A DNA stretch of 39,300 bases. It comes from a virus. Within the stretch, counting starts at the first letter, position 1. The number at the start of each line of letters is the position of its first letter. Positions 1 through 39,300 of this stretch are shown here, piece after piece. Both the position numbers and the translations under genes were made by a program. Under the pieces are notes generated by a model. It had not been told where the DNA came from. It was given only the letters and a program-made list of their open reading frames with translations, and ran no database searches. The stretch lies in the UHGV virus genome UHGV-0123126; one strand, given 5' to 3'.

Positions 1-491
1 CGCCACCCCACGATGTATCCGGCAAACACATCAATGATGAACGCCACATAGACGAAGCCCCGCCATGTGCTGACGTAAGTAAAATCAGCCACCCACAGCT
101 GGTCAGGTCGTTCTGCCACGAACTGACGGTTTACGCGGTCGCCTGCGGCAACGGCTTTCCGGCTGATGGTCGTACGGACCTTTTTACCCCGGAGAACACC
201 GGCAAGTCCCATAACCGCCATGAGACGTGCCACAGTGCATCTGGCCACTCTGATACCTTCCCGTAACAACTGACGCCAGACTTTACGCACACCGTATACC
301 TTGTGATTTTCATCGTATACGCGCTGTATCTCTTTCTTCAGCCAGTCATCGCGCTGCGCACGGGCACTGCGTTTATCCGGATGATGTCGCTGTTGCTGAC
401 AGTGGTAATACGTTGACGGGGCAATATGCAGTTCGCTGCATAGCGGTCCGACCCCGTACTGCTCACGCAGCTTATCCAGCAGTGGCATCAT
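1..491 (-). CDS. IS3-family transposase OrfB (DDE catalytic domain), 3' end beyond window start
   Basis: Own translation of minus strand: [22 protein letters not shown]...[36 protein letters not shown], open to position 1. The track ORF 131..313 is in a different, spurious frame. Confidence 0.85.
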
Positions 492-814
492 TTTTTCCAG
501 AGGCGGTCGAACTCCGCCTTCGCAAAATAAGCGGAAGCCTGGCGAAGGATATCGTTACTGCGGCGCAGTTCACGATTTTCACGTTCCAGCTCTTTCAGAC
601 GCTGACGTTCAGCGGTGGTGAGCCCTCCATCACCGCCCCCGGTATCCCGCTCATGCTGGCGAACCCAGACACGCAGAGTCTCCGGCGTACAGCCAATCTT
701 TGGAGCAATGGAACAAATTGTCGCCCATTGTGAGTCATATTCGCTCTGACTTTCCAGAACCATACGGACTGCCCGTTGACGGACTTCGGGGGAAAAACGA
801 GTATTTTTAGTCAT
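488..814 (-). CDS. IS3-family transposase OrfA (HTH DNA-binding, leucine-zipper-like C-terminus)
   Basis: 108-aa [26 protein letters not shown]...; 3' end overlaps OrfB at the frameshift window. Confidence 0.85.
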
Positions 815-868
815 CCTGTTTACCTCTTTCTCAGGAAGTTTAGTCTCCAGGATTCCCGGGGCGGTTCA

Positions 869-1080
869 TAGTGTATTTTCTTCAACAGACCCCAAAGTGT
901 TCCGGCTTTTGTAGTCAGTTTTCCTGTTTCTGGATCGTACATACGCCATTCACGCCGCTGGTGGACGATATACCCATCTTCACGTTCCAGACGCTCAAGA
1001 ATGCCAGGCTGCTTGAAACCCTTAGCACGCCAGTATCCGCTTGTTTTCTCGATTTCCAGACCTGCCAGTGTTAATGCCAT
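869..1080 (-). pseudogene. Small phage ORF interrupted by the IS insertion (about 70 native codons; track ORF 820..1080 ends inside IS sequence)
   Basis: ORF starts at 1080 and crosses the IS terminus at 868/869, so its last ~15 codons are IS-encoded. Confidence 0.5.
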
Positions 1081-1415
1081 TATCCAACCTCCTTGCAGTC
1101 ATCGAAAAGGTAGCTTTGCTGAGAAGCGTGAACGCCATAGAAGCCCTTGTATTTGTTGTATACGAAGTGGTCTTCTCCGACGCCGGTTAATTTGCCATTA
1201 CGATTTGTGAGATATGGGGATGACAACACTCGATCGTCACGCACAACATAGAACTGGTCGCCGCTGTCTACGACCATCGCTCCATATGGTGCTTTTATGA
1301 CGTCGGTAAGAGCGCCATTCTTAACGTCGGCTACAGACATTTCACACTGATAAACAGTGGTGTCGGCCACAACGATCGAAGAAAGGAACAACAGCGCGAA
1401 TGGGATGGCCTTCAT
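1080..1415 (-). CDS. Hypothetical secreted protein (N-terminal signal peptide)
   Basis: 111 aa; hydrophobic N-terminus MKAIPFALLFLSSIVVA; start overlaps the stop of the upstream small ORF. Confidence 0.5.
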   Translation of the reverse strand: MKAIPFALLFLSSIVVADTTVYQCEMSVADVKNGALTDVIKAPYGAMVVDSGDQFYVVRDDRVLSSPYLTNRNGKLTGVGEDHFVYNKYKGFYGVHASQQSYLFDDCKEVG

Positions 1416-1591
1416 GCTGCCACCTCTTTGATTACATCAAATGCTGAATTAAATACGAGCACGATAGCCAAAGCGTTTATGACTACGTCGTGCACCGGGG
1501 AAAAGACTTTACGAATGACACCAGTGAAAATGCAGTCGATGACAAAAGCTATTGAAACGATGAGTAACAAGTATTCAATAAAAATCTTCAT
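1412..1591 (-). CDS. Small membrane protein (59 aa), not in ORF track
   Basis: Own translation MKIFIEYLLLIVSIAFVIDCIFTGVIRKVFSPVHDVVINALAIVLVFNSAFDVIKEVAA; stop overlaps next start. Confidence 0.4.
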   Translation of the reverse strand: MKIFIEYLLLIVSIAFVIDCIFTGVIRKVFSPVHDVVINALAIVLVFNSAFDVIKEVAA

Positions 1592-1630
1592 GATAGGTAG
1601 ATACTAACTTATATAAATTTTACTGTAAAC

Positions 1631-1906
1631 TCACTCAAAAGTGCTGATGCTTAAAATACGCTCAAGATGTTCGGCATCTTCATCACTGATTTGTTGAGTC
1701 TCTTCTACGTACCAACAGTTGCCGTTATGCCAACAAACACCATCATCATCAACCATCACTGAATCAGCGTCATGACCTGTATATTCAACGAGAATACGCT
1801 GGATCAGCGCGTCAGTTTCTTCGTCGTTAAGGCCATCGGCTTTGACCATAAAAAGCGGAAACACGTCATAGACAGTGCTGGTAACGATTCGAACTAAAAC
1901 TCTCAT
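1631..1906 (-). CDS. Hypothetical acidic protein
   Basis: 91-aa ORF, co-directional with neighbours, A/T-rich motif upstream of start. Confidence 0.5.
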   Translation of the reverse strand: MRVLVRIVTSTVYDVFPLFMVKADGLNDEETDALIQRILVEYTGHDADSVMVDDDGVCWHNGNCWYVEETQQISDEDAEHLERILSISTFE

Positions 1907-1961
1907 GTGTTTTTCCTTTTGTGGTTAGTGTTTACTTATTTTGTTAGTTATGAATAGGCGA

Positions 1962-2387
1962 TCAATCTTCTTGTTTAGGGAAAAACTGTTCAATAACTCT
2001 GTCAACGGCTGTGTCTATATGGAGTAGATGCCACACAACCATATCTTTGCTTCCCATGCCTTGTGTGAATATCACGTCATACTTACGCCATGCGCAGTGG
2101 AACCAATATGCTGAGTCATCAATTGGTAAATCCTCTCCCGCCTCTTTGAAGTATTTCAGCAGCATTGCCTGCTCTGCCGTTGGCGTTGGACCTATTTCCT
2201 GAGCGTACATACGGATGAATCGCTGCCAGTCTGTCTCGTCGGGGGTTGGATCTGGTGGGGTCATTTCTGCGATAGCGTTTCGTAGCTGATGCGCCCAATC
2301 AGGTTCAGGAAAGCCTTTTGCTACTTCATCATCAATAACATCCAGAGCCACGTTTGCGGCATCGTAGAGTTTCTTAATAGCTGCCAT
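1962..2387 (-). CDS. Hypothetical protein
   Basis: 141-aa ORF; SD-like AAGGATAAG upstream; preceded by conserved 20-mer TTTTAAACAAATTGTTTTCT (plus-strand spelling). Confidence 0.55.
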   Translation of the reverse strand: MAAIKKLYDAANVALDVIDDEVAKGFPEPDWAHQLRNAIAEMTPPDPTPDETDWQRFIRMYAQEIGPTPTAEQAMLLKYFKEAGEDLPIDDSAYWFHCAWRKYDVIFTQGMGSKDMVVWHLLHIDTAVDRVIEQFFPKQED

Positions 2388-2399
2388 GTTTTCTTATCC

Positions 2400-2419
2400 T
2401 TTTAAACAAATTGTTTTCT
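2400..2419. promoter_or_regulatory. Conserved 20-mer TTTTAAACAAATTGTTTTCT with palindromic core AAACAA-A-TTGTTT
   Basis: Identical 20-mer recurs at 30628..30647; variant AAACAA-C-TTGTTTTCTTA at 33560..33578. All lie just 5' of minus-strand gene starts. Confidence 0.45.
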
Positions 2420-2434
2420 TAATAAGATAATTGC

Positions 2435-2462
2435 GATAAAAAAGGCGTCCAACTGGACGCCT
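2435..2462 (-). terminator. Rho-independent terminator (stem AGGCGTCC/GGACGCCT, loop AACT, T-run on minus strand)
   Basis: Hairpin 2443..2462 followed on the minus strand by TTTTTTAT; sits just after the SPFH gene stop. Confidence 0.55.
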
Positions 2463-2478
2463 GAACTTTTTAGGGGAG

Positions 2479-3309
2479 TTATTTCACTGTAATGAAAGGA
2501 GTGTTAGCCCCTTGAGTCATGTACTGCGGTAACTGGCCATTCCATTTATTGATGGCTTCCAGTTCCATAACGTTCGGGTTTTGACGCAGAGCTTCACCGC
2601 GCAGACGAATGGCGTCTGCTTCTGCTTGCGCACGAGCACGGATAGCATCAGCTTCACCATTAGCCTGTTCACGTAGCATATTCGCCTCAGCTTTACGTTG
2701 TTCAACTTCCTGCTGACGTTGCAGAGTACGCTGGTTAGCCGTTACTTTGGCGTTAATAGATTCAATGACAGTTTTTGGGTAATCAGGCTTTCCAACCCAT
2801 GACAGGCTCAGTACCTCAATACCAACCGGAGACATCTCTTTCTGAATATCTTTCAGTGCGTTGTCCAGCAATTGTGCCTTACCACCGTCGATAAATGAGT
2901 CAGTGGTCATACGGCTGGCCAAACGGTTTAGAGAGTCGGCAATTTTCTGACGCAGATCTGATTCGGTGATATCGTCTACGCCTTTGCGATAGGTCTGGAA
3001 CACCGTCGTTACCTTGTCACGATTAACCAGATACGCAACGCCAATTTTGTGACCAATAGCAGTACCGTCACTCATCTGGAATGTGAACGGCTCGTCGTAG
3101 GTCTTCATTTGTTTGAAGGTCGGGAATACGTAAAGTTCGGTGTTAAGACCTGTCCATTGGCGACCAACGCCAACCACTTCACCAATCCCTTTGTCTTCAC
3201 CTAATTTGTTTACTTTGATGCCAACGTATCCAGGCTCCACGCGATCACAGCCAGTAAGACCCATTGTGCAAATAGCCGCCAGAGCAACTGCAAGTAAACC
3301 TTTCTTCAT
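2479..3309 (-). CDS. SPFH/band-7 (HflC/HflK-like) domain lipoprotein
   Basis: 276 aa; signal peptide with lipobox LTGC; C-terminal Ala/Glu/Arg-rich coiled-coil typical of SPFH proteins (recognised by eye). Confidence 0.7.
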   Translation of the reverse strand: MKKGLLAVALAAICTMGLTGCDRVEPGYVGIKVNKLGEDKGIGEVVGVGRQWTGLNTELYVFPTFKQMKTYDEPFTFQMSDGTAIGHKIGVAYLVNRDKVTTVFQTYRKGVDDITESDLRQKIADSLNRLASRMTTDSFIDGGKAQLLDNALKDIQKEMSPVGIEVLSLSWVGKPDYPKTVIESINAKVTANQRTLQRQQEVEQRKAEANMLREQANGEADAIRARAQAEADAIRLRGEALRQNPNVMELEAINKWNGQLPQYMTQGANTPFITVK

Positions 3310-3312
3310 TAC

Positions 3313-3513
3313 TTATTTCCCCTTTGCTTTGATTAATGAGTTGATAAACTTACGACCAGCAATAAGACCGATTACAGGAGCACCAAAACCAACGACAACT
3401 CCAAACATGACGGCTAAATCACTCTTGGTAGAAATCAGCGACGGAACCAGTAAACCGTAGATGAGAGCCACTGAAAGGCCTGTGGCTACTGCCAATAGAT
3501 AGATTTTGATCAT
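3313..3513 (-). CDS. Small two-helix membrane protein, co-operonic with the SPFH lipoprotein (possible NfeD-like partner)
   Basis: 66 aa, two hydrophobic segments; stop 4 nt upstream of the SPFH start. Confidence 0.5.
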   Translation of the reverse strand: MIKIYLLAVATGLSVALIYGLLVPSLISTKSDLAVMFGVVVGFGAPVIGLIAGRKFINSLIKAKGK

Positions 3514-3545
3514 GTGTTTTCCTATGTGGTTGTTATGTGAAAATA

Positions 3546-3561
3546 ATAAGTAAGTACTTAT
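3546..3561. promoter_or_regulatory. Palindrome ATAAGTA-AG-TACTTAT upstream of the SPFH operon
   Basis: Member of a recurring ATAAGTA..TACTTAT palindrome family (also 15746..15759, 23317..23338, 26840..26859). Confidence 0.4.
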
Positions 3562-3572
3562 ATATTTTCAAG

Positions 3573-3600
3573 AGATAAAAAGGCGTCCTGTGGACGCCTT
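3573..3600 (-). terminator. Rho-independent terminator (AAGGCGTCC-TGT-GGACGCCTT)
   Basis: Perfect 9-bp stem immediately 3' of the recombinase stop, followed by a T-run on the minus strand. Confidence 0.6.
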
Positions 3601-3604
3601 GTGT

Positions 3605-5944
3605 TTACTCTTCTACTGACTCGGTGGGGTTGTCTTTTGCTCTTCGGTCGTCGATTGCCTGCAAAGCCGCAATGATTTCAGCCAGTGGCTTCTCCCGATA
3701 CATCTCGACGATCTGCGATTTGGTGTATTTCTTGTCACCAATTTCAACTCGCCCGCTGGCGTTCTTTGGCAGGTATCCTTCTTCCAGCATGTACTCGACG
3801 AGCGATTCGATAACGTCGAGGCCACGAGTAGGATCGAAGTAGAATTTCCAGGTGCATTTGCCATACGGTGGTGCAACTTTGTTTTTGATGCATTCTGCGC
3901 CTACGTCCTGGCCGATCTTCTCTTTACCATCCTTCATCACCGATGCACCAAGACGGATACGTACAGAAGCGTAGAACTTCGGTGAATCTCCACCTGGCGA
4001 CGTAGTAGGGTCGCCAAACATTACACCGATTTTTGTGCGAACCTGATTCAAGAAGATGATGCAGGCGTTGTATTTGCGTGCCCACAAAGCCAGAGTAGGG
4101 AAGTTCGCACTCGTCGCACGAGCCAGTGCCGTATTGTCGTTCATGTTTAGCTGATCTTTGTCTTTGGCTGTGCCTTCAGCCATCTTTTCGAACTTCTCGG
4201 CTTTGGAGTTCGGAACCATAGACGCAAGAGAGTCAGCCACGATACAGATAGGTGCTGATTCGGGGATAAGCTCTTCATCACGAACCAATTTAAGTATTGT
4301 GCCGATCAACTCTACAGAGTCTTCGAAGGTATCTGGCTGCTTGTATACCCACTGACCGTCATCCTCATCTGCGTTCAGGCCATTGGCTACAGCCAGGCCA
4401 ACGTCAAAACTGTTTTCATGATCGAGGAATACCGCCAGACCATCTTGTTTTTGAGCGGAGATCATCGCTGCTGTTGCAAGGAATGTGTTGTGGCTGATAA
4501 TCCCGTTAGACCAGAAAGAGTGTGTTTCCGGCATCGCTACGTCGAACGTTGGTGCTTCACCTTCCTCAATAGCCACGACTTCGTCGTAGAACAAGTTAGA
4601 GCCAATTACCGCTGCCAGTTGTGCAAACAGATGCTCGTTAAAACGATTCTTTCTGCCAATGAAGGAGACATAGATTTCTCGCAGTTTGTCTATTCCGACA
4701 CGATCGCCGCGGCCAATAACGTGGTCTACCAGAGCGTAGTCTTCACGGGTGGTCTTGGTGAGCGACTCGTAGAGTGATTTCACTAAGCCGCTGATGTGCG
4801 GAACATAGCCTGAGTAAGTGCGGTCAAAACCAATGTCCCGTTTGGTTGCCACTGATAAACGTGCCGGAGATTCGAAACCAATCGTTGACAGAAAAAGGTC
4901 GTAATTAGAGCCACTGAATGACAGCCGGTAATATGTATTTTCATAACCCGCGACGTGTTTTTCAGAGATAGTTGACGTAATCCCCAGATTCAGGAGCATG
5001 AGGCGAATTTGCTGTAGCAGCAGCCCACTCGCGCTCACAACCTCAATGCAGCGACCATCATTGACGTGGCATTCCAGCTCAAAGTAGCCGCGAAGGAATG
5101 CAATTTGAGCCTCGCTATTGGCGCGACGCACACTCAACGGAACCTGCTTGCCAGCAGCTTTCTCATACTCCAGACCATATTCTTTAAAAAGCAGCGAACG
5201 CACCTCTTTGCTAAACAGCACATGGTCTTCCGAGCCGTTATGTTTTCTCGTAACTGGCATCTTGTCTGATACCAGCGAAATGAGGCGGTAGTACTCATCC
5301 TTGATGAAAGGATCTGTGTTAGAAAAATTCACTGAATTTTCAGAGGCCACGTATCCGTCAGCAATTAAATAGCCCATCAGTTTTGCGATATTGGCATCCA
5401 GGTGCTGATCGCCGAATTGATGTGTGCCAACCATTGAAGGAATCGTGTCGCCTACACTGATTTTTTCAGCATGTCGCCAGACGACATTACCTAAGTCGTC
5501 AACCACACGGATTGGGTGACGGAACGTAGCCTCGATATAACCGCCTGATGCCAGCTTAATACGCTTGAATTTGCGACGGTTGTTCCATGTCAGGTGTGAG
5601 GTCTTCTCTATCACGCCATTTTCATTGATGAGTCCAACGTTATGCTCTACATCGCGAGTAGTGCATGTCGCTTTGTACCCTTCAATCTCAAACAACTCTT
5701 TCACTGTTACCATTCCACGCTCCGTCAGCAGCATGGTGTCTGCGGTAACACATTTCCCCGCGCTTGGTGGCCCGAATACTTCTACGATACGACCACATGG
5801 GAAACCGCCATCGTAACGACCGGAAATAGCTTTGTTTAACGGAGGAAAGCCTGTGTCAATCCAATGAGTTACTTTCTGAATTTCGTCGTTGCTACCGATT
5901 TTCTTTTTCAGAGCAAGTGCCAGTGCGGATTTTCCTTTTGCCAT
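3605..5944 (-). CDS. recA: RecA-family recombinase (RecA/UvsX-like) interrupted by an intein; 779-aa precursor, about 357-aa mature protein
   Basis: N-extein ends GRIVEVFGPPSAGK (Walker A); C-extein resumes TFLATAAM... and contains NQVRTKIGVMFGDPTTSPGGDSPKFYASVRIRLG, closely matching the E. coli RecA core recalled from memory. Confidence 0.9.
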   Translation of the reverse strand: MAKGKSALALALKKKIGSNDEIQKVTHWIDTGFPPLNKAISGRYDGGFPCGRIVEVFGPPSAGKCVTADTMLLTERGMVTVKELFEIEGYKATCTTRDVEHNVGLINENGVIEKTSHLTWNNRRKFKRIKLASGGYIEATFRHPIRVVDDLGNVVWRHAEKISVGDTIPSMVGTHQFGDQHLDANIAKLMGYLIADGYVASENSVNFSNTDPFIKDEYYRLISLVSDKMPVTRKHNGSEDHVLFSKEVRSLLFKEYGLEYEKAAGKQVPLSVRRANSEAQIAFLRGYFELECHVNDGRCIEVVSASGLLLQQIRLMLLNLGITSTISEKHVAGYENTYYRLSFSGSNYDLFLSTIGFESPARLSVATKRDIGFDRTYSGYVPHISGLVKSLYESLTKTTREDYALVDHVIGRGDRVGIDKLREIYVSFIGRKNRFNEHLFAQLAAVIGSNLFYDEVVAIEEGEAPTFDVAMPETHSFWSNGIISHNTFLATAAMISAQKQDGLAVFLDHENSFDVGLAVANGLNADEDDGQWVYKQPDTFEDSVELIGTILKLVRDEELIPESAPICIVADSLASMVPNSKAEKFEKMAEGTAKDKDQLNMNDNTALARATSANFPTLALWARKYNACIIFLNQVRTKIGVMFGDPTTSPGGDSPKFYASVRIRLGASVMKDGKEKIGQDVGAECIKNKVAPPYGKCTWKFYFDPTRGLDVIESLVEYMLEEGYLPKNASGRVEIGDKKYTKSQIVEMYREKPLAEIIAALQAIDDRRAKDNPTESVEE
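4487..5752 (-). other. Intein (422 aa) with LAGLIDADG homing-endonuclease domain, inserted in the RecA P-loop
   Basis: Begins with Cys right after GPPSAGK, ends ...SHN followed by Thr; internal LMGYLIADGYV motif. Confidence 0.85.
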
Positions 5945-5946
5945 GA

Positions 5947-6213
5947 TCAGGCTCCTTTTGTTTCGTTGATTCGTTTTAAAGCGGCGGATTCGTCTAATAC
6001 AATCGCATCGTGATTAAGGAGTCTGGATACACGAGCGAGGATTTTTACGACCTGCTCGCTGACTAATCCAAACTCGCGATCTGTCGCTTTCATTCCGGCA
6101 GCGCCTAGAATTGACGGCAGTGCGATGACAGCGTACTCACCGTGATAAAAGACAATCTCTTTTGCCAGTTGGGTGGGGGTGGTTGTAGCGCCATTAATAA
6201 TCGATTTAAGCAT
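5947..6213 (-). CDS. Hypothetical protein (about 88 aa), translationally coupled to the recombinase
   Basis: ORF between flap endonuclease and recombinase; ATG at 6211..6213 overlaps the endonuclease stop (TAATG). Confidence 0.45.
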   Translation of the reverse strand: MLKSIINGATTTPTQLAKEIVFYHGEYAVIALPSILGAAGMKATDREFGLVSEQVVKILARVSRLLNHDAIVLDESAALKRINETKGA

Positions 6214-7208
6214 TAGCAATACCTTTCGAATGGAAGAACAAACACTTCAAGGTCTTCAAGGAACGAACGGAAATTCAGCTCGTAGCACAGTTGCTCGAAT
6301 GCTTTCACGTCACGATTGCCTTTGATTGTTTCGATTTCGGTAGGCGGAAACTTCGTCTCAATCAGGTTCATTAGCGTGATGTTTCTCTTGAACGCTTCGA
6401 GCATTCGACAGCCTGTTTTCTCGTTGAAGGCATTCTTCGCTAGTTTGTTGAAGGCGGTCTTATGACGCCCTTTATTAACCACGATTGAGCCGTCGTTGAT
6501 GCCGCGTACCATCGTTGCGACACTTCCCCATTCATGCAGCAGCTCTTTCGCACCGCCAGCACCAATGCCTCCAACACCGCTAATGTTGTCCGAGTTATCG
6601 CCTTGTAATGCTTTTGCTTCCAAAAATGCGCGAGGCGTGGCGAATCCTGTCAGCTCCGCAAATTGCTCAAAATTAACCTGCTTGTTTTTGGCGTCTTCAC
6701 GCAGGCTTACCCAGCTTACGTTTTCACGAACTAACTGAAGCCAGTCGCTATCGCCTGTTAACAGATAGATGTGTTCAACGGTTGGCTGCGGTGCCATGCG
6801 GGATACCAGCAGCCCGGCCAGATCATCCGCTTCTGCATCTTTTGCAATGAGTTGGGTAACTCCAAGCGCGGTCATCATTTTGAGGATGTATGGCTTCTGG
6901 ATAGCAAAGCCTTCCTTCATCTTTTTCATATCAGGATCGTCGTCGCGATTTGCTTTGTAGTCCGGGTAAAAGTCGCGACGCTTGTCACTAAATCCATCCC
7001 AAAGAATCATAGGTCGGGCATGGAGGATGGAGGCATAACGACGGACGTTCTTAACAAAGCCGAAAGCAGCCTGTACTTCCATTTCGCCGTTGTGCAATTT
7101 GTCAGATTGTTGGTGGTAATAACCCAGGCTATTGCCATCTACGAAGAGATAATTCACCGGTACATTCCTTCCAAAAAGTAAGGCGTCCGTAGACGCCTTA
7201 CTGGTCAC
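6213..7208 (-). CDS. 5'-3' exonuclease / flap endonuclease (FEN family); true start may be the GTG at 7155..7157
   Basis: LFVDGNSL near the N-terminus and GDNSDNISGVGGIG H3TH motif. A terminator-like hairpin at 7171..7200 lies inside the track ORF's first codons. Confidence 0.8.
   Translation of the reverse strand: MTSKASTDALLFGRNVPVNYLFVDGNSLGYYHQQSDKLHNGEMEVQAAFGFVKNVRRYASILHARPMILWDGFSDKRRDFYPDYKANRDDDPDMKKMKEGFAIQKPYILKMMTALGVTQLIAKDAEADDLAGLLVSRMAPQPTVEHIYLLTGDSDWLQLVRENVSWVSLREDAKNKQVNFEQFAELTGFATPRAFLEAKALQGDNSDNISGVGGIGAGGAKELLHEWGSVATMVRGINDGSIVVNKGRHKTAFNKLAKNAFNEKTGCRMLEAFKRNITLMNLIETKFPPTEIETIKGNRDVKAFEQLCYELNFRSFLEDLEVFVLPFERYC
7171..7200 (-). terminator. Terminator-like hairpin (TAAGGCGTC-CGTA-GACGCCTTA) after the SSB-like gene
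   Basis: Same stem sequence family as the hairpins at 2443 and 3580; followed on the minus strand by CTTTTTGG. Confidence 0.45.
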
Positions 7209-7217
7209 GTAATGGGA

Positions 7218-8246
7218 TTACAGAGAGTCCAGCTCTCTCAGTAGGTCATCCAGACCTTCATCTTCCGTCGCAGATGCGGCTGCTACAGATGTCGCTGCGA
7301 CTGCTTCAGACTCTTTGACTGATACTGCAACGGCAGCGGAACTTGCTTCTGGTTTAAATTCAGTTTCAACGGCACGGAGGATTTCTTCATCAACCAGACT
7401 GGTTGGTTCAGAAGCCGGTGTGTGCGCGGTTGCTACAGCCGTCGCTCCTTCTGTATGACCAGTGACAGAGCCAAATCCAGGTAGTGCCGCAGCCGATGTT
7501 TTCGCGGTTGAGGAAATTGCTGGTGCAGATGCTGCGGCAGTTGGTGCAGCGATGCCAATCAGACGACCCATAGTGCGAACTGTCGACAGAAGACGAGTTT
7601 CATCAGCCTGATTTGCGTATGCGATCAGATCATGCTGGGTGTTCCAGAATTTATCTTCGATATCGCCTTTGTAGACTTTACGCTTAGGCGAGACGTCATA
7701 TTTGGTATCGCGACCAGAGCCAGTACGTTTAATCAGGAATGCGTAGCCTTCCTCTTTGCTCAGTGGATTGCCGATATCATCAGCGATGTCTTCGGTGATT
7801 GCTTTGCAGATATCATCGAATACAGTAGACGGCAGCTCGATTAACTGGCATTTCTCAGCATCTGCGAAATCCTCACGAGCAGAAAGAATGCCGTTGACCA
7901 GGTAGCGAGGAGTGGCACGCATTTGACCGATGCGTTCTTCCATTGCTTTGTTACCCTTGTGACGAGCGCGACCTTCCATAACCATTTCGCATAGCTGACA
8001 AGCGCGACCGTGAGTATGTTGCTCACAAATATAAGCGTTGGTTGCTTCTTTACCTTCCTCGTTCTGATACTTAACGTAGTGCATACCGAAAGTCTGGAAG
8101 AACTTACCGTTTGGGTCGTCTTTATTCGGGAAGATGCGGATATAGTTGACGCCGTCTTTTAAGCGAGTCAGATCAACGTTGTTGCCACGTTTGGCGGCAA
8201 TGTCTTCACGAGTTTTGTTAAGCAAATCAAGTAATGTCTTAGACAT
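7218..8246 (-). CDS. Putative ssDNA-binding protein (gp32-like: Cys/His zinc site, Ala/Ser/Thr-rich linker, acidic C-terminal tail)
   Basis: CEQHTHGRACQLCE cluster, low-complexity linker, C-terminal DEGLDDLLRELDSL; sits between replication and recombination genes. Confidence 0.5.
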   Translation of the reverse strand: MSKTLLDLLNKTREDIAAKRGNNVDLTRLKDGVNYIRIFPNKDDPNGKFFQTFGMHYVKYQNEEGKEATNAYICEQHTHGRACQLCEMVMEGRARHKGNKAMEERIGQMRATPRYLVNGILSAREDFADAEKCQLIELPSTVFDDICKAITEDIADDIGNPLSKEEGYAFLIKRTGSGRDTKYDVSPKRKVYKGDIEDKFWNTQHDLIAYANQADETRLLSTVRTMGRLIGIAAPTAAASAPAISSTAKTSAAALPGFGSVTGHTEGATAVATAHTPASEPTSLVDEEILRAVETEFKPEASSAAVAVSVKESEAVAATSVAAASATEDEGLDDLLRELDSL

Positions 8247-8363
8247 GTGTTTCTCCTTGTTGTGATTTGGCCGATGGCGCTATGCGCGTTGGGCTTTCGT
8301 TCATTCGTGGCTCTTTCGAGCTGTTAAATGATAGATCAGTACTTACTTATTATCTATCAAAAA

Positions 8364-8795
8364 TCAACGGGGAGTAATAAAGCGTTCAGAGCCTAATCGC
8401 TCTAATTCAACGATGGCCATCTTTGACGCCTGAACGATCATGTCTCGGCGATGCGAAAAGGCGGCGACAGCATGTTTGTATATGTCTGCGATGTGCCGTG
8501 CTTCATCCAACTTCTGCCGTTTAGACAGATACTGTGGGTTTGTTTTAACCTTAGCGTCCAGTACAGACTCGTTGAACTTAATGCCGTTCATACTCAAGTT
8601 CTTACGCTCTGTGTCGTATAGCTTTGCTTCAACAGCTTCAAGGTTAAGTTTTGCCTCTGCGACATCTCGATCTGCCTGCGCTAGTTTTGACCCATACTCC
8701 ATTAAAAGCCGTGGCTGTTTACGCCATACTTCCTCAAGGTTGTCGCGGTCGAACTCCAGATCGGCCATGATTTTAGAAAAAATATCAGTGTTCAC
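8364..8795 (-). CDS. Hypothetical protein; weak resemblance to UvsY-type recombination mediators; GTG start
   Basis: 143-aa ORF with GTG start and AGGAA SD; resemblance judged by eye only. Confidence 0.5.
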   Translation of the reverse strand: MNTDIFSKIMADLEFDRDNLEEVWRKQPRLLMEYGSKLAQADRDVAEAKLNLEAVEAKLYDTERKNLSMNGIKFNESVLDAKVKTNPQYLSKRQKLDEARHIADIYKHAVAAFSHRRDMIVQASKMAIVELERLGSERFITPR

Positions 8796-9003
8796 TCTAA
8801 TAGGTTCCTACTTATAAAATCTGTATCAATTATATCAAACAGAGAACGGGTTTATGGCGTCATGTCAACTTTGTTCAGGGGAAAAATATTGAGATCACCG
8901 AAGATAATTAGTTGTCTTATTTTGGTAAGCTGTGCTGACCATCTTTAGGTCACATACATGAGATGGATGGGGGTGTGGCATGAACGGATGAAATTCAGTC
9001 GCC

Positions 9004-9034
9004 GTTGACAGATGTCAACACTGTGAATAGAATA
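9004..9034 (+). promoter_or_regulatory. Sigma70-type promoter (TTGACA, 17-bp spacer, TAGAAT) with a 16-bp palindrome GTTGACAGATGTCAAC over the -35
   Basis: TTGACA at 9005..9010, TAGAAT at 9028..9033; GGAGG SD and ATG at 9051 follow. Confidence 0.5.
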
Positions 9035-9050
9035 CTATTATCGGAGGCGA

Positions 9051-9275
9051 ATGAAGCAACATCCGAATAAGCATATTCAAGCAGCCATTGACTATGCATT
9101 AAGTAAAGGCTGGATCTGGGTAGCAGCTGGTGGTGCTGCACATTGTTTTTGCAGACTGCGATGCGGTAATCCAGAAGGTGAACACAAAACTCACCAAATG
9201 AGCGTATGGTCGACTCCGGGTAATCCCGAAAACCATGCCAAACAGATCAAACGAATGGTTGATCGTTGTAAATGA
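9051..9275 (+). CDS. Hypothetical Cys/His-rich small protein (74 aa)
   Basis: Strong SD (GGAGG) and promoter upstream; C..C..C and several His residues. Confidence 0.55.
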   Translation: MKQHPNKHIQAAIDYALSKGWIWVAAGGAAHCFCRLRCGNPEGEHKTHQMSVWSTPGNPENHAKQIKRMVDRCK

Positions 9276-9279
9276 TTTC

Positions 9280-9299
9280 AAGGCGGCATTAGCCGCCTT
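9280..9299 (+). terminator. Intercistronic hairpin (AAGGCGGC-ATTA-GCCGCCTT), possible attenuator
   Basis: Perfect 8-bp stem with a short T-run, between the two plus-strand genes. Confidence 0.3.
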
Positions 9300-9335
9300 T
9301 TGCAGAAACTGTCCAACTATCTTCAAAGGAAAACT

Positions 9336-9899
9336 ATGGCGCTTTATAACTTCACTCTGACGCTCTCAGGCGTATCGTATGAGACGGAAGGACTGGAAGA
9401 CGCGCTGTACCAAAACGGCTGTGACGATGCGCTAATTTGCGCATATGGAAACTCCGTCTATGTAGAATTTGACCGCGAAGCACAATCACTTGATGCAGCT
9501 ATCGCATCTGCGGTCGACAATATTGAATCAGCCGGTATCGGTGCAATTGTTGAATCCGTCGACTCGGCTCTTGTGGGCTTAAGCGATATCGCGGAACTGA
9601 CAGACCTGTCTCGCCAGGCAGTGGCGTTGCTCAAAGACGGTAAGCGCGGAAGCGGCGACTTCCCTTGCCCTGTACAACGCATAAAAGGCCAGTCTCCTCT
9701 CTGGGATTGGGCTGATGTGGCTGAATGGCTCATGAATAACGGACGACTTAAAGAGGGCGATCAAATTGTCCAAAATGCCCGAACTTTGAGTAAATGGAAT
9801 CTGGCGCTTCGAAACAGCGTCTCGAAAGATTTCAACGAAATAGAGCAAATTGCGGAGAAACTGATTAAACGCCGCAAAGATATTGCGAAATGCGCATAA
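9336..9899 (+). CDS. Hypothetical protein with a possible C-terminal helix-turn-helix (track ORF begins at an upstream TTG, 9300)
   Basis: ATG at 9336 preceded by AAGGA; HTH-like segment LSDIAELTDLSRQAVALL; followed by hairpin GCCCGCC-AATT-GGCGGGC at 9903..9922. Confidence 0.55.
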   Translation: MALYNFTLTLSGVSYETEGLEDALYQNGCDDALICAYGNSVYVEFDREAQSLDAAIASAVDNIESAGIGAIVESVDSALVGLSDIAELTDLSRQAVALLKDGKRGSGDFPCPVQRIKGQSPLWDWADVAEWLMNNGRLKEGDQIVQNARTLSKWNLALRNSVSKDFNEIEQIAEKLIKRRKDIAKCA

Positions 9900-10015
9900 T
9901 GATGCCCGCCAATTGGCGGGCATCTGTTCTCTGTAAAGGTGTCTGGCATCGTCTGGTTCGTTAACGTTTACTAAACCAATGGTGACAAAAATTAGTTATC
10001 TTTGAAAAATAAAGG

Positions 10016-10044
10016 TTGCATGAAAAGAAGGGGTATGCGTTAAT
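10016..10044 (+). promoter_or_regulatory. cspA-like promoter (TTGCAT, 17-bp spacer, GTTAAT) with about 180-nt 5' UTR
   Basis: Hexamers at 10016..10021 and 10039..10044; long leader before the csp start mirrors the E. coli cspA arrangement (from memory). Confidence 0.4.
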
Positions 10045-10228
10045 AGCATCGTTGGTTTGCAAGACAGACCTTATGTAAGCAGTTTTAGTAAAGCAGTCTC
10101 AGTTCAGTGTTATCTTCTGATTTCCCTTCTTCGTGAGTCTCCTCCTTAAGTGCCTAAGTAAGTCCCAATCTATACAGATCAAATTCTCGCCGCACTATGT
10201 GGCTCACAAAATTAAGAAGGTAATATCT

Positions 10229-10444
10229 ATGTCTAATAAAATGACTGGTTTAGTAAAATGGTTTAACTCTGATAAAGGCTTTGGCTTTATTTCTCCTGCT
10301 GATGGCAGTAAAGATGTTTTTGTACATTTTTCGGCAATTCAGAGTAATAATTTCCGCACTTTGGAAGAAGGCCAGCAGGTCGAATTCTCTATCGAGAATG
10401 GGGCTAAAGGCCCAGCAGCAGCAAATGTCGTTGCTCTAAGCTGA
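10229..10444 (+). CDS. Cold-shock protein, CspA family (CspB/G/I-like), 71 aa
   Basis: [38 protein letters not shown]... carries the RNP1/RNP2 motifs of CspA-family proteins; the track ORF is extended upstream. Confidence 0.9.
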
Positions 10445-10720
10445 TTCAACGCTGATGATCCTCATTTCTACAATAACGAAGACGGTGTAAGCCTGAGTGG
10501 ATAGATTTGTAGGATTGTACAAGTTGAATAAATTAGCATGGTAAGGCCATGCTAATTAAATCGACACAACGGCCAGTTTATTCCATAAAAGTGAATTGCC
10601 CATTGTGGCGAAATGCGGGGTTGCCGCATGAATAGTCAAAGGCAGAAGCTAACTGCCGGCATGGCAAAACAAAGTGCGTAAGAGGAGTGACTTCCTCAAC
10701 AAGCGCCATAATTCTTTATA

Positions 10721-10749
10721 AACCCGCCAACAGGCGGGTTTTCTTTATT
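10721..10749. terminator. Hairpin AACCCGCC-AACA-GGCGGGTT plus T-rich tail, between csp and the polymerase 3' end
   Basis: Perfect 8-bp stem followed on plus by TTCTTTATT; directly abuts the polymerase stop. Confidence 0.45.
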
Positions 10750-13700
10750 ACTTATTTATTGTCTCCGCGATATCAGCCAGAATGGCCTCCAGTCGCTCTC
10801 CTTCTTCCGGTCGGAAGTACAGGATATTCGGGTTAAATCCGTAGAAGACGGTTGCATCAAGCTCTGGGAAGTACTCCTTACGACCAATCAGATCTGATGG
10901 TTTACTCTTATTGTTAAATAGTGCGGTTGAACGACTACCACACGTCAAAATGTAGGTTGGTCGTACAAGATTAATTTCTTCCCGCATAAAGTCTGTGAAC
11001 TGGCCTATCTCGTCTTTGGTATAGTCTTTCTCTTTGTCCTTAACCTTCTTACAAACACCCGTGACATAAAGATCGCCCATGCGCAGATCTCCAACTGTCA
11101 GTAGTTTTGCCTTAAAGTCGTCGTATCCGTTCTCCATGAAGTAGCCGGTACGAGCGTCATTGCCGTTCGCATTGTCCAGAATGATCATGATTTTGGGTTT
11201 AATACCAATAGTCGGGCGTATCAACTCCTCACCCAAGCCCATTTCAGCCGCCATACGTGTCATGAGTACGTTGATTTCGGCAGAACGCTTAGGATTCATT
11301 TCGAACGGACGTGATGCTTTAACAGCGTCAATGATGAGATTGCCCATCAGCTCAGCCTGGTCGCGCAGTCGTTCAGGATCAGTTGCTGGCAGACTGCCTG
11401 GCTCAATTGACGCAAAAGCCCCTACTTTATGAAGCGACTCGCGTACACGACTGTTACATGCACGCTTCTCGACCGCTTCATCGAATTGTGCCACTGACTC
11501 GAATTTGCCACCAACTTTCTCACGCGCACGCATAATTGCCTGACAACCATTTTCAGAACAGCCTTTCACAGCAGAGAATGGCGCATACAGTGCCTGACTG
11601 CCGTCTTCGAGTGTGCGGATCTCAATTCGGTTAGATGACACATTAACGTCTGGTGGCAATACGCGAATGCCATAGGTCAGCGCATCCTTCACCAGCCCCT
11701 GATGCTTATCCTCGCCCAGAATGGTGAGCGCAGCTGCGAAGAACTCAGCAGGGTAGTGCGTCTTTAGCCACATAGACTGATAACTGATTAAAGAATAAGA
11801 AACGGAGTGTGATTTATTGAACTGATAGGCTCCGTTTTTCTCAAATGCGGTCCAGATCTCCTTCGCTTTCATCTCTGATAGCCCTGGATGTGACGCTGTA
11901 ACGCGTACTGCGTTTATAGGTAGTTTTGCGCCGTGCTCAAGTGCCTCTTCGACAGTTTTCAGAGTTCCGTCTTCGCATTTAAAATGTTCCGCACGGTGAA
12001 TGCGCTGTGTAGTGCCATCTTCCAGCTCAACGTCTATCCAGCCAGCTTGAGCCTGAACGATGAACTTCTCGCCCATGCTCTTCATTTTTTCCATGTTCTT
12101 CTTACCGATTGCGGAACGCACAGCGTCAGCTTCAGCCATTGTGAAGCCGGCAAGCAATCGAGTCGCGTTCATCGTCTGTTCCTGATAGAGAATCACGCCA
12201 TTTGTTTCCGCGGTAAGTTCATCAAGAACGGGGTGTAATGATTCCGGCGTCATAAAGCCTTTGGCGACAGAAACATAGTCATCCAACATGCCTGATTGAA
12301 TTGGCCCCGGCCGGAAGAGCGCAGTTGTAGCGACGACCGTTTTAAAGCTCATTGGCTCAATTCCACCACCTAAATCTTTAAGCAGCTTGCGCATTGGGCC
12401 TGATTCAAGCTGGAAAACACCTTGAGTGTACCCAGCAGCAAAACCATCCAGCACCTTGCGATCTTCAAGAGAAATGGCATCAAGATTGATATCTTCACCT
12501 GTGTTCTCTTTTATGTAGCGTTTTGCACTATCGAGCAAATCGAGAGTTGCCAGGCCAAGCACGTCCAGCTTAATTAGGCCCATAGCCTCGCAGTAACGCT
12601 TGTCAAATGCGATACAACGCGCGTCACCACGGCGCTCAACCGGTGTACGTTCTGTCAGAGGAACACCTGCTACGATCATCCCTGCCGCATGTCTACCAAA
12701 GCCACGCATAAGGCTTTGTAACTTGCAGGCTGCATTGAATGCATCAGGATATTTTGTTGCGTATTTGTCGAGACTTGCCAGTTGTTCGCGCAGTTCTTCC
12801 AATGGAAGGCTATCATCCTCAGCGTTCTTCAGTTCTTTTGATACCGCCATATCTGCGGACTCCACACCATAAATACGAGCGGTGTCACGTAGTGCAGAGG
12901 CTGCGCCCAGGTAGGTGAAGTTCGGAATGCCTGCAACGTAATCTTCGCCGTAGCGTTCATTCAGATACTCGATCACCTCATGGCGACGTGCCTGGCTGAA
13001 GTCCAAATCCGCATCTGGCAAGTCGAGACGCTCAGGGTTGATGAAACGTTCAAACAGAAGACCGTGACGGATAGGGTCGACGTTGGTTATGCCTATGCAC
13101 CATGCCACCAAAGAGCCAGCGGAGGAACCACGACCAGGCCCGACAGGAATGCCAGTTTCACGGCTGTGATTCATCAGATCGCGTACCATCAGGAAGTAAC
13201 CACAAAATCCCAGGCGAGTAAGCGTGTCCATTTCGTACTTAAGTCGCTCAACATAAACCCTGTTCTCAGAAGCCGGTGGTGTGTATCCAAACTCTTTTGT
13301 GGTAAGACGTTTACGCAGCCCTGCAACAGCCAGTTTCATCAGCGTTGCAGGTTCGTCGTCTGCCATCTTGGGCAGTGCTGGTGGCAATTCATGCCAGCGC
13401 CATGTACAGGCTTCGATAATGGAGTCCTGCGTTGTTGAGGCCATTGCAGCTGTTACCGGCACATCCATGCGAACGGAGAAGGCTTTAAGCGCCTCAAGGA
13501 GATGGCGGCGACCATTGACGGCGTTATCTCGCTGGTGGGGTATACGCAGACGATGCGGCTGGTCGATTTTTATGTTGTTCGTAACCATGTGCGCAATGTC
13601 TTTAATGTCTGCATCGTCGATCGATTCGTAATAAGCGGGATAGAACGCTACTGGCTCTATTTTCAGTGCGCTGGCTACTTTCATCGCTCGGACGTTAATC

Positions 13701-14266
13701 TGGTCGTAGAATGGGGTAGGGTGCGGATAAACCACGCTATAGAAGTTGTCTTTCCCGCCCGCTGTAATCAGTGAGCTTATGATTTTTGCAAAATCGTTGC
13801 GTTGGAACACGCTACCGATGTCGGAAGTGAGCAGGATGATGTTGCCTTTGGCATATGTAGAAACCAACTGTTCGAGCGAGAGACGCGGTACAAAGTAGAA
13901 CTGTTCTCGTGTGTTGGCCACCGTCATTAGTTCGCAGATGTCGCGATATCCTTGCTCATTTTTAATTAGAGCGGTAAACGAGTAGTTACGTCCCCGCTCT
14001 AATGATTCCATACATCTCATAGATTCTTTAGCAAGTTTAGCCCGGTGCTCGTATGTGGGATCATCAACGATATTTAGTTTCACACCACAAATAACCGCCA
14101 TGTCGTCACCAGCGGCACGTTGTAGTGGAATAACACTCGCAATATTCATGCTATCTGCTGAAATTACAGCGGTGTAGCCAGCTTCTCTGGCAATCTTCAC
14201 CGCGTTTTCTGCTTTTAGAGCCGACTCCCCAAGTGAGAAGTCAGTTCGAACCATCAGTGCTTTCAT
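10748..14266 (-). CDS. dnaE: DNA polymerase III alpha-subunit-like replicative polymerase (DnaE family, N-terminal PHP domain)
   Basis: 1172-aa ORF with PHP-like N-terminus and overall DnaE-like length and architecture. Confidence 0.9.
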   Translation of the reverse strand: MKALMVRTDFSLGESALKAENAVKIAREAGYTAVISADSMNIASVIPLQRAAGDDMAVICGVKLNIVDDPTYEHRAKLAKESMRCMESLERGRNYSFTALIKNEQGYRDICELMTVANTREQFYFVPRLSLEQLVSTYAKGNIILLTSDIGSVFQRNDFAKIISSLITAGGKDNFYSVVYPHPTPFYDQINVRAMKVASALKIEPVAFYPAYYESIDDADIKDIAHMVTNNIKIDQPHRLRIPHQRDNAVNGRRHLLEALKAFSVRMDVPVTAAMASTTQDSIIEACTWRWHELPPALPKMADDEPATLMKLAVAGLRKRLTTKEFGYTPPASENRVYVERLKYEMDTLTRLGFCGYFLMVRDLMNHSRETGIPVGPGRGSSAGSLVAWCIGITNVDPIRHGLLFERFINPERLDLPDADLDFSQARRHEVIEYLNERYGEDYVAGIPNFTYLGAASALRDTARIYGVESADMAVSKELKNAEDDSLPLEELREQLASLDKYATKYPDAFNAACKLQSLMRGFGRHAAGMIVAGVPLTERTPVERRGDARCIAFDKRYCEAMGLIKLDVLGLATLDLLDSAKRYIKENTGEDINLDAISLEDRKVLDGFAAGYTQGVFQLESGPMRKLLKDLGGGIEPMSFKTVVATTALFRPGPIQSGMLDDYVSVAKGFMTPESLHPVLDELTAETNGVILYQEQTMNATRLLAGFTMAEADAVRSAIGKKNMEKMKSMGEKFIVQAQAGWIDVELEDGTTQRIHRAEHFKCEDGTLKTVEEALEHGAKLPINAVRVTASHPGLSEMKAKEIWTAFEKNGAYQFNKSHSVSYSLISYQSMWLKTHYPAEFFAAALTILGEDKHQGLVKDALTYGIRVLPPDVNVSSNRIEIRTLEDGSQALYAPFSAVKGCSENGCQAIMRAREKVGGKFESVAQFDEAVEKRACNSRVRESLHKVGAFASIEPGSLPATDPERLRDQAELMGNLIIDAVKASRPFEMNPKRSAEINVLMTRMAAEMGLGEELIRPTIGIKPKIMIILDNANGNDARTGYFMENGYDDFKAKLLTVGDLRMGDLYVTGVCKKVKDKEKDYTKDEIGQFTDFMREEINLVRPTYILTCGSRSTALFNNKSKPSDLIGRKEYFPELDATVFYGFNPNILYFRPEEGERLEAILADIAETINK

Positions 14267-14450
14267 GTGTTTTTACCTTTATGGTTTTTTTGATTTTGTC
14301 ATTGGGGAAGCCTACGAACTTCCCATACATCGAAATCGCAACTTCTTTTGCTGATTGGTGACAATCGGGCTTGTCTGGACATACCAGACAAGCCTTACCA
14401 GTTTCAGAAGCAGCGATAAGAGAGCCGAAACATCCTTTACGCACGATCAA
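14241..14450 (-). CDS. Small hypothetical protein (69 aa) coupled between the CobS-like and polymerase genes
   Basis: Start overlaps CobS-like stop, stop overlaps polymerase start; several Cys residues. Confidence 0.35.
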   Translation of the reverse strand: MIVRKGCFGSLIAASETGKACLVCPDKPDCHQSAKEVAISMYGKFVGFPNDKIKKTIKVKTHESTDGSN

Positions 14451-15682
14451 CCAAATATTTTTTGAACAACTTCACGAGCCGCTTGTGCAGAAGCTGAAGG
14501 GAGTTTGTTAATGAAAGAACGCTCAATACCTGTCACAAAGTCGCCTCGCATCATTCCAATCTTGGCCGACAACAAAAGTTCACGAGGGCCAATTGGCTGA
14601 CTGATAAGGTGTTCTTCGTATCCATCGCGAACGATACCGGCAAACTTAACCATCTTTTCTGCGTATTCATCCACGATACCGGCATTTATCAACATGTTGA
14701 TCTCTGCCTCTTTGCTCATGTATTTCACATTCGAAACGATGCCAAAACGCGAAAAGTTCGCGGCGTTCTGGATGTTTGTACCCTGGTACAAGCCGGTTTC
14801 ATCACCAGATCCGTTCGTGTTGCCAGTGCCAATGAAAGCAAACCGTTCATGCGGAGTAATGCGACGCCATTCTGGAGTCGCCTCTTTGATGACCAACGCT
14901 TCACCTTCCAGCACTGGCTGATACACGCCAAGAATCTGTGGAAACGCAAAGTCGTATTCATCCGCGAGGTAAACCCAGCCATGCTTCATTGCGAGCGCAA
15001 GCAAGCCAGGCTCGAAATACGTAGAGCCATCACGCGCCAGAATTTGCCCCGTAACATGTGCCTCTTCCATTGATGCTGTATGTTGGGCACGGATCAACGG
15101 ACGATTGAGCAAAGCACATAGTTGTGTAGGCAATGACGATTTGCCTGTTCCTGCATGACCCCACAAATAGCCAGGTATGCCAAGTTCAAGCATCATGAAA
15201 ATGTCTTTGATCAGTTCGAAGTCGCCATATACGTAGCCCTTCTTCACTTCTGGAACGAACTCTGGAAACGGCGTATTGACGTTGACGCTAACCATGAGCG
15301 GCGTCCCACGTTTTGTTCCGAGTTCTTTCACCGTTACATTTAGCAGTTCGTGAGCTGCGACCAGATCTGTCTTGTACTCAACTGTGCCTGTGTAGCCTGG
15401 GCTACTGGTCACGCCAGATGATTTGGCCATTTCGCTTTTTTGCTCGGCACGTTTAGCTTGAATTGCATCAAGTGCCTTTTTCGATAGCGTTGGTTCATCT
15501 GGAAACTGCGTTGTGTACATTTTCAGTACGGTGTCAGGATCGGCATCTTTTACTGACTCAGGAATGCCCTCGCAATTACCATTGGCTACATGGGACTTAA
15601 AATAGTGAAATGATTTGCCGCACCACTTGCAAACAAGGTAATCAGAAGGATTTTTATCATTTTGCAGTGCAGTAGTAGTCAT
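14447..15682 (-). CDS. cobS: CobS-like / MoxR-family AAA+ ATPase
   Basis: Walker A GHAGTGKSS, Walker B-like VYLADEYD; 411 aa; paired with a downstream vWA protein. Confidence 0.85.
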   Translation of the reverse strand: MTTTALQNDKNPSDYLVCKWCGKSFHYFKSHVANGNCEGIPESVKDADPDTVLKMYTTQFPDEPTLSKKALDAIQAKRAEQKSEMAKSSGVTSSPGYTGTVEYKTDLVAAHELLNVTVKELGTKRGTPLMVSVNVNTPFPEFVPEVKKGYVYGDFELIKDIFMMLELGIPGYLWGHAGTGKSSLPTQLCALLNRPLIRAQHTASMEEAHVTGQILARDGSTYFEPGLLALAMKHGWVYLADEYDFAFPQILGVYQPVLEGEALVIKEATPEWRRITPHERFAFIGTGNTNGSGDETGLYQGTNIQNAANFSRFGIVSNVKYMSKEAEINMLINAGIVDEYAEKMVKFAGIVRDGYEEHLISQPIGPRELLLSAKIGMMRGDFVTGIERSFINKLPSASAQAAREVVQKIFG

Positions 15683-15745
15683 GCGCTTTTCCTTTGTTCT
15701 CTAATGAGCGTTCAAGTTCTTATATAAATATACCATTAACTATGG

Positions 15746-15759
15746 TAAGTAGTTACTTA
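15746..15759. promoter_or_regulatory. Palindrome TAAGTA-GT-TACTTA within conserved GGTAAGTAGTTACTTATC, between the CobT-like and CobS-like genes
   Basis: Near-identical GGTAGGTAGTTACTTACTTATC occurs at 31411..31430 upstream of another minus-strand gene. Confidence 0.4.
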
Positions 15760-15777
15760 TCATTAAGGCTGTTTTAA

Positions 15778-17886
15778 TTACTTCAAAATGATACGAGATA
15801 GTTCAGTAACTACAGATGAACCAAGACTATCAACACTAGTTACCAGGGCATGATTTGCGTAAAATCTCTCCGGTGCATCAGTCATGATGCCAATTGCCAT
15901 CAAATCAATGTCAGTCTGCGTTTCAATTTGCTTCGTAACCGAACGCAAATGGGCGTCAAAACCTCTCCCAACAGCCCACGGCGCGCCATCACTCAGAACA
16001 AGCATGATCTTCCTGTCCTCCAAGCGACCGGAAAATAACGATGCAAGGCTGGCTATGCTTTCACCATCCACGTTATTAAGAAGTGGGAATGTGTAGCCTA
16101 CGCACCCCATACGTGAGCGAACTTCGCGAGAATTTGCTTTTTCATTCCAATTTTTGATGATAGGTAGCATTAAAGATTCAAAGCGAGAGAACTCATATTT
16201 GATAGCCTTAAGTTCTCCTGCTGCCATATGACTGCCAAATGTAGTGAAGCCGGTGATAATGTTGGGAACATTTATTCGATCAAGTGCATCGGCGATGGTA
16301 TATGCACTTGCAAGAGCTAGTTTTATCGTTTCGCCACTCATTGAACCCGATAAATCAATCACTTGTTGAACACAGGCGTTAACGGCTTTAGATTCTTCTT
16401 TTTTACGAAACACGCGATCATCATTCATTGTTAATCTGTAGATACTTGAACCATGAATGCGCCCCCGACGCTGGCCAGGTATAAACTGAACTCTGTTTCT
16501 GCTTGCTATTGCACGTTCCAGGTCTTTTGCCAGCGTCGACGAAACACCTGACGAAAGGTGCTTTTCAATATATTTGTCGAAGAGCTGGTTGCCTTCAGGA
16601 ACGATGCGATAACGGCTGATTGGATATCCACCTAAATCAATATCGGAGAATGTTTTAATAAGCCGTTTGATATGGGCTTCTGCCTGATCAATCGAGCCGA
16701 TGAAGTCGTATGAGCGATTGTATGGCCTGTATTCGCTTTTCGAGCTTTCTGTTAACTCGCTTTTAATCGTTTCGGATAGCGCATCTTCTGTCATGCCTCC
16801 GACTTCATCTTCCATGCTATCCAACTCCTCTAAAGCCTCTTCCAGACTCATTTTTGACGGAGTTGGAATGTCTGAAGAGCCGTCTTCTGTCGATTTTCTT
16901 TTTTCGTGGTCAGTGGTAAATGATTCTGACGCCGCGTTATCAGAAGCACCAGAATCTGATACCTCTTTATCATTTTCTGTATCATCGAATATTGTTTCTG
17001 ATGATTCAGAATTATCTGAATCATCACTGTCGTTATTATCATGTTTGTACTTACTGTGTGATTCTGATTTGATAGATTTGTGATTATCTAACGCTGAGGG
17101 TGTCTCATGATCTTCGTTGTCTTCATTGTTTTCTCCAGAGGCATCCGTCTGGTCAGCGTCTGAAGGATCGGAAGTTTTTCCCGGAGCTGACTCCTTACCT
17201 TTGCTTTCACTTTCAGTGTCTTTGAGGATCTTAGCTATGGTCGCAGCCACCTTTACACAATCCTCGGTGCAAGACATGTTACGCACGGCCACATCGATAC
17301 CATGTTCTTTTAATAATGAAATTGGTTTCTCAATGACAGGCCAATATTCATCCATGAAATCTACGAACGGTGCTTGGCCATCCCAGGCTCTTACAACCGG
17401 ACAGAGAAAGAAGTTTAGAAAAAGCGCGCGCTGATCTTTGCCACAATAAGCAATAGCCTCTGAAGCCTTTGTTTTAAAGACTTTTTCGATTATAAGGCGC
17501 TGAGTTGCCATCAGATTACGTCTTGTTCCGTTAAAGACCTGACCCATTTTTCGCTCGATGAACACGTCTTCTAAGGCATTCCATAGCGACCAGGAAGGAA
17601 CGCGTCCTTTTTCTCTCATTTTGTTGGACACACGAATATCGGTAAACAAAATGTGAGCAACCTCATGATCGAGAAATCCGCGCACAGCATTCATCAATGC
17701 CGGTGTTGCGTTATCCGGGATTGATGGGATGTTTACGAGAATTGGCTCTCCATCATCGTTATAGCGTACATAAGCGTCGTCCCCTCGTTCTGCAACAGGG
17801 ATGTTTTTACCTGAAAGGAGAGCGACTACTCGTTTTACACTGTCACGGAAGTCCTGAACCTCTTTGATGGAACGTTTTTTAGACAT
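15778..17886 (-). CDS. cobT: CobT-like von Willebrand factor A (vWA) domain protein with long acidic low-complexity linker
   Basis: 702 aa; MIDAS-like DLSGSMSGE; Ser/Asp/Glu-rich segment around residues 220-370; directly upstream of the AAA+ partner. Confidence 0.8.
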   Translation of the reverse strand: MSKKRSIKEVQDFRDSVKRVVALLSGKNIPVAERGDDAYVRYNDDGEPILVNIPSIPDNATPALMNAVRGFLDHEVAHILFTDIRVSNKMREKGRVPSWSLWNALEDVFIERKMGQVFNGTRRNLMATQRLIIEKVFKTKASEAIAYCGKDQRALFLNFFLCPVVRAWDGQAPFVDFMDEYWPVIEKPISLLKEHGIDVAVRNMSCTEDCVKVAATIAKILKDTESESKGKESAPGKTSDPSDADQTDASGENNEDNEDHETPSALDNHKSIKSESHSKYKHDNNDSDDSDNSESSETIFDDTENDKEVSDSGASDNAASESFTTDHEKRKSTEDGSSDIPTPSKMSLEEALEELDSMEDEVGGMTEDALSETIKSELTESSKSEYRPYNRSYDFIGSIDQAEAHIKRLIKTFSDIDLGGYPISRYRIVPEGNQLFDKYIEKHLSSGVSSTLAKDLERAIASRNRVQFIPGQRRGRIHGSSIYRLTMNDDRVFRKKEESKAVNACVQQVIDLSGSMSGETIKLALASAYTIADALDRINVPNIITGFTTFGSHMAAGELKAIKYEFSRFESLMLPIIKNWNEKANSREVRSRMGCVGYTFPLLNNVDGESIASLASLFSGRLEDRKIMLVLSDGAPWAVGRGFDAHLRSVTKQIETQTDIDLMAIGIMTDAPERFYANHALVTSVDSLGSSVVTELSRIILK

Positions 17887-17984
17887 GGCTAATCCTTTGT
17901 TATGAAAACAAATTATTTACTAGTGTGTTTAATGTAGCACTGCGCGAACAGGGAACTAAGCCATTCGCGCAGGGAGAAGAGGGG

Positions 17985-18197
17985 TTAACAGATTCTGACG
18001 GCTAAAGACCCGGAGCCGGTATTGAGAAGCGTGAAGCGTTTGTTGTTAAGTTCGAATATAAAGCCAGTTGTGTCATTCACACCAACCTGAATCTGCTCAT
18101 TCGGTAGATCGGTGAGGATGTCAGCTACACACTCATCAGCTAATTTCTGTACGTGTCCGATCTCAAGAGCGATTAGGCTGGAAATAGTGGTGTTCAT
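17985..18197 (-). CDS. Hypothetical small protein, first gene of the cobT-cobS-dnaE operon
   Basis: 70-aa ORF preceded by TATAAGT-type A/T-rich motif. Confidence 0.45.
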   Translation of the reverse strand: MNTTISSLIALEIGHVQKLADECVADILTDLPNEQIQVGVNDTTGFIFELNNKRFTLLNTGSGSLAVRIC

Positions 18198-18374
18198 TCA
18201 ATCAATCCATTCTAACTTATACTATGGTAAGGAATACTACTAAAATCTATATCAATACTGAATACATTCATATCATATGCAAGTTGATTTTCTTACCTGT
18301 TTTGGGCTAATTTTTCTCCGTGCAATGGCCTTTAACCGGTCTTTTAAGTGCCTATCGAAAAAAATGATAATAGC

Positions 18375-18417
18375 TTTACAACCCTAACCTTTGATGTAAT
18401 ATCGGTAAGCACTTACC
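18375..18417 (+). promoter_or_regulatory. Sigma70-type promoter (TTTACA, 16-bp spacer, TAATAT) followed by palindrome GGTAAGCACTTACC
   Basis: Hexamers at 18375..18380 and 18397..18402; 14-bp palindrome at 18404..18417; divergent intergenic region. Confidence 0.45.
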
Positions 18418-18448
18418 AGAGAGAATTGAACGCGCAAAGGTTGTAACC

Positions 18449-18835
18449 ATGTCTGATAACAAGATTGAATTTATAGAAAGTCGCTACGCTGCTTTTATCG
18501 CAGGGTTGATTGAATCCTCACCTATGAGCCAGGCCCAGATAGCCAAAACAATTGGGTATAAAAACGCCAACAACCTTTCTTTAATTAAAAGCGGCAAAAT
18601 TCCTTTGCCTATCGATAAGGTTCGTCCGCTGGCGCTGGCACTGGGCATTGAGCCAAGTCGTCTTATGATGATGGTGCTGGAAGAACGCCAACCCGAACTC
18701 GCAGCATTTTTATACAAAGAAGGCACTGCTCCTCTTAACGAGGACGAAAAACAGGTTCTTGCTGCATATAACGAGCGATTCGGTAAAGAGAAAGGCGCAT
18801 CACAAAAGGTTGTTGAGGCCATAAAGTCTCTATGA
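18449..18835 (+). CDS. Helix-turn-helix (XRE-like) transcriptional regulator
   Basis: 128 aa; HTH segment SQAQIAKTIGYKNANNLSLIKSGK; divergent from the replication operon, convergent with the recombinase. Confidence 0.7.
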   Translation: MSDNKIEFIESRYAAFIAGLIESSPMSQAQIAKTIGYKNANNLSLIKSGKIPLPIDKVRPLALALGIEPSRLMMMVLEERQPELAAFLYKEGTAPLNEDEKQVLAAYNERFGKEKGASQKVVEAIKSL

Positions 18836-19933
18836 AAAATTTACACGAATAAGCTCTGTTGATAGACGATCTCCCTTAAATTTGTGGTCAATTTCGTCTA
18901 AATCCGGTTGCTCTACGATTGATGCGATGTACGTCGAGAAACTTTCTAAGGCGTCTCGCATCTCGTCCATATAATCGTGCCGGTCGTAGACCCGATCTAT
19001 CCCCTCAAGACTGTGGTTCATGATTTTACGTGATACCTCCTGGCTTATGCCTAATGCTGGGAAGTAACTACGCGCAGTACGGCGCAAATCTCGGGGTGTA
19101 AATGGCTCAAGCTCCATCAGTTCTGGTCGTTCCAGAATACGACGTAATGCCTGGGCTATTGCCACTTTAGACATAGGAAGGTCTTTCCCGATTTTTTTAT
19201 TCGAAGGCACGAGCCACTGGCTGTCTTTACCATATTCGAACAACTCTTCAATACAAGTGCGCATTAATGAGCTTAAAGGCAGAGAATGCTCACGGGCAGA
19301 TTTGTTCCTCTTGCCTTGATTCCAAACCCCACGCTTAAGATTGAACTCACTTTTTTTAGCCCGCAGTACTTCGTCAGGTCGTCTTGCGGATACAAGACAT
19401 AGCCTGGCCGCCCATTTTGTACCAGCGCACACATTGAAGTAGTCCCATATATTCCAGAACACCCATACCTCTGCGTCGGTCAGCTTCCGCTCGCGAGGTG
19501 TGGGCTTTGCGCCACCGGCAACTTTGTTAAGTGACATATCGTTTAACGGTGACACGTCTATCATCCCCTGGAAGGCGCACCAGCTAAGGAACTGCTTCAT
19601 CAGAGAGAAAACGCGGCGGCCCATAACAATTTTGCCATCCAGTATTAGTGGGTTGACCAGTTGGTTCACCATGAACCTATTAATGTCACTTACTTTTACA
19701 TCGGCAATGTGCGGCAAAACATGTATCAAAATACAATGAACAGCGATCTCTGGCCGACGTCTGGTTATCAGCAGAGATAAGCGAGTGAATAACATGAATG
19801 CGTCCGAGAATCTCATGTCATTGCTGACCTGGGAGATCATAACGGCCTGCATTTGAGATGCTCTTTCGAGATACTCTATCGCCTCTTTTGAGGTGTTCTC
19901 CGCAGCGCGTGCTCTGTCAAAGCTATTTTTCAT
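18830..19933 (-). CDS. Tyrosine recombinase / integrase family protein
   Basis: C-terminal catalytic region RDLRRTARSYF ... MNHSLEGIDRVYDRHDY (R..H..Y pattern); 367 aa. Confidence 0.8.
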   Translation of the reverse strand: MKNSFDRARAAENTSKEAIEYLERASQMQAVMISQVSNDMRFSDAFMLFTRLSLLITRRRPEIAVHCILIHVLPHIADVKVSDINRFMVNQLVNPLILDGKIVMGRRVFSLMKQFLSWCAFQGMIDVSPLNDMSLNKVAGGAKPTPRERKLTDAEVWVFWNIWDYFNVCAGTKWAARLCLVSARRPDEVLRAKKSEFNLKRGVWNQGKRNKSAREHSLPLSSLMRTCIEELFEYGKDSQWLVPSNKKIGKDLPMSKVAIAQALRRILERPELMELEPFTPRDLRRTARSYFPALGISQEVSRKIMNHSLEGIDRVYDRHDYMDEMRDALESFSTYIASIVEQPDLDEIDHKFKGDRLSTELIRVNFS

Positions 19934-19959
19934 ATGACAATCACCGAGTTACGCCGATG

Positions 19960-19979
19960 CACTGTATAAGTAAACAGTA
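19960..19979. promoter_or_regulatory. LexA-box-like site CACTGTATAAGTAAACAGTA (CTGT-N8-ACAG)
   Basis: Fits CTGT-N8-ACAG with A/T-rich spacer; about 30 bp upstream of the recombinase start. Confidence 0.4.
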
Positions 19980-20031
19980 TATTAGGCATAGATTCTTATA
20001 GGATCAAGAGTAAAAGTAACTCATTTTCAGC

Positions 20032-20064
20032 AATGATTCCATACATAGTAGGTATGGAATCATT
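20032..20064. repeat. Perfect 13-bp inverted repeat AATGATTCCATAC-(7 bp)-GTATGGAATCATT; lox/dif-like candidate core site
   Basis: 13-bp arms with 7-bp spacer, about 100 bp upstream of the tyrosine recombinase gene. Confidence 0.45.
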
Positions 20065-20143
20065 TTGACGTTGTTTTTTGAATTTTAAGGGAAACGGGAG
20101 TGAGTTTGGTGGGAATAAAAACGGCTCCTGTGAGCCGTTAAAA

Positions 20144-20389
20144 TCAGAGGGTGCTGACGTATGCAGCCAGTTCTGTGTATCCGCCAATCGGTTGGCCATC
20201 GATCAGCACTTGGGGGATAGTCTCTACCGGTTTACCAACAATTTCACTTAGTTTTTCCTTGTCGATACCGGCAGTGGTGATGTCGATGTACTCATAATCA
20301 CCGTAGCCATGTCCCTTTAGTTGCTTCGCCAGCTCGACCGCACGTTTGCAGTATGAGCAGTTATCTCGTCCGTAGATAGTGATCGTCAT
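20144..20389 (-). CDS. Glutaredoxin-like protein (CxxC thioredoxin fold)
   Basis: MTITIYGRDNCSYCKRAVELAK...; GAGG SD before the internal ATG; track ORF extended upstream. Confidence 0.75.
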   Translation of the reverse strand: MTITIYGRDNCSYCKRAVELAKQLKGHGYGDYEYIDITTAGIDKEKLSEIVGKPVETIPQVLIDGQPIGGYTELAAYVSTL

Positions 20390-20563
20390 TGTTACCTCAT
20401 AGAATTGATATGCAACTTTACTTACAAAGAAGATAGGTGTGTGCATACTTATCTTTACAGTCTGCATTATAAAGCTATTAAAGCCTCGATCAATCTATTA
20501 ATTAAGGCATTGTTTGGTTAACATTAGCCTAATATTTTATAGTTAGTAGAGTGAAATACATAC

Positions 20564-21826
20564 ATGCCTTTTTTAATTTTCATTATTATACTACTGCTCA
20601 CCGTCATTTTTTGGGATTGGGTTGTTTTAAATGGTCAAACTGTTGGAACATTGGCTACAGCATTTGCTTTTATAGCAACAGCATGGAATGCCTACGAAGC
20701 GAGAAAAAGTGCAAAAGCAGCTTTTTCAGCCCTTCAATTAACAACTGAATCATTGTTCGAAATGCGAAAGAGTGCATTTAAACAATGGTTTGATTCCTTA
20801 TTAAATCAACATGATGAGTTATGTCTTCTTGCAAAACAAATTATCGATAAACACAAAATTAATTTAAACAGCGATGAGTTACATAGACTATATTATCCAT
20901 TGGTAAGACAGCATGAGGTAATACAGTATGTGAAGCATATTATTAATATATTTGAGTATGTGGATGGTTCATTTTATATTGATGGGGAATGTCTCAAGGA
21001 AAAAAGAGCGTATGTGTCACAATTAATTTTTAAAATCCCACCTCAGATGAAGTTGATCATTGCTATCTTTGGATTAAAAATCGATTATTGTGAACATATT
21101 AATTCGGAAAAACTGTGTTGTTTATTGAATAAATATGATTTTTTCAATGATGAAATATTTTTTGATGATGCTTATTCAAATATGCCTTATCTGGATACAT
21201 TCATAAACCTTAGATTCAACAAAATATTCAAATCTCGAATGATAAATTATTTTGATAATATCATTAAAAGTTATTATGTTCCATCGGACGTTAAAAGGGA
21301 CTGGATGTTTCGACACCCAAAGCTCGTACCGTCGGTTCTTATGAATTATAAAACTCCTTGTTCTCCTATAATTAATGATTACTTTGAGAAGTTGCCTTTA
21401 CATGTAAGAAACTACTTTGAGGAACTACTTAAAACCGCGAATGATAGAGTTACTCATTTTGACGTTTACATCCCACGCCTTATTGGTTGTTCAATCGTGC
21501 AACATTACGAAGATGTGCCTTCCGAAAAAAACAGGTTAAATGACAGGAATGATGTAATAGCTATGGCTGAAGATTACATCGAGAAAAGAAAATCTAATCA
21601 ACTAGATTACATACTTGAAGATATATACTTTAAGAGTGACGAAGATATAATCCCAGGCCACCATTTAATTGTGGCATTTGATGACTATGAATATAAATTA
21701 GCACTAATTAAGATAAATGAAAATAAAGATAACGATAATCTTTTAAATCGAATTTATACTGAATCCAGTAGCATGGTTAATGAATATAAGCGCGAAATAT
21801 TAAAATTGGGCGACTATGCAAAGTAA
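20564..21826 (+). CDS. AT-rich membrane-anchored protein of unknown function (two N-terminal TM helices, about 370-aa cytoplasmic domain); candidate abortive-infection/defence protein
   Basis: 420-aa ORF with GC content clearly lower than flanking DNA; only long plus-strand gene here; own terminator. Confidence 0.65.
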   Translation: MPFLIFIIILLLTVIFWDWVVLNGQTVGTLATAFAFIATAWNAYEARKSAKAAFSALQLTTESLFEMRKSAFKQWFDSLLNQHDELCLLAKQIIDKHKINLNSDELHRLYYPLVRQHEVIQYVKHIINIFEYVDGSFYIDGECLKEKRAYVSQLIFKIPPQMKLIIAIFGLKIDYCEHINSEKLCCLLNKYDFFNDEIFFDDAYSNMPYLDTFINLRFNKIFKSRMINYFDNIIKSYYVPSDVKRDWMFRHPKLVPSVLMNYKTPCSPIINDYFEKLPLHVRNYFEELLKTANDRVTHFDVYIPRLIGCSIVQHYEDVPSEKNRLNDRNDVIAMAEDYIEKRKSNQLDYILEDIYFKSDEDIIPGHHLIVAFDDYEYKLALIKINENKDNDNLLNRIYTESSSMVNEYKREILKLGDYAK

Positions 21827-21844
21827 ATTGCACTGTTCAACAAA

Positions 21845-21871
21845 AAAGGGGCCGAAGCCCCTTTGAATTTT
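21845..21871 (+). terminator. Rho-independent terminator (AAAGGGGC-CGAA-GCCCCTTT)
   Basis: GC-rich hairpin then TTTGAATTTT, 20 nt after the AT-rich gene stop. Confidence 0.55.
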
Positions 21872-21938
21872 GCGCTGAAAAAAGTGTTGCTAGGATGTTA
21901 GCAAGCTATGGTTAAGAACGTCTGCCGTAATTATCTAT

Positions 21939-22016
21939 CACAGCGTTGAGCGGTCTGGTTTATGTTAGCGGAGTCTTAATCGAGTTGATTAAAAGGCCAA
22001 ACCGCTCAACGCTGTG
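21939..22016. repeat. 16-bp perfect inverted repeat CACAGCGTTGAGCGGT / ACCGCTCAACGCTGTG, 46-bp spacer with nested palindrome
   Basis: Arms at 21939..21954 and 22001..22016; directly abuts the 3' end of tRNA-Ser. Confidence 0.6.
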
Positions 22017-22018
22017 TC

Positions 22019-22105
22019 TGGCGGAGAGTAATGGAATCGAACCATCATCGTTTGCACAATGGGACGGTTTTCAAGACCGCTTGAGCACCATGCTCCCTAC
22101 TCTCC
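22019..22105 (-). tRNA. tRNA-Ser (anticodon UGA), class II with long variable arm, CCA encoded
   Basis: Hand-folded: acceptor GGAGAGT/ACTCTCC, anticodon loop CTTGAAA, T-loop TTCGATT, discriminator G + CCA. Confidence 0.6.
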
Positions 22106-22322
22106 AATTGTTGTGGTTACCGGTACTGATCTCCGGCTTAGCGACCCCGGCTACTGACTGCATTGCAGTGTGTGAACTCGCCTCGTGTGTCGCTGGGGCA
22201 TTTCTTTCCGCGCATCAGTCTGCGCATCAACCACAACGAAAAGAGCACTGTATGACGTTTGCACGGACTTACGCTTAAAACAGGGCAGTCTCGGCGGTTT
22301 TCAATGCTCTTTCCTGTTGTGT

Positions 22323-22398
22323 TGGTGCCGGTTAACGGACTCGAACCGCTGACATCCTGCTTACAAGGCAGGCGCTCTACCAACTGAGCTAAACCGGC
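22323..22398 (-). tRNA. tRNA-Thr (anticodon UGU), CCA encoded
   Basis: Hand-folded: acceptor GCCGGTT/AACCGGC, D-arm GCTC..GAGC, anticodon stem CCTGC/GCAGG with loop CTTGTAA, T-loop TTCGAGT. Confidence 0.8.
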
Positions 22399-22402
22399 AA
22401 TT

Positions 22403-22489
22403 TGGTGGGGAGTGATGGAGTCGAACCACCCGAGTCGCCATGACAGTAGATTTACAGTCTACACCGCTACCTCTACGGACTAACTCCCC
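22403..22489 (-). tRNA. tRNA-Tyr (anticodon GUA), long variable arm, CCA encoded
   Basis: Hand-folded: acceptor GGGGAGT/ACTCCCC, anticodon stem GTAGA/TCTAC with loop CTGTAAA, T-loop TTCGACT. Confidence 0.8.
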
Positions 22490-22494
22490 TAAAT

Positions 22495-22569
22495 TGGCGA
22501 TGGTGGGTGGATTCGAACCACCGACCAGTTGGTTAACAGCCAACTGCTCTACCGCTGAGCTACACCATC
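22495..22569 (-). tRNA. tRNA-Asn (anticodon GUU), CCA encoded
   Basis: Hand-folded: acceptor GATGGTG/CACCATC, anticodon stem GTTGG/CCAAC with loop CTGTTAA, T-arm GGTGG-TTCGAAT-CCACC. Confidence 0.8.
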
Positions 22570-22835
22570 AATTCAGCACTGCCAGTATTTATTACTCAAC
22601 AGTGCCAATCGCGACGGTTTAGTTTCTGCCAGGAAACGCACCGCTACTTGCACTTTTCGTTAGTGCCAGACGCTTTCGACTTCGCTCAATAGTAGAAGGC
22701 AAAATCTTTAAATAGATGATGTTTCTGAGGACAGCACCTACTTTGTAATTTATACAATGTGATGTATGGAATAATTTGTTGTGAAAACAGGCACCAATGG
22801 CAACAGTGGTTAAACCTACACAACAATCCCGTCTT

Positions 22836-22957
22836 CACAACGTTGAGGCCACTACTCCGATTGAATGTTTGCCCAACATGTTACATATCAACGCTCGCCG
22901 GTATCTCTGTGAATAGAACCTTAGAATTGATAAAAATGTAATGGCCTCAACGTTGTG
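22836..22957. repeat. 16-bp perfect inverted repeat CACAACGTTGAGGCCA / TGGCCTCAACGTTGTG, about 90-bp spacer
   Basis: Arms at 22836..22851 and 22942..22957; shares core CACA-CGTTGAG with the repeat at 21939. Confidence 0.6.
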
Positions 22958-23033
22958 TGCTGGCTAACCATACCAGCCGGGCTACGTCGCCGCTTTTTAA
23001 CCCAGTATAAACGACATAATTGAACAAAATGAC

Positions 23034-23112
23034 GTAACAGAATGGGCGGTCAGTGGCTAAGAATCCGGGAGTCATATGGAGTTGAAAATATACCAACCGC
23101 CCATTCTGTTAC
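23034..23112. repeat. 16-bp perfect inverted repeat GTAACAGAATGGGCGG / CCGCCCATTCTGTTAC, 47-bp spacer
   Basis: Arms at 23034..23049 and 23097..23112 in a non-coding region. Confidence 0.6.
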
Positions 23113-23118
23113 TTCATC

Positions 23119-23142
23119 GGAGGGAACATGAATGTTCCCTCC
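23119..23142. repeat. 24-bp palindrome GGAGGGAACAT-GA-ATGTTCCCTCC
   Basis: Perfect 11-bp arms; no T-run on either side, so protein-binding site or RNA hairpin rather than a terminator. Confidence 0.55.
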
Positions 23143-23316
23143 TGCGTTCTGCAATCACACTCGCTCAGTGTGTCCCATTTCGGTAACGAGGCTGGAAACT
23201 GACCTCGCTGGTGTTTGGCTTATTAGGCTACTGCCAGATAGACTTCTTCGTTTGCACTTGTATTTAAGTTCAAACAGTCGCGTCTCAACGAAAACAAAGT
23301 CATCTTATACACAAAA

Positions 23317-23338
23317 GATAAGTAAGTAAATACTTATC
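23317..23338. promoter_or_regulatory. Palindrome GATAAGTA-AGTAAA-TACTTATC, 3' of the small-gene operon
   Basis: Perfect 8-bp arms; same ATAAGTA/TACTTAT family as 3546, 15746, 26840. Confidence 0.45.
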
Positions 23339-23347
23339 AATATGTTT

Positions 23348-23638
23348 TTATTCGGTTGTGACTTTTTTGATCAAGGCCACTCTACGACTAGGTGTTCTTG
23401 TAATGGTGGCAGTGAATCGTTTCGCTTGGATAGTAATGGTTTCGTTCTCCTTAAGTTGCCCGTAGCGAGTTTCCACCAGGGTGCCAAGACGCCACAGACC
23501 ATCATCGATACGTTTATGACTAGCAAATTTAATCAGCAACAGTTTTACGACTAACTGACCTACGTAAAAGGCGAATGCGACTCCGGCCGCTAAGAAATAG
23601 GTGGCCAACCACCATTCCCAAGAAGTTAAATTGCTCAT
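23348..23638 (-). CDS. Hypothetical membrane protein (96 aa, N-terminal TM helix)
   Basis: Start overlaps upstream stop (ATGA); preferred over antisense ORF 23342..23554. Confidence 0.5.
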   Translation of the reverse strand: MSNLTSWEWWLATYFLAAGVAFAFYVGQLVVKLLLIKFASHKRIDDGLWRLGTLVETRYGQLKENETITIQAKRFTATITRTPSRRVALIKKVTTE

Positions 23639-23787
23639 TTTTTCACCTTTGTTTCATGAACTACCCGATACACACGCTTTCCGATGCACAGTGTTTTGGT
23701 TTTAAGTTCCTGCTTAATTAAATCACGACAGATGCCGAAGCCGATAAGGAAGCCACCCATAAAAGCTAATGAGATGTATGGAATCAT
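23635..23787 (-). CDS. Small membrane protein (50 aa), not in ORF track
   Basis: Own translation MIPYISLAFMGGFLIGFGICRDLIKQELKTKTLCIGKRVYRVVHETKVKK; ATGA overlaps at both ends. Confidence 0.4.
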   Translation of the reverse strand: MIPYISLAFMGGFLIGFGICRDLIKQELKTKTLCIGKRVYRVVHETKVKK

Positions 23788-23999
23788 TTTAACACTCCTG
23801 ATTCTACTAATTGCTGTAGCAATACTTTCCCTTTATCAGTTAACTGGTAGTTGGCCGAACACCACGTTTCAGAAACGTTTGCAACCAACCCTAAACGCTC
23901 TAACTTAGCTCGCGTTTTAGGCTTCCAGTACTCAGGGAACTCCGGCCACTTACTGATTTCATGAAGCGTTTCCTTCTCCCGTTTACTTAATACGATCAT
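23784..23999 (-). CDS. Hypothetical small protein (71 aa)
   Basis: Coupled ORF in the post-ligase operon. Confidence 0.5.
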   Translation of the reverse strand: MIVLSKREKETLHEISKWPEFPEYWKPKTRAKLERLGLVANVSETWCSANYQLTDKGKVLLQQLVESGVLK

Positions 24000-24162
24000 C
24001 CTTAATCTCCTTCAGGGTGTTGGTTATTTCTACAATGCGATAAATACGACCGCGTCTTTCTATAACACCGCTTTTAATGTAGTCATTGATGCAACTGGAC
24101 ATCACCACAATACCTATGAAAAACCCAACTGCTAAAAATGCAATCATCCAGCCGAGCATCAT
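23983..24162 (-). CDS. Small membrane protein (59 aa), not in ORF track
   Basis: Own translation MMLGWMIAFLAVGFFIGIVVMSSCINDYIKSGVIERRGRIYRIVEITNTLKEIKDDRIK; start overlaps ligase stop (ATGA). Confidence 0.4.
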   Translation of the reverse strand: MMLGWMIAFLAVGFFIGIVVMSSCINDYIKSGVIERRGRIYRIVEITNTLKEIKDDRIK

Positions 24163-25481
24163 TCTTTATCTCCGATTCGATCTTCTGTATCGCGTAAGCA
24201 ACGCGGCCATTTCAGTCGGGGGTGGCGTAAGCTGCCATCCGGTGTTTTCTCGTGACAATGAACCTCAACAATACGACCACGGTACTTCTCTTTGTTGTTC
24301 CAGATCTCGTCCAGATATTTATGCTTAATACCGCTCGCACGAACGATGACGCCGTTTTCAAGACGAATAACAATTTTTCCAAGTGTGTTGGCAAAACCAG
24401 AGTCCGGGTCGCCCGGCTCAAAGTCGATAATTTCACCATCTTCTGAATCTTCGTCTTTTAACTTCCACCAGCTGCGGGTACGTTTAAACTCGTAAACAGA
24501 GTTCGGATCTTTGCCCATCTCCCCTTCTTCGTTATCGTCCAGGCGTTTCATGAAGCGTTCGATGAAGTCTTCGTGGCTATGGATGATATAGAACGGATGC
24601 AGGTGAATGTCTTGTGTGTAGCCTTCACTGCGATCGTTTTTGAACAACGCCACCAGCATAGCCAGGCGCTCTTTCAGCTTCATACCTGTCTTTGCATACT
24701 CTTTGGATTTAGCCTGTGCTCGCCATTCCGGTAGGAAGAAGTCGAAAACATGATAAATAGCGCCAATTGCCTGCACGTTCTTTTTGCGCAATGCAGATAC
24801 GGACTGGTTAAATGAACCGGCAGTTCCTTCACCATCGAAGAAGATGTGTTTGTGGCCTGAAAGTTTGCCTAATTCGAGCATGGCTGGCTTTAGGTGATCG
24901 AGAGACGTGATTGGATTACCAGTACGAGAAAGGAAGTTAACCTCTTCCTCGTCAACAATAACCTCGCAAATTACTCGCAAACCATCGAGCTTAAGACTGC
25001 CAATCATCGGCCATTTGGCTTTAGGATTTGGCTTGAAGGGGTATTTGTCGCCTTTTTCTTTATACGGTGACGCCAGCTGCACCTCGAATTTCGGAATGGG
25101 ATTTTCAAAAACCTTGTTACATAGGCTAATCCCAACGCCAGCTTTCGGATCTTTTAAGAGGAAACGACGGAACACGTCCTGCCCATCGGCGCACATTGAC
25201 GCCACGATAGACTCAACAGCAGCTATTGCTGCGTTCCCCGTCAGCTCGCGAGAGGCCAGCTTATTCAGTATATCAATGGCTTTTTCGTCACTTGGGACGG
25301 ACTCACTAAGCGGCTCTGCCACTTTGTATTTCTTTACCCCAAAACGGATGAAAGGGTTGAGCATCAATGAAACCATGCTTTGCTCGAAGTCATCCATGTT
25401 GGCCAATGCCTCTTTTTTTGCATTGGTTCCCATAGCTTTCATTTCGTCCAGCTTATGCTTAAGTGCGATCAACTTTTTCAT
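24159..25481 (-). CDS. ATP-dependent DNA ligase
   Basis: Adenylation motif SLKLDGLRV (KxDG); EGEMGK and WWKLK regions resemble ligase motifs; 440 aa. Confidence 0.85.
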   Translation of the reverse strand: MKKLIALKHKLDEMKAMGTNAKKEALANMDDFEQSMVSLMLNPFIRFGVKKYKVAEPLSESVPSDEKAIDILNKLASRELTGNAAIAAVESIVASMCADGQDVFRRFLLKDPKAGVGISLCNKVFENPIPKFEVQLASPYKEKGDKYPFKPNPKAKWPMIGSLKLDGLRVICEVIVDEEEVNFLSRTGNPITSLDHLKPAMLELGKLSGHKHIFFDGEGTAGSFNQSVSALRKKNVQAIGAIYHVFDFFLPEWRAQAKSKEYAKTGMKLKERLAMLVALFKNDRSEGYTQDIHLHPFYIIHSHEDFIERFMKRLDDNEEGEMGKDPNSVYEFKRTRSWWKLKDEDSEDGEIIDFEPGDPDSGFANTLGKIVIRLENGVIVRASGIKHKYLDEIWNNKEKYRGRIVEVHCHEKTPDGSLRHPRLKWPRCLRDTEDRIGDKE

Positions 25482-25948
25482 TGTTGTTTTGCCTCCATAT
25501 GTTGATCGATTTGCTCATGTGTTTCTTTTGTTGTTTCTTCAAGCAACGCCGCATACACGTCAGTGATCGCTGTTTGTGATGTGGTGCTCTTCTTAACCAT
25601 GCTATTAATCGTTACACTGTCACGTTTTCGTTTTATAGTTCTGGCTTGTTTATTCCGTTCTTCAACCTCCTTAATGAGCGCGGTCATATCTTCGAAATAC
25701 AGAGATTCTCCTTTACGAATCTCTTCAACCATCATTTTTAACGCCTTGCATTTGCCTGCTTTGATAGCGGTTGCGCACGACTGGAAAGAAGTTCGAGGAA
25801 GACGGTTTTCTTTGAAGGCAAGAATGGTGTGCTGGCAAACGGAATAGCTGCAATATGCCGACTCACCGTTTATCTTTACTTCCTCACAACGAAGTGAATA
25901 ACCGTTATTTCCTGAAATAGAAGGGATTTTTGACAAATCAGCTTTCAC
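25478..25948 (-). CDS. Hypothetical Cys-containing protein upstream of the ligase (start uncertain)
   Basis: 156-aa track ORF, stop overlaps ligase start; no motif recognised. Confidence 0.4.
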   Translation of the reverse strand: MKADLSKIPSISGNNGYSLRCEEVKINGESAYCSYSVCQHTILAFKENRLPRTSFQSCATAIKAGKCKALKMMVEEIRKGESLYFEDMTALIKEVEERNKQARTIKRKRDSVTINSMVKKSTTSQTAITDVYAALLEETTKETHEQIDQHMEAKQQ

Positions 25949-26015
25949 AATTACCGCCAGAAATAATCCTGTGCTTACCTATCATTATTTGCGTAAAAAA
26001 CGACACACAGAGAGC

Positions 26016-26798
26016 TTACCAACTTCCCCAGCTAATCATCTTGCGCTGATCGCTTTCTAAGCGATAGGGGGCAAGAAGCTCTGTGACATGATTGGTGGCG
26101 TATGATTTGGCCTCTTGCTCTATCATCGGTAATTCGTTAGCAATCCTGACCATCTTCCCAGCAAATTCCGCCATTACGCCATCACATGCCTTCCCAGCAT
26201 CAATAACGATATGCACCAGATCCAACTGGCTTTTGCACATGTCGCAAAGAGTCGAATATTCGCTTTCCCTGATTAGGTTTACAGCATCATTAGCCCCTTT
26301 ATTAATCAAAACCTCCAACAGATTTGTCGGGGTGACGAAATCGGCTTTCAGAGACAATGTTGGTTCAGCTTTTACCGACAGCAAGTAATCTTCAAAGTTT
26401 TGCTTGTCTTCCAGCAAAGCTAAACTGCGCATAGCTCGAATTGATTCTCGAATGACGGCTTCAATATGTTCGTCACCTGGAGGACAGATAATGGTATCTG
26501 TATAGATGACTCTGCCATCAAACCACGCCCCAACCTGCACTTTTAGAGTTCGTAAGTTTTCTTTGCGTACAAAAACAACTAATGCAGAACGTCGTGCATG
26601 TGCAGGTTCGCCCCATACGCGCAACTTAACCTTCAGATAAGGTAGCCCCGGTAGCGGGATCTCGACCAAACGAGTGGCGATATGATCCATTGCCGTATTG
26701 ACGGCTTTTTCAATGATGTCTAGCCGATTGCTCTCGCTGATTTCTAAACCAGTTTTATCAATGATGTTGCAGGCTAATCTCTTAATTTCTTCTTTCAT
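26016..26798 (-). CDS. Hypothetical protein (260 aa)
   Basis: Long ORF, co-directional with the replication genes; no motif recognised. Confidence 0.5.
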   Translation of the reverse strand: MKEEIKRLACNIIDKTGLEISESNRLDIIEKAVNTAMDHIATRLVEIPLPGLPYLKVKLRVWGEPAHARRSALVVFVRKENLRTLKVQVGAWFDGRVIYTDTIICPPGDEHIEAVIRESIRAMRSLALLEDKQNFEDYLLSVKAEPTLSLKADFVTPTNLLEVLINKGANDAVNLIRESEYSTLCDMCKSQLDLVHIVIDAGKACDGVMAEFAGKMVRIANELPMIEQEAKSYATNHVTELLAPYRLESDQRKMISWGSW

Positions 26799-26839
26799 AC
26801 CAACTCCTAGCTAACAGATGGCAGTATTCTTACACACTA

Positions 26840-26859
26840 ATAAGTAATCATCTACTTAT
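26840..26859. promoter_or_regulatory. Palindrome ATAAGTA-ATCATC-TACTTAT in the divergent region between the 260-aa ORF and the Sel1 gene
   Basis: Perfect 7-bp arms; motif family member. Confidence 0.4.
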
Positions 26860-26979
26860 CTTTTCGGCGATTGGGTATGCTGACAGTTAAGCTAAATTGA
26901 AGTAATCTTACCAATCGGTGATTACAAAGCCTTACACCGAGTAGCCACAACCACCTAACCATCTTGTGAAAATCCAAAA

Positions 26980-28017
26980 ATGAAACATTTCAAACCAATA
27001 TCTTTCTTTATGTTGTCGCTATTACTTGTTTCGGGGAGTGCACATGCCTATGAAATACAAAAGCTGATCGATGCGGCAAAAGCAGGCGACGTTGAGTCAC
27101 AGAGTGCTTTAGGTATCGACTATATGAAAGGTATTCATGGTGTCGAAAAAAACTACGATGAAGCCAGAAAATGGCTTGAACTGGCGACTTCTAAGGGGAA
27201 CAAAGAAGCGTTTAATGCTCTAGGTATAATGTATGCCCTTGGGTATGGGGTTGATAAAAATTTCAAAAAGGCTGAGGAACTCTTTAAGAAAGCTGGTGAT
27301 GCAGCTGGAGGCAACTCTTATCACAATCTGGGTGTTATTTATCATAAAGGACTTGCGGGTAAGAAAGACCAAAAACTTTCCCTGAAATATCACAAACTTG
27401 CAGTAGAGGCTGGCGACCCTGAATCTGCGTCATATCTAGGACAGTTATATTATGTTGGCGCAGGCGTGCCAAAAAGCTACAAAAAGGCAATAGAGTATTA
27501 TAAAAAAGGAATCGAACTAGGCAGTGCATCTGCATTGGCGAATCTTGGCATTATGTATGAGTATGGTGAAGGGGTTAAAAAAGATTATAAAAAAGCAGCT
27601 GAGCTTTATCAGGCAGCTTGCGATAAAGAAGATAAAAATGGCTGTGATTACATTGCAGAACTAAAAGAAAGCGGTAAATACCAACCATCAGCAGCAAGAT
27701 CTAAAGCAAAATCCTCCACTCAGCGACTTATTGCTAAATCCATTGATAAAGGCGTTAACGCAACATTTACCTGGCAGGGTGATGATGCCACCTTCACCGC
27801 TAATGATGGCAAAATTGACTGCACTTTCCTAAAGGATTTTTCAGAGAAAGGAGGCAATCTGGCTACCTCGTTTGTTTGCACCGATAACGTTCAAATCATC
27901 CTGAAGCAATTCAGAGATACCAAGAATGCCTACCTCGCGGTAATGACTGACAACTTCAACACAGAAGTTAAATCATTTTCGGTCAATGTTTACGTGACTA
28001 ATACTGGTTCAAACTAG
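26980..28017 (+). CDS. Secreted Sel1-like repeat (TPR-like) protein with N-terminal signal peptide
   Basis: Signal peptide ending SGSAHA; repeated about 36-aa units with A-x-x-G-[VI]-x-Y and K-A-x-E-[LW]-[YF]-K-K-A spacing. Confidence 0.8.
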   Translation: MKHFKPISFFMLSLLLVSGSAHAYEIQKLIDAAKAGDVESQSALGIDYMKGIHGVEKNYDEARKWLELATSKGNKEAFNALGIMYALGYGVDKNFKKAEELFKKAGDAAGGNSYHNLGVIYHKGLAGKKDQKLSLKYHKLAVEAGDPESASYLGQLYYVGAGVPKSYKKAIEYYKKGIELGSASALANLGIMYEYGEGVKKDYKKAAELYQAACDKEDKNGCDYIAELKESGKYQPSAARSKAKSSTQRLIAKSIDKGVNATFTWQGDDATFTANDGKIDCTFLKDFSEKGGNLATSFVCTDNVQIILKQFRDTKNAYLAVMTDNFNTEVKSFSVNVYVTNTGSN

Positions 28018-29190
28018 TGCTGCAATGCCTTTCACCTTGCTTAAGAGTTCAAGCTGTCGTGAATAAGGTTTTGCGCAATAGTAGGCTTTGATAATCTGCC
28101 CCGGTGTCGCATCGCCGGGGTCGAGTCCTTCCTCGCCCAAACACGCAACTTTGACATTAAGGCCAATACTTGTGAGTCGCCTAGCTGCGGCCATAGTGTT
28201 GCGTATAGCTTGCTTTTCACTATCCCACATCATGATCACATTACGTAATCCACGCGCCTTGAGCGTCAGGAACGCGCCCAGCTGATCTTCTGCATCCTGA
28301 GTGGTGTTGCCAGATAGATGCATCCCGAACGTTCCTATTGGTTCCACGTAATCACGTAATGTTTCTTCGTCAAAAATAGCTCGTTTGACCCCCATAACAT
28401 CGAACGCCCCCTCACAGACAACTACCGTCTGTTTGCCGACTGCATTATGGCCGTTGTAGAGAAACTTACCTGAAGCTGGAAGCTGCACAGGAAAGAGGTA
28501 GCGACGTTCTGCTGTACCGGTAATGTCTCGTCCCTGAAATGTCTTCATTACCCCATCCAGATCGTAAACCGGTATCAGTATTCGCATATCGAATATCTGT
28601 CCTTTAACCTGATCTGTATACGGATCTACATAGGCGTGCTTGCCTTCGACGCAGTATCGTAGGTCAAAATACTTTGCCATTTCAGGCGATATGTTTCGTT
28701 CAACCAGATAGTCTGGAAGACGACCATCTATAGGAAGCTCGTAATGACGAGGGAGTGCAACTGGCCCCTCTAACTCGACTGTGCTTGCAAGCACTAGCTC
28801 TTCTTTCTTTGGTGCCCACCCCTGGGAAAGAAGGGCGTTCTGCACATATTCCTCGAACTGTCGTCGTGATTTGCCGCTGTAGTGCTTGAGGAAGACCAGC
28901 TTATTGAACTGAATCTCTTCGGGATGATCACCAGCGAAGCATTTACCGACGCCACTGGTCAGATTGAAATATACCTTCCAGTTGGAGCTGCCACATACCG
29001 GACACTCCTTGATATTCACTTCACGACCGCGAGTACTCACGCCTCCACGTCGATAAACGATACCTTCAGTATCCAACCATTGTTCAAAATCTAATTCGGT
29101 AATTAGCTCTTTCAGCTCGCTCACGATAATTCCACTTTTAACAGGCAATATTGTGACCAACCTAAATGTTGATATAACATAAAGGCTCAT
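28009..29190 (-). CDS. DNA primase (zinc-finger plus TOPRIM); start uncertain (track ORF begins at GTG 29262)
   Basis: Zinc ribbon CPVCGSSNW...KCFAG; TOPRIM-like VVVCEGAFDVMGV; ATG at 29188..29190 avoids the hairpin at 29241..29258. Confidence 0.75.
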   Translation of the reverse strand: MSLYVISTFRLVTILPVKSGIIVSELKELITELDFEQWLDTEGIVYRRGGVSTRGREVNIKECPVCGSSNWKVYFNLTSGVGKCFAGDHPEEIQFNKLVFLKHYSGKSRRQFEEYVQNALLSQGWAPKKEELVLASTVELEGPVALPRHYELPIDGRLPDYLVERNISPEMAKYFDLRYCVEGKHAYVDPYTDQVKGQIFDMRILIPVYDLDGVMKTFQGRDITGTAERRYLFPVQLPASGKFLYNGHNAVGKQTVVVCEGAFDVMGVKRAIFDEETLRDYVEPIGTFGMHLSGNTTQDAEDQLGAFLTLKARGLRNVIMMWDSEKQAIRNTMAAARRLTSIGLNVKVACLGEEGLDPGDATPGQIIKAYYCAKPYSRQLELLSKVKGIAALV

Positions 29191-29271
29191 GTGTTTTTCT
29201 TTTGTGGTTTGGCAAAAGAAAAGTTGTTTCACCAATGAATCAAGCGTGGAGGTGTTCTCCACGCTTATTTT

Positions 29272-30612
29272 TTAGGTAACGTCTAAGATTCGCTCAATGA
29301 AGCGCATTTGTTCGAGGTTTTGTTTAACGCGAATGCTGATCCCTCCCTGCTGGTTACGTGAACCAGCAAAGTAGAGACGAGCCTCTCCTTTCGCTTCTTC
29401 TTCTTCGGTTTTGTTGATCGTTATTACCAGGTCAGCAATACGTACTTTTTCGATGTTGTCGGCAGCGTGCATCATTGTGGCAACTTCTGACGCGCCACCT
29501 TCACGGTTTGTCTGCGATGCCGTGATCCCAGCAACGTTATGCTTGTCATAAAGAGCACGTAAATCGGTGTAGATACTACGAATGTTGGCGCGATCATCTC
29601 GAAGGTCATAACTGGCACGCATCAAATCTGCGTAGTCGACAACAACCATGTCAGGCACCATGCCGTTGGCTTTCATGCTGTTAAGCATACGGTCCAGATC
29701 TGCCGGTGACATACTTCCTGACGGACGCTCAACAACCCACAAACTACCAATACCCTTCGTAGCTCCCAACTCTGCCAACTTGCGATGAACTTCATCGCGC
29801 CGTTCCACCAACTTGGACATTTCCGTCTCCGACAATCTTGCATCAAAACGGTCGGATAAAATGGTGGTGTGAACCTCCAGCGAGAGATACAGAACATTGT
29901 AGCCAGCAAGTGTTGCGTTTATGGAAAACTCACCCATTGCGGTCGATTTACCGGATTTAGCGAACCCCATGAAGAGCACCATTTCGCGCTTTGCCCAGCC
30001 TTTTTGGTACAGCAACCTATCGAGAAGAGGGAGTCCAGTTGTAATACTGTTTGGTACATACTCCTCTGAAGCCTCATATTCACGCGCTTTCAATCGCTCA
30101 CTTGCGGAGGTGTAGTAGTCATAGATTCCGGTCGCTTCGTTCGATCCAATCTGCTGAACCTTGGCCATGATTGCCATCGCCCCGTGAAAGTCGCCTTTCT
30201 CTTTCAGTTCAGCAGCCTTAATCAGAGCATCATCAAACGCTACACTTTTTGCGAAGGTTGATACCTGGTCAACCATGTACGAGGTATCGGACAATTTTTC
30301 TGCAAGAATGCGCTTAAACGCAGCAACAACATCGGCGAATAGTTCCTCACGGATAGTCTTATCGCGTTTCGCACGCTTAAGCATATCCAGAATTGCAGAT
30401 GAAGAGGGCGCGCTCTTGTACATACGGTAATAGCCCGAAACCATATTAACCAATATGGCATTGGCCGCATTGGCAAATTGGCTAGGTACAACCAGATCTC
30501 CAGCACGAGTAAGAAACTCGTGATCACGACAAAAATAGGCCGTCAATCTGTTCTGAAAATCTTCATCAAACTCTTCGGACAGCCCGCGTCCTGTATGGCA
30601 AAGTTCGGTCAT
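29272..30612 (-). CDS. dnaB: Replicative DNA helicase, DnaB-like
   Basis: Walker A GFAKSGKST, RecA-fold C-terminal domain, 446 aa; directly upstream of the primase. Confidence 0.85.
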   Translation of the reverse strand: MTELCHTGRGLSEEFDEDFQNRLTAYFCRDHEFLTRAGDLVVPSQFANAANAILVNMVSGYYRMYKSAPSSSAILDMLKRAKRDKTIREELFADVVAAFKRILAEKLSDTSYMVDQVSTFAKSVAFDDALIKAAELKEKGDFHGAMAIMAKVQQIGSNEATGIYDYYTSASERLKAREYEASEEYVPNSITTGLPLLDRLLYQKGWAKREMVLFMGFAKSGKSTAMGEFSINATLAGYNVLYLSLEVHTTILSDRFDARLSETEMSKLVERRDEVHRKLAELGATKGIGSLWVVERPSGSMSPADLDRMLNSMKANGMVPDMVVVDYADLMRASYDLRDDRANIRSIYTDLRALYDKHNVAGITASQTNREGGASEVATMMHAADNIEKVRIADLVITINKTEEEEAKGEARLYFAGSRNQQGGISIRVKQNLEQMRFIERILDVT

Positions 30613-30655
30613 GTGCTTTCCTTTGTTTTTTAAACAAATTGTTTTCTAGTATTAG

Positions 30656-31396
30656 TTAATTAGATAGGGGATCAATAAACCGCCGTGCTTCTTCCAGTTC
30701 TTCTGGAAAGTGGGCGGAAATAAGGCGCTCTGGAACGATTTCCATTAGCCAGATAGCGGAGAAAATTGCGCGTATGCGCTTGCTGCGGGGGATGGTGCGT
30801 AAACGCTCCAGAATCCACTCAAAATAGCTTTCCTGAATCGGGTTGAACTGCATGTCTCCCATATGCTTAAAGCTAACGAGAGAGTCATCCAGACGGGTTG
30901 TTGCGCGTCTGGCTAATTTCTCTTCGAATATCTCAATCAGCTCTGGCTGCCATAAATGCTGTGGGCGCGGCAGCTTGTCCCACAGCCGTCGTGCAGCTGC
31001 GGAAAGAACGGTGGAGATAAAGTAGTCGTATGAGCAGCAATAGCGGTCAGCATACTGGCGTGCTTTCCATAGCGACGTTTTATTGGCAGTCGACAACTCC
31101 TGATAAGGCAGGCGTTTTAACCCGGTGGTGAACGGAGCTGTTTCAAAGTGTTCGCGACCGTGCGTCAGCATGATATTTGAGTACTGACGTTTGTATGCCT
31201 CCGTAAAAAGACAGGTGGCCATGAGAGGATGCATGTCGCGGTAATCAAACCACTTCGTCTCGAAGAGTTCAGCCTCGTCTTTACAGCGCGACAAACCAAT
31301 GTTTTCAGCGACCCACTTGTCCATAACAGCGGTATTCCACTCTGTCATGAAGTCGTACTGGTCGTTGTCGATGGTATCGAAAAAGATTTGGCTCAT
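30656..31396 (-). CDS. Hypothetical protein (about 246 aa from ATG 31394..31396; track ORF starts at GTG 31405)
   Basis: AGGTGA SD 7 nt before the ATG; conserved GGTAGGTAGTTACTTACTTATC upstream. Confidence 0.5.
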   Translation of the reverse strand: MSQIFFDTIDNDQYDFMTEWNTAVMDKWVAENIGLSRCKDEAELFETKWFDYRDMHPLMATCLFTEAYKRQYSNIMLTHGREHFETAPFTTGLKRLPYQELSTANKTSLWKARQYADRYCCSYDYFISTVLSAAARRLWDKLPRPQHLWQPELIEIFEEKLARRATTRLDDSLVSFKHMGDMQFNPIQESYFEWILERLRTIPRSKRIRAIFSAIWLMEIVPERLISAHFPEELEEARRFIDPLSN

Positions 31397-31678
31397 GTGG
31401 CTCACCTGGTAGGTAGTTACTTACTTATCACAATGAACGGATGATAGCGACTGGTGGCAGTTTTTGGAAGTGGAAACGGAAGGGAGTTGTTCTGGTGGTG
31501 TCTTTTAAAAGACCTGCTTCCGTATATATTTAATAAGTTACTTATTATTTATATATACAGAAGCAGGCATAACTTGTCGTCTTAGACGCCCAGAAGCTCT
31601 ACACTTTGAGCCTGTTAAATTGATTAAAAACTTATGTGTAAAATAGAACGCATTAGTCAGTAGCTAAGAGATGCAATA

Positions 31679-32446
31679 ATGGACGATTTATCGGTATACG
31701 CGAGATCATTGGATAAGGCTAAATACTATGTTTACTGTCTCTATGATACAGAAGACAAGATGAAAAGACCGTTTTACATAGGAAAAGGCAAATCGACTCG
31801 TTGTCTCGATCACATCAAGTATCCCGATGACTCTCCCAAATCCATGCGGATCAAAGAACTTTTGGCTAATAAAAAATTAGGCATAGATATTCTTCGTCAT
31901 GGTATGGATGAAACCACAGCCAAACTTGTTGAGGCGACATGCATCGACCTTATGGGGGTCGGAGAGCTTACGAATAAGGTACGAGGAAGTGGTTCCATGA
32001 TGGGCAGAATATCACTGGACGCCTACCATCACTTAGTGCTGCAAGAGGAAACTGAAATTGCTCCTGAGCACGCCGGTCTTGCCTTCCTGCTAAACAGCAC
32101 CTACAAGTCAGGAATGTCCGCTCTGGCATTATATGAAGCTACGCGTGGCGTATGGGCAAAGGTTCCAAGAGACGAGAATCTCAAATATGCCTACGCTACA
32201 TATGGTGGGCTAATAATGGAAGTTTATCAGATTGAATGCTGGGTCAAAGCCGGTTCTCAGCAGTACTTTACAAGGGATATAGCTCTTGGCCCCGACACAA
32301 AACGTTATGAATTTGTTGGCAGAATAGCCGATGAGCATATTAGAAAACTGTATGTAGGCAAATTAATCAAGAAGCCACCAAGCTACGGTAGCCCTTTTGT
32401 GAAGGTTGGGGTGGTTAGGACTGAACATAGTGTTAGCGCGGCATAA
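31679..32446 (+). CDS. GIY-YIG nuclease-domain protein with uncharacterised C-terminal domain
   Basis: N-terminal YYVYCLYD...PFYIGKGKSTR fits GIY-YIG; isolated plus-strand gene with strong terminator. Confidence 0.7.
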   Translation: MDDLSVYARSLDKAKYYVYCLYDTEDKMKRPFYIGKGKSTRCLDHIKYPDDSPKSMRIKELLANKKLGIDILRHGMDETTAKLVEATCIDLMGVGELTNKVRGSGSMMGRISLDAYHHLVLQEETEIAPEHAGLAFLLNSTYKSGMSALALYEATRGVWAKVPRDENLKYAYATYGGLIMEVYQIECWVKAGSQQYFTRDIALGPDTKRYEFVGRIADEHIRKLYVGKLIKKPPSYGSPFVKVGVVRTEHSVSAA

Positions 32447-32460
32447 AGCTGACACTGTAG

Positions 32461-32500
32461 TCATGCATTGGCGCAATGTACGCGCCAATGCATGATTTTT
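32461..32500. terminator. Strong rho-independent terminator: 14-bp stem TCATGCATTGGCGC / GCGCCAATGCATGA, 7-nt loop, TTTTT
   Basis: Perfect stem, T-run on plus strand after the GIY-YIG gene; also abuts the parG-like 3' end. Confidence 0.7.
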
Positions 32501-32858
32501 AACCTTTCTTCATCAACTCTCGTTTGATTTCATCGGTACGCATCGTGACATCGGCAGCGGTGATCGCCTCATTCAATTTCACGATGTCCTCGATTTCCTG
32601 CGGTGACTTCTCTGCCAGATGGAAAATGGCTGCTCGAATCACGTCAGAACGAGTGAACTTCTCGAAGCGAGGGATGAACTTCATCATCTCCAGCAGTTCG
32701 AAGTATTCGTCCTCCAGTGACATTGTGCGGCTTTTAATTTTCTCTTTGCCACGAGTCGGGCGTCCCTGTGGTCTGACTGGTTGGCGCAAAGGAGTTGTGT
32801 TCTTAGCCGGTGCATCAGGCTCTTTGCGCTTTGCTAGGTCACCCATTTTCATGGACAT
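32499..32858 (-). CDS. Small ParG-like partition/centromere-binding protein (basic N-terminal tail, possible ribbon-helix-helix)
   Basis: 119 aa, Lys/Arg/Pro-rich N-terminus then structured C-terminus; start overlaps parA stop (TAATG). Confidence 0.55.
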   Translation of the reverse strand: MSMKMGDLAKRKEPDAPAKNTTPLRQPVRPQGRPTRGKEKIKSRTMSLEDEYFELLEMMKFIPRFEKFTRSDVIRAAIFHLAEKSPQEIEDIVKLNEAITAADVTMRTDEIKRELMKKG

Positions 32859-33526
32859 TATTCTTCTTCCTCCAGACTCAACAGATAATCTACAAATTCT
32901 TCAAACTCGGCTTCCGCCTTTTTGTCGCGCTCGCTACCGGTCATTTCAAAGATAGAACGACCAGACTCTTCCGCATCATCATAGACGTTGCGGTTATATA
33001 GATTGACTGGCGCAGACTCGATGCCGAACGTCTCGACAATCTCTTTAGCCGCCAGAATGCGAGACACTTGTGATGGCAAAGCCGGGCACTGGTTCATGAC
33101 CGCGCGGACCTTCACTTTATCGTTTACATTGCGAACATTGTCGATAATAGGATCGATGTCACGTAAAGATTTCAAATCACGACGCTTAGGACGCAGCGGG
33201 ATAATGATAACGTCAGCCATCAGCATCGCTTGTCGCTGAATTTCGGAGTCGAAGCCACCAGCATCTACCACTACAAACTCAGCTCTACCCTGAAGCGATT
33301 TTAGGTGCTTAATGATGTCATCCTGAACGTATGCAAAAGGAATCAGCTCAAGGTCTTCGTTCTGTCGACGGTCTTCACACCAGCTCGTTGTCGTGCGCTG
33401 AATATCTATATCGGTAATATAAACCTTCTTCTTCTTTTTGACTTTCAGGCAAACGGCAATTTGCTGGGCAACGGTGGATTTGCCAGGCCCGCCCTTTGTG
33501 CCGCCAACCACAAAGATCTTGGTCAT
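32858..33526 (-). CDS. parA: ParA/Soj-family partition ATPase (deviant Walker A)
   Basis: VVGGTKGGPGKST deviant Walker A near N-terminus; 222 aa; followed by small basic protein. Confidence 0.85.
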   Translation of the reverse strand: MTKIFVVGGTKGGPGKSTVAQQIAVCLKVKKKKKVYITDIDIQRTTTSWCEDRRQNEDLELIPFAYVQDDIIKHLKSLQGRAEFVVVDAGGFDSEIQRQAMLMADVIIIPLRPKRRDLKSLRDIDPIIDNVRNVNDKVKVRAVMNQCPALPSQVSRILAAKEIVETFGIESAPVNLYNRNVYDDAEESGRSIFEMTGSERDKKAEAEFEEFVDYLLSLEEEE

Positions 33527-33844
33527 TGGAGAGTTCCCTTTGCGTATATAATTATCGTCTGAAACAACTTGTTTTCTTATATGTGATATAGCCTAAATGC
33601 CTACGGCTGCGGTGTAAAGGTTAAATGGTAGGTTGTGATTAACAATTGGCAATCATAGCTTGTATTTGTCTGTTGAAAAAAGTAACAATGACCTCTATAT
33701 TACAAGTACGGTGATATGCCGTACACAATTTGATAATGCACACGTAATGGGCTATAGCCTTTTAAAGTAATTTTTGAGTCGAAAACTCAGTTTGAACAGA
33801 GGAGATTGATGGCCTTCCTACATCACGGCCATCAGGAGGAATAC

Positions 33845-34114
33845 ATGTCAGCACTAAAAAAGCAGCGCATCGATTTGAGATTAACCGATGACGATAAAAG
33901 CATCATCGAGGAAGCTGCCGCAATGTCTAACCAGAGCATTACTCAGTTTATGGTTAGCAGTGCATCTGAACGTGCCGTGAAAGTTATAGAGCAACACCGT
34001 AGACTAGTTCTGAATGAAGAATCCTGGAATCTGGTTATGGACGCTATAAGCAATCCTCCGGCACCGAACGACAAGCTGAAACGAGCTGCTGATCGTCTGA
34101 AAAGCATGGAGTAG
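33845..34114 (+). CDS. TacA-type (DUF1778-like) antitoxin of a GNAT toxin-antitoxin pair
   Basis: 89 aa from ATG 33845 with AGGAGGA SD; MSALKKQRIDLRLTDDDKSIIEEAA...; 7 nt before the GNAT toxin gene. Confidence 0.8.
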   Translation: MSALKKQRIDLRLTDDDKSIIEEAAAMSNQSITQFMVSSASERAVKVIEQHRRLVLNEESWNLVMDAISNPPAPNDKLKRAADRLKSME

Positions 34115-34121
34115 TTTACTC

Positions 34122-34643
34122 GTGAGCAATACAACGATAGAGATTTTCTCTGGAGAGAAAGATTATGATCTAAACGGTTTTGATTGCGGCGAAGAGTCAC
34201 TAAACGCCTTTTTAGCCAACCACTTAAAAAGGCAGCATGAGGGAAAAATTCTTCGTGCTTATGTGCTTTGCACTCAAGAAGAAAGGCCAAAAGTGTTAGG
34301 ATATTACACTTTGTCAGGTAGTTGTTTTGAAAAGGAGTCCTTACCTTCAAGAAGCAAACAAAAGAAGGTTCCTTATCGGAATGTTCCAAGTGTTACTTTG
34401 GGTAGGCTGGCTTTGGACAAGTCCCTTCAAGGTCAAGGATTTGGCTCAATGCTTGTAACACATGCAATGCGCGTTGTGTACAATGCATCTCTTGCTGTAG
34501 GCATTCATGGACTTTTCGTTGAGGCGTTAAATGACAAAGCCAAGGCGTTTTATAAAAGTTTAGGCTTTATCCAGCTGGTTGGTAACAACGAGCGTTCTTT
34601 GTTCTATCCTACAAAATCTATCGAAAAATTGTTCGAAGAATAA
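34122..34643 (+). CDS. GNAT-family acetyltransferase toxin (TacT/AtaT/KacT-like)
   Basis: 173 aa, GTG start; FDCGEESLNAFL, ILRAYVLC, YYTLSGSCF, QGQGFGSMLV match AtaT-type toxins as recalled from memory. Confidence 0.85.
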   Translation: MSNTTIEIFSGEKDYDLNGFDCGEESLNAFLANHLKRQHEGKILRAYVLCTQEERPKVLGYYTLSGSCFEKESLPSRSKQKKVPYRNVPSVTLGRLALDKSLQGQGFGSMLVTHAMRVVYNASLAVGIHGLFVEALNDKAKAFYKSLGFIQLVGNNERSLFYPTKSIEKLFEE

Positions 34644-34675
34644 TGTGTTCCCCTCATTTGAGGGGAACTTCGACA

Positions 34676-34891
34676 TCACCAACCACAAACCCTCTCTCCC
34701 ATCGTATTGTGAAAAAGGATTTGGCGTTCGGTTTCTTCAGTCATTACATCATTATTGCTGATATAGATAGGCTCAGCCCCATCGCAGAACAACACGCTGG
34801 CTGTTTGTGGTTTAATGACGCACCCACTTATCATACAACTCACGATGAACGGCAGAAGCATCTTTCTGACGTATTTTACTGCTCGTCTCAT
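34676..34891 (-). CDS. Putative o-spanin (outer-membrane lipoprotein, Rz1-like), overlapping the i-spanin
   Basis: Lipobox ISGC after hydrophobic segment; embedded in an alternate frame overlapping the 3' end of 34812..35063. Confidence 0.5.
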   Translation of the reverse strand: MRRAVKYVRKMLLPFIVSCMISGCVIKPQTASVLFCDGAEPIYISNNDVMTEETERQILFHNTMGERVCGW

Positions 34892-35063
34892 TCACCACTT
34901 TCACTGTGTTTTGAAGTCGTTTTCTGTCTTCCTGTTTTGCCTTCTCTTCCATTGCTCGTCGCGCCGCATTCCCGCCCATCGTGTAAGCGCCGACAAGAAC
35001 GAAAAGAACGGCAGCCAGCGTAATCAAAGCAACTTTTAGCTTTGTCATCAGGCTGCCTAGCAT
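34812..35063 (-). CDS. Putative i-spanin (Rz-like: N-terminal TM helix plus charged coiled-coil)
   Basis: 83 aa; TM segment VALITLAAVLFVLVGAY then Lys/Glu/Arg-rich region. Confidence 0.5.
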   Translation of the reverse strand: MLGSLMTKLKVALITLAAVLFVLVGAYTMGGNAARRAMEEKAKQEDRKRLQNTVKVVNETSSKIRQKDASAVHRELYDKWVRH

Positions 35064-35064
35064 A

Positions 35065-35757
35065 TTAGACCATCCCTTTCTGGTGTTTTCTTACCTGCGA
35101 CCAGGCAATGAATCCTGCCACAACAATAGTGGCAATACCGAAGATGATGCGTACTGTATCCCCGCTAGAGATATGACCTTGTGCTTTATCCATAGCAGCG
35201 GAAACCTGCGGCATAACATCGGCCAGCTGCGCCAGACCAATACCTGCTGTAACAGTTGCGCCTGCAGTTTCTTTAGTTACAGGAACAGCCTTCACGGTTT
35301 TCACCGGCTTAACAACGCCAGCTCGACGCAGACCTTCCTCAATAACTTCTGCCGCATACCAGGTGTTCAGCGTTTTTAGCGGGCCTCGGCCATTCTCGTG
35401 GCGAATGATTGCCTCAACCAAAGGTCGAAGGATGTCGTAATCATGCAGATCGATGATCATGTCTGCGGTTACACCAACGGCTTTAGACACCTCATTAATG
35501 TAGGCGTCAGTATTGTTTTCATTCGGCGGTGCCCAGCGTTCAATAACTTCACGAATGGTATCGATACTTGTGCCGTCTTTTGCGCGACGTTTATCGTGGT
35601 AGGTAATTAGAGTCACCGCCAGCGCACGAATCCCCCAAACAGGGTCTTTAAACGTGCAAAAGCGCGGTTCGTCTGGATTCGCAACCAGACCTTGCCACGG
35701 TGATCCTTTATCAAGATTACCGGGGTTATTATTACGAATGCCTCTCGGAGTCTTCAT
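35065..35757 (-). CDS. Putative endolysin-like protein with C-terminal TM anchor (catalytic class not recognised)
   Basis: Position between membrane protein and spanins; motif PRGIRNNNPGNL; ATG at 35755..35757 has AGGAG SD (track ORF extends to 35784). Confidence 0.4.
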   Translation of the reverse strand: MKTPRGIRNNNPGNLDKGSPWQGLVANPDEPRFCTFKDPVWGIRALAVTLITYHDKRRAKDGTSIDTIREVIERWAPPNENNTDAYINEVSKAVGVTADMIIDLHDYDILRPLVEAIIRHENGRGPLKTLNTWYAAEVIEEGLRRAGVVKPVKTVKAVPVTKETAGATVTAGIGLAQLADVMPQVSAAMDKAQGHISSGDTVRIIFGIATIVVAGFIAWSQVRKHQKGMV

Positions 35758-35770
35758 CCTTGATCTCCTG

Positions 35771-36094
35771 TTATTGCAGTCCACTTTTTACGCCATACGC
35801 GGCTAACCCCAAAAGCAGTGCGGTAATAATGAACGACGTTATTTTAGAAACAATGCCGCCAAAGAACCCACTTGAGATGGAATCTAACCGGTTAAGGAGT
35901 TTGTCCAGATTGGAGTGTTGAATACTATGTTGCGCCGGGGTCATATCACCAAAGTAGGTTTTCAGCTGATCATTGACCTCCTGGCCAATTTCTTCACGTA
36001 GCTCTTTACCTAATTTGCCAACAACCTCCCGAGCAACGATCGCGGCAATACGCTCAACTTGCTCTGTTGTAACGCCCGCCATCTCGTTCGACAT
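35771..36094 (-). CDS. C-terminally anchored membrane protein, possible holin-like lysis component
   Basis: Single TM helix near C-terminus; GGAGG SD before the internal ATG at 36092..36094 (track ORF starts at 36106). Confidence 0.35.
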   Translation of the reverse strand: MSNEMAGVTTEQVERIAAIVAREVVGKLGKELREEIGQEVNDQLKTYFGDMTPAQHSIQHSNLDKLLNRLDSISSGFFGGIVSKITSFIITALLLGLAAYGVKSGLQ

Positions 36095-36296
36095 GTTTTC
36101 CTCCATGAAAAGTCAAATCGGGATGGCGGATTTATATCACACTTCTCCTTTCAATTATAGGTATATACTTACCTATCTATGTATATACCGTTTAACGGCT
36201 GTTCAAATTCGTATCTAGTAACTCACTAATATATCCCTATGATTGCGGCTGTGAGATCGCATTTTAAACCTCACAGCCATATAAATAATGTCTAAA

Positions 36297-39200
36297 TCAG
36301 TTACTTGTTGCCCCAACAGTACCTGCAAATTTCAGCCATTGACCTGACGGACTTCTATTACTACGGTAGTGATAAACGAGGATTGCGTTTGTAACTCCAC
36401 CGTAGTCAGCTTTATGTGACGTTGTTAAACGAATTGTATAATCACCGTTAGGTAGATTAAAAACTTCGATTATAGATTCTGCTAATTCTACAGCACCAAA
36501 TCCCGTTATATTGTTGATACTGCCAGCATTGAATCCCATAGCATCGCCAAAGCCAATCCAATAACTTTTGCTAAACGCCCCATTTGATTTTAGGTGGCTA
36601 ATGAATGTGGACAAACTCATGCCCATATCCCCACCTGAAACAGAGGAAGTTCGCACAGTCATGCTTGGAAGAGCACTGCTCTTCACATAGGAACTTAGAA
36701 GGTTTGTTACCTCTGTTTTCGTATAGGCATTAAGGTTAGCCGCAGTCAAAGTAATATCGGCAGAGCCATCAAACGCCACACCAGCAATTTTCCTTGCTGT
36801 CTGCAATTTTGTGGCGGTTGCGGCATTACCAGTAGTGTTCTGGTTCCCATCTGCATTCACACCTGGGATGCTGTCTTTTTTAGTATATATCTGAGTCCAG
36901 TCCTCTTCGAACCCATAGCCATCACGTGATGAACGGTAATACAATCCACCATTTTTATAATGCGCTCGGATTTGGAGAGTCCGACAACTACCTACGCCTG
37001 TATAAAAATTTGCAACGATATAAGAATCCCCGGAGCGTGTAACATTATACGCACCTGATTCGGCATTCCACGGGACCGCACCACTAGCATCGGCATAAGT
37101 TCCAGTAGCGCGTCGAGCAAAAGCAGATACATTTGCAGCTGTTAGTGTTATATCAGCAGAACCATCAAAAGCCACGCCACTTATTTTTCTGGCAGTTTGT
37201 AACTTTGTAGCCGTAGATGCATTACCGTTCAAACTACCATTGATGCCGCCAGTAACATTGAGTCCATTACCAATGGACACAGCACCGCTGGTATTGTTAA
37301 TTGTAATCGGTCGCAAACCGTTCCATGAACCTAATGTGTCTCCTGATGCTGTTAGCATGAAATATGTGTTCGACCCATCATTACGGATAAAGAACCCAAA
37401 GCTACCGTAAGCAATGCGGAAACCATTTGCATATTTTGAAACGATCTCACCAGAAGACGTTAACCCTCCAGATAATGTGCCACCTGAAAGCGGTAATGCG
37501 CCGACATCCGTGGCGGTCGGTTTAATGTGCGAACTGTAAATGACATATACCGTTCCATCAGTAAGACCAGTTGGTTTATTCGCTGTATAAGTTGGTGATG
37601 TATGAATCGTTACGCTGGCGTTACTGGTATAATCCCACTGAATATTAACACCTGTGGCGTAATTACCTATTTCAACATAAACATCATAGGTATCACCGGA
37701 TGTATTCACCCATGCAAAATTAGTAAATCCAACCGATGTCCGTCGCCATAATGCACCAGTAATACCCTTTGGATTTCCATTTCCGGCACGCAGAACCAGC
37801 TCAGAGATGCCTGCTTGATGCGGGGAGCCAACGTTATACCCTGCACCACCAATCAGGCTTATGTAAACCACGGAACTGGCCTGTGGCATGGTTACAGTTG
37901 CCAGCTTGAACCATCCGGCACCACCAATAAAAGACATTGTTGCTGAGTTGATCGTGCCTATAGACCTTGGAGTTAGCTCAATGTTTTTAGAACCGTCAAA
38001 CGACACCCCATTAATAGTACGCGCAGTCTGCAACTTCGTAGCAGTAGCCGCATTACCTGTTGTATTCTGATTACCAGTCGTATTAACACCTGGCAAATTA
38101 ATATTTGCAGTACCATCAAAGCTCACGCCGCCGATAGTTCTTGCCGTCTGTAGTTTTGTAGCAGTTGCAGCATTACCAGTGGTGTTCTGATTACCCGTAG
38201 TGTTTACACCTGGAAGGTTAATATTTGCAGAACCGTCGAAAACAACTCCACCGATAGATCTTGCCGTCTGTAATTTCGTTGCTGTAGCAGCATTTCCTGA
38301 AAGACTTGAAATAAATGGATGTGAACAGTAATAACCTCGTCCATTTTTAAAGTCCAAAATTATCTGTGCATTCGTACTTTCTGATAAAGGATCAGTTGCC
38401 CCCCACTTATAAGTGGTTTGACCAACTGCATAATCAGCCGTTGGAACAATCACATTTAATCCTTCCTCAGCAAAAATCTGGATAGGGAATGCTCTTGTCT
38501 CAACGTAAAATACACTACACAAATCATCATCTTTCACGCTTGCGATAATCGAGTGTATAGATCGTTCAACGGTTGAATATATTGAGAAAAAACCAACAGC
38601 ATATGAACCGCGATCAGACCAACCGCCCGGCATAACAAAACCATTAAACTCACAATTATTCATAGCGTATCCGCCAGCTGAGGAATAAGTGGTGATAACC
38701 ACTCGTGAGGCTAATTCATCTGTGCCACCACCAGTTCGGCGAAAGACTACAGGATACCACTTACCGCTTACTGCATTTGCAGGAGCAGAGAAAGTGTATT
38801 TTCGCATCCCCTTTTTCTTATCCACTTCACCTTTGCTGTAAACATTAATGTTATTCAGGAAGCGGCCCTTGTCGGGGATATCAGCACCATTCTGATCCTT
38901 CTGTAGTCGTTTTTCAGCATTATCATATGCGGTCTTAACTGCTTTTGGTGTCGCGGCTAAAGATTCACTGGTGCTGTCGACAGCACTGCTAAGTTTCACA
39001 ACACCTTTGGTGGTAAGGCTTGCATCTTCCATCGCAACTGCACCGGCAATCTCTTCAGCACGATCAGCAGCAGCTTCCGCACGGGTCGCAGCGGATTCAG
39101 CAGCAGTTTTGCTCTGAGATGCTGCCGTCGCACTGCCTGCCGCCTCTGTTGCTTTCGTGGATGCTGTCGTGGCGCTGCCCTTCGCTGCGGACGCTTGTCT

Positions 39201-39300
39201 GGTCGCCTCATCTTTTGAAGCAGACGCCGATGATGCCGATGACGCCGCCGAACTGGCTGACGATGCGGCAGCCGTTTTTGAGGATTCTGCGCTGGTTTCC
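36297..39300 (-). CDS. Tail fibre protein (partial; N-terminus beyond window end) with tandem about 39-aa repeats
   Basis: Frame stays open from 39032 to 39300 through an Ala/Ser-rich region; repeats GNQNTTGNAATATKLQTAR.I.GV.FDGS.NI; ends 36297. Confidence 0.8.
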   Translation of the reverse strand, partial: ETSAESSKTAAASSASSAASSASSASASKDEATRQASAAKGSATTASTKATEAAGSATAASQSKTAAESAATRAEAAADRAEEIAGAVAMEDASLTTKGVVKLSSAVDSTSESLAATPKAVKTAYDNAEKRLQKDQNGADIPDKGRFLNNINVYSKGEVDKKKGMRKYTFSAPANAVSGKWYPVVFRRTGGGTDELASRVVITTYSSAGGYAMNNCEFNGFVMPGGWSDRGSYAVGFFSIYSTVERSIHSIIASVKDDDLCSVFYVETRAFPIQIFAEEGLNVIVPTADYAVGQTTYKWGATDPLSESTNAQIILDFKNGRGYYCSHPFISSLSGNAATATKLQTARSIGGVVFDGSANINLPGVNTTGNQNTTGNAATATKLQTARTIGGVSFDGTANINLPGVNTTGNQNTTGNAATATKLQTARTINGVSFDGSKNIELTPRSIGTINSATMSFIGGAGWFKLATVTMPQASSVVYISLIGGAGYNVGSPHQAGISELVLRAGNGNPKGITGALWRRTSVGFTNFAWVNTSGDTYDVYVEIGNYATGVNIQWDYTSNASVTIHTSPTYTANKPTGLTDGTVYVIYSSHIKPTATDVGALPLSGGTLSGGLTSSGEIVSKYANGFRIAYGSFGFFIRNDGSNTYFMLTASGDTLGSWNGLRPITINNTSGAVSIGNGLNVTGGINGSLNGNASTATKLQTARKISGVAFDGSADITLTAANVSAFARRATGTYADASGAVPWNAESGAYNVTRSGDSYIVANFYTGVGSCRTLQIRAHYKNGGLYYRSSRDGYGFEEDWTQIYTKKDSIPGVNADGNQNTTGNAATATKLQTARKIAGVAFDGSADITLTAANLNAYTKTEVTNLLSSYVKSSALPSMTVRTSSVSGGDMGMSLSTFISHLKSNGAFSKSYWIGFGDAMGFNAGSINNITGFGAVELAESIIEVFNLPNGDYTIRLTTSHKADYGGVTNAILVYHYRSNRSPSGQWLKFAGTVGATSN
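37983..38303 (-). repeat. Tandem about 117-120-nt coding repeats inside the tail fibre gene
   Basis: Near-identical units 38041..38160 and 38161..38280, partial third copy; further diverged copies near 36780..36900 and 37140..37260. Confidence 0.6.

Follow-up and report, generated by a model that had tools for sequence, protein, structure and literature searches.

A conserved promoter and candidate operator of a putative lysogeny repressor in an SSU5-like phage-plasmid

Introduction

The immunity repressor C1 of phage-plasmid P1 is a 283-aa, non-Xre protein, the asymmetric 17-bp operators of which are scattered around the phage-plasmid genome, including one at its own gene. The gp71 repressor of mycobacteriophage L5 acts through approximately 30 asymmetric 13-bp 'stoperators', which share one orientation relative to transcription and block its elongation. 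KorB of the IncP plasmid RK2 is a ParB-family protein with a dozen or more identical palindromes. In coliphage 186 (Tum) and the Gifsy phages, induction proceeds through LexA-controlled antirepressors. LexA-controlled antirepressor induction by AntC of N15 is cited in a 2024 review of phage-plasmids (PMC11652158), which is silent on the control of lysis and lysogeny in the SSU5-like group. A 2026 preprint on phage-plasmid heteroresistance uses the word 'promoter' 49 times, and 'repressor' and 'operator' never.

Here, we describe the region upstream of an Xre-type helix-turn-helix (HTH) gene in an SSU5-like phage-plasmid. Its sequence and conservation identify the region as a conserved promoter with a candidate operator of a putative lysogeny repressor, and the operator palindrome is the core of a box that recurs throughout the element.

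Results

Identity of the element

The window is the whole analysed stretch of 39,300 nucleotides from the virus genome UHGV-0123126. It is an SSU5-like phage-plasmid of the SSU5/pHCM2/pMT1 type. The window shares its gene order with Escherichia phage Cyrano (pLF82) and is 99.8% identical to it over 1.2 kb. Genes are arranged alike in pHCM2, pMT1, and phage-plasmids of Klebsiella, Enterobacter, and Acinetobacter. Most of the matching plasmids (n = 793) are non-mobilizable and approximately 100–115 kb long, and all those typed are IncFIB. Plasmids of the SSU5-like group are about 100–115 kb in size with a shared gene order, a siphovirus structural module, IncFIB RepA, DnaE, a CobS/CobT-like pair, and a tRNA cluster, and the element fits this description, with tRNAs present in the window. 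From the group table in PMC11652158, we infer that the element belongs to the pSLy3 group of the SSU5 community. Induction of Cyrano by ciprofloxacin was 39-fold in the published Cyrano study.

Features of the window, with positions counted from its first nucleotide
Feature	Position	Strand	Evidence or remark
Box	1593..1612	.	22.9 bits, family matrix and pattern search
Box	3546..3565	.	26.9 bits, matrix and pattern search
Box 5' of gp32-like SSB gene	8331..8350	.	29.2 bits, matrix and pattern search
Box between CobT-like and CobS-like genes	15741..15760	.	14.6 bits, matrix and pattern search
Box within CobT-like coding sequence	17072..17091	.	14.6 bits; position conserved in relatives
Conserved GC-rich hairpin between 70-aa ORF and CobT-like gene	17940..17972	-	Shuffles and compensatory changes
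70-aa ORF, CYRAN_46, phrog_2627	17985..18197	-	ORF and PHROG match
Partly conserved block 5' of 70-aa gene	18233..18279	-	Identity 0.49
Conserved upstream element TGCCTATCGAAA, then A-rich tract	18347..18373	+	Identity 0.64 and 0.54
P(HTH) −35 region CTTTACAA	18374..18381	+	Hexamer TTTACA 18375–18380; consensus scan
P(HTH) −10 region TGTAATATC	18395..18403	+	Hexamer TAATAT 18397–18402; spacer 16 nt
Operator box ATCGGTAAGCACTTACCAGA	18401..18420	.	Core palindrome GGTAAGCACTTACC; also recovered by family pattern search
Xre-type HTH gene, 128 aa, CYRAN_45 ortholog	18449..18835	+	ORF and homology
Tyrosine integrase/recombinase gene	18830..19933	-	Convergent with HTH gene; 3' ends overlap by 6 bp
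P(int)	19962..20007	-	−35 TTGATC 20007–20002, 17-nt spacer, −10 TAATAT 19984–19979
Box 5' of glutaredoxin gene	20433..20452	.	22.9 bits, matrix and pattern search
Strongest box of the window, ~750 nt 5' of tRNA cluster	23318..23337	.	32.1 bits
Box	25963..25982	.	13.4 bits, matrix
Box	26840..26859	.	23.3 bits, matrix and pattern search
Box	31409..31428	.	18.8 bits, matrix and pattern search
Box	31533..31552	.	17.5 bits, matrix
Box 5' of holin-like gene	36157..36176	.	26.7 bits, matrix and pattern search

Promoter and palindrome upstream of the HTH gene

The TTTACA-16-TAATAT promoter proposed in the initial annotation to face the regulator gene was located at 18375–18402 on the plus strand. The −35 region CTTTACAA is unchanged in 12 of 12 aligned relatives and the −10 region TGTAATATC in every one of them, each with a pairwise identity of 1.0. 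The promoter, P(HTH), is of the sigma-70 type and matches the consensus at nine of 12 positions, and two such sites occur in 1.3 kb as against 2.9 expected, so that the consensus match by itself is not above chance. We take P(HTH) as real because it is conserved across the relatives, not because of its consensus score. The promoter lies 47 nt upstream of the HTH start codon at 18449, and the transcription start deduced from the −10 region is at approximately 18409–18411; this start is a prediction.

The palindrome GGTAAGCACTTACC is found at 18404–18417, directly after the promoter as had been claimed, and is the sole perfect copy within the window. It begins 2 nt past the −10 hexamer and is centred on the predicted start of the HTH transcript. 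Its mean pairwise identity across nine diverged representative relatives (the full alignment takes in 12) is 0.93, whereas the 5' untranslated region reaches 0.46, the middle of the intergenic gap 0.34, and the first HTH codons 0.61. The layout is thus that of an autoregulated promoter–operator, with a palindrome that lies over the core promoter and start and is conserved together with the promoter between unalignable flanks. The conserved element TGCCTATCGAAA and the adjoining A-rich tract are possibly an UP element. In relatives of the pHCM2 type, a weak half-box ATAGATAAGTCTTTAC overlaps the TGCCTATCGAAA element; it scores 5–9 bits in seven of the 12 aligned relatives, and the family-matrix scan found none in the window's own lineage. 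The 251-bp intergenic gap contains one strong palindrome, to which some relatives add the weak half-box.

Inspection of the sequence between 18198 and 18448 revealed no LexA box, and an inverted repeat in the left block, TGTAT-N9-ATACA, has the wrong spacing for one. Comparison with the consensus sequences of Fur, TyrR, and other host factors gave no fit. A terminator-like hairpin within the HTH gene (18609–18593) was dismissed as a chance occurrence, since synonymous changes in relatives break its stem. A search of Rfam over 17800–19000 gave no match.

Dispersed family of boxes

The palindrome GGTAAGCACTTACC is the core of a symmetric box of approximately 20 bp with the consensus ATAGGTAAGTACTTACCTAT, of which there are about 30 copies in the element, nearly all of them in short intergenic gaps 5' of genes in the lytic direction. 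In Cyrano, the DNA of which is 87% coding, an unbiased 14-mer search allowing up to two mismatches gave 11 matches, seven of them intergenic. A 20-mer search at up to five mismatches in 18 positions gave 25 matches (23 intergenic), and a matrix scan at 12 bits or more gave 28 sites (26 intergenic). The family pattern search found 11 distinct sites in the window, against 0.19 expected by chance. In pMT1, there are 20 sites, against 0.1 expected. The initial annotation treated the palindrome as a local operator, a description that does not hold for a member of an element-wide family of about 30 boxes. The many genome-wide, intergenic copies ahead of lytic genes follow the pattern of dispersed-operator immunity. 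In the literature searched, no paper gives the box sequence or an account of intergenic palindromes in SSU5, pHCM2, or pMT1.

The two arms of the box are equally conserved, which suggests a dimeric binder. Two-fold symmetry extends from the site into its flanks, unlike in asymmetric operators of fixed orientation. Within 30 nt on either side of the boxes, no directional signal stands out, and sigma-70 hexamers occur at scattered offsets; TAT(C/G)AT at box positions 18–23 together with a usable −35 is present in only about five of 27 boxes. The Cyrano counterpart of the box at 3546..3565 is located between TTGAAA and TATCAT, 5' of CYRAN_56. Ten relatives were scanned for the box that separates the CobT-like and CobS-like genes, and its position is conserved in all of them save two Klebsiella loci that are too short to reach it.

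The copy at P(HTH) agrees with the family consensus at 13 of the 14 core positions and is without the outer ATA/TAT arms. Its family-matrix score is 12.7 bits and those of its counterparts in relatives are 8–17 bits, as opposed to 20–32 bits for most lytic boxes. According to our own tally of the expression tables, nearly all the genes directly 3' of boxes are at background in the lysogen; CYRAN_34, CYRAN_81, and the tRNA region are the exceptions.

The HTH protein and its recognition helix

The gene faced by the promoter encodes the 128-aa HTH regulator of the initial annotation, the Xre type of which is borne out by Pfam, PHROG, and fold matches. Its Cyrano ortholog was named only a 'putative repressor' by the Cyrano authors. 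Pfam HTH_19 matches residues 25–75 with an E-value of 7.8e-4 and 19.7 bits, below the curated cut-off of 30.2, and PHROG 8, 'transcriptional regulator', matches with an E-value of 1.3e-11. The AlphaFold model has a pLDDT of 75, with values of 83–92 for residues 11–70, and the C-terminal part is modelled as three short helices. Foldseek aligned the model to the N-terminal domain of lambda cI, C.AhdI, and Stl with probabilities of 0.97–1.0 and E-values above 0.04, matches that represent generic Xre folds only. The five-helix Xre fold and the HTH_3/HTH_19 family place the protein in the Xre/Cro-CI class. A word-indexed homolog search returned phage-plasmid copies only, with identities of at least 55%, and an exhaustive search added 887 more distant small HTH proteins. 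Neither Pfam nor PHROGs detected an S24 peptidase domain in the 128 residues, which sets the protein apart from self-cleaving repressors of the LexA/lambda-CI type.

In the published RNA-seq of Cyrano lysogens, no HTH regulator other than CYRAN_45 is clearly expressed; it reads 96, where the background is 9.8, or about ten times the local background. The value for CYRAN_114 is 18, those for CYRAN_37 and CYRAN_123 are about 7, and neither of the ParB-like genes CYRAN_119 and CYRAN_120 (5 and 9.5) exceeds background.

Each of three lineages keeps its own variant of the box near the HTH gene, and the recognition helix of the HTH protein shifts together with the box. The enterobacterial type combines the helix NANNLSLIKSGK, which is nearly invariant among enterobacterial relatives, with the inner box part AGTACT. 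In the pCP102 type, the helix is NANNLSNIKTGR, the inner part is GYTARC, and the outer arms are unchanged. The Acinetobacter type has the helix RPNVLSMIKSGE and the box AGTCAGTACTGACT, ten of the 11 sites of which are intergenic. This covariation of helix and box is based on three lineages, and these have diverged in everything else too. Plasmids of a single host genus, Enterobacter, contain two box types, an observation that speaks against a host factor.

Leftward genes

In the leftward direction, the 70-aa ORF is followed first by the gene for a vWA protein resembling CobT, next by that for an AAA+ ATPase of the CobS/MoxR-like kind, and finally by that for DnaE. Searches of the 70-aa protein for an HTH gave no match, and its AlphaFold model (pLDDT 46, one helix and beta strands) is uninformative. 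In macrophages, the CYRAN_46 mRNA rises from log2 4.3 to 10.8, about 90-fold, and those of CobT, CobS, and DnaE are near background; expression falls from CYRAN_46 to CYRAN_47. The hairpin in the gap between them had shuffle z-scores of −2.9 to −4.4 in four intergenic stretches of approximately 100–120 nt that bear it, and the changes in its stem between lineages are compensatory; it is probably a transcript end. The 70-aa gene, for which a role as antirepressor is a candidate function, is regulated apart from the CobT/CobS/DnaE genes, with the hairpin between them.

The label 'replication operon' given to the leftward genes was only loosely right: DnaE is encoded in this direction; however, the 70-aa ORF of unknown function comes first, the hairpin intervenes, and RepA is encoded elsewhere, about 18 kb from the repressor gene in Cyrano. 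The TATAAGT motif reported on the opposite strand does exist at 18221–18215, but without a matching −35, and its sequence has not been kept in pHCM2, pMT1, Klebsiella, or other relatives. No leftward sigma-70 promoter qualified in the window's lineage. An extended −10, TGATACAAT, is present only in the block 5' of the 70-aa gene of pHCM2/pMT1-type relatives, and is degenerate in the window as TGATATAGAT.

LexA box at the integrase promoter

A perfect LexA box, CTGTATAAGTAAACAG, is located at 19962–19977, over the predicted start of P(int) at approximately 19972. The CTGT-N8-ACAG motif on the core promoter makes it a predicted LexA site of the SOS regulon. Eleven of 12 enterobacterial relatives have the box, and that of Citrobacter is degenerate; Cyrano contains only one other strong intergenic LexA box. 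In macrophage-grown LF82, the integrase mRNA rises from log2 5.6 to 10.3, about 26-fold. The conserved LexA box at P(int) may carry the SOS signal.

Discussion

We consider it somewhat probable that the region is the promoter–operator of a lysogeny repressor, the HTH protein silencing lytic genes through the boxes and repressing itself. A dimer of the HTH protein would bind the dispersed boxes, and repressor at the strong, full-length boxes would keep the lytic transcription units of the plasmid prophage silent. At the weaker, core-only copy at P(HTH), abundant repressor would block RNA polymerase, giving negative autoregulation by the logic of lambda OR3. Because the HTH protein has no self-cleaving domain, SOS induction must enter from outside the protein, and the conserved LexA-controlled integrase promoter appears to be the best candidate for its entry. 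The integrase transcript would run head-on into the repressor gene and may reach the 70-aa ORF, a possible antirepressor.

The proposed system resembles P1 C1 in its plasmid prophage, the single repressor, the many scattered operators 5' of lytic units and at the repressor's own gene, and in induction by an antirepressor route instead of repressor self-cleavage. It differs in the symmetric boxes of approximately 20 bp and the 128-aa, Xre-type candidate binder, which would be a different kind of protein from C1. Like the L5 system, it has about 30 sites, mostly in short intergenic gaps of early and late blocks, and a proposed silencing of the whole genome; unlike stoperators, the boxes are palindromes flanked by symmetric sequence, several of them overlapping promoter-like hexamers. 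The Xre/Cro-CI-type fold and the weaker palindrome over the repressor's own promoter are reminiscent of lambda cI at PRM/OR3 and of the 434 and P22 repressors. Unlike lambda cI, the HTH protein has no S24 domain; a tripartite OR is missing, the lytic operators are scattered instead of clustered, and the divergent partner of 70 aa is not a Cro-like HTH protein. A cI–cro bistable switch is not apparent, as there is neither a divergent second HTH gene nor a cluster of operators in the 251-bp gap. The boxes recall the RK2 KorB regulon, in which palindromes spread across a plasmid lie at variable distances from the promoters they repress, but the ParB-like genes of Cyrano are unexpressed in lysogens. 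As in 186 Tum, N15 AntC, and the Gifsy phages, an uncleavable repressor is combined with a LexA box on a separate promoter in the immunity region; here, however, the gene behind the LexA-controlled promoter is that of the integrase, and its transcription is directed towards the repressor gene.

The boxes might instead be bound by another phage-encoded dimeric regulator, such as a P1 Lpa-like activator or a Cro-like or ParB/KorB-like protein, and be factor-dependent lytic promoters, with the copy at the HTH start turning the repressor gene off in lytic growth. Many boxes have no recognisable −35 or −10 at a fixed offset, and could for this reason be promoters that depend on an activator instead of operators. 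Both early-type and late-type genes are preceded by boxes, some boxes end just 2–12 nt ahead of a start codon, the core-only copy at the HTH gene is atypical, and the element encodes further regulators, namely CYRAN_37, 114, 123, and 119/120. However, the recognition helix of the HTH protein varies in step with the box, and the box at the Acinetobacter HTH gene, placed by eye, lies between TTCAAA and TATATA, like the lytic sites. An activator would consequently turn the HTH gene on there and off here, whereas a repressor is consistent in both. The expression of the alternative regulators at or near background in lysogens fits an activator, but leaves lysogenic silencing unexplained. Overall, we regard binding by another regulator as rather unlikely.

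The initial annotation proposed a repressor–operator switch acting locally, and the part that stands is the repressor gene with its promoter and overlapping palindrome, as indicated by phylogenetic footprinting and the lysogen RNA-seq. Control of the leftward replication operon by the HTH protein through the intergenic region, and hence of copy number or induction, is improbable: the divergent layout and the DnaE gene 3.7 kb leftward on the same strand would suit it, but the conserved hairpin and the drop in expression part the 70-aa gene from the CobT-like gene, CobS and CobT have separate boxes, the leftward motif cited for it is not conserved, the RepA initiator is encoded remotely, and the palindrome, 204 nt away from where the 70-aa gene begins, coincides with the HTH start site. 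It is quite improbable that the palindrome is a private autoregulatory operator with a coincidental likeness to the dispersed boxes. The absent outer arms and modest matrix score would allow this, but the near-complete agreement of the 14-bp core with the consensus, the strongly intergenic family recovered by a search with the core itself, and the lineage-specific box variants near the HTH gene in two distant lineages speak for membership in the family. That the palindrome acts at the RNA level is very improbable, whether as a stem-loop at the 5' end of the HTH mRNA or as a structural roadblock or terminator. A 5-bp hairpin can form from it, yet the fold of 18404–18470 is no more stable than that of shuffled sequence (z = +0.67), Rfam has no match, the predicted start falls inside the palindrome, and the half-sites vary independently across the family, without covariation that would preserve pairing.

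SSU5-like phage-plasmids are common in Enterobacterales and carry antibiotic-resistance genes; pMT1 of plague and pHCM2 of typhoid belong to the group. The logic of a repressor acting at dispersed operators is familiar from P1 and L5, and what is new is the box family in this element. The dispersed box suggests that a single small repressor silences the whole phage. A wider reading, which we put forward tentatively and with considerable doubt, is that one small, uncleavable Xre repressor at about 30 boxes silences the whole SSU5 supergroup, that the boxes co-evolve with the recognition helix and define immunity groups, and that the SOS signal arrives through the LexA-controlled integrase transcript, which would run antisense to the repressor gene, collide with it, and deliver the 70-aa antirepressor. 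The supergroup so read covers Y. pestis pMT1, S. Typhi pHCM2, and resistance-carrying elements of Klebsiella, E. coli, Enterobacter, and Acinetobacter. The analysis defines a putative operator sequence, proposes a regulon of about 30 sites and a point at which the SOS signal may enter, and yields lineage-specific variants of the box that could predict immunity or incompatibility groups.

The HTH promoter and its palindrome

The gene of the 128-aa HTH protein is preceded on the plus strand by the promoter TTTACA-16-TAATAT (18375–18402; P(HTH)) and then by a perfect palindrome, both as proposed in the initial annotation. By itself, the promoter match, at 9 of 12 positions, is not above chance: there are two such sites per 1.3 kb, versus 2.9 in shuffled sequences. 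The intergenic region was aligned for 12 relatives, and mean pairwise identities were calculated over nine representatives. The -35 region CTTTACAA and the -10 region TGTAATATC reach an identity of 1.0, and the palindrome 0.93, where only the first base (G/A) and the centre (C/T) vary. The identity is 0.72 in the spacer, 0.61 in the first HTH codons, 0.46 in the 5' UTR, and 0.34 in the middle of the gap. Such a pattern would be expected if the promoter is genuine and a protein binds across its transcription start, which is predicted at about 18409–18411, within the palindrome. In all likelihood, the promoter and palindrome are real and functional.

Features of the control region and its surroundings in the window
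Feature	Position	Strand	Description
Intragenic box	17072–17091		In acidic low-complexity linker of CobT-like coding sequence
GC-rich hairpin	17940–17972		Strong; between 70-aa ORF and CobT-like gene; in every lineage
-35 of P(HTH)	18375–18380	+	TTTACA; 16-nt spacer to -10
-10 of P(HTH)	18397–18402	+	TAATAT; upstream of HTH gene
Perfect palindrome	18404–18417		GGTAAG-CA-CTTACC; only exact copy in window
Shine-Dalgarno-like stretch	between palindrome and ATG at 18449	+	AAAGG
LexA box	19962–19977		CTGTATAAGTAAACAG; perfect; overlaps predicted start of integrase promoter
Integrase promoter	within 19962–20007	-	TTGATC-17-TAATAT; conserved
13-7-13 inverted repeat	20032–20064		AATGATTCCATAC / ATAGTAG / GTATGGAATCATT; about 100 bp upstream of integrase gene
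Canonical intrinsic terminator	20120–20139	-	AACGGCTCACAGGAGCCGTT then TTTATT; between glutaredoxin gene and lox-like site
Four-tRNA cluster	22019–22569	-	Asn, Tyr, Thr, Ser
Top-scoring box	23318–23337		32 bits; about 750 nt upstream of tRNA cluster

The element and its relatives

Over the 1.2 kb around the control region, the window shares 99.8% identity with Escherichia phage Cyrano (pLF82 of E. coli LF82) and 91–98% with three further E. coli phage-plasmid records of 108–109 kb. The locus is present at lower identity in 793 plasmids, mostly non-mobilizable and about 100–115 kb long, among them S. Typhi pHCM2, Y. pestis pMT1, and many plasmids of Klebsiella, Enterobacter, and Citrobacter; all those typed are IncFIB. 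The gene order is identical in all relatives fetched: CobS-like AAA+ ATPase, CobT-like vWA protein, 70-aa ORF, an intergenic stretch of about 250 bp, HTH gene (product of 126–129 aa), and a convergent tyrosine integrase gene, which overlaps the HTH gene by its 3' end. The window additionally encodes DnaE, glutaredoxin, and a tRNA cluster. Because of the identity to Cyrano, the common gene order, and this gene content, the window can be identified as an SSU5-like phage-plasmid, and we infer that it belongs to the pSLy3 group. Two segments differ from Cyrano and look like variable cargo or insertions. At 20564–21826, a 420-aa plus-strand ORF without a Pfam match apparently replaces CYRAN_43, the Cyrano gene with the highest expression, and 26980–29262 contains an additional ORF pair (345 aa, plus; 417 aa, minus) where Cyrano has a primase gene.

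The HTH protein

The regulator, annotated initially as an HTH protein, is of the Xre/Cro-CI type according to a weak Pfam HTH_19 match, a match to PHROG 8 (E = 1e-11), and an AlphaFold model, in which the predicted fold resembles the N-terminal domain of lambda cI, C-proteins, and Stl. An S24 cleavage domain was not found in the protein. The recognition helix NANNLSLIKSGK is almost invariant among enterobacterial relatives, whose proteins match that of the window at 56–97%. The authors of the Cyrano study annotated the ortholog CYRAN_45 as a "putative repressor", and it serves as their reference master repressor. In their RNA-seq of overnight LB cultures, CYRAN_45 has an expression value of 96 versus a local background of 9.8. 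Ciprofloxacin increased Cyrano virions 39-fold.

A dispersed family of palindromic boxes

The most interesting result is that the P(HTH) palindrome belongs to an element-wide family of boxes. The 14-mer core, searched in the whole Cyrano genome with at most 2 mismatches, gave 11 matches, 7 of them in the intergenic 13% of the genome, and the matches share additional flanking bases. The extended consensus ATAGGTAAG-NN-CTTACCTAT, at up to 5 mismatches in 18, has 25 matches in Cyrano, of which 23 are intergenic (binomial p estimated at about 1e-18). With a matrix derived from these matches and a threshold of 12 bits, there are 28 sites in Cyrano (26 intergenic), 20 in pMT1 (0.1 expected), and 18 positions in the window, versus 0.28 in Markov simulations; the pattern search finds 11 distinct sites in the window, versus 0.19 in dinucleotide shuffles. 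The P(HTH) palindrome is recovered as a family member with 12.7 bits in the window and 8–17 bits in relatives, but without the outer ATA/TAT arms. Neither the box nor the control region was found described in the searchable literature.

In Cyrano, the boxes are located 2–160 nt upstream of lytic-direction genes of all classes, for example those for portal, tail, tail-fibre, holin, SSB, RNR, ThyX, Dam, CobS, and ParB-like proteins. The tRNA region (CYRAN_40, expression value 151) is well represented in lysogen RNA-seq despite the box upstream of it, the highest-scoring one of the window. Box positions are kept among relatives, for example in the CobT/CobS gap. The site within the CobT-like gene possibly serves as an internal promoter or operator; its position is shared by the E. 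coli, Shigella, Salmonella, Enterobacter, Citrobacter, pHCM2, pMT1, and Klebsiella relatives.

Candidate binder of the boxes

Both half-sites and both flanks of the box are equally conserved, which points to binding by a dimeric protein rather than to a directional promoter element or RNA hairpin. The half-sites vary independently across box copies, and pairing is not kept. CYRAN_45 is the only annotated regulator well expressed in lysogens: CYRAN_114 has a value of 18, CYRAN_37 and CYRAN_123 of about 7, and the ParB-like CYRAN_119 and CYRAN_120 do not exceed background. A tally of the expression tables places almost all genes directly downstream of boxes at background in the lysogen, with CYRAN_34, CYRAN_81, and the tRNA region as exceptions.

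A host factor is unlikely as the binder, since plasmids from a single host genus, Enterobacter, carry two types of box. In pCP102 and seven IMG/VR contigs of the Enterobacter lineage, the HTH protein is 50% identical (helix NANNLSNIKTGR), and the box keeps the outer arms ATA(A/G)GTA...TACCTAT, with the inner six bases changed from AGTACT to GYTARC. The A. baumannii phage-plasmid pLUH6011-1 has the identical gene order and an HTH protein with 48% identity over 92 aligned residues (helix RPNVLSMIKSGE). At up to 3 mismatches, its dispersed box AGTCAGTACTGACT occurs 11 times, and 10 of the sites are intergenic although 91% of the DNA is coding. The stretch that separates the HTH gene from the small ORF contains two of these, one of them flanked by TTCAAA and TATATA ahead of the HTH gene. 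Assuming docking as in the 434 repressor, the changes in helix positions 0–3 go with outer-base changes in Acinetobacter, and that in position 6 with the inner-base change in pCP102, which is no more than suggestive for a comparison of three lineages in which all else diverged too. Acinetobacter phage-plasmids, viewed at pLUH6011-1 19373–19973, share a module of HTH gene, small ORF, CobT-like, AAA+, and DnaE. Their box is flanked by conserved sequence, GAT(T/C)(A/T)TTT, on the right but not on the left; enterobacterial boxes show no such asymmetry.

The leftward genes

The initial annotation envisaged a repressor-operator switch controlling leftward replication genes. It was right in kind, given the conserved promoter, the site over the start, and a putative repressor gene expressed in lysogens, but wrong in target, control of a replication operon or of copy number not being supported. 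The hairpin separates the 70-aa gene from the CobT-like gene, the two differ in expression, and RepA is encoded elsewhere in the element. The hairpin stem has compensatory substitutions between lineages (CUGCGCGAA/UUCGCGCAG versus CUGUACGAACAG/CUGUUCGUACAG) and no U-tract, and its position coincides with an expression drop in Cyrano RNA-seq. CYRAN_46, the ortholog of the 70-aa gene, rises from log2 4.3 to 10.8 in macrophage-grown bacteria and is the most strongly macrophage-induced lytic-strand gene of Cyrano, whereas the rise in the CobT-like gene is smaller, from about 3 to 5.9, and DnaE remains at about 4.5. The 70-aa product belongs to phrog_2627 and is not an HTH protein.

The TATAAGT motif noted before the leftward genes is present (18221–18215, minus strand) but not conserved in relatives. 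A promoter scan identified no qualifying sigma-70 promoter on the minus strand of the gap in the window's lineage; pHCM2/pMT1-type relatives carry an extended -10, TGATACAAT, on that strand. The partly conserved segment 18233–18279, upstream of the 70-aa gene, contains TGTAT-N9-ATACA in pHCM2-type relatives and TATAT...ATACA in the window. A LexA site there was rejected, as the TGTAT-N9-ATACA spacing is wrong for LexA.

A probable LexA-controlled integrase promoter

The LexA box at the integrase promoter is degenerate in Citrobacter but kept in the other 11 of the 12 enterobacterial relatives (E. coli, Shigella, Salmonella, Enterobacter, pHCM2, pMT1, and Klebsiella); the promoter hexamers were compared by eye among the relatives' sequences. 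Cyrano has just one further strong intergenic LexA box, ahead of the UmuD-like CYRAN_98, and the integrase gene and CYRAN_98 both go up about 5 log2 units in macrophages, a condition in which LF82 induces SOS. The LexA box is likely an SOS input outside the control region itself. The integrase transcript is convergent with the HTH gene, and no conserved terminator was found between the two genes. At 6 h in macrophages, the integrase gene, HTH region, and CYRAN_46 have similar expression, followed by the drop at the hairpin. This profile is compatible with a single, hypothetical SOS-induced leftward transcript, which would be antisense to the repressor gene and reach the 70-aa ORF.

The inverted repeat ahead of the integrase gene resembles the core of a lox/dif-type site, suggesting that the "integrase" is a Cre-like plasmid-multimer resolvase. 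Enterobacterial relatives conserve the left arm of the repeat, and the distant Enterobacter lineage has the palindrome in full. The adjacent terminator would insulate the putatively LexA-controlled unit from upstream lytic-direction transcription. In pMT1 (NC_004835), the HTH gene and its operator are retained alongside boxes, and the caf1 F1-capsule operon directly adjoins the integrase and lox-like region, which fits a cargo-insertion locus.

Proposed mechanism

In the phage-plasmid P1, the 283-aa repressor C1 acts on operators scattered over the element, with induction of the antirepressor type; L5 stoperators, about 30 mostly intergenic sites, silence the genome. The logic here is similar to both, and the proposed autoregulatory site on P(HTH) resembles lambda OR3. 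The system is not a member of those families: its candidate operators are palindromic, and a small Xre-type protein takes the place of C1. Nor is it a cI/cro switch, since it has no Cro partner, clustered operators, or S24 domain.

The main weakness of a repressor model is that sigma-70 hexamers have no single fixed offset from the boxes, although a few boxes, such as Cyrano 57446 and 3527, are exactly between TTGAAA and TAT(C/G)AT. The boxes could therefore be activator-dependent promoters, and the P(HTH) copy would then serve to switch the HTH gene off during lytic growth. The supported elements are a conserved promoter, a conserved site over its start, membership in an element-wide box family, a lineage-specific box, and a putative repressor gene transcribed in lysogens. 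On the repressor model, HTH dimers would bind at the strong boxes and hold the lytic units silent, and the weaker P(HTH) copy at +1, which has the core only, would fill at higher repressor concentration and so limit repressor synthesis.

Follow-up and report, generated by a model that had tools for sequence, protein, structure and literature searches.

The 20-mer at positions 19960-19979 of the window (the whole 39,300-nucleotide stretch of UHGV virus genome UHGV-0123126 that was analysed) would be, with a probability of roughly 0.8, a functional LexA operator on the promoter (Pint) of a tyrosine recombinase gene, making the recombinase SOS-inducible. That the 20-mer is a genuine LexA binding site is very probable as judged from its sequence. 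The original prediction of a LexA box at this place is supported by the score of the site, by its operator position, and by half-sites that are held while the spacer and flanks diverge.

In the proposed mechanism, a LexA dimer on the box would occlude the edge of the -10 hexamer and the transcription start site, keeping the recombinase low in undamaged cells, and RecA* would trigger the self-cleavage of LexA, upon which Pint would fire. The SOS-driven Pint transcripts would also run antisense into a neighbouring repressor gene. Less certainly, an adjacent inverted repeat may serve the recombinase as a simple site in the style of Cre or Xer. Also less certainly, the enzyme would probably resolve multimers of the extrachromosomal element or rearrange it in another way, rather than integrate it into the chromosome.

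The window region is 98% identical to Escherichia phage Cyrano (pLF82), and plasmids of Klebsiella, Salmonella (pHCM2), Enterobacter, Citrobacter, and Cronobacter and the pMT plasmids of Yersinia pestis are related to it at 74-79%. On the basis of these matches, the window can be assigned to an SSU5/pHCM2/pMT1-like phage-plasmid of the SSU5 supercommunity. The tyrosine recombinase is a persistent gene of this supercommunity (PMC7969092). In total, 824 PLSDB plasmids match the region. Among 5,426 complete E. coli genomes, 252 carry it, in 255 copies that are without exception located on plasmids (255/255), with none on a chromosome. The module was also found in S. Typhi pHCM2 and in Y. pestis pMT1, where it adjoins the caf1 capsule operon.

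The probable LexA box and the predicted recombinase promoter

On the plus strand, positions 19960-19979 read CACTGTATAAGTAAACAGTA, with the half-sites CTGT (19962-19965) and ACAG (19974-19977) separated by the spacer ATAAGTAA, in which seven of the eight bases are A or T. The box is assigned to the minus strand, where it reads TACTGTTTACTTATACAGTG, as a palindromic operator on the basis of its sequence, score, and conservation. The motif CTGT-N8-ACAG with an A/T-rich spacer, as originally described, is confirmed, and its position, given at that time as about 30 bp upstream of the recombinase start, is correct: the distance from the box edge at 19960 to the A of the ATG at 19933 was measured as 26 nt. 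This distance is typical of LexA-dependent genes, in which the box and the ATG are separated by 21.6 ± 5.8 bp (PMC8072944).

The window contains a single CTGT-N8-ACAG, against a mean of 0.56 in shuffled windows, of which 42 of 100 have one or more; with so high a chance expectation, the bare motif has no significance by itself. Over its whole length, the 20-mer agrees with TACTGTATATATATACAGTA, the consensus of the LexA box, in 16 of 20 positions, the mismatches being position 1 and three spacer positions; this consensus is confirmed in two published studies (PMC8072944 and PMC3108266). Scoring against a LexA matrix, the check that the original prediction had proposed, gave 21.8 bits for the box and 10.1 bits for the second-best site in the 39.3-kb window. 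The matrix was symmetrised and derived from 25 E. coli LexA boxes, which reportedly go back to Lewis in 1994 and Fernandez de Henestrosa in 2000. These boxes score between 12.8 and 25.1 bits, which places the present box in the upper part of their range and on a par with strong chromosomal operators. According to the exact score distribution for the base composition of the window, a stretch of 39.3 kb should contain 0.0012 sites that reach 21.5 bits.

The predicted promoter Pint consists of a -35 hexamer, TTGATC (20002-20007, minus strand), and a -10 hexamer, TAATAT (19979-19984, minus strand), both read from the sequence. A Shine-Dalgarno-like GGTGAT (19940-19945, minus strand) lies 6 nt 5' of the ATG, and its GTGA/GAG core is kept in an alignment of 11 relatives. 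Along the minus strand, the elements are thus arranged in the order inverted repeat (20064-20032), 24 nt, -35 hexamer, 17-nt spacer, -10 hexamer, LexA box (19979-19960), 14 nt, Shine-Dalgarno-like sequence, and ATG (19933). Pint matches 8 of 12 consensus positions, which is below the 9-of-12 threshold of a simple promoter scan, so that it was unreported there; the promoter, of sigma-70-like type, and its start site are predicted, and the case for the reality of the promoter rests on conservation. The first base of the box is the last base of the conserved -10 hexamer, and the box also overlaps the predicted +1 of Pint, which should lie near 19972 on the minus strand. A LexA dimer on the box would therefore cover both the edge of the -10 hexamer and the predicted start site, i.e. 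the classic layout of an operator. The intrinsic terminator of the upstream glutaredoxin gene (20120-20139, minus strand; AACGGCTC-ACAG-GAGCCGTT followed by TTTTTATT) isolates Pint from transcription coming from upstream.

The Cyrano genome (108 kb) was found to contain no strong LexA boxes other than the box at Pint and one located 5' of CYRAN_98. The second box, TACTGTATGTGTATACAGTA, scores 24.9 bits and lies outside the window (OV696614.1, 89275-89294, corresponding to L012 39275-39294), 17 nt upstream of CYRAN_98, which is a umuD/humD-like S24 peptidase gene. Its product is the only S24-type protein of the element, and no DNA-binding domain is annotated in it, a statement that refers to the annotation only.

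Conservation among relatives

In an alignment of 11 diverged relatives, TTGA(T/C)C, the -10 hexamer, TACTGT, and ATACAGT are fixed, while the flanks and the 6-8 bases at the centre of the box differ. So that the choice of loci would not depend on the box, the inverted repeat was the sole criterion by which 124 related loci were gathered. Of these 124, 107 have a box that scores 15 bits or more and lies at a constant 52-55 nt from the repeat, and 26 box variants were distinguished. All 26 carry CTGT or CTGG as the left half-site and ACAG or CCAG as the right one, and the relatives include the unpaired combinations CTGT...CCAG and CTGG...ACAG, which fit an independent recognition of the half-sites and not base pairing.

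The relatives comprise 79 unique sequences with a median pairwise identity of 70%. CTG[TG]-N8-[AC]CAG is kept in all of them (79/79), and the exact CTGT/ACAG pair in 76. The -35 hexamer is TTGATC or TTGACC in 77 of the 79 sequences, with TTGA being invariant, the -35/-10 spacer is 17 nt long in 76, and the -10 hexamer is TAATAT or TTAAAT in 75. Invariant columns are confined to the repeat arms, TTGA, the -10 hexamer, CTGT, and ACAG; the spacer of the box varies, and the geometry of box, -10 hexamer, and ATG is kept throughout the 79 unique relatives. This pattern is a phylogenetic footprint in which a sigma-70 promoter carries a LexA operator, and it suggests that the half-sites are kept under selection in the Escherichia, Salmonella, Klebsiella, Enterobacter, Citrobacter, Cronobacter, and Yersinia relatives.

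A sister clade with 56-61% identical recombinases (Chimaeribacter and several IMG/VR contigs) carries the repeat approximately 46-60 nt from the ATG and no box, and the same absence of a box was observed beside the 44-50% identical homologues of Xenorhabdus, Providencia, Photorhabdus, and Pantoea. The Buttiauxella relative (84% identical) contains a degenerate box of 11.4 bits, and the K. oxytoca type, at 59% identity, possesses a box of 24 bits. Because the distant relatives keep the recombinase and a co-varying repeat without a box, the box is a clade-specific addition, inserted into an older recombinase/repeat pair and kept in the phage-plasmids of Enterobacteriaceae and Yersinia. The box-less relatives (44-61%) and the decayed box of Buttiauxella also indicate that SOS control is not essential to the recombinase.

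Two further LexA-like sites were noted in the sister clade. A LexA box of Chimaeribacter, located approximately 750 nt beyond int (the recombinase gene), was dismissed as part of unrelated neighbouring genes. In five loci that lack the box at Pint (L024, L026, L048, L115, and L122), a conserved LexA-like sequence, CACTGTACAAATACTCAGTA (14.5-16.7 bits; e.g. L122, 2330-2349), with TCAG as the right half-site, lies inside the 3' end of int and faces the convergent helix-turn-helix (HTH) gene. This site may be functional or may simply be conserved coding sequence.

The recombinase, the inverted repeat, and neighbouring genes

The tyrosine recombinase ('integrase') is encoded at 18830-19933 on the minus strand and comprises 367 aa, with a core-binding and a catalytic domain but without an arm-binding N-terminal domain. 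It matches PF00589 (Phage_integrase) and, weakly, PF22022 (central domain), and falls in phrog_1. The catalytic residues R185, K211, R284, H307, and Y316 are conserved in an alignment with 30 homologues, and the recombinase is intact and conserved. Its AlphaFold model has two domains and a pLDDT of 85.5. In a fold search with this model, the closest structures were lambda Int (residues 75-356), Tn1549 Int, and Xer, with IntI and Cre ranking lower; a sequence search of the PDB yielded no match at E < 0.1. The arm-binding domain PF13356, absent here, is found only in homologues that are 25-31% identical in the alignment (26-34% by BLASTP). Chromosomal integration by the recombinase was considered and rejected in view of the 0 chromosomal copies in 5,426 complete E. 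coli genomes, and the protein is probably not a chromosomal integrase.

A side observation concerns R281 (codon 19093-19095), which replaces the usual second catalytic His (HxxR). The motif reads RDLR throughout the recombinase family; the remote relatives with an arm domain differ at the R281 column, which is neither invariant nor nearly so in the alignment.

The inverted repeat next to the gene (20032-20064, no strand assigned) is a perfect 13-7-13 structure, AATGATTCCATAC-ATAGTAG-GTATGGAATCATT. Its arms, TGATTCCATAC and GTATGGAATCA, are invariant in the 11 relatives while the 7-nt spacer varies, and they remain invariant wherever the recombinase is >56% identical. Beside the 44-50% identical homologues, both arms are changed together to TGACTCCAGAC-N7-GTCTGGAGTCA (L138, 2413-2441; L140, 2453-2481; L141, 2405-2433; L142, 2409-2437). 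The co-variation was also observed beside a solitary int on a Pantoea megaplasmid, with no phage or repressor genes nearby. This symmetric co-variation of the arms with the protein points to the repeat as the recombinase's own core-type site, from which we infer that the repeat is its binding and recombination site; as such, the repeat would be a candidate for a lox-like target in a recombinase family that is uncharacterised. The recombinase may serve in multimer resolution or cyclisation, or in some other role. A role of the repeat as an operator of the HTH repressor was rejected, the motif being absent from the promoter region of the repressor and the repeat being kept beside the solitary Pantoea int.

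Lone copies of a repeat arm (TGATTCCATACAT) were found at 14002-14014 (plus strand), 19316-19327 (plus strand, degenerate), 22764-22775 (minus strand), and 23776-23787 (minus strand), i.e. in a dnaE-like gene, in int, and twice to the right of a tRNA cluster, and their positions are conserved. In 104 related loci, the copies to the left of the repeat are all on the plus strand and those to the right all on the minus strand, so that they converge on the repeat; 13-16 nt of each are invariant, their flanks vary, and all lie within approximately 6.3 kb of the repeat in the 108-kb genome. With only four to five homologous sites, this polarity is statistically weak by itself. Shufflon-like inversion via the scattered half-sites was rejected, as gene order and orientation are identical in 104/104 oriented loci. 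Cassette capture with flanking second sites was likewise rejected, since none was found in 11 loci and the near-matches are either at chance level or known half-sites. The pattern GATTCCATAC-N7-GTATGGAATC occurs once each in three Amycolatopsis genomes (L020, L022, and L023), in G+C-rich surroundings. With approximately one chance match expected in 596 Gb, these are most likely a coincidence, and they probably represent one chance occurrence inherited within the genus.

An HTH regulator gene of 128 aa, annotated as 'putative repressor' in Cyrano, is located at 18449-18835 on the plus strand and converges on int. The two genes overlap tail to tail by 6 nt (18830-18835) without a terminator between them, and this convergent overlap is kept in every annotated relative, down to 44% identity. 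Owing to this convergence and overlap, each transcript must run antisense into the other gene. In Pfam searches, the repressor shows an HTH domain and no S24 self-cleavage domain. Beyond the repressor gene, which is antisense to int, a 70-aa gene (phrog_2627; 17985-18197, minus strand) lies downstream of int on the same strand.

The surroundings of the module contain two variable spots. Homology between relatives ends approximately 25 nt past the inverted repeat (window positions 20065-20143, with equivalents in L001-L010), and a hotspot for cargo, empty in this window, extends between the repeat and the glutaredoxin gene. The cargo found there in relatives includes the caf1 F1-capsule operon (Y. 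pestis pMT), YafO-family toxin pairs, IS elements, a colicin E1-type immunity gene, and, in Cyrano, a moron expressed 723-fold above the local background. The second spot, between the glutaredoxin gene and the tRNA cluster, is occupied here by a 420-aa ORF (20564-21826, plus strand) with an N-terminal hydrophobic segment, which belongs to phrog_18168 (unknown function) and has no Pfam or PADLOC match; Cyrano carries a Gp49-family gene at this site. The cluster itself comprises four tRNA genes at 22019-22569 on the minus strand (Ser-TGA, Thr-TGT, Tyr-GTA, and Asn-GTT), of which Cyrano has three, without Tyr. Similar tRNA clusters occur in P7, D6, and N4-like phages.

Expression, alternative explanations, and known systems

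Between the repeat and the ATG, Cyrano differs from the window at one base, which lies just after the repeat and outside the box and the hexamers. Expression values for its genes were taken from the LF82 RNA-seq data re-analysed in PMC9928086 (tables S1 and S4). The log2 level of int (CYRAN_44) is 5.6 in LB, 7.9 and 6.1 in medium at 1 and 6 h, and 8.9 and 10.3 in macrophages at 1 and 6 h, respectively. The increase between medium and macrophages at 6 h (+4.2 log2, approximately 19-fold) ranks 8th among 123 Cyrano genes, the median being +0.9. The co-directional upstream genes CYRAN_41 and CYRAN_42 rise by +1.6 and +0.2 log2, respectively, indicating that Pint is where the increase of int begins. 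The RNA-seq data also show a rise in macrophages of the chromosomal SOS genes sulA, umuC, dinI, and umuD (by +2.6, +3.0, +4.3, and +4.8 log2, respectively) and of CYRAN_98, the gene of the second box (by +3.1 log2). Induction of sulA of LF82 in macrophages has also been reported (PMC6855411), and ciprofloxacin raises the production of Cyrano virions 39-fold. On the other hand, hicAB, CYRAN_60/61, and some late genes, all without LexA boxes, rise as much in macrophages, and in plain medium, too, int is elevated at 1 h. The rise of int in macrophages parallels that of SOS genes and is supportive of, and consistent with, LexA control, under a multi-stress condition that is not LexA-specific. The 70-aa gene (CYRAN_46) tracks int at the same level (r = 0.98, +4.7 log2), and the gene after it (CYRAN_47) rises by about +1.9 log2 at a level roughly 5 log2 lower. 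The repressor mRNA goes up and not down in macrophages (+2.4 log2), and Cyrano virions went undetected in macrophages in spite of the induction of int.

Several explanations other than direct SOS control of the recombinase were weighed against these data. The probability that the palindrome is not a LexA site, and instead represents a chance match, a hairpin in the 5'-leader RNA, or an operator for a phage protein, is next to negligible. A bare motif is indeed expected 0.56 times per window and the palindrome is able to form a 6-bp stem, but only 0.0012 sites are expected at the score of the box, and the structural reading of palindrome and leader was rejected because the leader fold is unremarkable (z = -0.69), 39 of 200 shuffles folding as well. 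Moreover, the box variants stay within the known repertoire of LexA, including the unpaired half-sites, and the only S24-type protein of the element has, as far as annotation goes, no DNA-binding domain. It is also highly improbable that the box is a weak or vestigial operator, to which LexA may bind while int is governed mainly by something else, e.g. by the recombinase on its own repeat or by the lytic programme of the phage, with little direct SOS effect. Such control would be in line with the ancestral layout, in which the repeat lies close to int and the LexA box is missing, with the decay of the box in Buttiauxella, with the rise of int at 1 h in plain medium, and with the many non-LexA genes that are up in macrophages. 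However, the strict conservation of the half-sites and of the overlap between box and -10 hexamer in 79 diverged sequences argues for continuing selection, and the score equals those of strong chromosomal operators.

A variant in which the box binds LexA but mainly gates prophage induction is considered unlikely. According to this variant, antisense transcripts from Pint would lower the non-cleavable HTH repressor and run on into the 70-aa gene, and the transcriptional interference would flip the lysis-lysogeny switch. The 6-nt tail-to-tail overlap, which is too tight for a terminator and persists in relatives as distant as 44% identity, would suit such a switch, as would the presence of only two strong LexA boxes in the whole Cyrano genome; the repressor has no S24 self-cleavage domain, yet Cyrano is induced 39-fold by ciprofloxacin, and CYRAN_46, beyond the repressor gene, tracks int, with the next gene rising much less. 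However, box-less relatives share the same convergent layout, the repressor mRNA increases in macrophages, virions were not detected there despite the induction of int, and the 250-nt switch region may contain a separate promoter for CYRAN_46. The corresponding idea that Pint is the DNA-damage sensor of the whole phage-plasmid, operating through a LexA-gated convergent-transcription switch and not through an antirepressor, is tentative and of low probability; if true, the convergent switch would explain the quinolone induction of SSU5/pHCM2-type elements.

The preferred reading, a LexA operator that makes the recombinase SOS-inducible, concerns a module of a very common, approximately 100-kb phage-plasmid family that is clinically relevant and poorly understood. 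In the searchable literature on SSU5, pHCM2, and pMT1, we did not find a description of the box, of LexA binding, of a recombinase site, or of an integrase function. In these phage-plasmids, a LexA operator on Pint would for the first time concretely connect the SOS response to antibiotics with recombination, and possibly with induction. Taken with the 13-7-13 repeat, which co-varies with the protein, the box also yields a candidate for a simple pair of recombinase and target. The wiring as such is no surprise, and its value lies in the direct experimental handle that it offers on an abundant plasmid-phage family.

Among known systems, the P4-type integrases differ from the present recombinase in their arm-type domain PF13356, which is absent here, and the 255/255 E. 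coli copies of this element are on plasmids and not on the chromosome. In coliphage 186, tum is a LexA-controlled switch. N15, with the antirepressor antC, and GIL01, with LexA and gp7, are plasmid prophages with LexA-gated induction, as cited in PMC11652158. These three resemble the present element in being temperate, in having a repressor unable to cleave itself, and in borrowing the host LexA to sense DNA damage. However, LexA targets an antirepressor or co-represses lytic promoters in those elements, whereas its putative target here is a recombinase gene, next to which no antirepressor is evident.

The Cre/loxP system of P1 (and likewise Dre/rox, VCre, and Vika) shares with the present module an extrachromosomal prophage and a two-domain tyrosine recombinase encoded beside a 13-bp inverted repeat. 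In both cases, the 13-bp arms surround a short, asymmetric spacer of 6-8 bp; here, the arms co-evolve with the recombinase, and the element is never chromosomal in complete E. coli genomes. In contrast, sequence similarity to Cre is undetectable, the fold match is generic (E ~1e-2, TM 0.44-0.48), and the spacer is 7 nt long here versus 8 in loxP. To our knowledge, cre is not regulated by LexA.

SOS control of integron integrase promoters was reportedly described by Guerin in 2009. The present recombinase is not an IntI: NCBIfam gives a weak, generic integrase-domain match only and no integron-integrase model, and VchIntIA (2a3v) is a poorer fold match than lambda Int, Tn1549 Int, and Xer. Its site is a plain duplex 13-7-13 inverted repeat and not attI/attC, no second full repeat is present in or beyond the cargo at 11 loci, and the element is a phage-plasmid. 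The likeness to integrons lies in the arrangement: in intI1 and Vibrio intIA, the Pint of a tyrosine recombinase carries an E. coli-type LexA box that partly overlaps the -10 hexamer, the recombinase site immediately precedes the gene, past this site lies cargo that varies and is often expressed strongly, and the box has been lost in some lineages (Cambray 2011, PMC3108266). A LexA box on a recombinase promoter, which appears to be undescribed for the SSU5/pHCM2/pMT1 family, is thus an arrangement already known from integrons.

Follow-up and report, generated by a model that had tools for sequence, protein, structure and literature searches.

A palindromic site upstream of the tyrosine recombinase gene in an SSU5/pHCM2/pMT1-type phage-plasmid as the probable core site of that recombinase

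A perfect palindromic site, designated here as P, is situated immediately upstream of a tyrosine recombinase gene in a stretch of viral DNA of 39,300 nucleotides (UHGV-0123126), which is named below, at its full length, the window. In our opinion, the adjacent recombinase uses P as its core (crossover) site, which likely serves dimer resolution on a low-copy phage-plasmid; comparison of related sequences gives this reading a probability of about 0.65. As in simple core sites of the lox/FRT/dif type, P has inverted arms, a spacer of fixed length and variable sequence and, nearby, a cognate recombinase that tracks the arms. About 190 related loci back the pairing of the gene with the palindrome, and the two probably form a cognate pair, a previously undescribed one of a familiar kind. 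Site P is undescribed in the papers on SSU5 phage-plasmids, where tyrosine recombinases are mentioned in general terms only, and the arm strings gave only chance matches to primers in searchable papers.

The window is 99.7% identical to the Escherichia coli plasmid NZ_CP104844.1 and 97.8% identical to the phage-plasmid Cyrano. Judged by these identities, it is an E. coli phage-plasmid of the SSU5/pHCM2/pMT1 type, and the phage-plasmid nature assumed in a preliminary description of this DNA is thereby supported. P is surrounded by the genes of dnaE, an AAA ATPase, CobT, an XRE-type HTH protein and the recombinase, by grxA with its terminator and by a tRNA cluster. The features nearest to P are as follows.

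18449–18835, plus strand: gene of an HTH (XRE-type) regulator, convergent with the recombinase gene; a rival candidate for the binder of P
18830–19933, minus strand: tyrosine recombinase gene, 367 aa, with Pfam domains Phage_integrase and Phage_int_M; presumed cognate enzyme
19979–20007, minus strand: candidate recombinase promoter, –35 element TTGATC (20007–20002), 17-nt spacer, –10 element TAATAT (19984–19979)
20032–20064, no strand assigned: candidate palindromic core site P, AATGATTCCATAC-ATAGTAG-GTATGGAATCATT, consisting of the left arm (20032–20044), a 7-bp spacer (20045–20051, ATAGTAG) and the right arm (20052–20064)
20074–20088, plus strand: distal box, +10 to +24 past the right arm, present in the window in a weaker version, TTTTTTGAATTTTAA
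20120–20139, minus strand: intrinsic terminator of grxA, found by the terminator scan

The arms of P form a perfect 13-nt inverted repeat around a 7-nt spacer, and the letters of the window confirm the 13-7-13 palindrome at 20032–20064 that was noticed earlier. The geometry of a recombinase core site attributed to it at that time was borne out as well, and the distance to the recombinase start (19933), given as about 100 bp, was measured as 98 nt from the start of P to the ATG, the site lying upstream of the gene. When P is considered as 16-nt arms around a central G, 15 of 16 positions match. Folding of the site as single-stranded DNA gave z = –7.5 relative to shuffles. By our own arithmetic, about 0.01 perfect 13-nt inverted repeats with a short spacer are expected by chance per 39 kb. 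Nevertheless, the palindrome alone is weak and non-decisive evidence, because several more perfect inverted repeats, of 11–12 nt, are present in the window; the strong evidence for P, drawn from the alignment of relatives, is comparative. One of the repeats in the window, a perfect 12-nt one (TGATGATTCAGA-nnnn-TCTGAATCATCA) inside the CobT gene at 16999–17026, has ATGATTC in common with the P arm and TCTGA in common with the distal box, which may be a matter of chance.

The main argument is the constancy with which site and gene occur together. Comparison of genomes and viral contigs covered 76 loci, and P with unchanged arms was found in all those whose recombinase is at least 84% identical, with the single exception of locus L078, from which P is missing along with the 5′ part of the recombinase gene. 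About 1.2 kb of foreign DNA (2618–3804 of L078, in window orientation) replaces there the recombinase 5′ end, P, grxA and an ORF of 420 aa. Every intact homologue is accompanied by a palindrome with a 7-nt spacer 19–142 nt upstream of the gene. Loss of the site from relatives that keep the recombinase had been named in advance as an observation that would speak against the proposal; the relatives were checked in this respect, and each intact homologue has the palindrome. Scanning of 241 million metagenome records for the arm-N7-arm pattern gave 46 loci, in 45 of which the gene is 44–100 nt away, while the stored stretch of the remaining one is too short to reveal a gene; thus, no full site apart from the recombinase gene was found in these records.

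The arms change together with the protein. Arms of class I, TGATTCCATAC, belong to proteins at least 55% identical and are invariant in all class-I relatives. Class II arms, TGACTCCAGAC, were found at 13 loci, whose proteins are 44–50% identical; their form (T)GTGACTCCAGAC occurs in Pantoea, Providencia, Rahnella, Erwinia, Xenorhabdus and seven viral contigs. As a scan of viral contigs with a profile of the full alignment returned mostly close relatives, an alignment of class II only was then used. The site of Photorhabdus has a mixed form of the arms, non-complementary at two positions, and each arm still fits the half-site consensus, which favours half-sites for a protein over a hairpin. The copies from Pantoea, Rahnella and Erwinia are located on plasmid-type contigs of 0.4–0.7 Mb among ordinary metabolic genes, and neither phage genes nor the adjacent XRE gene were found around them, which makes the HTH protein a less probable binder. 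Site and adjacent recombinase, paired in the preliminary description on the grounds of proximity, have therefore turned out to be strictly coupled, with arms that co-vary with the protein.

The recombinase itself retains catalytic residues. Among 40 homologues, R185, R284/R285 and Y316/Y321 never vary, and K211 and H307 hardly do; Arg (R281; RDLRR) takes the place of the first His of HxxR in nearly all family members (about 19091–19093 of the window, minus strand). The AlphaFold (AF2) model has a pLDDT of 86; its residues 1–125 are all helical, and a beta-sheet arm-binding domain is absent from it. The Pfam arm-binding domains PF13356 and PF09003 gave no match in the protein, and PF13356 is present in its distant relatives (26–34% identity). 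The best matches by Foldseek are the core-binding and catalytic domains of lambda Int (residues 75–356, TM 0.57–0.74, E 1e-7), followed by Tn1549 Int, Xer, XerH and IntI; SroF, a recombinase-fold repressor related to MrpR, is also among the fold matches, and Cre chains rank 38th or lower in the list, with E of 0.018 or worse. A sequence search of the PDB gave no match at E < 0.01. The closest sequence family is that of the P4-type (CP4-57) integrases, with a weak NF007246 match and DLRRT...Y.DR motifs. According to the model, the recombinase is lambda/P4-like in fold, not Cre-like, and devoid of an arm-binding domain; from these fold and sequence matches it would therefore work like a simple recombinase at a simple site, outside the Cre family.

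The location of the pair agrees with a function in plasmid maintenance. Gene and site were found in 252 of 5,426 complete E. coli genomes, and all 255 copies are on plasmids, none (0/255) being chromosomal. Contigs far longer than the element have the same neighbourhood around the recombinase gene, and P is intact in larger cointegrate plasmids. The annotation of the relative, which is incomplete, lists no other site-specific recombinase, and no Xer-type (cer/dif-like) site was found on the replicon, the best Xer-like matches having at least 5 mismatches. The cargo junction at the edge of P, the plasmid-only copies and the lack of an Xer site together favour multimer resolution and a crossover hotspot over an attachment core. 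Multimer resolution is thus most likely the most economical role for P on the present sequence data, with integration disfavoured. Of the two functions suggested at the outset, dimer resolution fits the plasmid-only family, the junctions at the site edges and the missing Xer site, and the attachment core loses ground, no E. coli copy being chromosomal (0/255) and the full site never standing apart from the gene.

The junctions mentioned were examined in 534 pairs of loci, chosen so that the left flanks are at least 95% identical and the right flanks unrelated. Identity in these pairs is 62–100% up to the left arm and about 25%, that is, at the chance level, at +1 to +9 past the right arm; the unrelated cargo DNA starts exactly at the outer edge of P. 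Among loci with 98–100% identical recombinases, at least six unrelated cargo flanks abut P. A replacement on the other side was found in L067: compared with eight relatives, a patch of 1.05 kb over most of the recombinase gene and its promoter (10150–11197, in window orientation) is replaced at 72–89% identity and stops 2–3 nt before the left arm, and identity to the right is 98–100%; this is a single event. Related elements that cross over at P would be expected to leave such a pattern at its edges. This evidence is indirect; the pattern is also explicable if P is the last conserved element before the cargo region.

The region on the right, 20065–22760 of the window, is hypervariable cargo between P and the region of the tRNA genes and S2 (see below), and it is 1.2 to 6.7 kb long in relatives. 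Its contents in relatives include grxA, PhoH, toxin genes and fimbria-like genes, as well as ISEcp1-blaCTX-M in NZ_CP104844.1. In Cyrano lysogens, according to the LF82 study, the first cargo gene beside P is expressed 723-fold above background. The tRNA cluster (22019–22569, minus strand) consists of four genes, Ser-tga, Thr-tgt, Tyr-gta and Asn-gtt, and that of Cyrano is without the Tyr gene; these tRNAs were the only matches of the Rfam search.

The spacer has a length of 7 nt in every locus, and its sequence is diverse, with more than 15 variants in class I and 12 in class II (ATAGTAG, TTAATAG, CTTACAA, CTACCAA, CTAAAGA, TTACTAG, TATATAA and TTACATA are examples). By our own reading of the spacer lists, many of them fit nTAnTAn and, once oriented, TTnnTAG. 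Exact reverse-complement spacers were found between close relatives at least four times (L006 vs L045; L012/L075 vs L009; L139 vs L140; L224 vs L225). Particularly, L045 and PhiR41_1 are identical in both flanks and differ by ATAGTAG as opposed to CTACTAT; TAATTAC is opposed to GTAATTA in L224 and L225; and a flip between TTAATAG and CTATTAA is present once within class I and once between the sites of Rahnella and Erwinia. These alignments indicate recurrent local flipping of the spacer between perfect arms, and template switching at the hairpin is its likely cause. As the arms are identical, the flip would be neutral for a resolution site.

On the gene side, P sits 24 nt upstream of the –35 element of the candidate promoter. 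The latter was read by eye; with 8 of 12 consensus positions it is below the threshold of the promoter scan and was not listed by it. TTGATC or a close variant is present at the same position in diverged lineages, and we take TTGATC-17-TAATAT as the putative recombinase promoter. With only 24 nt between this promoter and P, autoregulation of the recombinase is therefore possible. On the cargo side, the predicted grxA terminator insulates P and the recombinase promoter from read-through. The 3′ ends of the HTH gene (plus strand) and the recombinase gene (minus strand) overlap by 6 nt (18830–18835), and this convergent overlapping arrangement is kept in all phage-plasmid relatives. CYRAN_45, the Cyrano orthologue of the HTH gene, was treated as the lysogeny repressor in the LF82 study.

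Past the unrelated nucleotides that adjoin the right arm, a further common element appears on the cargo side. Identity between otherwise unrelated right flanks climbs to 50–72% at +10 to +23, and in many relatives the distal box is a T-run with AAWTCTGA after it. Of 45 non-redundant flank classes, 18 have a WTCTG that begins at +12 to +24, in 17 of them at +18 or +19, compared with 1 of 45 classes on the gene side and with a mean of 1.3 and a maximum of 6 in shuffles. Class-II and megaplasmid loci have the box as well. When inspected by eye, this element could not be matched consistently to a promoter, an IHF site or an ARG box.

The arm of P is not unique in the window: its 13-mer recurs exactly at 14001 (plus strand) and 23776–23788 (minus strand) and with one mismatch at 22764–22776 (minus strand). 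These copies belong to three half-sites, S1–S3, each consisting of the P arm plus ATC (consensus AATGATTCCATACATC) with the second arm absent; a degenerate copy, S0, is listed with them.

14001–14016, plus strand: half-site S1, AATGATTCCATACATC, inside dnaE at about codons 83–88, pointing toward P
19315–19327, plus strand: degenerate copy S0, cTTGATTCCAAAC, inside the recombinase gene
22761–22776, minus strand: half-site S2, AATTATTCCATACATC, located between genes upstream of the tRNA cluster and directed toward P; its copy in the window has one mismatch
23773–23788, minus strand: half-site S3, AATGATTCCATACATC, overlapping the start codon of an ORF of 50 aa (MIPYI), pointing toward P

Two of S1–S3 are inside coding sequences, in different frames and on different strands. 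On a complete 112-kb relative, the 15-mer AATGATTCCATACAT occurs five times at no more than one mismatch and in none of 20 shuffles; all five copies cluster in a segment of about 13 kb that surrounds the recombinase gene, the rest of the replicon being free of them. Among 44 distinct sequences, no invariant run in the first 900 nt of dnaE is as long as S1 (14 nt, compared with 11 nt for the second longest), and the invariance of S1 covers synonymous positions too. S2 is exact in most relatives, and the half-sites, S3 included, are kept down to 60% recombinase identity. Single half-sites were found only in the lineage with TGATTCCATAC arms and are missing from class II; therefore, the gene together with the palindrome is the ancient unit. 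No sigma-70-like promoters were predicted at S1, S2 or S3. The ORF at S3 is that of a small membrane protein.

Some other interpretations of these copies were rejected. S0 is probably a coding coincidence, as it overlaps W-N-Q-G codons whose synonymous sites vary between lineages. S2 was tried as the right-hand boundary of a cassette and rejected, more than 110 nt on its P-proximal side being conserved; this non-coding stretch beside S2 (22600–22760; ttagtgccagacg...tcgacttcgctcaatag...) is kept across diverged lineages and matches no Rfam family. Neither inversions nor deletions between motif copies were found among 129 loci, and there was no minus-strand HSP of at least 150 nt in these oriented loci over 12–26 kb of the window. 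A shufflon-like reading was dropped, since S1 and S3, identical over 20 nt in the window, are not so in other lineages and inversions are missing.

Binding, cleavage positions and the resolution role at P, together with promoter autoregulation, are what we infer from these comparisons. One recombinase monomer would bind each 13-bp arm, the two strands would be cleaved where the arms border on the 7-bp spacer, and exchange between two P sites would proceed via a Holliday junction. Dimers that arise by homologous recombination would in this way be converted to monomers on the low-copy phage-plasmid, and as a side effect P would become a hotspot for the exchange of its flanking DNA, left or right, between related elements. 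With identical arms, polarity would come from the spacer only, so the spacer could drift or flip harmlessly if all copies in a cell are alike. Some data are at variance with this scheme. R281 stands in place of the first His of HxxR, which may affect catalysis. In structure the recombinase is nearest to heterobivalent integrases; these as a rule require arm sites, and the distal box could represent one. A simple resolution system neither needs nor explains the conserved S1–S3, and rearrangements between motif copies, whether inversion or deletion, are absent from the 129 loci.

It is possible, and we propose this tentatively, that the recombinase has two roles, recombining at P and occupying S1–S3 and the distal box as a regulator or architectural protein of the replication and cargo region, P being then the point where related phage-plasmids exchange cargo modules. 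If true, such a protein would be a catalytically active intermediate between ordinary recombinases and repressors of the MrpR type. Further in this direction is an unlikely reading in which P and the half-sites are operators and the recombinase-fold protein is mainly a transcription factor for its own promoter and the genes of the replication module, recombination being absent or incidental. The position of P 24 nt upstream of the candidate promoter, the three conserved isolated half-sites over 10 kb with S1 constrained at the DNA level, and the presence of SroF among the fold matches are in line with it, as is the precedent of MrpR, a recombinase-fold repressor acting on a dispersed 15-bp element (PMC10516654); moreover, integrases can repress their own synthesis (PMC10516654). 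However, the catalytic residues are conserved family-wide, unlike in MrpR, and class II keeps the unit of gene and palindrome without any half-sites. S1, S2 and S3 lack predicted sigma-70-like promoters, and the centre of P is about 75 bp upstream of the putative transcription start, with no overlap of the core promoter. Finally, two full binding elements that are always 7 bp apart make up precisely a substrate for recombination.

The remaining explanations are all of low probability. The overlap region of lambda is 7 bp, as is the spacer of P, the protein is annotated as an integrase and its nearest relatives in sequence and fold are integrases of the P4 and lambda types, so that P could be the attachment core (attP) for integration into the chromosome or another replicon. 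This is very unlikely in view of the absence of chromosomal copies (0/255 in 5,426 complete E. coli genomes) and of full sites away from the gene; besides, long contigs show the same neighbourhood, cointegrate plasmids keep P intact, and no arm-binding domain was found. Hardly better is the idea that the XRE-type HTH repressor encoded nearby, or a host factor, uses P as its operator, the closeness of P to the recombinase gene being only regulatory: every phage-plasmid locus has the HTH gene as a neighbour, and this gene is expressed in lysogens, but the pair of recombinase gene and palindrome exists on megaplasmids that have no such HTH gene, and the arm sequence follows the recombinase clade. 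In addition, 13-bp half-sites with centres 20 bp apart appear large for an XRE dimer. The least probable is a nucleic-acid hairpin, that is, a terminator or a signal of processing, replication or packaging. The predicted hairpin is stable, and the arm change from class I to class II keeps complementarity, but there is no T-run after the stem and the terminator scan made no call at P. Moreover, only two arm sequences occur across very wide divergence, which is not free compensatory drift, the Photorhabdus site is unpaired at two positions, and isolated half-sites are unable to form a hairpin.

The favoured reading of P, a core site for resolution, may be compared with known systems. Cre/loxP resolves dimers and is a crossover hotspot, to which the name lox goes back. 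The likeness is evident, as P1 is also a phage-plasmid whose tyrosine recombinase gene adjoins a site built of perfect inverted 13-bp arms on both sides of a short, asymmetric spacer. Unlike loxP, the site studied has the geometry 13-7-13 in every locus, not 13-8-13, its recombinase is not Cre-like by the PDB sequence search or Foldseek, and loxP has no counterpart to the half-sites and the distal box. The comparison with Cre/loxP made in the preliminary description thus holds as an analogy only, Cre being a weak fold match and the spacer being 7 bp, not 8 (the role of Cre/loxP in P1 is cited in PMC7969092).

The lambda Int and P4-type (CP4-57) integrases are the closest family in fold and sequence and have a 7-bp overlap, but the present recombinase is without the N-terminal arm-binding domain, the arms of P are long and perfect whereas attP core sites are short and imperfect, and no integrated forms (attL/attR) were found, 0 of 255 copies being chromosomal. 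Sites of the Rci/sfx shufflon of R64 have only one conserved arm and part of the spacer in common. They resemble the present system in the 7-bp spacer and in the sharing of one arm, as in S1–S3, and differ from it in that no inversions occur among 129 loci here, the spacers of S1–S3 are not kept alike across lineages, and one half-site is inside the essential-looking dnaE. With XerCD at dif/cer/psi the system shares presumed multimer resolution, tyrosine recombinases and two arms with a short spacer; unlike XerCD, the recombinase is plasmid-encoded, and the arms of P are unrelated to Xer arms. MrpR of the Bacillus phage SPbeta is a recombinase-fold protein with a dispersed motif of about 15 bp, SPBRE (PMC10516654). 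The recognition motif found here is dispersed too, in five copies, but MrpR has lost most catalytic residues, which this recombinase keeps, and one full palindromic site is accompanied here by only three half-sites.

Phage-plasmids of the SSU5/pHCM2/pMT1 type are common in Enterobacterales, and their maintenance functions have been barely studied. Resistance genes are carried in the variable region that starts at P; ISEcp1-blaCTX-M of the closest relative is an example. In view of the conserved half-sites, one may ask if gene regulation is a further function of active recombinases. The family comprises at least two specificities of natural origin, with TGATTCCATAC and TGACTCCAGAC arms, and many spacer variants; if active, they may provide orthogonal recombinase-target pairs for genome engineering. 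A likely resolution site together with its enzyme gives a handle on plasmid stability and on the exchange of the cargo region in these elements.

Follow-up and report, generated by a model that had tools for sequence, protein, structure and literature searches.

The window, a 39,300-nt stretch of DNA read on one strand, is an E. coli SSU5-like phage-plasmid. Between its glutaredoxin gene and its tRNA cluster lies an ORF encoding a 420-aa protein. The genes and features of this locus, together with the segments of the encoded protein, are as follows.

18830..19933, minus strand, tyrosine recombinase gene
20066..20162, no strand, second variable slot, running from the integrase to grx and empty in this window
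20144..20389, minus strand, GrxA-type glutaredoxin gene (grx), the conserved left flank of the cargo slot
20392..20563, no strand, AT-rich spacer of 172 nt between the divergent grx and ORF, containing the left breakpoint of the slot
20564..21826, plus strand, divergent AbiC/P-like ORF (putAbiC superfamily) of 420 aa with an ATG start, membrane-anchored
20567..20695, plus strand, N-terminal membrane hairpin, residues 2-44, from hydropathy, the AF2 model and the family alignment
20696..20863, plus strand, basic juxtamembrane stalk, residues 45-100, pI ~9
20912..21154, plus strand, equivalent of the putAbiC core (80 positions in Pfam), residues ~117-197, with invariant Y122, F193 and F194
21164..21823, plus strand, variable C-terminal half, residues 201-420, with a column identity of 23-35% across the family
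21845..21864, no strand, GC-rich hairpin AAAGGGGC-CGAA-GCCCCTTT, flanked by an A-tract and, opposite, a T-tract
22019..22569, minus strand, tRNA cluster (Ser-TGA, Thr-TGT, Tyr-GTA and Asn-GTT), the conserved right flank of the slot

The ORF has a GC content of 0.314 and a GC3 of 0.280, compared to a window mean of 0.454. Computing GC over all 1263-nt segments, we find that it is the minimum of the window (31.4%, z = -4.3), in agreement with the preliminary description of this DNA, which had called the gene AT-rich. The same description correctly placed it as the only long plus-strand gene of its block (15778-25481), where the only other plus-strand gene encodes a 128-aa HTH regulator (18449..18835). 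The recombinase and glutaredoxin genes on one side and the tRNAs on the other are also where it had put them. The composition of the gene is foreign in all its hosts, and this AT-rich gene is horizontally acquired. It is a real gene on which purifying selection acts. Intact copies of the frame occur in 37 PLSDB plasmids and, among complete E. coli genomes, in plasmids of 39, and comparison with the E. albertii allele gave a dN/dS of 0.32 (65.5 non-synonymous and 44.5 synonymous differences). The backbone genes evolve far slower than this ORF.

We checked whether the gene carries its own expression signals, as had been claimed. The 172-nt upstream spacer is indeed AT-rich, but no strong promoter for the ORF was found in it. 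The plus-strand candidates in 20392..20563 are weak (8/12 matches, TTGGTT-18-TATAGT ending at 20543), and the best consensus promoter-like site (10/12) is on the minus strand, from 20493 to 20466, facing grx. As for the claimed terminator at 21845..21871, a GC-rich hairpin exists at 21845-21864, and it is terminator-like on both strands because an A-tract borders it at one end and a T-tract at the opposite end. However, backbone homology resumes at 21839-21841, and the hairpin is therefore a backbone element and not the ORF's own terminator. It is also found in relatives with other cargo. Searching Rfam across the slot region, we obtained the four tRNAs and nothing else.

Alignment with relatives that carry other cargo sets the limits of the slot. 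Backbone homology ends at 20389-20424 and resumes to the right of the ORF, giving a cargo slot from ~20392/20425 to 21838 with the 420-aa ORF as its sole ORF. The flanks show 91-100% nucleotide identity among the E. coli-type elements that we examined. At this same grx-tRNA slot we found deeply diverged alleles with 55% and 32% identity, and plasmids of Klebsiella, Enterobacter and Salmonella also have alleles there. Some allele of the family is present in 138 PLSDB plasmids, 103 of which cover at least 80% of the query, and this particular allele is present in 39 of the 176 matching E. coli plasmids. The family alternates in the slot with an unrelated 300-aa family, whose proteins have 298-302 aa and an RHTIVH motif, and with other cargo. 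Close relatives such as phage Cyrano and the CMS-2020a elements, all of them listed in GenBank as phages, lack the family and have unrelated cargo in the slot. Performing tblastn against 50,697 deposited phage genomes, we obtained 0 matches to the 420-aa protein. The elements with the 420-aa gene are deposited as plasmids.

The alternative cargo genes gave no catalogued defence system in PADLOC; by Pfam, they encode a YafO toxin, a SASA esterase and a gp49/66-like protein. A 302-aa alternative cargo protein was considered as a relative of the ORF and was ruled out (hhalign probability 0.7%). The second variable slot contains, in relatives, a YafO-toxin pair, a 184-aa ORF or a colicin-E1 immunity gene. 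In summary, the locus is variable among related phage-plasmids, with alleles and unrelated cargo swapping between conserved flanks, and the earlier view of it as an accessory hotspot is supported. Judged from these genome comparisons, the 420-aa gene is exchangeable cargo, and its hotspot has a constant position in SSU5-like phage-plasmids. P2/P4-type hotspots and the accessory 'moron' slots of prophages would be comparable defence hotspots of temperate elements. Like them, the grx-tRNA slot is fixed between backbone genes, its AT-rich cargo is mutually exclusive, and the cargo comes from different families including toxin-antitoxin modules. Unlike them, its cargo is without any PADLOC-catalogued system.

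The encoded protein was predicted to have two N-terminal TM helices and a large cytoplasmic domain. Hydropathy, the K/R distribution and the helical hairpin of the AF2 model agree on this architecture, with TM2 the weaker of the two helices. TM1 (residues 2-22) is strongly hydrophobic (Kyte-Doolittle up to 2.8); TM2 (residues 24-44) is moderately hydrophobic (~1.45) and highly conserved. In the model, a tight turn at N23-G24 links them, and most family members show two hydrophobic peaks. K/R residues are absent before residue 45 and cluster after it, and therefore the large domain is predicted to be cytoplasmic. This leaves ~375 of the 420 residues in the cytoplasm and the tight turn alone exposed to the periplasm. 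Thus the protein has, as in the AbiC/P group, an N-terminal TM anchor with the remainder on one side of the membrane. The best-conserved motif of the family, AFxATAWxAxEARxSAKAA (residues 35-53), runs just past the hairpin. The stalk, modelled as a continuation of TM2 in a single long helix (H24-96), is the sole basic segment, and the cytoplasmic domain is acidic (net charge -8, pI 5.9).

The N-terminal half (TM2, stalk and putAbiC core) is conserved, whereas the C-terminal 220 residues are hypervariable, with Y262 as the single invariant residue. This C-terminal half was confidently modelled as helices and a small three-strand element, and neither the AbiC nor the AbiP model of PADLOC has an equivalent of it. 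We propose that it serves as the specificity (sensor) module. The model used here was built from a 28-sequence alignment (pLDDT 85.3, pTM 0.72) and replaced one built from 7 sequences (pLDDT 61.6). Foldseek of the model returned nothing against BFVD at E <= 0.001 and nothing similar in the PDB, and in a profile search of PDB sequences no match fell below E = 0.04.

Direct searches with the 420-aa protein gave no match in Pfam (E <= 1), PADLOC (E <= 1) or NCBIfam (E <= 0.1), and therefore its AbiC/P membership rests on transitive and profile evidence. The protein itself does not reach the PF16872 (putAbiC) gathering score of 22 bits (hmmscan, none at E <= 1), which is an operational threshold and not a homology test, and it does not match the PADLOC models of AbiC (PDLC02343) or AbiP (PDLC02351). 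Among the PHROGs, it matches only phrog_18168 (function unknown). A word-indexed protein search found 7 clusters only, and the wider family emerged with exhaustive HMMER. Performing phmmer against 1.84 billion representatives, we obtained 42 proteins. About 27 are full-length relatives with 16-35% identity, and they are 360-495 aa long, mostly 415-475 aa.

These relatives connect the protein to putAbiC. PF16872 is matched by 17 of the 28 aligned members, and P0026, P0033 and P0040 score 36-37 bits. The PADLOC AbiC model is matched by 4 of the 28 (best 1.3e-6) and the AbiP model by 2 (best 1.1e-4), in both cases over the core region only. One relative, P0020, is a full-length match to the 420-aa protein (E = 6e-42) and passes the PF16872 gathering cut-off (25.4 vs 22 bits) with residues 121-201, which are the equivalent positions. 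Aligning the subfamily of the window with ten PF16872-annotated proteins by hhalign gave a probability of 92.7% (E = 4e-7) over residues 49-212. In addition, tblastn with the 420-aa protein hit a Pantoea gene annotated 'putative phage abortive infection protein' (E = 3e-7). The protein is homologous to PF16872-bearing proteins across the putAbiC core; the homologous part comprises ~residues 49-212 only, and the C-terminal 220 residues are without known relative. The SLATT domain (PF18181 and relatives) was considered and rejected. Pfam gave no SLATT match in the 420-aa protein, P0009 alone showed a sub-threshold one (12 bits vs 26.3, E = 0.23), and the slot has no signalling partner gene.

By profile comparison, the 420-aa protein is a distant, hitherto unrecognised relative of lactococcal AbiC/AbiP. 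It is probably a single-gene abortive-infection protein, newly added to the AbiC/P group, and the context is that of a single gene, with one ORF in the slot and neighbours that all differ elsewhere. The preliminary description had pointed to membrane-anchored Abi proteins by architecture alone; the resemblance is now based on homology to AbiC/AbiP through putAbiC. Its term 'undescribed' has to be dropped, as distant members are already annotated as putative phage abortive infection proteins and the protein matches PHROG 18168. The HMM and structure searches that it suggested gave the AbiC/P link by phmmer and hhalign but no direct family, PDB or BFVD match.

Since AbiC was first reported in 1992, neither its mechanism nor its trigger has been worked out (PMC13064643). 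Two transmembrane helices at its N-terminus precede an extramembrane domain that is all-helical, and AbiC lowers the production of the major capsid protein, while AbiP alters the switch from early to late transcripts (PMC13064643). The two are grouped as AbiC/P, AbiP having one TM helix and being positively charged and nucleic-acid-binding (PMC13064643). The AbiP-like PdpSau of S. aureus prophages is a membrane-anchored single protein that causes abortive infection with membrane depolarisation (PMC10127798). It lets phage DNA enter, has one TM helix like AbiP, and its cytoplasmic part is positively charged and nucleic-acid-binding (PMC10127798).

Like AbiC (Prf, from the Lactococcus lactis plasmid pTN20), the 420-aa protein is encoded by a single gene that is cargo of a mobile element, and it combines two N-terminal TM helices with a helical extramembrane domain. 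The core is common to both, as seen from hhalign and from relatives matching PF16872/PDLC02343 at equivalent positions. In contrast to AbiC, the 420-aa protein itself is below all model thresholds. It has ~420 aa, compared to 306 positions in the PADLOC AbiC profile, and matches to that model stop near position 238/306, leaving an extra C-terminal half of ~220 residues. Its host is a Gram-negative enterobacterium and its carrier a phage-plasmid. With AbiP (PDLC02351) and PdpSau it shares the form of a membrane-anchored single protein, and two relatives match the AbiP model over the core; like PdpSau, it is accessory cargo of a temperate element. Sequence similarity to AbiP/PdpSau is indirect only, and the 420-aa protein differs from them in its two-helix hairpin and acidic cytoplasmic domain. 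This acidity, compared to the positively charged AbiP/PdpSau, argues against a simple nucleic-acid-binding mechanism here.

A further comparison is with the enterobacterial 'putative phage abortive infection proteins' of ~430-460 aa (such as Kosakonia P0052 and Pantoea WP_161569778). They are of the same length class and align over most of their length with 16-26% identity, sharing the N-terminal hydrophobic segment(s), the conserved core and the variable C-terminal half. However, they pass the PF16872 threshold, which the subfamily of the window does not, and their genes lie on chromosomes or on other plasmids, not in the SSU5 slot. A genome scan with the closer subgroup of the family alignment gave three loci. 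The gene neighbours are fully different among the phage-plasmid, Siccibacter, Lelliottia and Pantoea contexts. The Siccibacter relative adjoins a gene for a TIR/SEFIR protein, the Lelliottia relative an AAA_15/AAA_21 ATPase pair and the Pantoea relative an N6/N4 methylase, while a Pantoea plasmid relative adjoins genes for a DUF4145 protein and a recombinase. The databases also hold truncated copies (P0006, P0010, P0049, P0059 and P0060), most of which are marked 'partial', a sign of contig ends. We found no published phage-phenotype test of the enterobacterial AbiC-like branch in the literature.

From the homology and the context, we infer an anti-phage role for the 420-aa protein. The reading that we favour, and hold to be reasonably likely, is that the ORF is a functional single-gene cargo of an SSU5-like phage-plasmid and encodes a divergent, membrane-anchored Abi protein of the AbiC/AbiP group. 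In the lysogen, the protein would sit idle in the inner membrane. When another phage superinfects, the variable C-terminal domain would recognise one of that phage's components. In line with reports on AbiP and AbiB, this would probably be a late or structural protein. The membrane hairpin and the conserved core would then halt the infection. Either the membrane would lose its integrity or its potential, as with the AbiP-like PdpSau, or late gene expression would be blocked, as reported for AbiC with its lowered major capsid protein. The host population of the phage-plasmid would in this way be protected from competing phages.

A rival reading is that the protein acts in superinfection exclusion. 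Incoming phages, related phage-plasmids among them, would then be stopped at DNA entry or at an early step at the membrane, without killing of the host. A membrane protein of a prophage-type element, encoded near the integrase/repressor region, would suit such a role. The highly variable alleles are what exclusion specificity would produce, and the predicted structure gives no sign of an enzymatic effector. However, the homologues AbiC and AbiP act after DNA entry, and PdpSau too admits the DNA. With ~375 of 420 residues in the cytoplasm and a mere tight turn in the periplasm, the geometry is poor for an injection block. Relatives are moreover found in chromosomal contexts other than prophages, beside TIR and ATPase genes. 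We consider exclusion unlikely.

The gene might also be a selfish or neutral accessory of no benefit to the host, such as an orphan membrane toxin, an addiction factor or decaying acquired DNA. It is AT-rich and horizontally acquired, the adjacent slot has YafO-type toxin-antitoxin modules in relatives, and several truncated copies are in the databases. Yet decay does not fit a frame that is intact in dozens of plasmids with the dN/dS given above, nor conservation over the full length down to 16-35% identity. The slot has no ORF for a partner antitoxin, and the truncated entries are mostly the 'partial' ones. This explanation is quite unlikely.

An own role in the life cycle of the phage-plasmid, as a membrane tether or regulator of replication, partition, lysis timing or lysogeny and not as an anti-phage protein, is improbable. 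In its favour, many SSU5-group plasmids from different genera have a family member at this position (the 138 in PLSDB), and the integrase, HTH regulator and replication genes are close to the ORF. But the presence of the gene is polymorphic (39/176 E. coli plasmids), and Cyrano and CMS-2020a do without the family. Its composition is foreign in every host, it evolves far quicker than the backbone, and homologues exist outside phage-plasmids. A counter-defence or host-takeover protein used in the phage-plasmid's own infection would match the variable mobile-element cargo and the anti-defence genes reported in SSU5-group elements, but it is very improbable, given that the homologous Abi proteins act as defences, that chromosomal homologues lie beside defence-type genes and not in phages, that deposited phage genomes hold no match, and that a membrane anchor and 420 aa would be atypical beside the known small, soluble anti-defence proteins.

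Starting from the favoured reading of a divergent AbiC/AbiP-group protein, a further reading of the slot is possible and, taken as a whole, tentative. The grx-tRNA slot would be a cassette-exchange hotspot for AbiC-like alleles with a C-terminal phage-sensing module. Here, a conserved membrane/effector half may be joined to a hypervariable domain of ~220 residues, a new phage-sensing module. The 420-, 431- and 438-aa alleles and the ~398-aa Klebsiella allele may have different anti-phage spectra. The acidic, non-nucleic-acid-binding domain may sense a protein directly and act through membrane collapse, which would be novel for AbiC, and the alternating 300-aa family may be a second, uncatalogued defence gene.

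The gain is incremental, in that it adds to a family and to a type of hotspot that were both known, with no new principle. Current annotation by Pfam, PADLOC and NCBIfam misses this AbiC-like branch. A DefenseFinder survey of SSU5-group phage-plasmids lists other systems and leaves AbiC unmentioned. As both the annotation tools and the survey miss the branch, the counts of defence systems in SSU5-type elements are probably underestimates. A natural series of AbiC-like alleles is now available in E. coli, on widespread clinical phage-plasmids, and is amenable to genetics and phage panels. The conserved and variable halves of the protein are clearly separated, making it suited to domain-swap experiments.

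The ORF of 420 aa lies where the preliminary description had placed it, and its neighbours were also as described:

18830..19933, minus strand, tyrosine recombinase
20144..20389, minus strand, GrxA-type glutaredoxin (grx)
20564..21826, plus strand, the ORF
22019..22569, minus strand, four tRNA genes

Except for a 128-aa HTH regulator, the ORF is the sole plus-strand gene of the block. Computing windowed GC, we find that its low GC is genuine (31.4%, GC3 28.0%, against 45.4% for the window) and is the minimum among all equal-length windows of the stretch (z = -4.3). All ORF alleles are AT-rich (31-37.5% GC) regardless of the 44-52% GC of the surrounding DNA. The promoter and terminator assigned to the gene did not hold up. 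At 21845-21864 there is indeed a hairpin, terminator-like on either strand, but it belongs to the backbone, since the alignment to relatives with other cargo restarts at 21839-21841. The 172-nt upstream spacer holds just weak plus-strand candidates, and its best promoter consensus site points toward the glutaredoxin gene. Thus, the cargo slot extends from ~20392/20425 to 21838.

We checked the family of the window protein by direct and indirect searches. Searched directly, it matched nothing in Pfam, PADLOC or NCBIfam, and its sole family match was PHROG 18168, of unknown function. A word-indexed search of 5.8 billion proteins retrieved seven clusters only. Exhaustive phmmer against 1.84 billion representatives retrieved 42 proteins, about 27 of them full-length (360-495 aa, mostly 415-475 aa; 16-35% identity). 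The relatives supplied the assignment that the direct HMM search had not. When each of 28 aligned sequences was scanned singly against Pfam and PADLOC, 17 matched Pfam PF16872 ("putAbiC, putative phage abortive infection protein"), four matched PADLOC AbiC and two PADLOC AbiP. The 80-position PF16872 model corresponds to residues ~120-200. In that region the homologue P0020, aligned with the window protein over its full length (E = 6e-42), exceeds the PF16872 gathering cut-off, and members further removed reach 36-37 bits. Profile against profile, the window subfamily and ten PF16872-annotated proteins matched with 92.7% probability (E = 4e-7, residues 49-212). Performing tblastn with the window protein, we also found a Pantoea plasmid gene (E = 3e-7) that PGAP names "putative phage abortive infection protein". 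From these homologies we conclude that the window protein is a divergent branch of the AbiC/AbiP group, just beyond the reach of current models.

The predicted architecture agreed with the preliminary description. Residues 2-22 are strongly and 24-44 moderately hydrophobic, giving two N-terminal TM helices, and the bulk of the protein is placed in the cytoplasm because the first 44 residues contain no K or R and several come after residue 45. The AlphaFold2 model on the 28-sequence alignment was confident (mean pLDDT 85.3, pTM 0.72) and contains:

residues 2-22 and 24-44, helical hairpin
to residue 96, long stalk continuing the second helix
residues ~103-235, helical core
residues ~254-416, second helical domain with a small three-strand element

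Conservation in the family alignment is strongly polarised along the protein. Two stretches are conserved, residues 21-80, with the motif AFxATAWxAxEARxSAKAA where TM2 reaches the cytoplasm, and residues 121-200; Y122, F193 and F194 are invariant. Across residues 201-420, column identity is just 23-35%, with Y262 as the single invariant residue. Alignments to the PADLOC AbiC and AbiP models are confined to the core.

The window is a portion of an Escherichia coli SSU5-like phage-plasmid. The 6-kb region around the ORF is 98% identical to Escherichia phage CMS-2020a and phage Cyrano over ~70% of its length only. The 1.5-kb ORF locus gave 97.5-99.9% matches in dozens of non-mobilizable E. coli plasmids of 105-115 kb; in complete E. 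coli genomes all matches were plasmid-borne, and we found no chromosomal copy. In PLSDB, 138 plasmids from Escherichia, Klebsiella, Enterobacter, Salmonella, Citrobacter and Pantoea carry some allele of the ORF, at <60% identity in 101. We also noticed the same CobT-int-grx-ORF-tRNA-ligase block, with an allele 91.7% identical to the window's, in E. albertii plasmids of 62-64 kb (L009 = p2014C-4015-1, 63.8 kb; hits H70-H76). These plasmids look like shortened derivatives, possibly defective, of the ~110-kb SSU5-like element.

Comparison with relatives bore out the proposed accessory hotspot, as diverged alleles and unrelated cargo exchange in one slot. Every placeable close or intermediate homologue lies in this slot of an SSU5-group element, on the plus strand between grx and the tRNA cluster:

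same slot, plus strand, E. albertii allele, 91% nucleotide identity
same slot, plus strand, 431-aa allele, 55% identical
same slot, plus strand, Klebsiella allele of 398 aa, 36% identical
same slot, plus strand, 438-aa allele, 32% identical

Where the 438-aa allele is carried, the flanks match the window at 91-100% identity, yet only 133 nt of the two genes can be aligned. Against the E. albertii allele, the ORF shows dN/dS of 0.32 and is therefore a functional gene, although its constraint is far weaker than that on the integrase (0.03) or ligase (0.06). Its dS is 0.21, whereas adjacent backbone genes show 2-4-fold lower values (0.04-0.09), which fits old alleles swapped by recombination at conserved flanks. 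This suggests that the alleles are older than their backbone and undergo cassette exchange.

Outside phage-plasmids, a scan of bacterial species genomes revealed three more distant relatives adjoining defence-type genes: a TIR/SEFIR protein in Siccibacter (1.1-Mb contig), an AAA_15/AAA_21 ATPase with a partner gene in Lelliottia, and an N6/N4 DNA methylase in Pantoea. The annotated Pantoea plasmid homologue is near a DUF4145 protein and a recombinase. Such neighbourhoods are expected of defence genes, as circumstantial evidence.

Established here are the membrane anchor and the cytoplasmic domain, a variable C-terminal half behind an N-terminal half homologous to AbiC/P, the organisation as a single gene, and exchange at the hotspot. 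AbiC reduces production of the major capsid protein and leaves DNA replication unaffected; a phage major tail protein activates AbiP, which upsets the switch from early to late transcripts (PMC13064643). With the AbiP-like PdpSau of S. aureus prophages, phage DNA enters and replication stalls, and the membrane is depolarised and permeabilised within 10 minutes (PMC10127798). By analogy, the variable C-terminal domain would act as the sensor of a phage protein, and infection would then be arrested, most plausibly at the membrane, by the conserved stalk, core and hairpin. Unlike AbiP and PdpSau, the window protein has an acidic cytoplasmic domain (pI 5.9, net charge -8) in which the stalk is the only basic part, which lowers the likelihood that this branch works by binding nucleic acid.

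The main rival to abortive infection is superinfection exclusion, but the window protein has almost no periplasmic exposure and its relatives take effect once phage DNA is inside the cell. A role in the phage-plasmid's own life cycle is unlikely, as the ORF is polymorphic, compositionally foreign and missing in close relatives deposited as phages (Cyrano, CMS-2020a elements). Purifying selection and deep conservation over the full length make a selfish or neutral gene unlikely as well.

Abortive infection, guessed at in the preliminary description, is thus backed as a probable function by homology to PF16872, AbiC and AbiP through relatives, but the word "undescribed" is not supported: a single-gene, membrane-anchored AbiC/P-group protein in a temperate element's accessory hotspot is of a known kind. 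New are the assignment of an unannotated branch, its long variable C-terminal half and the cassette-like allelic series in SSU5-group phage-plasmids. AbiC goes unmentioned in a DefenseFinder survey of 1,227 SSU5-group contigs, which lists other systems. In practice, the gene offers an E. coli entry point to the AbiC mechanism.

Other relatives have three unrelated cargoes in the slot, the third replacing grx too:

L002 5151-6059, L013 3606-4502 and L014 3606-4502 (loci of related elements), plus strand, 298-302-aa soluble protein family, same slot and orientation as the AbiC-like gene
phage Cyrano, gp49/66-like gene
L003 3638-5551 (one CMS-2020a element), minus strand, 637-aa protein (DUF1737 + SASA (sialate O-acetylesterase) + DUF6645), supplanting grx and the slot

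The first family, unrelated to the AbiC-like gene, occurs in 58 PLSDB plasmids (29 Escherichia, 27 Klebsiella) at 29-31% GC, and two of its alleles are 56% identical amid near-identical flanks. It had no match in Pfam, PADLOC or NCBIfam, and may, judging from its sequence, be another uncatalogued defence gene. By eye, it contains "LLRHTIVHN", an Rx4H HEPN-like motif. The 637-aa protein may be a surface-glycan-modifying or tail-associated enzyme.

The window has a second variable slot, at 20066-20162 between integrase and grx, with no cargo in it. Comparing L002 3608-4636, L004 4450-5478, L001 3702-4256 and L016 826-2286, we find that relatives have there a YafO toxin-antitoxin pair, an ORF of 184 aa, or a YafO pair together with a gene for colicin-E1 immunity; grx is therefore bordered by two cargo hotspots. 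Within the tRNA cluster, a ~200-nt spacer separates tRNA-Ser and tRNA-Thr (22106-22322; insertion relative to Cyrano ~22118-22308). ARAGORN and Rfam found no tRNA or other RNA family in it. In Cyrano the spacer is missing, tRNA-Ser directly adjoining tRNA-Thr, and in L003 and L004 it is present in part. The tRNA content varies as well, tRNA-Tyr being present in the window and absent from Cyrano.

Follow-up and report, generated by a model that had tools for sequence, protein, structure and literature searches.

RNA stems cleaved by RNase III are known from the early region of phage T7 and from the rrn operons, and the maturation of the phage T4 tRNAs is dependent on RNase III. The T4 tRNA cluster also encodes small stable RNAs (species 1 and 2, rnaC and rnaD), while in some E. 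coli tRNA transcripts a terminator hairpin defines the removal of the 3' trailer. Transcripts that link a tRNA to a hairpin are known as well, namely the tRNA-miRNA units of MHV68 and the leuX and 3'ETS-leuZ trailer hairpin/sponge RNAs of E. coli. As for tmRNA (ssrA), a 2014 census lists phage genes only in mycobacteriophages and in Bacillus phage G (PMC4131195).

Phage tRNA clusters are usually annotated as bare tRNAs and 'spacers'. In the window analysed here, the whole 39.3-kb stretch of DNA of an SSU5-like phage-plasmid, the spacers are conserved structured RNAs: four hairpins (HP1 to HP4), a further hairpin (B), a three-helix element (C module) and a tmRNA-like tag RNA. Like RNase III stems, the hairpins are dsRNA helices of about 20 bp without U-tracts, placed between functional RNAs of what would be one transcript, and they conserve pairing rather than distal sequence; unlike those stems, they are sequence-conserved at the stem base and in parts of the loops, and they are self-contained instead of pairing over a long range around a product. 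As with T4 species 1 and 2, structured RNAs other than tRNAs are interspersed and probably co-transcribed with phage tRNA genes, but no sequence similarity was detected and HP1 matches SSU5-like phages only. The MHV68, leuX and leuZ transcripts share with this locus a hairpin located 0-2 nt past the 3' end of a tRNA, from which tRNA 3' processing would free it, although the organisms and enzymes differ. Structured spacers of this kind are common to SSU5-like phage-plasmids, P1-like phages, lambdoid prophages and others, where they are kept more faithfully than the tRNAs, and the array offers concrete elements for how phages mature and stabilise their tRNAs.

The window carries four tRNA genes, all on the minus strand: Ser(UGA) (22019..22105, CCA encoded), Thr(UGU) (22323..22398, Rfam 74.9 bits), Tyr(GUA) (22403..22489) and Asn(GUU) (22495..22569). 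ARAGORN calls the same four that a preliminary description had named, and Tyr and Asn are also found by Rfam; tRNA-Tyr is missing in the relative Cyrano, while tRNA-Asn is the one tRNA found in every tRNA-bearing SSU5-like relative examined. The whole array would be a single minus-strand non-coding transcript, leading from a weak promoter through the tag RNA, HP4, HP3, HP2, tRNA-Asn, tRNA-Tyr, tRNA-Thr, the B hairpin, the C module, tRNA-Ser and HP1 to an intrinsic terminator. We infer this extent, as a consensus scan found no sigma-70 promoter for the array. The putative weak promoter, which the scan did not call, was read from the sequence at 23302..23330 on the minus strand (TTTACT-N17-TAAGAT, 8/12); the same position upstream of other tag RNAs holds TTGACA-N17-TAAGAT in Michonne and TTGACA-N17-TAGATT in prophage L044. 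The intrinsic terminator (21845..21864, minus strand; AAAGGGGCUUCGGCCCCUUU followed by UUUUGUUG) was found by a terminator scan, lies 74 nt beyond HP1, is invariant in Cyrano and CMS-2020a and also reads as a terminator for a convergent plus-strand ORF. Rfam 15 was searched with the region in E-value mode (to E=10) and with the whole window in gathering mode, and nothing in the region apart from the tRNAs reached a gathering threshold. The E-value run returned only tRNAs, sub-threshold tmRNA matches and a mir-3129 match on HP1, which was dismissed as noise (19.6 bits against a gathering score of 90). RefSeq/GenBank records have no feature annotated at the hairpins or the tag RNA, and a full-text literature search yielded no account, for these phages, of either the hairpins or an RNA resembling tmRNA.

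The preliminary description had reported four perfect inverted repeats flanking the tRNA genes; all four were recovered at the same positions, three being the longest spaced inverted repeats in the window, and all features below lie on the minus strand. HP1 (21939..22016; arms 21939-21958 and 21997-22016, 20 nt at 95% with a perfect 16-nt core) is a 20-bp stem with one U·G and a 38-nt loop, which contains a covarying inner hairpin followed by the invariant motif AAGACUCCGC. HP2 (22836..22957; arms 22836-22855 and 22938-22957, 20 nt at 95%, 16 of them perfect) has a 20-bp stem with one G·U and an 82-nt loop that keeps the conserved islands CCACAGAG, UGUUGGG and AAUCGG. HP3 (23029..23117; arms 23029-23050 and 23096-23117, 22 nt at 95%) includes a perfect 17-bp core (23034-23050 / 23096-23112) inside about 26 bp, and its 45-nt loop displays UCCCGG in all sequences compared. 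HP4 (23119..23142; arms 23119-23129 and 23132-23142, 11 nt perfect) is a G+C-rich 11-bp hairpin with a tight loop, stacked directly on HP3; it aligns with the 5' arm of the HK620 and Carvaje B hairpins and corresponds, with a short loop, to the B hairpin that comes after the tag RNA in other phages. When folded as RNA, HP1 (dG -41.2, z -8.15), HP2 (dG -48.6, z -5.14) and HP3+HP4 (z = -8.9) were equalled by none of 200 shuffles. The core said to be common to HP1 and HP2 is also real, their arms sharing CACA(G/A)CGTTGAG (12 nt, one difference), and pairs of the CACA(A/G)CG motif are, in the window, confined to this region. The tRNAs are bracketed only in part: HP1 abuts tRNA-Ser, but HP2-HP4 sit 267-573 nt upstream of tRNA-Asn.

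The elements were compared in about 50 distinct relatives. Imperfect stem positions are almost all G·U on the tRNA strand, which corresponds to A·C on the opposite strand. For HP3/HP4, 98.8% of cells are paired when compared to 34-51% with the alignment slid, 93 cells are G·U while about 10 are unpaired, and double changes occupy 47 cells where 13.4 are expected, a number that 0 of 500 shuffles reach. In HP3, helix 3 is 99.5% paired, with six positions alternating between G-C and G·U on the tRNA strand, and HP4 has changed on both sides in 6 of its 8 pairs (variants GGAGGGAAC, GGAGAGGGC, GGAGAGAGC, GGAUAGGGC and GGUAGGGC). The 15 distinct HP1 homologues display 285 Watson-Crick, 14 G·U and 1 A·C pairs, with the compensatory exchange of GUUGAGC/GCUCAAC for GCUGAAC/GUUCAGC; the HP2 homologues display 219, 9 and 1, respectively, with GAGGCC/GGCCUC exchanged for GAGACC/GGUCUC. 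A Klebsiella paralogue has 16 G·U against 0 A·C, and HP1, HP2 and the post-Asn paralogue together have 39 against 2. Across clades, identity is 0.95 in the stem and 0.53 in the loop of HP1, and 0.95 and 0.67 in those of HP2. At the level of sequence comparison, these data show that the hairpins are under selection as RNA structures on the tRNA strand. The compensatory changes and the G·U asymmetry thus argue for hairpins in the RNA of the tRNA transcript and against DNA sites, since pairing of both strands would be needed by a cruciform in DNA, a recombination site, an origin or a pac site.

HP1 begins 2 nt past the CCA of tRNA-Ser in the window, and in all relatives it follows the last tRNA at CCA+1/+2, whichever tRNA is last (Ser in E. 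coli and Klebsiella relatives, Asn in SSU5-type relatives). The B hairpin follows tRNA-Thr at CCA+1, a junction found again in 9 relatives. These alignments show that members of the hairpin family begin 0-2 nt past the CCA of a tRNA. Every relative that retains tRNAs also has the hairpins, including those with other tRNA sets, and the absence from close relatives that the preliminary description had named as evidence against a role was not observed. Their positions are fixed, while close relatives differ in tRNA set and in the B+C module; the comparison shows the hairpins to be more constant than the tRNA repertoire. HP1 homologues are restricted to six phage records, all SSU5-like. HP2 was found in 211 of 5426 E. 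coli genomes, always on a phage-plasmid and at a median of 1 place per genome (maximum 2), with no chromosomal copy except a CRISPR spacer.

The Thr-Ser spacer is filled by the B hairpin (22232..22321) and the C module (22110..22237), so that two more imperfect family members, missed in the preliminary description, lie inside the cluster (22110-22321). The B hairpin is an imperfect member of the CACAAC family (CACAACAGGAAAGAGCAUUG...CAGUGCUCUUUUCGUUGUG) that aligns with the B hairpins of Carvaje and HK620, and its last 6 nt double as part of the 5' strand of the C module. The C module, in its MFE fold, is a three-helix, loosely tRNA-like RNA ending 4 nt before tRNA-Ser. Its closing stem pairs GUUGUGGUU with AACCACAAC, and a centre that varies separates its 5' hairpin (GCGCAGACUGAUGCGC) from its 3' hairpin (CCGGAGAUCAGUACCGG). 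Homologues occur in HK620, Carvaje, P7 and prophages; among 25 distinct ones, 94.9% of cells are paired when compared to 28-57% in slid alignments, with 19 double-change cells where 4.1 are expected (0/500 shuffles). Cyrano is without B and C, and CMS-2020a has a different sequence between the conserved ends.

The base motif of the family, CACA(A/G)CG...CG(Y)UGUG, also defines hairpins in P1-like, lambdoid and other phages, and their comparison shows that family members go together with tRNA genes and the tag RNA in several phage groups that are unrelated to one another. All 207 tRNAs located within -500 to +1500 nt of tag RNAs at 131 loci are on the tag strand. Lambdoid prophages have one family hairpin on either side of the tag RNA; pairing of the arms of hairpin A with those of hairpin B was considered at these loci and rejected, as local hairpins fit the Carvaje sequences better. 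Across the HP4/B position, the stem is kept while the loop varies from 2 nt to more than 60 nt.

The core of the tmRNA-like tag RNA extends over 23138..23317, with its tag frame running from 23255 to 23223: GCA AAC GAA GAA GUC UAU CUG GCA GUA GCC UAA, that is, ANEEVYLAVA*, with a second UAA next. The frame has no start codon and opens, as a tmRNA tag frame does, at an Ala resume codon, GCA, preceded by a UAAAU-like sequence; it closes with a hydrophobic Ala-rich C-terminus and a stop. Among 144 tag loci retrieved via a downstream anchor, the consensus is AN[DE]x x[YF]LA[VA]A-stop and the stop codon itself varies (TAA, TAG, TGA). The tag of locus L147 differs at six third positions, five of them synonymous, while the +2 frame over the tag is not conserved. 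Judging from these substitutions, coding selection acts on the tag frame. The alternative of an ordinary small ORF read in +2 (MQTKKSIWQ) was rejected, as substitutions are synonymous in the tag frame only and the +2 stop is lost in L147.

The tag stop codon would lie in a hairpin loop, surrounded by a UGGC/GCYA stem, and is followed by an H-type pseudoknot candidate and a further hairpin. CCGA/UCGG-type pairing covaries (CG to UA in 11 sequences, GC to AU/CG in 26, AU to GC in 9), as does the further hairpin; the first stem of the pseudoknot was judged by eye alone. The likeness to tmRNA, two-piece permuted forms included, consists of the GCA resume codon and the 10-codon frame ending in YLAVA-stop, with a putative placement of the stop codon in a hairpin loop ahead of a candidate pseudoknot, exactly where Rfam tmRNA models align; they align to the tag part alone and score 11-30 bits, far under their gathering scores of 47-84. 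In contrast to tmRNA, the tag RNA is embedded in phage tRNA arrays or late leaders, and a tRNA-like domain (acceptor stem, T-arm, ACCA) was not found by ARAGORN, by Rfam or by a directed pairing search. Neither the window nor any of 59 representative loci has a tmRNA called by ARAGORN, and a directed search for leader/acceptor-strand pairing that would close a tmRNA-like fold gave nothing consistent. A search for a hidden tRNA-like domain (T-arm + 7 nt + NCCA, with a 7-mer pairing to the tag leader, within ±3 kb) returned chance matches to ordinary tRNAs, a match in L039 being better explained as the local C module. Pairing of the tag leader (UUUUCGUUGAGAC) with the 3' arm of HP2 was also rejected: it comprises 7-9 bp without covariation, in loci L057, L107 and L116 only the leader side has changed, and the likeness is treated as paralogy. 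The tag RNA is matched in at least 317 phage records and at least 120 viral contigs, E. coli prophages included; it is unannotated and present in hundreds of enterobacterial phages.

What the hairpins do can be read most readily, with about an even chance of being right, as processing and stability punctuation of one minus-strand non-coding transcript. HP1 and HP2 (20 bp each), as well as HP3 (about 26 bp) with the stacked HP4, have the size of RNase III substrates (about two turns, i.e. about 20 bp or more, mostly Watson-Crick), while HP4 alone (11 bp) has not. Cleavage at such helices (HP1, HP2, HP3 with HP4, and B) would yield the tag RNA, the tRNA block and a 3' trailer; the leftover stem halves would block 3' exonucleases until the tRNA ends are trimmed, and a hairpin directly after the CCA would set where the 3' trailer comes off. 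It is the length of the helices, and only that, which points to RNase III. Of the three options in the preliminary description, the data agree with just the RNA-level one, given the compensatory changes and the one-strand G·U, while processing itself is the likeliest reading of their size and placement. HP2-HP4 are not needed for tRNA excision, being 267-573 nt from the nearest tRNA, and the conserved stem-base sequence and the loop islands of HP1 and HP2 are left unexplained by the processing model.

A tentative alternative, to which we give a lesser but appreciable weight, is that the hairpins and the C module are functional small stable RNAs, freed from the precursor by tRNA-processing enzymes; they might act in trans as tRNA-like decoys, bind proteins, serve as sponges or be partners of the tag RNA, for example by giving a phage trans-translation system its tRNA-like domain in a non-canonical form. 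The pairing of the 5' and 3' ends into a long closing stem, the conserved loop motifs of HP1 and HP2, the covariation that backs all three helices of the C module, and the constant linkage of the elements to a coding-selected tag RNA without a tRNA-like domain of its own are in agreement with this. A perfect T-arm is moreover enclosed in the B-type hairpins of Carvaje and L100, which hints at a tRNA-like rather than a passive function; T-arms also occur in the C modules of L039 and L098, and an NCCA end in 5 of 131. However, T-arms are seen only in some homologues elsewhere, tRNA features are missing from most loops, ARAGORN and Rfam call no tRNA or pseudo-tRNA for HP1-HP4, B or C, G3·U70 is not seen, CCA is mostly unencoded, and the leader/acceptor pairing search speaks against such a partner. 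In SSU5-like phages, furthermore, the loops at the HP4/B position shrink to 2-13 nt, so that loop cargo is dispensable there.

Somewhat more doubtfully, the array could be an undescribed phage trans-translation module, in which the tag template would be expressed alongside B/C partners, some of them bearing T-arms and NCCA ends, that supply or replace the tRNA-like domain it lacks. Were this true, the inverted repeats would be functional parts or decayed copies of the module, and enterobacterial phages of several families would tag the proteins of stalled ribosomes with their own peptide during infection. Translation of the tag would amount to phage intervention in the rescue of ribosomes and the tagging of proteins; host take-over at that level is undescribed for these phages.

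It is unlikely that the hairpins are transcription signals (factor-dependent or leaky terminators, attenuators or put-like antitermination elements) that adjust how much transcription of the upstream replication-gene operon reads through into the tRNAs. In favour, hairpins at the RNA level separate the tRNAs from that operon, the loop of the G+C-rich HP4 is tight, and the homologous modules of HK620 lie in its late leader, with qut on one side and the late terminator on the other. Nevertheless, the loops of 38-82 nt are unlike those of terminators, HP1 lies past the last tRNA yet ahead of the real terminator, and no Rfam cis-regulatory family is similar. As the preliminary description had anticipated in doubting that these are simple terminators, no T-run follows any of the four: HP1 to HP4 are succeeded by AUAGAU, AAGACG, UUUGUU (past a 5-bp extension) and GAUGAA, respectively, and the scan of the tRNA strand near the cluster calls nothing terminator-like besides 21845-21864.

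We consider it improbable that the repeats are DNA recombination sites or mobile elements, such as attC-like sites of tRNA cassettes or MITEs. Elements of different length share a terminal core, tRNA and hairpin modules are common to phages that are not related, and a tyrosine integrase that matches Phage_integrase only is encoded 2 kb away (18830-19933). As in integron attC sites, each 'cassette' is followed by an imperfect inverted repeat, about 60-140 nt long, whose ends are conserved and whose centre varies. Against this, HP1 reads GTTGAGC...GCTCAAC on both strands, which fits the attC cores by letter but is the reverse of their order RYYYAAC...GTTRRRY, and the constraint is on the RNA strand, in a single copy and at a fixed position, which speaks against an attC site; a MITE or dispersed repeat is opposed by copy number, with HP2 at a median of 1, HP1 in six SSU5-like records and the motif region-restricted. 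Of the earlier idea of a mobilised tRNA cassette, what remains is that the tRNA set and the B+C module vary among close relatives and that the Cyrano deletion ends in TTGTTGTG direct repeats, the GTTGTG repeats of the hairpin base. This variation looks like a by-product of repeated sequence and not the work of a dedicated recombination system. The suggested origin or packaging structure is hardly credible even though the 780-nt non-coding stretch here adjoins the ligase and primase genes, given selection on one strand only, the finding of neither iterons nor tandem repeats, and the presence of the same modules, in tRNA arrays or late leaders, in phages with quite different replication and packaging systems.

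Two minor observations concern the neighbours of the hairpins. tRNA-Ser(UGA) has its best Rfam match in tRNA-Sec, whose gathering score (47) exceeds the 44.8 bits obtained. A small hairpin of reversed type (GUUGUGUAGG...CCUGUUUUCACAAC; 14 nt, 86%) occupies 22778..22841 on the minus strand, immediately 3' of HP2 in the RNA.

Our analysis shows that the inverted repeats around the four tRNA genes correspond to conserved RNA hairpins within a non-coding array, which comprises a tmRNA-like tag RNA, the hairpins, the tRNAs and a terminator. The window is an SSU5-like phage-plasmid and shares 97–98% identity with Escherichia phages CMS-2020a and Cyrano. The genes for tRNA-Ser(UGA), Thr(UGU), Tyr(GUA) and Asn(GUU) are all on the minus strand (ARAGORN and Rfam), as are the genes right of the array (ligase, primase, small ORFs), and no credible ORF was found in 22570–23347. 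Re-scanning returned the four repeats at exactly the positions of the preliminary description, all on the minus strand: HP1 (arms 21939–21958/21997–22016), HP2 (22836–22855/22938–22957), HP3 (23029–23050/23096–23117, with a perfect core at 23034–23050/23096–23112) and HP4 (23119–23129/23132–23142). The core that it had seen in HP1 and HP2 reads CACA(G/A)CGTTGAG and is common to the arms of both. HP1, HP2 and HP3 are the three longest truly spaced inverted repeats of the complete 39.3-kb window, as a scan showed, and RNA folding against shuffled controls gave z = -8.2 (HP1), -5.1 (HP2) and -8.9 (HP3+HP4); the repeats are confirmed as real, with chance ruled out. Its remark that no T-run follows them also holds, as a terminator scan found no U-tract after HP1, HP2, HP3 or HP4, while the true terminator, a strong intrinsic one (21845–21864, minus strand), sits 74 nt past HP1.

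Relatives were drawn from GenBank phages and IMG/VR. Across the 24 distinct sequences of the HP3/HP4 pairing analysis, 98.8% of cells are paired, compared to 34–51% with the partner column slid, and double changes occupy 47 cells against 13.4 expected, a number that none of 500 shuffles reached. HP4 displays compensatory changes at six of eight pairs; two-sided changes are rare in HP3, where six positions switch between G-C and G·U on the tRNA strand. This alignment holds about 93 G·U cells, equivalent to A·C mismatches on the opposite strand, versus about 10 unpaired. G·U likewise outnumbers A·C in HP2 (9 vs 1), HP1 (14 vs 1) and a paralogous hairpin located after tRNA-Asn in Klebsiella relatives (16 vs 0), and among these three we observed the compensations GAGGCC/GGCCUC to GAGACC/GGUCUC and GUUGAGC/GCUCAAC to GCUGAAC/GUUCAGC. 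The compensations and the G·U/A·C asymmetry show that selection on the hairpins acts on RNA of the tRNA strand, which excludes a cruciform, a recombination site, an origin or packaging as the main constraint. Among the three options initially proposed, the RNA-level reading is therefore retained, while the recombination-site and origin or packaging options are not.

When relatives were compared, as had been suggested, the hairpins were kept though the tRNA sets differ. SSU5 carries Asn only, the Klebsiella relatives Asn and Ser, Cyrano Asn-Thr-Ser and the window Asn-Tyr-Thr-Ser; HP4, HP3 and HP2 are found in all of them, and HP1 in every such relative keeping tRNAs, so that the hairpins are less variable than the tRNA repertoire. 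HP1 always starts 1–2 nt past the CCA of the last tRNA, be it Ser or Asn, and a related hairpin begins 1 nt past the tRNA-Thr CCA. Identity across clades is 95% in stems and 53–67% in loops. The HP1 loop contains an inner hairpin kept by covariation, followed by an invariant AAGACUCCGC, and the HP2 loop keeps three short sequence islands; the loops are not free of constraint. Klebsiella phage GArcari-2022b has lost all tRNAs, HP2 and HP1 and retains the tag RNA, HP4 and HP3.

The hairpin base CACA(A/G)CG...CG(Y)UGUG also occurs in the P1-like P7 and D6, the lambdoid HK620, Klebsiella phage Carvaje and many prophage contigs, on the tRNA strand in every case. In the window, the 217-nt Thr-Ser spacer is filled by two minus-strand elements unlisted in the preliminary description, the B hairpin (22232–22321) and the C module (22110–22237; closing stem GUUGUGGUU/AACCACAAC and two internal hairpins), which overlap by 6 nt. 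The three helices of the C module are 94.9% paired in 25 distinct homologues, versus 28–57% when slid (0/500 shuffles). A few phages have a perfect T-arm within the B-type hairpin loop or the C module, and 5 of 131 C modules have an NCCA end; some of the family therefore derives from tRNAs or resembles them. B and C are missing from Cyrano, whose deletion terminates in TTGTTGTG direct repeats; thus repeated hairpin bases promote module gain and loss, and nothing more than this is left of the suggested mobile tRNA cassette. A MITE is ruled out by distribution: HP2 is single-copy and, where present among E. coli genomes (211 of 5426), occurs on phage-plasmids only, and HP1 is restricted to SSU5-like phages.

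The tag RNA (23138–23317, minus strand; tag frame 23255->23223) lies upstream of HP4, a short-looped equivalent of the B hairpin found behind the tag RNA in other phages. A BLAST search with the non-coding stretch hit at least 317 phage records, most over 23153–23307 only, and homologues occur in at least 120 viral contigs. Among the matches listed, the hosts are Felix-O1-like, lambdoid, SSU5-like and other phages, and the RNA is always on the tRNA strand, whether inside Felix-O1-like tRNA arrays, in the HK620 late leader or beside tRNAs in other phages. Its core has the sequence ...AAAUACAAGU GCA AAC GAA GAA GUC UAU CUG GCA GUA GCC UAA UAA and encodes ANEEVYLAVA-stop (the E. coli ssrA tag is ANDENYALAA). 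Because loci were fetched via a downstream anchor, the tag sequence played no part in their retrieval. Of the 144 true loci, all but one have kept a ten-codon frame closed by a stop, the sole exception being GArcari-2022b with an in-frame TAG at codon 5 (ANDN*). The stop alternates between TAA, TAG and TGA, one locus has six third-position differences of which five are synonymous, and the overlapping +2 frame shows no conservation; the tag frame is under coding selection. The stop codon lies within a hairpin loop, followed by a covarying pseudoknot candidate and another hairpin. Rfam tmRNA models aligned to the tag only, with scores below threshold, ARAGORN called no tmRNA, and a search for a tRNA-like domain found none. 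The RNA is absent from Rfam and from record annotation, and a 2014 tmRNA census (PMC4131195) lists phage ssrA for mycobacteriophages and Bacillus phage G only.

We infer, as an evenly balanced proposal, that the hairpins are punctuation for RNA maturation and stability. Their helices of about 20 bp match RNase III size, cleavage at them would separate tag RNA, tRNA block and trailer, and those abutting CCA could define the point of 3' trailer removal and shield intermediates. In the main rival, which we consider less likely, the hairpins and C module would themselves function as small RNAs, perhaps as partners of the tag RNA; conserved loop motifs and the T-arms of occasional members favour this, and the dispensable HP4 loops count against it. 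DNA-level, terminator and origin readings are improbable even jointly. Structured processing elements are already familiar from polycistronic transcripts of phages; what appears undescribed is this hairpin family, the way it is tied in position to tRNA 3' ends and its association with a tmRNA-like tag RNA, none of which is covered by Rfam, record annotation or the literature searched. The adjacent tag RNA is more surprising than the hairpins.

As for codon usage, in the 22 window ORFs of at least 150 aa Thr is most often encoded by ACA (31%) and Ser by UCA (23%), codons that fit tRNA-Thr(UGU) and tRNA-Ser(UGA). A 420-aa ORF without Pfam match (20564–21826, plus strand) occupies a slot adjoining the shared bidirectional terminator; the window, Cyrano and CMS-2020a differ in sequence there, which marks it as a position for variable cargo. 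A near-perfect palindrome (AATGATTCCATACATA/TAGGTATGGAATCATT, 20032–20064) between the integrase and glutaredoxin genes and a similar half-site (GTATGGAATAATTTG, ~22756–22770) between HP2 and tRNA-Asn may serve as operator sites of the repressor nearby. Rfam gathering-level matches include a cspA thermoregulator 5' UTR (10051–10469, plus strand, 185.7 bits), hence a cold-shock gene on the phage-plasmid, and an ALIL pseudoknot (417–533, minus strand, 120.2 bits), which is the element for frameshifting in an IS3-type insertion sequence. An annotated CRISPR of an E. coli chromosome (NZ_LR778147.1, 1705875–1705905) matches window 22937–22967 at 31/31 positions, namely the HP2 3' arm plus 10 nt, and is a natural spacer against this phage-plasmid. 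P7 (AF503408) has a tRNA-Ser(UGA) unannotated in its record (1524–1610, minus strand), and the annotated tRNA strand of D6 is opposite to ARAGORN's; in both, members of the same hairpin family occupy the tRNA-Thr/tRNA-Ser interval and also follow tRNA-Ser, and neither phage matched the tag pattern. Finally, Citrobacter phage Michonne has an uncalled tRNA-like element after tRNA-Arg (~1707–1817, minus strand), with acceptor stem GGUCAAG/CUUGACU, discriminator G, CCA, a perfect T-arm and about 95 nt in between, whose 5' part resembles a hairpin-family arm (ACAACACGAGUAAG).

Follow-up and report, generated by a model that had tools for sequence, protein, structure and literature searches.

A dispersed palindrome between the lytic units of an SSU5-like phage-plasmid is a candidate operator of its lysogeny repressor

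Introduction

Dispersed repressor operators are already known as a kind from P1, L5 and phiC31. In the lambdoid and 434 CI-Cro systems, the operators are confined to the immunity region, which holds six sites. KorB of the IncP plasmids binds 12 dispersed palindromic operators. The repressor gp71 of L5 and other Cluster A phages acts through sites described as stoperators (PMC9283540, PMC6550527). In P1, 11 late promoters are marked by a 9-bp palindrome with an AAGT/ACTT half-site, as in LPhot, AAGTTACTT (PMC10695390).

Among enterobacterial phage-plasmids, the SSU5-type elements form the largest group, with members such as pHCM2 of S. Typhi, pMT1 of Y. pestis, pLF82 and resistance-gene plasmids of Klebsiella. 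No description of their lysis-lysogeny control was found in the searchable literature. The stretch analysed here, referred to as the window, comprises 39,300 nucleotides of the virus genome UHGV-0123126. It belongs to an SSU5-like phage-plasmid that is 98% identical to the E. coli phage Cyrano/pLF82, and most of its genes lie on the minus strand. A palindrome at 23317..23338 had been flagged as one of a recurring family, and we analysed this family in the window and in related elements.

Results

One Palindrome in a Single Register

The core motif was a 20-bp palindrome, ATAAGTAAGT·ACTTACTTAT, scattered across the short gaps between lytic genes. All of the sites in the original prediction could be placed in one register, rA-TARG-TAAG-TA-CTTA-CYTA-Ty. 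The consensus arms were rATARGTAAGT·ACTTACYTATy, with the 20-mer form ATAAGTAAGTACTTACTTAT. Four copies had been called perfect or near-perfect, and each was found where it had been placed:

3546..3561, ATAAGTAAGTACTTAT
15746..15759, TAAGTAGTTACTTA, inside GGTAAGTAGTTACTTATC
23317..23338, GATAAGTAAGTAAATACTTATC
26840..26859, ATAAGTAATCATCTACTTAT

The spacing between the arms had been described as variable, from two to six nucleotides. As the arms repeat with a 4-bp period (TAAG TAAG), the N2 and N6 forms are a single site seen in two registers, and separate spacing classes were dropped for a single 18-bp register.

The motif was enriched over a shuffled background. ATAAGTA-N2-6-TACTTAT matched the window three times and was absent from 100 shuffles. 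With up to two mismatches, TAAGTANNTACTTA gave 17 matches against 1.2 expected, a number reached by none of the 100 shuffles, and the unified 18-mer TARGTAAGNNCTTACYTA with up to three mismatches gave 12 against 0.33 expected from shuffles. The 18-mer scan places the window total at 11-12 sites. The arm sequences ATAAGTAA and ATAGGTAAGT were the top-ranked over-represented 8-mers and 10-mers of the genome and TAGGTAAGT was the top-ranked 9-mer, with only a mild strand bias of the motif k-mers. In the 85 kb of Cyrano that were scanned, 20 of 21 sites fell in non-coding DNA, which forms 11.6% of the sequence (P=3e-18), and seven of the intergenic sites lay in the structural and lysis module. The remaining parts of Cyrano (85-108 kb) and SSU5 (40-103 kb) were covered by a DNA pattern search only. 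The same sites were syntenic in SSU5 and in the Klebsiella relatives.

Sites in the Window and Their Promoter Context

The copies in the window and the gene of the candidate regulator were as follows:

1594..1611 (-), candidate operator copy TAAGTTAGTATCTACCTA, abutting the start of the CYRAN_60 homologue
1921..1938 (-), weak copy TAAGTAAACACTAACCAC with the left arm alone intact (PWM 19.9, four mismatches), upstream of 1631..1906(-)
3547..3564 (-), candidate operator copy, the same as 3546..3561 above
8332..8349 (-), candidate operator copy TAAGTAAGTACTGATCTA, between a uvsY-like gene and a gp32-like SSB gene (7218..8246)
8795..8820 (-), weak and doubtful copy TAAGTAGGAACCTA (PWM 15.5), upstream of the uvsY-like gene
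15742..15759 (-), candidate operator copy, the same as 15746..15759 above, between cobT-like and cobS-like genes
18375..18419 (+), promoter of the HTH gene, TTTACA-16-TAATAT at 18375-18402, followed by the palindrome GGTAAGCACTTACC at 18405-18418
18449..18835 (+), gene of a 128-aa protein with a predicted XRE-type HTH, the CYRAN_45 homologue and candidate repressor
20434..20451 (-), candidate operator copy TAAGTATGCACACACCTA, ~45 nt upstream of the start of a glutaredoxin-like gene
23317..23338 (-), the flagged site, GATAAGTATTTACTTACTTATC in the minus-strand reading, an 8+6+8 palindrome
25964..25981 (-), copy TAGGTAAGCACAGGATTA with the left arm alone intact (four mismatches), between 26016..26798(-) and 25478..25948(-)
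26841..26858 (-), candidate operator copy, the same as 26840..26859 above, preceding 26016..26798(-)
31410..31427 (-), candidate operator copy TAAGTAAGTAACTACCTA, with the start of 30656..31405(-) 14 nt downstream
36158..36175 (-), candidate operator copy TAGGTAAGTATATACCTA, ahead of the holin gene (35771..36106)

Among the positions previously regarded as related half-sites, those near 1600 (1594-1611), at 8338..8352 (8332-8349) and at 31411..31430 (31410-31427) proved to be full members of the family, and that at 18211..18230 was merely a half-site (CTTACC). The members at 36158-36175 (holin), 20434-20451 and 18402-18419 (HTH gene promoter) had not been listed before. A spacing of 15-40 nt to the following start codon had also been given for the family; measured from the dyad, it was ~9 to ~137 nt, and the flagged site precedes a tRNA cluster instead of a start codon. 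The ATG at 23342(+) opens just an unannotated ORF, antisense to a gene annotated in the 98%-identical Cyrano record.

Several copies lay within the spacer of near-consensus promoters. The copy at 1594..1611 fell within the spacer of a sigma-70 promoter predicted at 1617->1590, TTTATA-16-TATCAT. That at 3547..3564 occupied the spacer and -10 of TTGAAA-17-TATTAT (3571->3543), after a terminator at 3580-3600 and ahead of a gene for a 66-aa membrane protein, 3313..3513(-), and the outer arms of the copy at 8332..8349 coincided with TAGATA-17-TATCAT (8356->8328). The flagged site overlapped a promoter -35 (TTTACT), with the -10 17 nt downstream (TAAGAT in the window, TATGAT in Klebsiella); it is flanked by 23348..23638(-) on its upstream side and by the tRNA cluster on its downstream side.

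At the cobS and holin sites the dyad was located at ~-40 to -42 and no -35 was present. The cobS copy (15742..15759) had a conserved -10-like box, TATAAGA, 21 nt downstream, and at the holin copy a conserved extended -10 (TGaTATAAA) was found 30 nt downstream of the dyad. The SSU5 orthologue of the holin site was a perfect 20-bp palindrome, GTAGGTAAGCGCTTACCTAC. In the TGTAAGAAT class of sites, the dyad was at ~-30. The copy at 26841..26858, which has orthologues in SSU5 and Cyrano, was followed after 6-8 nt by an extended -10-like box, TGTGTAAGAAT. The copy at 31410..31427 followed a strong terminator hairpin at 31497-31553, supported by folding. The Cyrano orthologue (35606) of the 25964..25981 copy scored a PWM of 17.1, and the Cyrano sites 5442, 15524 and 67878 were located between a stop codon and a terminator-like hairpin.

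Around the palindrome, no conserved box such as a -10 was found at a fixed offset; the dyad ranged from ~-17 to ~-42 with no helical phasing. This variable geometry, as read from the predicted promoters, fits a repressor rather than an activator. The suggestion that the motif is itself a phage-specific promoter did not hold, as no fixed-distance element accompanied it and some sites lay between a stop codon and a terminator. A self-contained phage or sigma-factor promoter was likewise rejected, given that nothing was conserved outside a 24-bp block. The Acinetobacter element pDD520 carries a sigma-70-family gene with a 27%-identical homologue in L172; no homologue was found in the window, Cyrano 1-85 kb or SSU5 1-40 kb. 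The strand-specific ACGGTACAAAA repeats of pDD520, considered as promoters, were iterons clustered beside repM. The host transcription-factor sites considered for comparison (Fur, RcsAB, NarL heptamers, SlmA and the H-NS nucleation site) each resembled part of the motif, and none fitted the full consensus. What stood from the original prediction was a non-random, intergenic, phage-specific regulatory DNA site that is tied to transcription units, with an operator for a phage regulator as the best-supported reading.

The HTH Protein and Its Switch Region

The product of 18449..18835 matched Pfam HTH_19 at E=8e-4 (19.7 bits, below the 30.2 cutoff) and PHROG 8, 'transcriptional regulator', at E=1e-11; no sequence relative was found in the PDB. 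Its gene is carried by ~995 plasmids of the SSU5 supergroup and is conserved in the Acinetobacter relatives. SSU5, a phage isolated in free form, lacks the gene yet retains excellent palindrome sites. SSU5 may be a repressor-less derivative. The argument that its lack of the gene refutes the HTH protein was withdrawn once the gene had been found in the ~995 related plasmids.

Copies of the palindrome occur in the divergent region between the candidate repressor and the early genes and overlap the repressor promoter. GGTAAGCACTTACC directly follows the -10 of the HTH promoter, overlapping its start site, and is presumed to be the autoregulatory operator of the HTH gene. The GGTAAGCACTTACC block was the sole conservation with Klebsiella pJN2-26 in an otherwise diverged intergenic region. 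Its inner units are perfect and its outer units degenerate, and the dispersed copies reverse this pattern; binding of both by one protein is therefore not guaranteed. In the enterobacterial elements, only a half-site was present at the divergent early promoter (18198-18260 in the window), and the switch region holds one full copy only.

Lineage Variants of the Motif

The Acinetobacter comparison covered 40 kb of each element. In A. baumannii NZ_CP155459, the dispersed motif took the form TCAGTCAGnnCTGACTGA and was present at 14 or more places in 40 kb, including the orthologous cobS, cobT and sbcD positions, and three copies were located in the region of the HTH and small-gene switch. In Acinetobacter pDD520, the motif was TTAGTAAGnnCTTACTAA, with two copies in the switch region. 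These variants alter the unit on both arms (TCAG…CTGA; TTAG-TAAG…), and at the position orthologous to 15742..15759 the lineage-specific variant was present in both Acinetobacter phage-plasmids. The first residue of the recognition helix was N in the lineages with the TAAG unit and R in the TCAG lineage. The motif variant appeared to change together with the HTH sequence across lineages, a correlative link between the two. Fourteen window proteins were tested, all small regulator candidates included, and the HTH protein was the only DNA-binding candidate present in both Acinetobacter segments.

The HTH protein had been named earlier as a possible binder. The copy at the start site of its own promoter, the Acinetobacter switch-region copies, the joint change of motif and protein and the conservation of the gene all point to it indirectly, and we infer that it is the protein that would bind the family.

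Transcription in the Lysogen and on Induction

Induction was taken as the log2 difference between macrophage at 6 h and medium at 6 h in the LF82/Cyrano RNA-seq (PMC9928086, S1 Table), with gene-level resolution and hand-transcribed values. The mean induction step was +1.09 at 21 motif junctions and -0.48 at 56 others (P=4e-4), and the motif junctions accounted for 8 of the 11 largest steps. Early-type and late-type units rose jointly, by +4.1 to +4.5, and CYRAN_46, which is divergent from the candidate repressor gene, rose by +4.7. The Cyrano junction 59|60, orthologous to the 1594..1611 site, showed an induction of +4.46 log2. Junction 55|56, orthologous to the 3547..3564 site, was at floor level in LB and rose by +4.51 log2; although it matches the consensus at 10 of 12 positions, the orthologue of the 3571 promoter did not rise above the detection floor in LB lysogens.

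In the lysogen, the HTH gene (CYRAN_45) was expressed at ~10x background. Two motif-linked units were also on, namely the tRNA region (~15x background) and CYRAN_34, downstream of the 26841..26858 orthologue (~4x), and repression would therefore be incomplete at those sites. The uninduced expression step was -1.07 at motif junctions and +0.36 elsewhere, a difference that co-located terminators at several sites can explain. The RNA-seq shows that the motif sites coincide with the boundaries of inducible units and is silent on the sign of the regulation.

Discussion

A Repressor Operator as the Preferred Reading

We favour, with moderate confidence, the reading that the palindrome is the operator of a lysogeny repressor, most probably the predicted 128-aa XRE-type HTH protein of 18449..18835. 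A repressor dimer would recognise both arms of the palindrome, and one phage repressor would hold the whole 100-kb prophage silent until induction. The ~25-35 copies of the site per genome lie in the short gaps between the lytic units for replication, recombination, nucleotide metabolism, tRNAs, structural proteins and lysis. Many copies overlap elements of sigma-70-type promoters; an occupied site over the -35, the spacer or the -10 would therefore shut that promoter. The copy at +1 of the repressor's own promoter would lead to negative autoregulation, and the promoter-less copies between a stop codon and a terminator may be roadblocks or merely extra binding sites. Inactivation of the repressor on induction would turn all units on in parallel, each at the strength of its own promoter.

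In a broader version, ~30 palindromes would allow one small XRE-type repressor to silence all 100 kb of a Gram-negative phage-plasmid. Some of them would serve as roadblocks within operons and not as promoter operators, in the manner of mycobacteriophage stoperators but palindromic and bidirectional. The sites would have evolved in concert with the recognition helix (TAAG/Asn to TCAG/Arg) across the supergroup of SSU5, pKpn, pMT1 and Acinetobacter. In this full form we consider it unlikely. If it were true, the co-evolution of operator and recognition helix would define immunity groups of clinically widespread elements. A 20-bp operator, a candidate repressor and a map of ~30 units would make the SSU5-type circuit directly testable, and the motif map would give transcription-unit boundaries for the annotation of SSU5-type genomes.

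Alternative Explanations

The main rival is an activator site, which we regard as rather unlikely. A phage-encoded activator, made early after induction, would recruit the host RNA polymerase to ~30 otherwise weak lytic promoters and, through the copy at the HTH +1, would also stop repressor synthesis. Activators such as P1 Lpa, Mu Mor/C and class II CRP are analogues, and a dyad at ~-40 to -42 is the classical activator position. The cobS and holin sites have this geometry, and several motif-linked promoters, including those with a dyad at ~-30, have only an (extended) -10 without a -35. The coincidence of induction steps with motif junctions also fits an activator, and the excellent sites kept by SSU5 without the HTH protein could be used by another protein. 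The P1 late promoters also use a similar AAGT/ACTT half-site palindrome as an activator site (PMC10695390). Against this, the distance between the dyad and a -10 is not constant, and some sites are flanked by a stop codon on one side and a terminator-like hairpin on the other. Several others lie in the spacers of near-consensus sigma-70 promoters, which would need no activator and are yet silent in lysogens. An Lpa homologue was absent by tblastn from the window, Cyrano 1-85 kb and every SSU5-like phage record; PF25716 matched none of nine window and Cyrano candidate proteins, and homology to P1 Lpa was rejected, the homologue search having given P1-like proteins only. No activator candidate conserved across the lineages was found among the 14 window proteins tested.

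It is quite unlikely, in our assessment, that another phage DNA-binding protein (Cro-like, ParB/KorB-like or an unrecognised small protein) uses the palindrome as its operator, with the HTH protein controlling only its own switch or the adjacent integrase. The different pattern of conserved units at the HTH promoter and the single full copy in the enterobacterial switch region would agree with such a protein. Cyrano encodes ParB-like proteins and further small proteins without an assigned function, and KorB offers a precedent for dispersed operators. The ParB-like CYRAN_119 and CYRAN_120 were near the expression floor in lysogens, themselves behind a motif copy, and a ParB/centromere reading was rejected on that expression. 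The other small window proteins tested had no detectable homologue in the motif-sharing Acinetobacter segments, and both Acinetobacter lineages place two to three copies in the HTH switch region.

An RNA-level element, in which the transcribed palindrome would form a hairpin acting as a processing, stability, translational or antitermination signal between cistrons, is highly improbable. The sites do lie in transcribed intercistronic gaps, at times abutting a ribosome-binding site or start codon; the Acinetobacter changes TAAG->TCAG and CTTA->CTGA keep the pairing, and certain copies fold better than shuffles (z=-5.1 at 23310-23345). The predicted hairpins were weak and inconsistent, with folding energies of -2.2 to -9.4 kcal/mol and z-scores between +0.3 and -5, and the strongly conserved SSB and cobS sites folded no better than shuffles (z=+0.31 and -0.96). 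They did not fit the stable stem-loop, kept by compensatory change, that is expected of a structured RNA (G+C-rich with a U-tract for an intrinsic terminator), and no Rfam family matched the palindrome. Between orthologues, one arm decayed without compensation in the other. Copies were also found in divergent promoter regions. The primary sequence was kept family-wide and altered alike at every site of a lineage, the pattern of a shift in protein specificity and not of site-by-site covariation.

The conservation pattern was that of a symmetric 20-mer. Left and right arms did not differ in conservation (Wilcoxon p=0.23), and the conserved positions were confined to -12..+12 of the palindrome, with none beyond. 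In footprints over 80 loci at the cobS and SSB sites, the half-sites formed conserved islands and the central dinucleotide was free to vary; at the SSB site 8332..8349, the arms were kept around a TA, CA or TG centre. Conserved half-sites, a variable centre, the lack of a fixed-distance element and weak RNA hairpins therefore argue for a DNA site for a dimeric protein.

Comparison With Known Systems

The repressor-operator reading places this locus among several described circuits. It resembles the lambdoid and 434 CI-Cro systems in the predicted XRE-type HTH gene divergent from the early genes, in a palindrome with conserved outer half-sites and a variable centre, and in an operator over the gene's own promoter. 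Unlike in those systems, most copies here lie tens of kilobases away, before nearly every lytic unit, and the candidate repressor has no S24 peptidase domain. With the KorB OB operators of IncP plasmids and the conserved inverted repeats of phiC31, it shares one palindromic operator at a dozen or more promoters for global silencing on a mobile element. KorB belongs to the ParB family, and the repressor of phiC31 is unrelated.

The P1 late promoters under Lpa similarly have an AAGT/ACTT palindrome between the -35 position and the -10, in multiple copies, at inducible lytic units. The half-site spacing differs, and the P1 dyad is fixed at ~-22 without a -35, whereas several -35 hexamers are good here and copies also occur in the repressor switch region and inside strong sigma-70 promoters. 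P1 C1 (AF234172) offers a parallel as the master repressor of a phage-plasmid, with a common operator at promoters scattered over ~100 kb and operators at its own promoter. In contrast to the present site, its operators are 17-bp and asymmetric, and C1 is not of the XRE type. The P1 late genes are under Lpa and not directly under C1; here, one site precedes both replication and structural/lysis genes.

The stoperators of L5 also comprise ~25-35 copies of one repressor site in the short gaps of a temperate phage, and the tens of dispersed sites found here similarly occupy gaps in early and late operons. In both systems, the early promoter or the switch region also carries copies, and lineages that differ in the site differ in the repressor (here, the candidate repressor) as well. 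A relative without the repressor gene keeps the sites in each case (lytic D29 there, PMC5712189; SSU5 here). The L5 sites stop elongation as 13-bp asymmetric sites that are bound by a monomer and act in one orientation. The 20-bp palindrome described here is symmetric, without significant arm asymmetry or a single orientation, many copies lie over promoters, and the carrier is an extrachromosomal phage-plasmid of a Gram-negative host.

Genomic context of the palindromes

The window aligned to Escherichia phage Cyrano (pLF82, OV696614) at 96–98% identity across the 74–88% of the window that aligns, and to Salmonella phage SSU5 at about 80% identity. Given these identities, it can be assigned to an SSU5-supergroup phage-plasmid. 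Its orientation is the reverse of the Cyrano record, and the minus strand carries most of its replication, recombination, tRNA, partition and lysis genes; the motif was read on this strand throughout. The first ~870 nt, which include an IS remnant, showed no alignment to Cyrano. Other features noted in the window and in Cyrano were as follows.

417–533 and 488–814, minus strand: ALIL pseudoknot (IS3-family frameshift signal; Rfam, 120 bits) and transposase-like ORF
10051–10469, plus strand: full-length cspA thermoregulator (Rfam, 185.7 bits) and a gene for a cold-shock protein, adjoining a HicAB-like region
20564–21826, plus strand: ORF of 420 aa in a low-GC (0.35) segment; none of the NCBIfam models matched
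26980–28017, plus strand: TPR/Sel1-like ORF of 345 aa beside the primase gene
Cyrano segment L006, 15780–16301: full-length FljA-type 'repressor of phase-1 flagellin' (CYRAN_114; Pfam E=1e-80)

The ORFs at 20564–21826 and 26980–28017 break up the minus-strand lytic modules and look like accessory cargo. CYRAN_114 is possibly a lysogenic-conversion gene acting on host flagellin.

A single symmetric motif upstream of lytic units

The four copies that the original prediction had called perfect or near-perfect lie exactly where it had placed them, and a search for ATAAGTA-N2-6-TACTTAT gave three matches in the window against none in 100 shuffles. The core TAAGTANNTACTTA, with up to two mismatches, was matched 17 times against 1.2 expected, and the most over-represented k-mers of the Cyrano genome were ATAAGTAA (8-mers), TAGGTAAGT (9-mers) and ATAGGTAAGT (10-mers). 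The two spacing classes initially proposed (N2 and N6) proved to be an artefact, since the arms repeat every 4 bp (TAAG TAAG). One register, TARG-TAAG-nn-CTTA-CYTA, fits every site, with 12 matches (11 sites) in the window against 0.33 expected and 21 sites in 85 kb of Cyrano. The per-position consensus is a symmetric 20-mer, ATARGTAAGT·ACTTACYTAT, whose left and right arms are equally conserved and whose central TA is favoured. All but one of the 21 Cyrano sites are centred in non-coding DNA, which makes up 11.6% of the sequence (P=3e-18), and a chance origin is excluded. Syntenic sites occur in SSU5, where the core was matched 15, 14 and 12 times per genome third (about 0.5 expected), and sites are also present in the Klebsiella phage pJN2-26.

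Every lytic class has units with an upstream site.

Structural and lysis units: portal, scaffold/MCP, major tail, tail fibre and holin genes
Other units: helicase-region genes, ligase-region/tRNA unit, cobS-like, uvsY/SSB, sbcD, RNR, thyX and dam

The claim that copies stand 15–40 nt upstream of start codons was borne out only in part, as the dyad-to-start-codon distance runs from about 9 to about 137 nt; the site at 23317–23338 lies upstream of a tRNA cluster, not of a gene start. No dispersed-type copy (PWM at least 19 bits) was found in the scans directly upstream of the genes expressed in lysogeny (toxin-antitoxin pairs, parA and repA in the LF82 study). A variant copy is located at the promoter of the HTH gene (18449..18835, plus strand), which encodes a 128-aa candidate repressor.

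Expression across motif junctions

Per-gene RNA-seq is available for Cyrano in LB, medium and macrophages, where the prophage is partly induced and phage production is blocked (PMC9928086). Values were transcribed by hand from S1 Table of that study, and adjacent plus-strand gene pairs were compared at gene-level resolution. The induction step (macrophage 6 h minus medium 6 h) was +1.09 log2 at 21 motif junctions vs −0.48 at 56 others (Mann-Whitney P=4e-4), and motif junctions accounted for 8 of the 11 largest steps, among them 55|56 (+4.5), 59|60 (+4.5) and 11|12 (+4.1). The sites thus coincide with the boundaries of inducible units. Induction of the structural units (MCP, major tail protein) goes hand in hand with that of the 'early' units, and its size is about that of CYRAN_46 (+4.7 log2), the lytic-strand gene with the strongest macrophage induction.

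Window 17985–18197, minus strand: CYRAN_46, acidic 70-aa protein divergent from the HTH gene (PHROG 2627, unknown function)

No DNA-binding signature and no family beyond PHROG 2627 were found for CYRAN_46, a candidate antirepressor or early effector. Without induction, expression falls across motif junctions (−1.07 vs +0.36 elsewhere), which fits unit boundaries, be they terminators or roadblocks. The lysogen shows appreciable expression of two motif-linked units, CYRAN_34 and the tRNA region.

Relation of the motif to promoters

A consensus scan showed three or four sites at which a sigma-70-type promoter, reading along the gene strand, has its spacer filled by the palindrome and takes its hexamers from the outer arms. 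Three such promoters are listed.

3571→3543, minus strand: TTGAAA-17-TATTAT (10/12 match, second best in 20 kb)
8356→8328, minus strand: TAGATA-17-TATCAT
1617→1590, minus strand: TTTATA-16-TATCAT

The first corresponds to Cyrano 57445, where the palindrome is the sole conserved element. This promoter must be repressed by something, because it is near-consensus and yet the gene behind it is at the detection floor in LB. At 23317–23338, the right arm gives a −35-like TTTACT 17 nt upstream of a conserved −10 (TAAGAT in the window, TATGAT in Klebsiella). Site 26841 and its relatives lie 6–8 nt upstream of an extended −10-like TGTAAGAAT, the dyads of the cobS and holin sites are about 28–30 nt upstream of a conserved −10 box, and Cyrano sites 5442, 15524 and 67878 fall between a stop codon and a terminator-like hairpin.

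Across the sites the dyad thus lies anywhere between about −17 and about −42, without helical phasing, which argues against the motif as a promoter element in its own right, as had been suggested, and against a fixed-geometry activator. For repressor operators, a variable position relative to the promoter is normal. An activator site of the P1 Lpa type appears unlikely: P1 late promoters carry AAGTTACTT, with the same half-site, and some sites have no −35 and a dyad near −41, but other sites sit inside strong promoters, and no Lpa/PF25716 homologue was found by tblastn of the window, Cyrano 1-85 kb and SSU5-like phage records or in a scan of nine window and Cyrano candidate proteins.

A strong hairpin was also identified.

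31497–31553, minus strand: hairpin, outer stem 18 bp and apical stem 7 bp, then UCUUUU (−30.2 kcal/mol, z=−7.4)

It is probably a strong terminator that sets the lytic genes apart from the parA/relE-like operon, which is expressed in lysogeny; expression drops by about 6 log2 from CYRAN_30 to CYRAN_31. Its apical stem-loop bears a P1-LPhot-like AAGTTACTT, and its arms have a second copy in Cyrano near 78094. Among other repeated words in Cyrano (OV696614 1-85000), AAACACATG was counted 10 times where 0.47 would be expected, always on the coding strand, as a translation-initiation context (...GGAAAAACACATG) shared by many lytic genes, and CTATAGTGGAT occurs 6–8 times, with none in the window.

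The HTH protein as candidate binder

The HTH protein matches the XRE type weakly (HTH_19 scores under the Pfam cutoff; PHROG 8, E=1e-11), and its gene is transcribed in the lysogen at about 10x background. Its promoter, TTTACA-16-TAATAT, is directly followed by GGTAAGCACTTACC, which reads CTGG-TAAG-TG-CTTA-CCGA in the unified register. Promoter and palindrome are the only block kept in comparison with pJN2-26, the rest of the intergenic region having diverged.

Distant relatives that retain synteny (the small gene divergent from HTH, cobT, cobS and dnaE) proved the most telling test. In A. baumannii NZ_CP155459 the HTH protein is 48% identical and the dispersed motif is TCAGTCAGnnCTGACTGA, with at least 14 copies in 40 kb, at the orthologous cobS, cobT and sbcD positions and three times in the switch region between the HTH gene and its divergent small gene. 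In pDD520 the protein is 38% identical over the aligned HTH region, and two copies of the motif, TTAGTAAGnnCTTACTAA, lie in the switch region. In every lineage the motif is an 8+2+8 palindrome built of 4-bp units and found at the same genomic positions, and the unit sequence shifts symmetrically and uniformly within each lineage, as would be expected for a shift in a protein's specificity. The recognition helix begins with Asn in lineages whose unit is TAAG and with Arg in the one whose unit is TCAG, a correspondence over three aligned lineages that is suggestive of a link between the HTH protein and the motif variant. A search of 14 window proteins against both Acinetobacter segments recovered a sole DNA-binding candidate, the HTH protein. 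That a different protein binds the same operator is rather improbable, as expression of the ParB-like genes in lysogens lies close to the floor.

An HTH homologue was not found in SSU5. The view that this refutes the HTH protein as binder was dropped: the gene occurs in about 995 supergroup plasmids, always adjoining an integrase, in E. coli, Klebsiella (56% identity), Salmonella, Yersinia pMT1 and Acinetobacter. SSU5 itself was obtained as free phage and may have lost the repressor while holding on to its sites, by analogy with lytic D29, which keeps L5-type stoperators (PMC5712189).

Two further features were noted in the Acinetobacter relatives (pDD520 15101–15766 and 33544–34056; segment L172 14915–15583). 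A sigma-70-family protein is encoded there between dnaE and the cobS-like gene, of which no homologue was found in the window, Cyrano 1-85 kb or SSU5 1-40 kb. Eight ACGGTACA(A/T) iterons cluster beside repM in pDD520.

Nature of the site

An information-content profile of 21 aligned sites confined conservation to positions −12..+12, with no fixed-offset −10 or −35 found around them. Intergenic footprints were compiled from 80 IMG/VR loci for the cobS-like gene and 80 for the SSB gene; in both, conservation was concentrated in islands formed by the palindrome arms, the ribosome-binding site and a −10-like box. The central dinucleotide was free to vary (CT/CC/TC/GC/TT upstream of cobS; TA/CA/TG upstream of SSB). 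At orthologous sites one arm was lost without compensating change in the other, as at the TerL/portal and holin sites of SSU5 compared with Cyrano and the window. Predicted RNA hairpins were weak (−2.2 to −9.4 kcal/mol), and the best-conserved sites folded no better than shuffles (z=+0.31 and −0.96). By this signature of conserved arms, free centre, nothing outside −12..+12, uncompensated decay and weak hairpins, the palindrome would be a DNA site for a symmetric dimeric protein; an RNA hairpin or terminator, mismatched by the free centre, arm loss and weak folding, is very improbable.

Separately, the ~85-nt 5′ leader of the gp32-like SSB gene (7218..8246; leader 8247–8330, minus strand) hardly varies among the 80 loci, which span several lineages, and contains small GC hairpins; it may work as an autoregulatory translational operator of the T4 gene-32 type.

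Proposed mechanism and comparison with known systems

With modest confidence, we favour the palindromes as dispersed operators of the HTH repressor, silencing lytic units until induction. The motif, its enrichment, intergenic placement, conservation and variation with lineage are observed, as are its coincidence with the edges of inducible units and its presence at the HTH promoter or switch region; which protein binds, whether it represses and whether any copy works as a roadblock are what we infer. A repressor dimer would occupy about 25–35 operators, excluding RNA polymerase where an operator covers the −35, spacer or −10, and the copy at +1 of the HTH promoter would confer autoregulation. 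Promoter-less copies may add roadblocks or cooperative anchoring. Upon induction, the repressor would be inactivated and all units would fire in parallel. An antirepressor is likely involved, because Cyrano responds to ciprofloxacin and the HTH protein lacks an S24 domain.

The searchable literature yielded no account of this motif or of an SSU5-group repressor circuit. The palindrome is no member of the stoperator class as defined, its sites being symmetric, with no single orientation relative to transcription, nor is it a P1 Lpa promoter, with no Lpa found and no fixed spacing. The site and its switch-region placement resemble a 434/lambda-type operator, and the closest likeness in function is to the L5 stoperator and P1 C1 operator networks. 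Dispersed phage-repressor operators are already known as a kind; this SSU5-group set would add a member, and the immunity circuit of a clinically widespread phage-plasmid group becomes directly testable.
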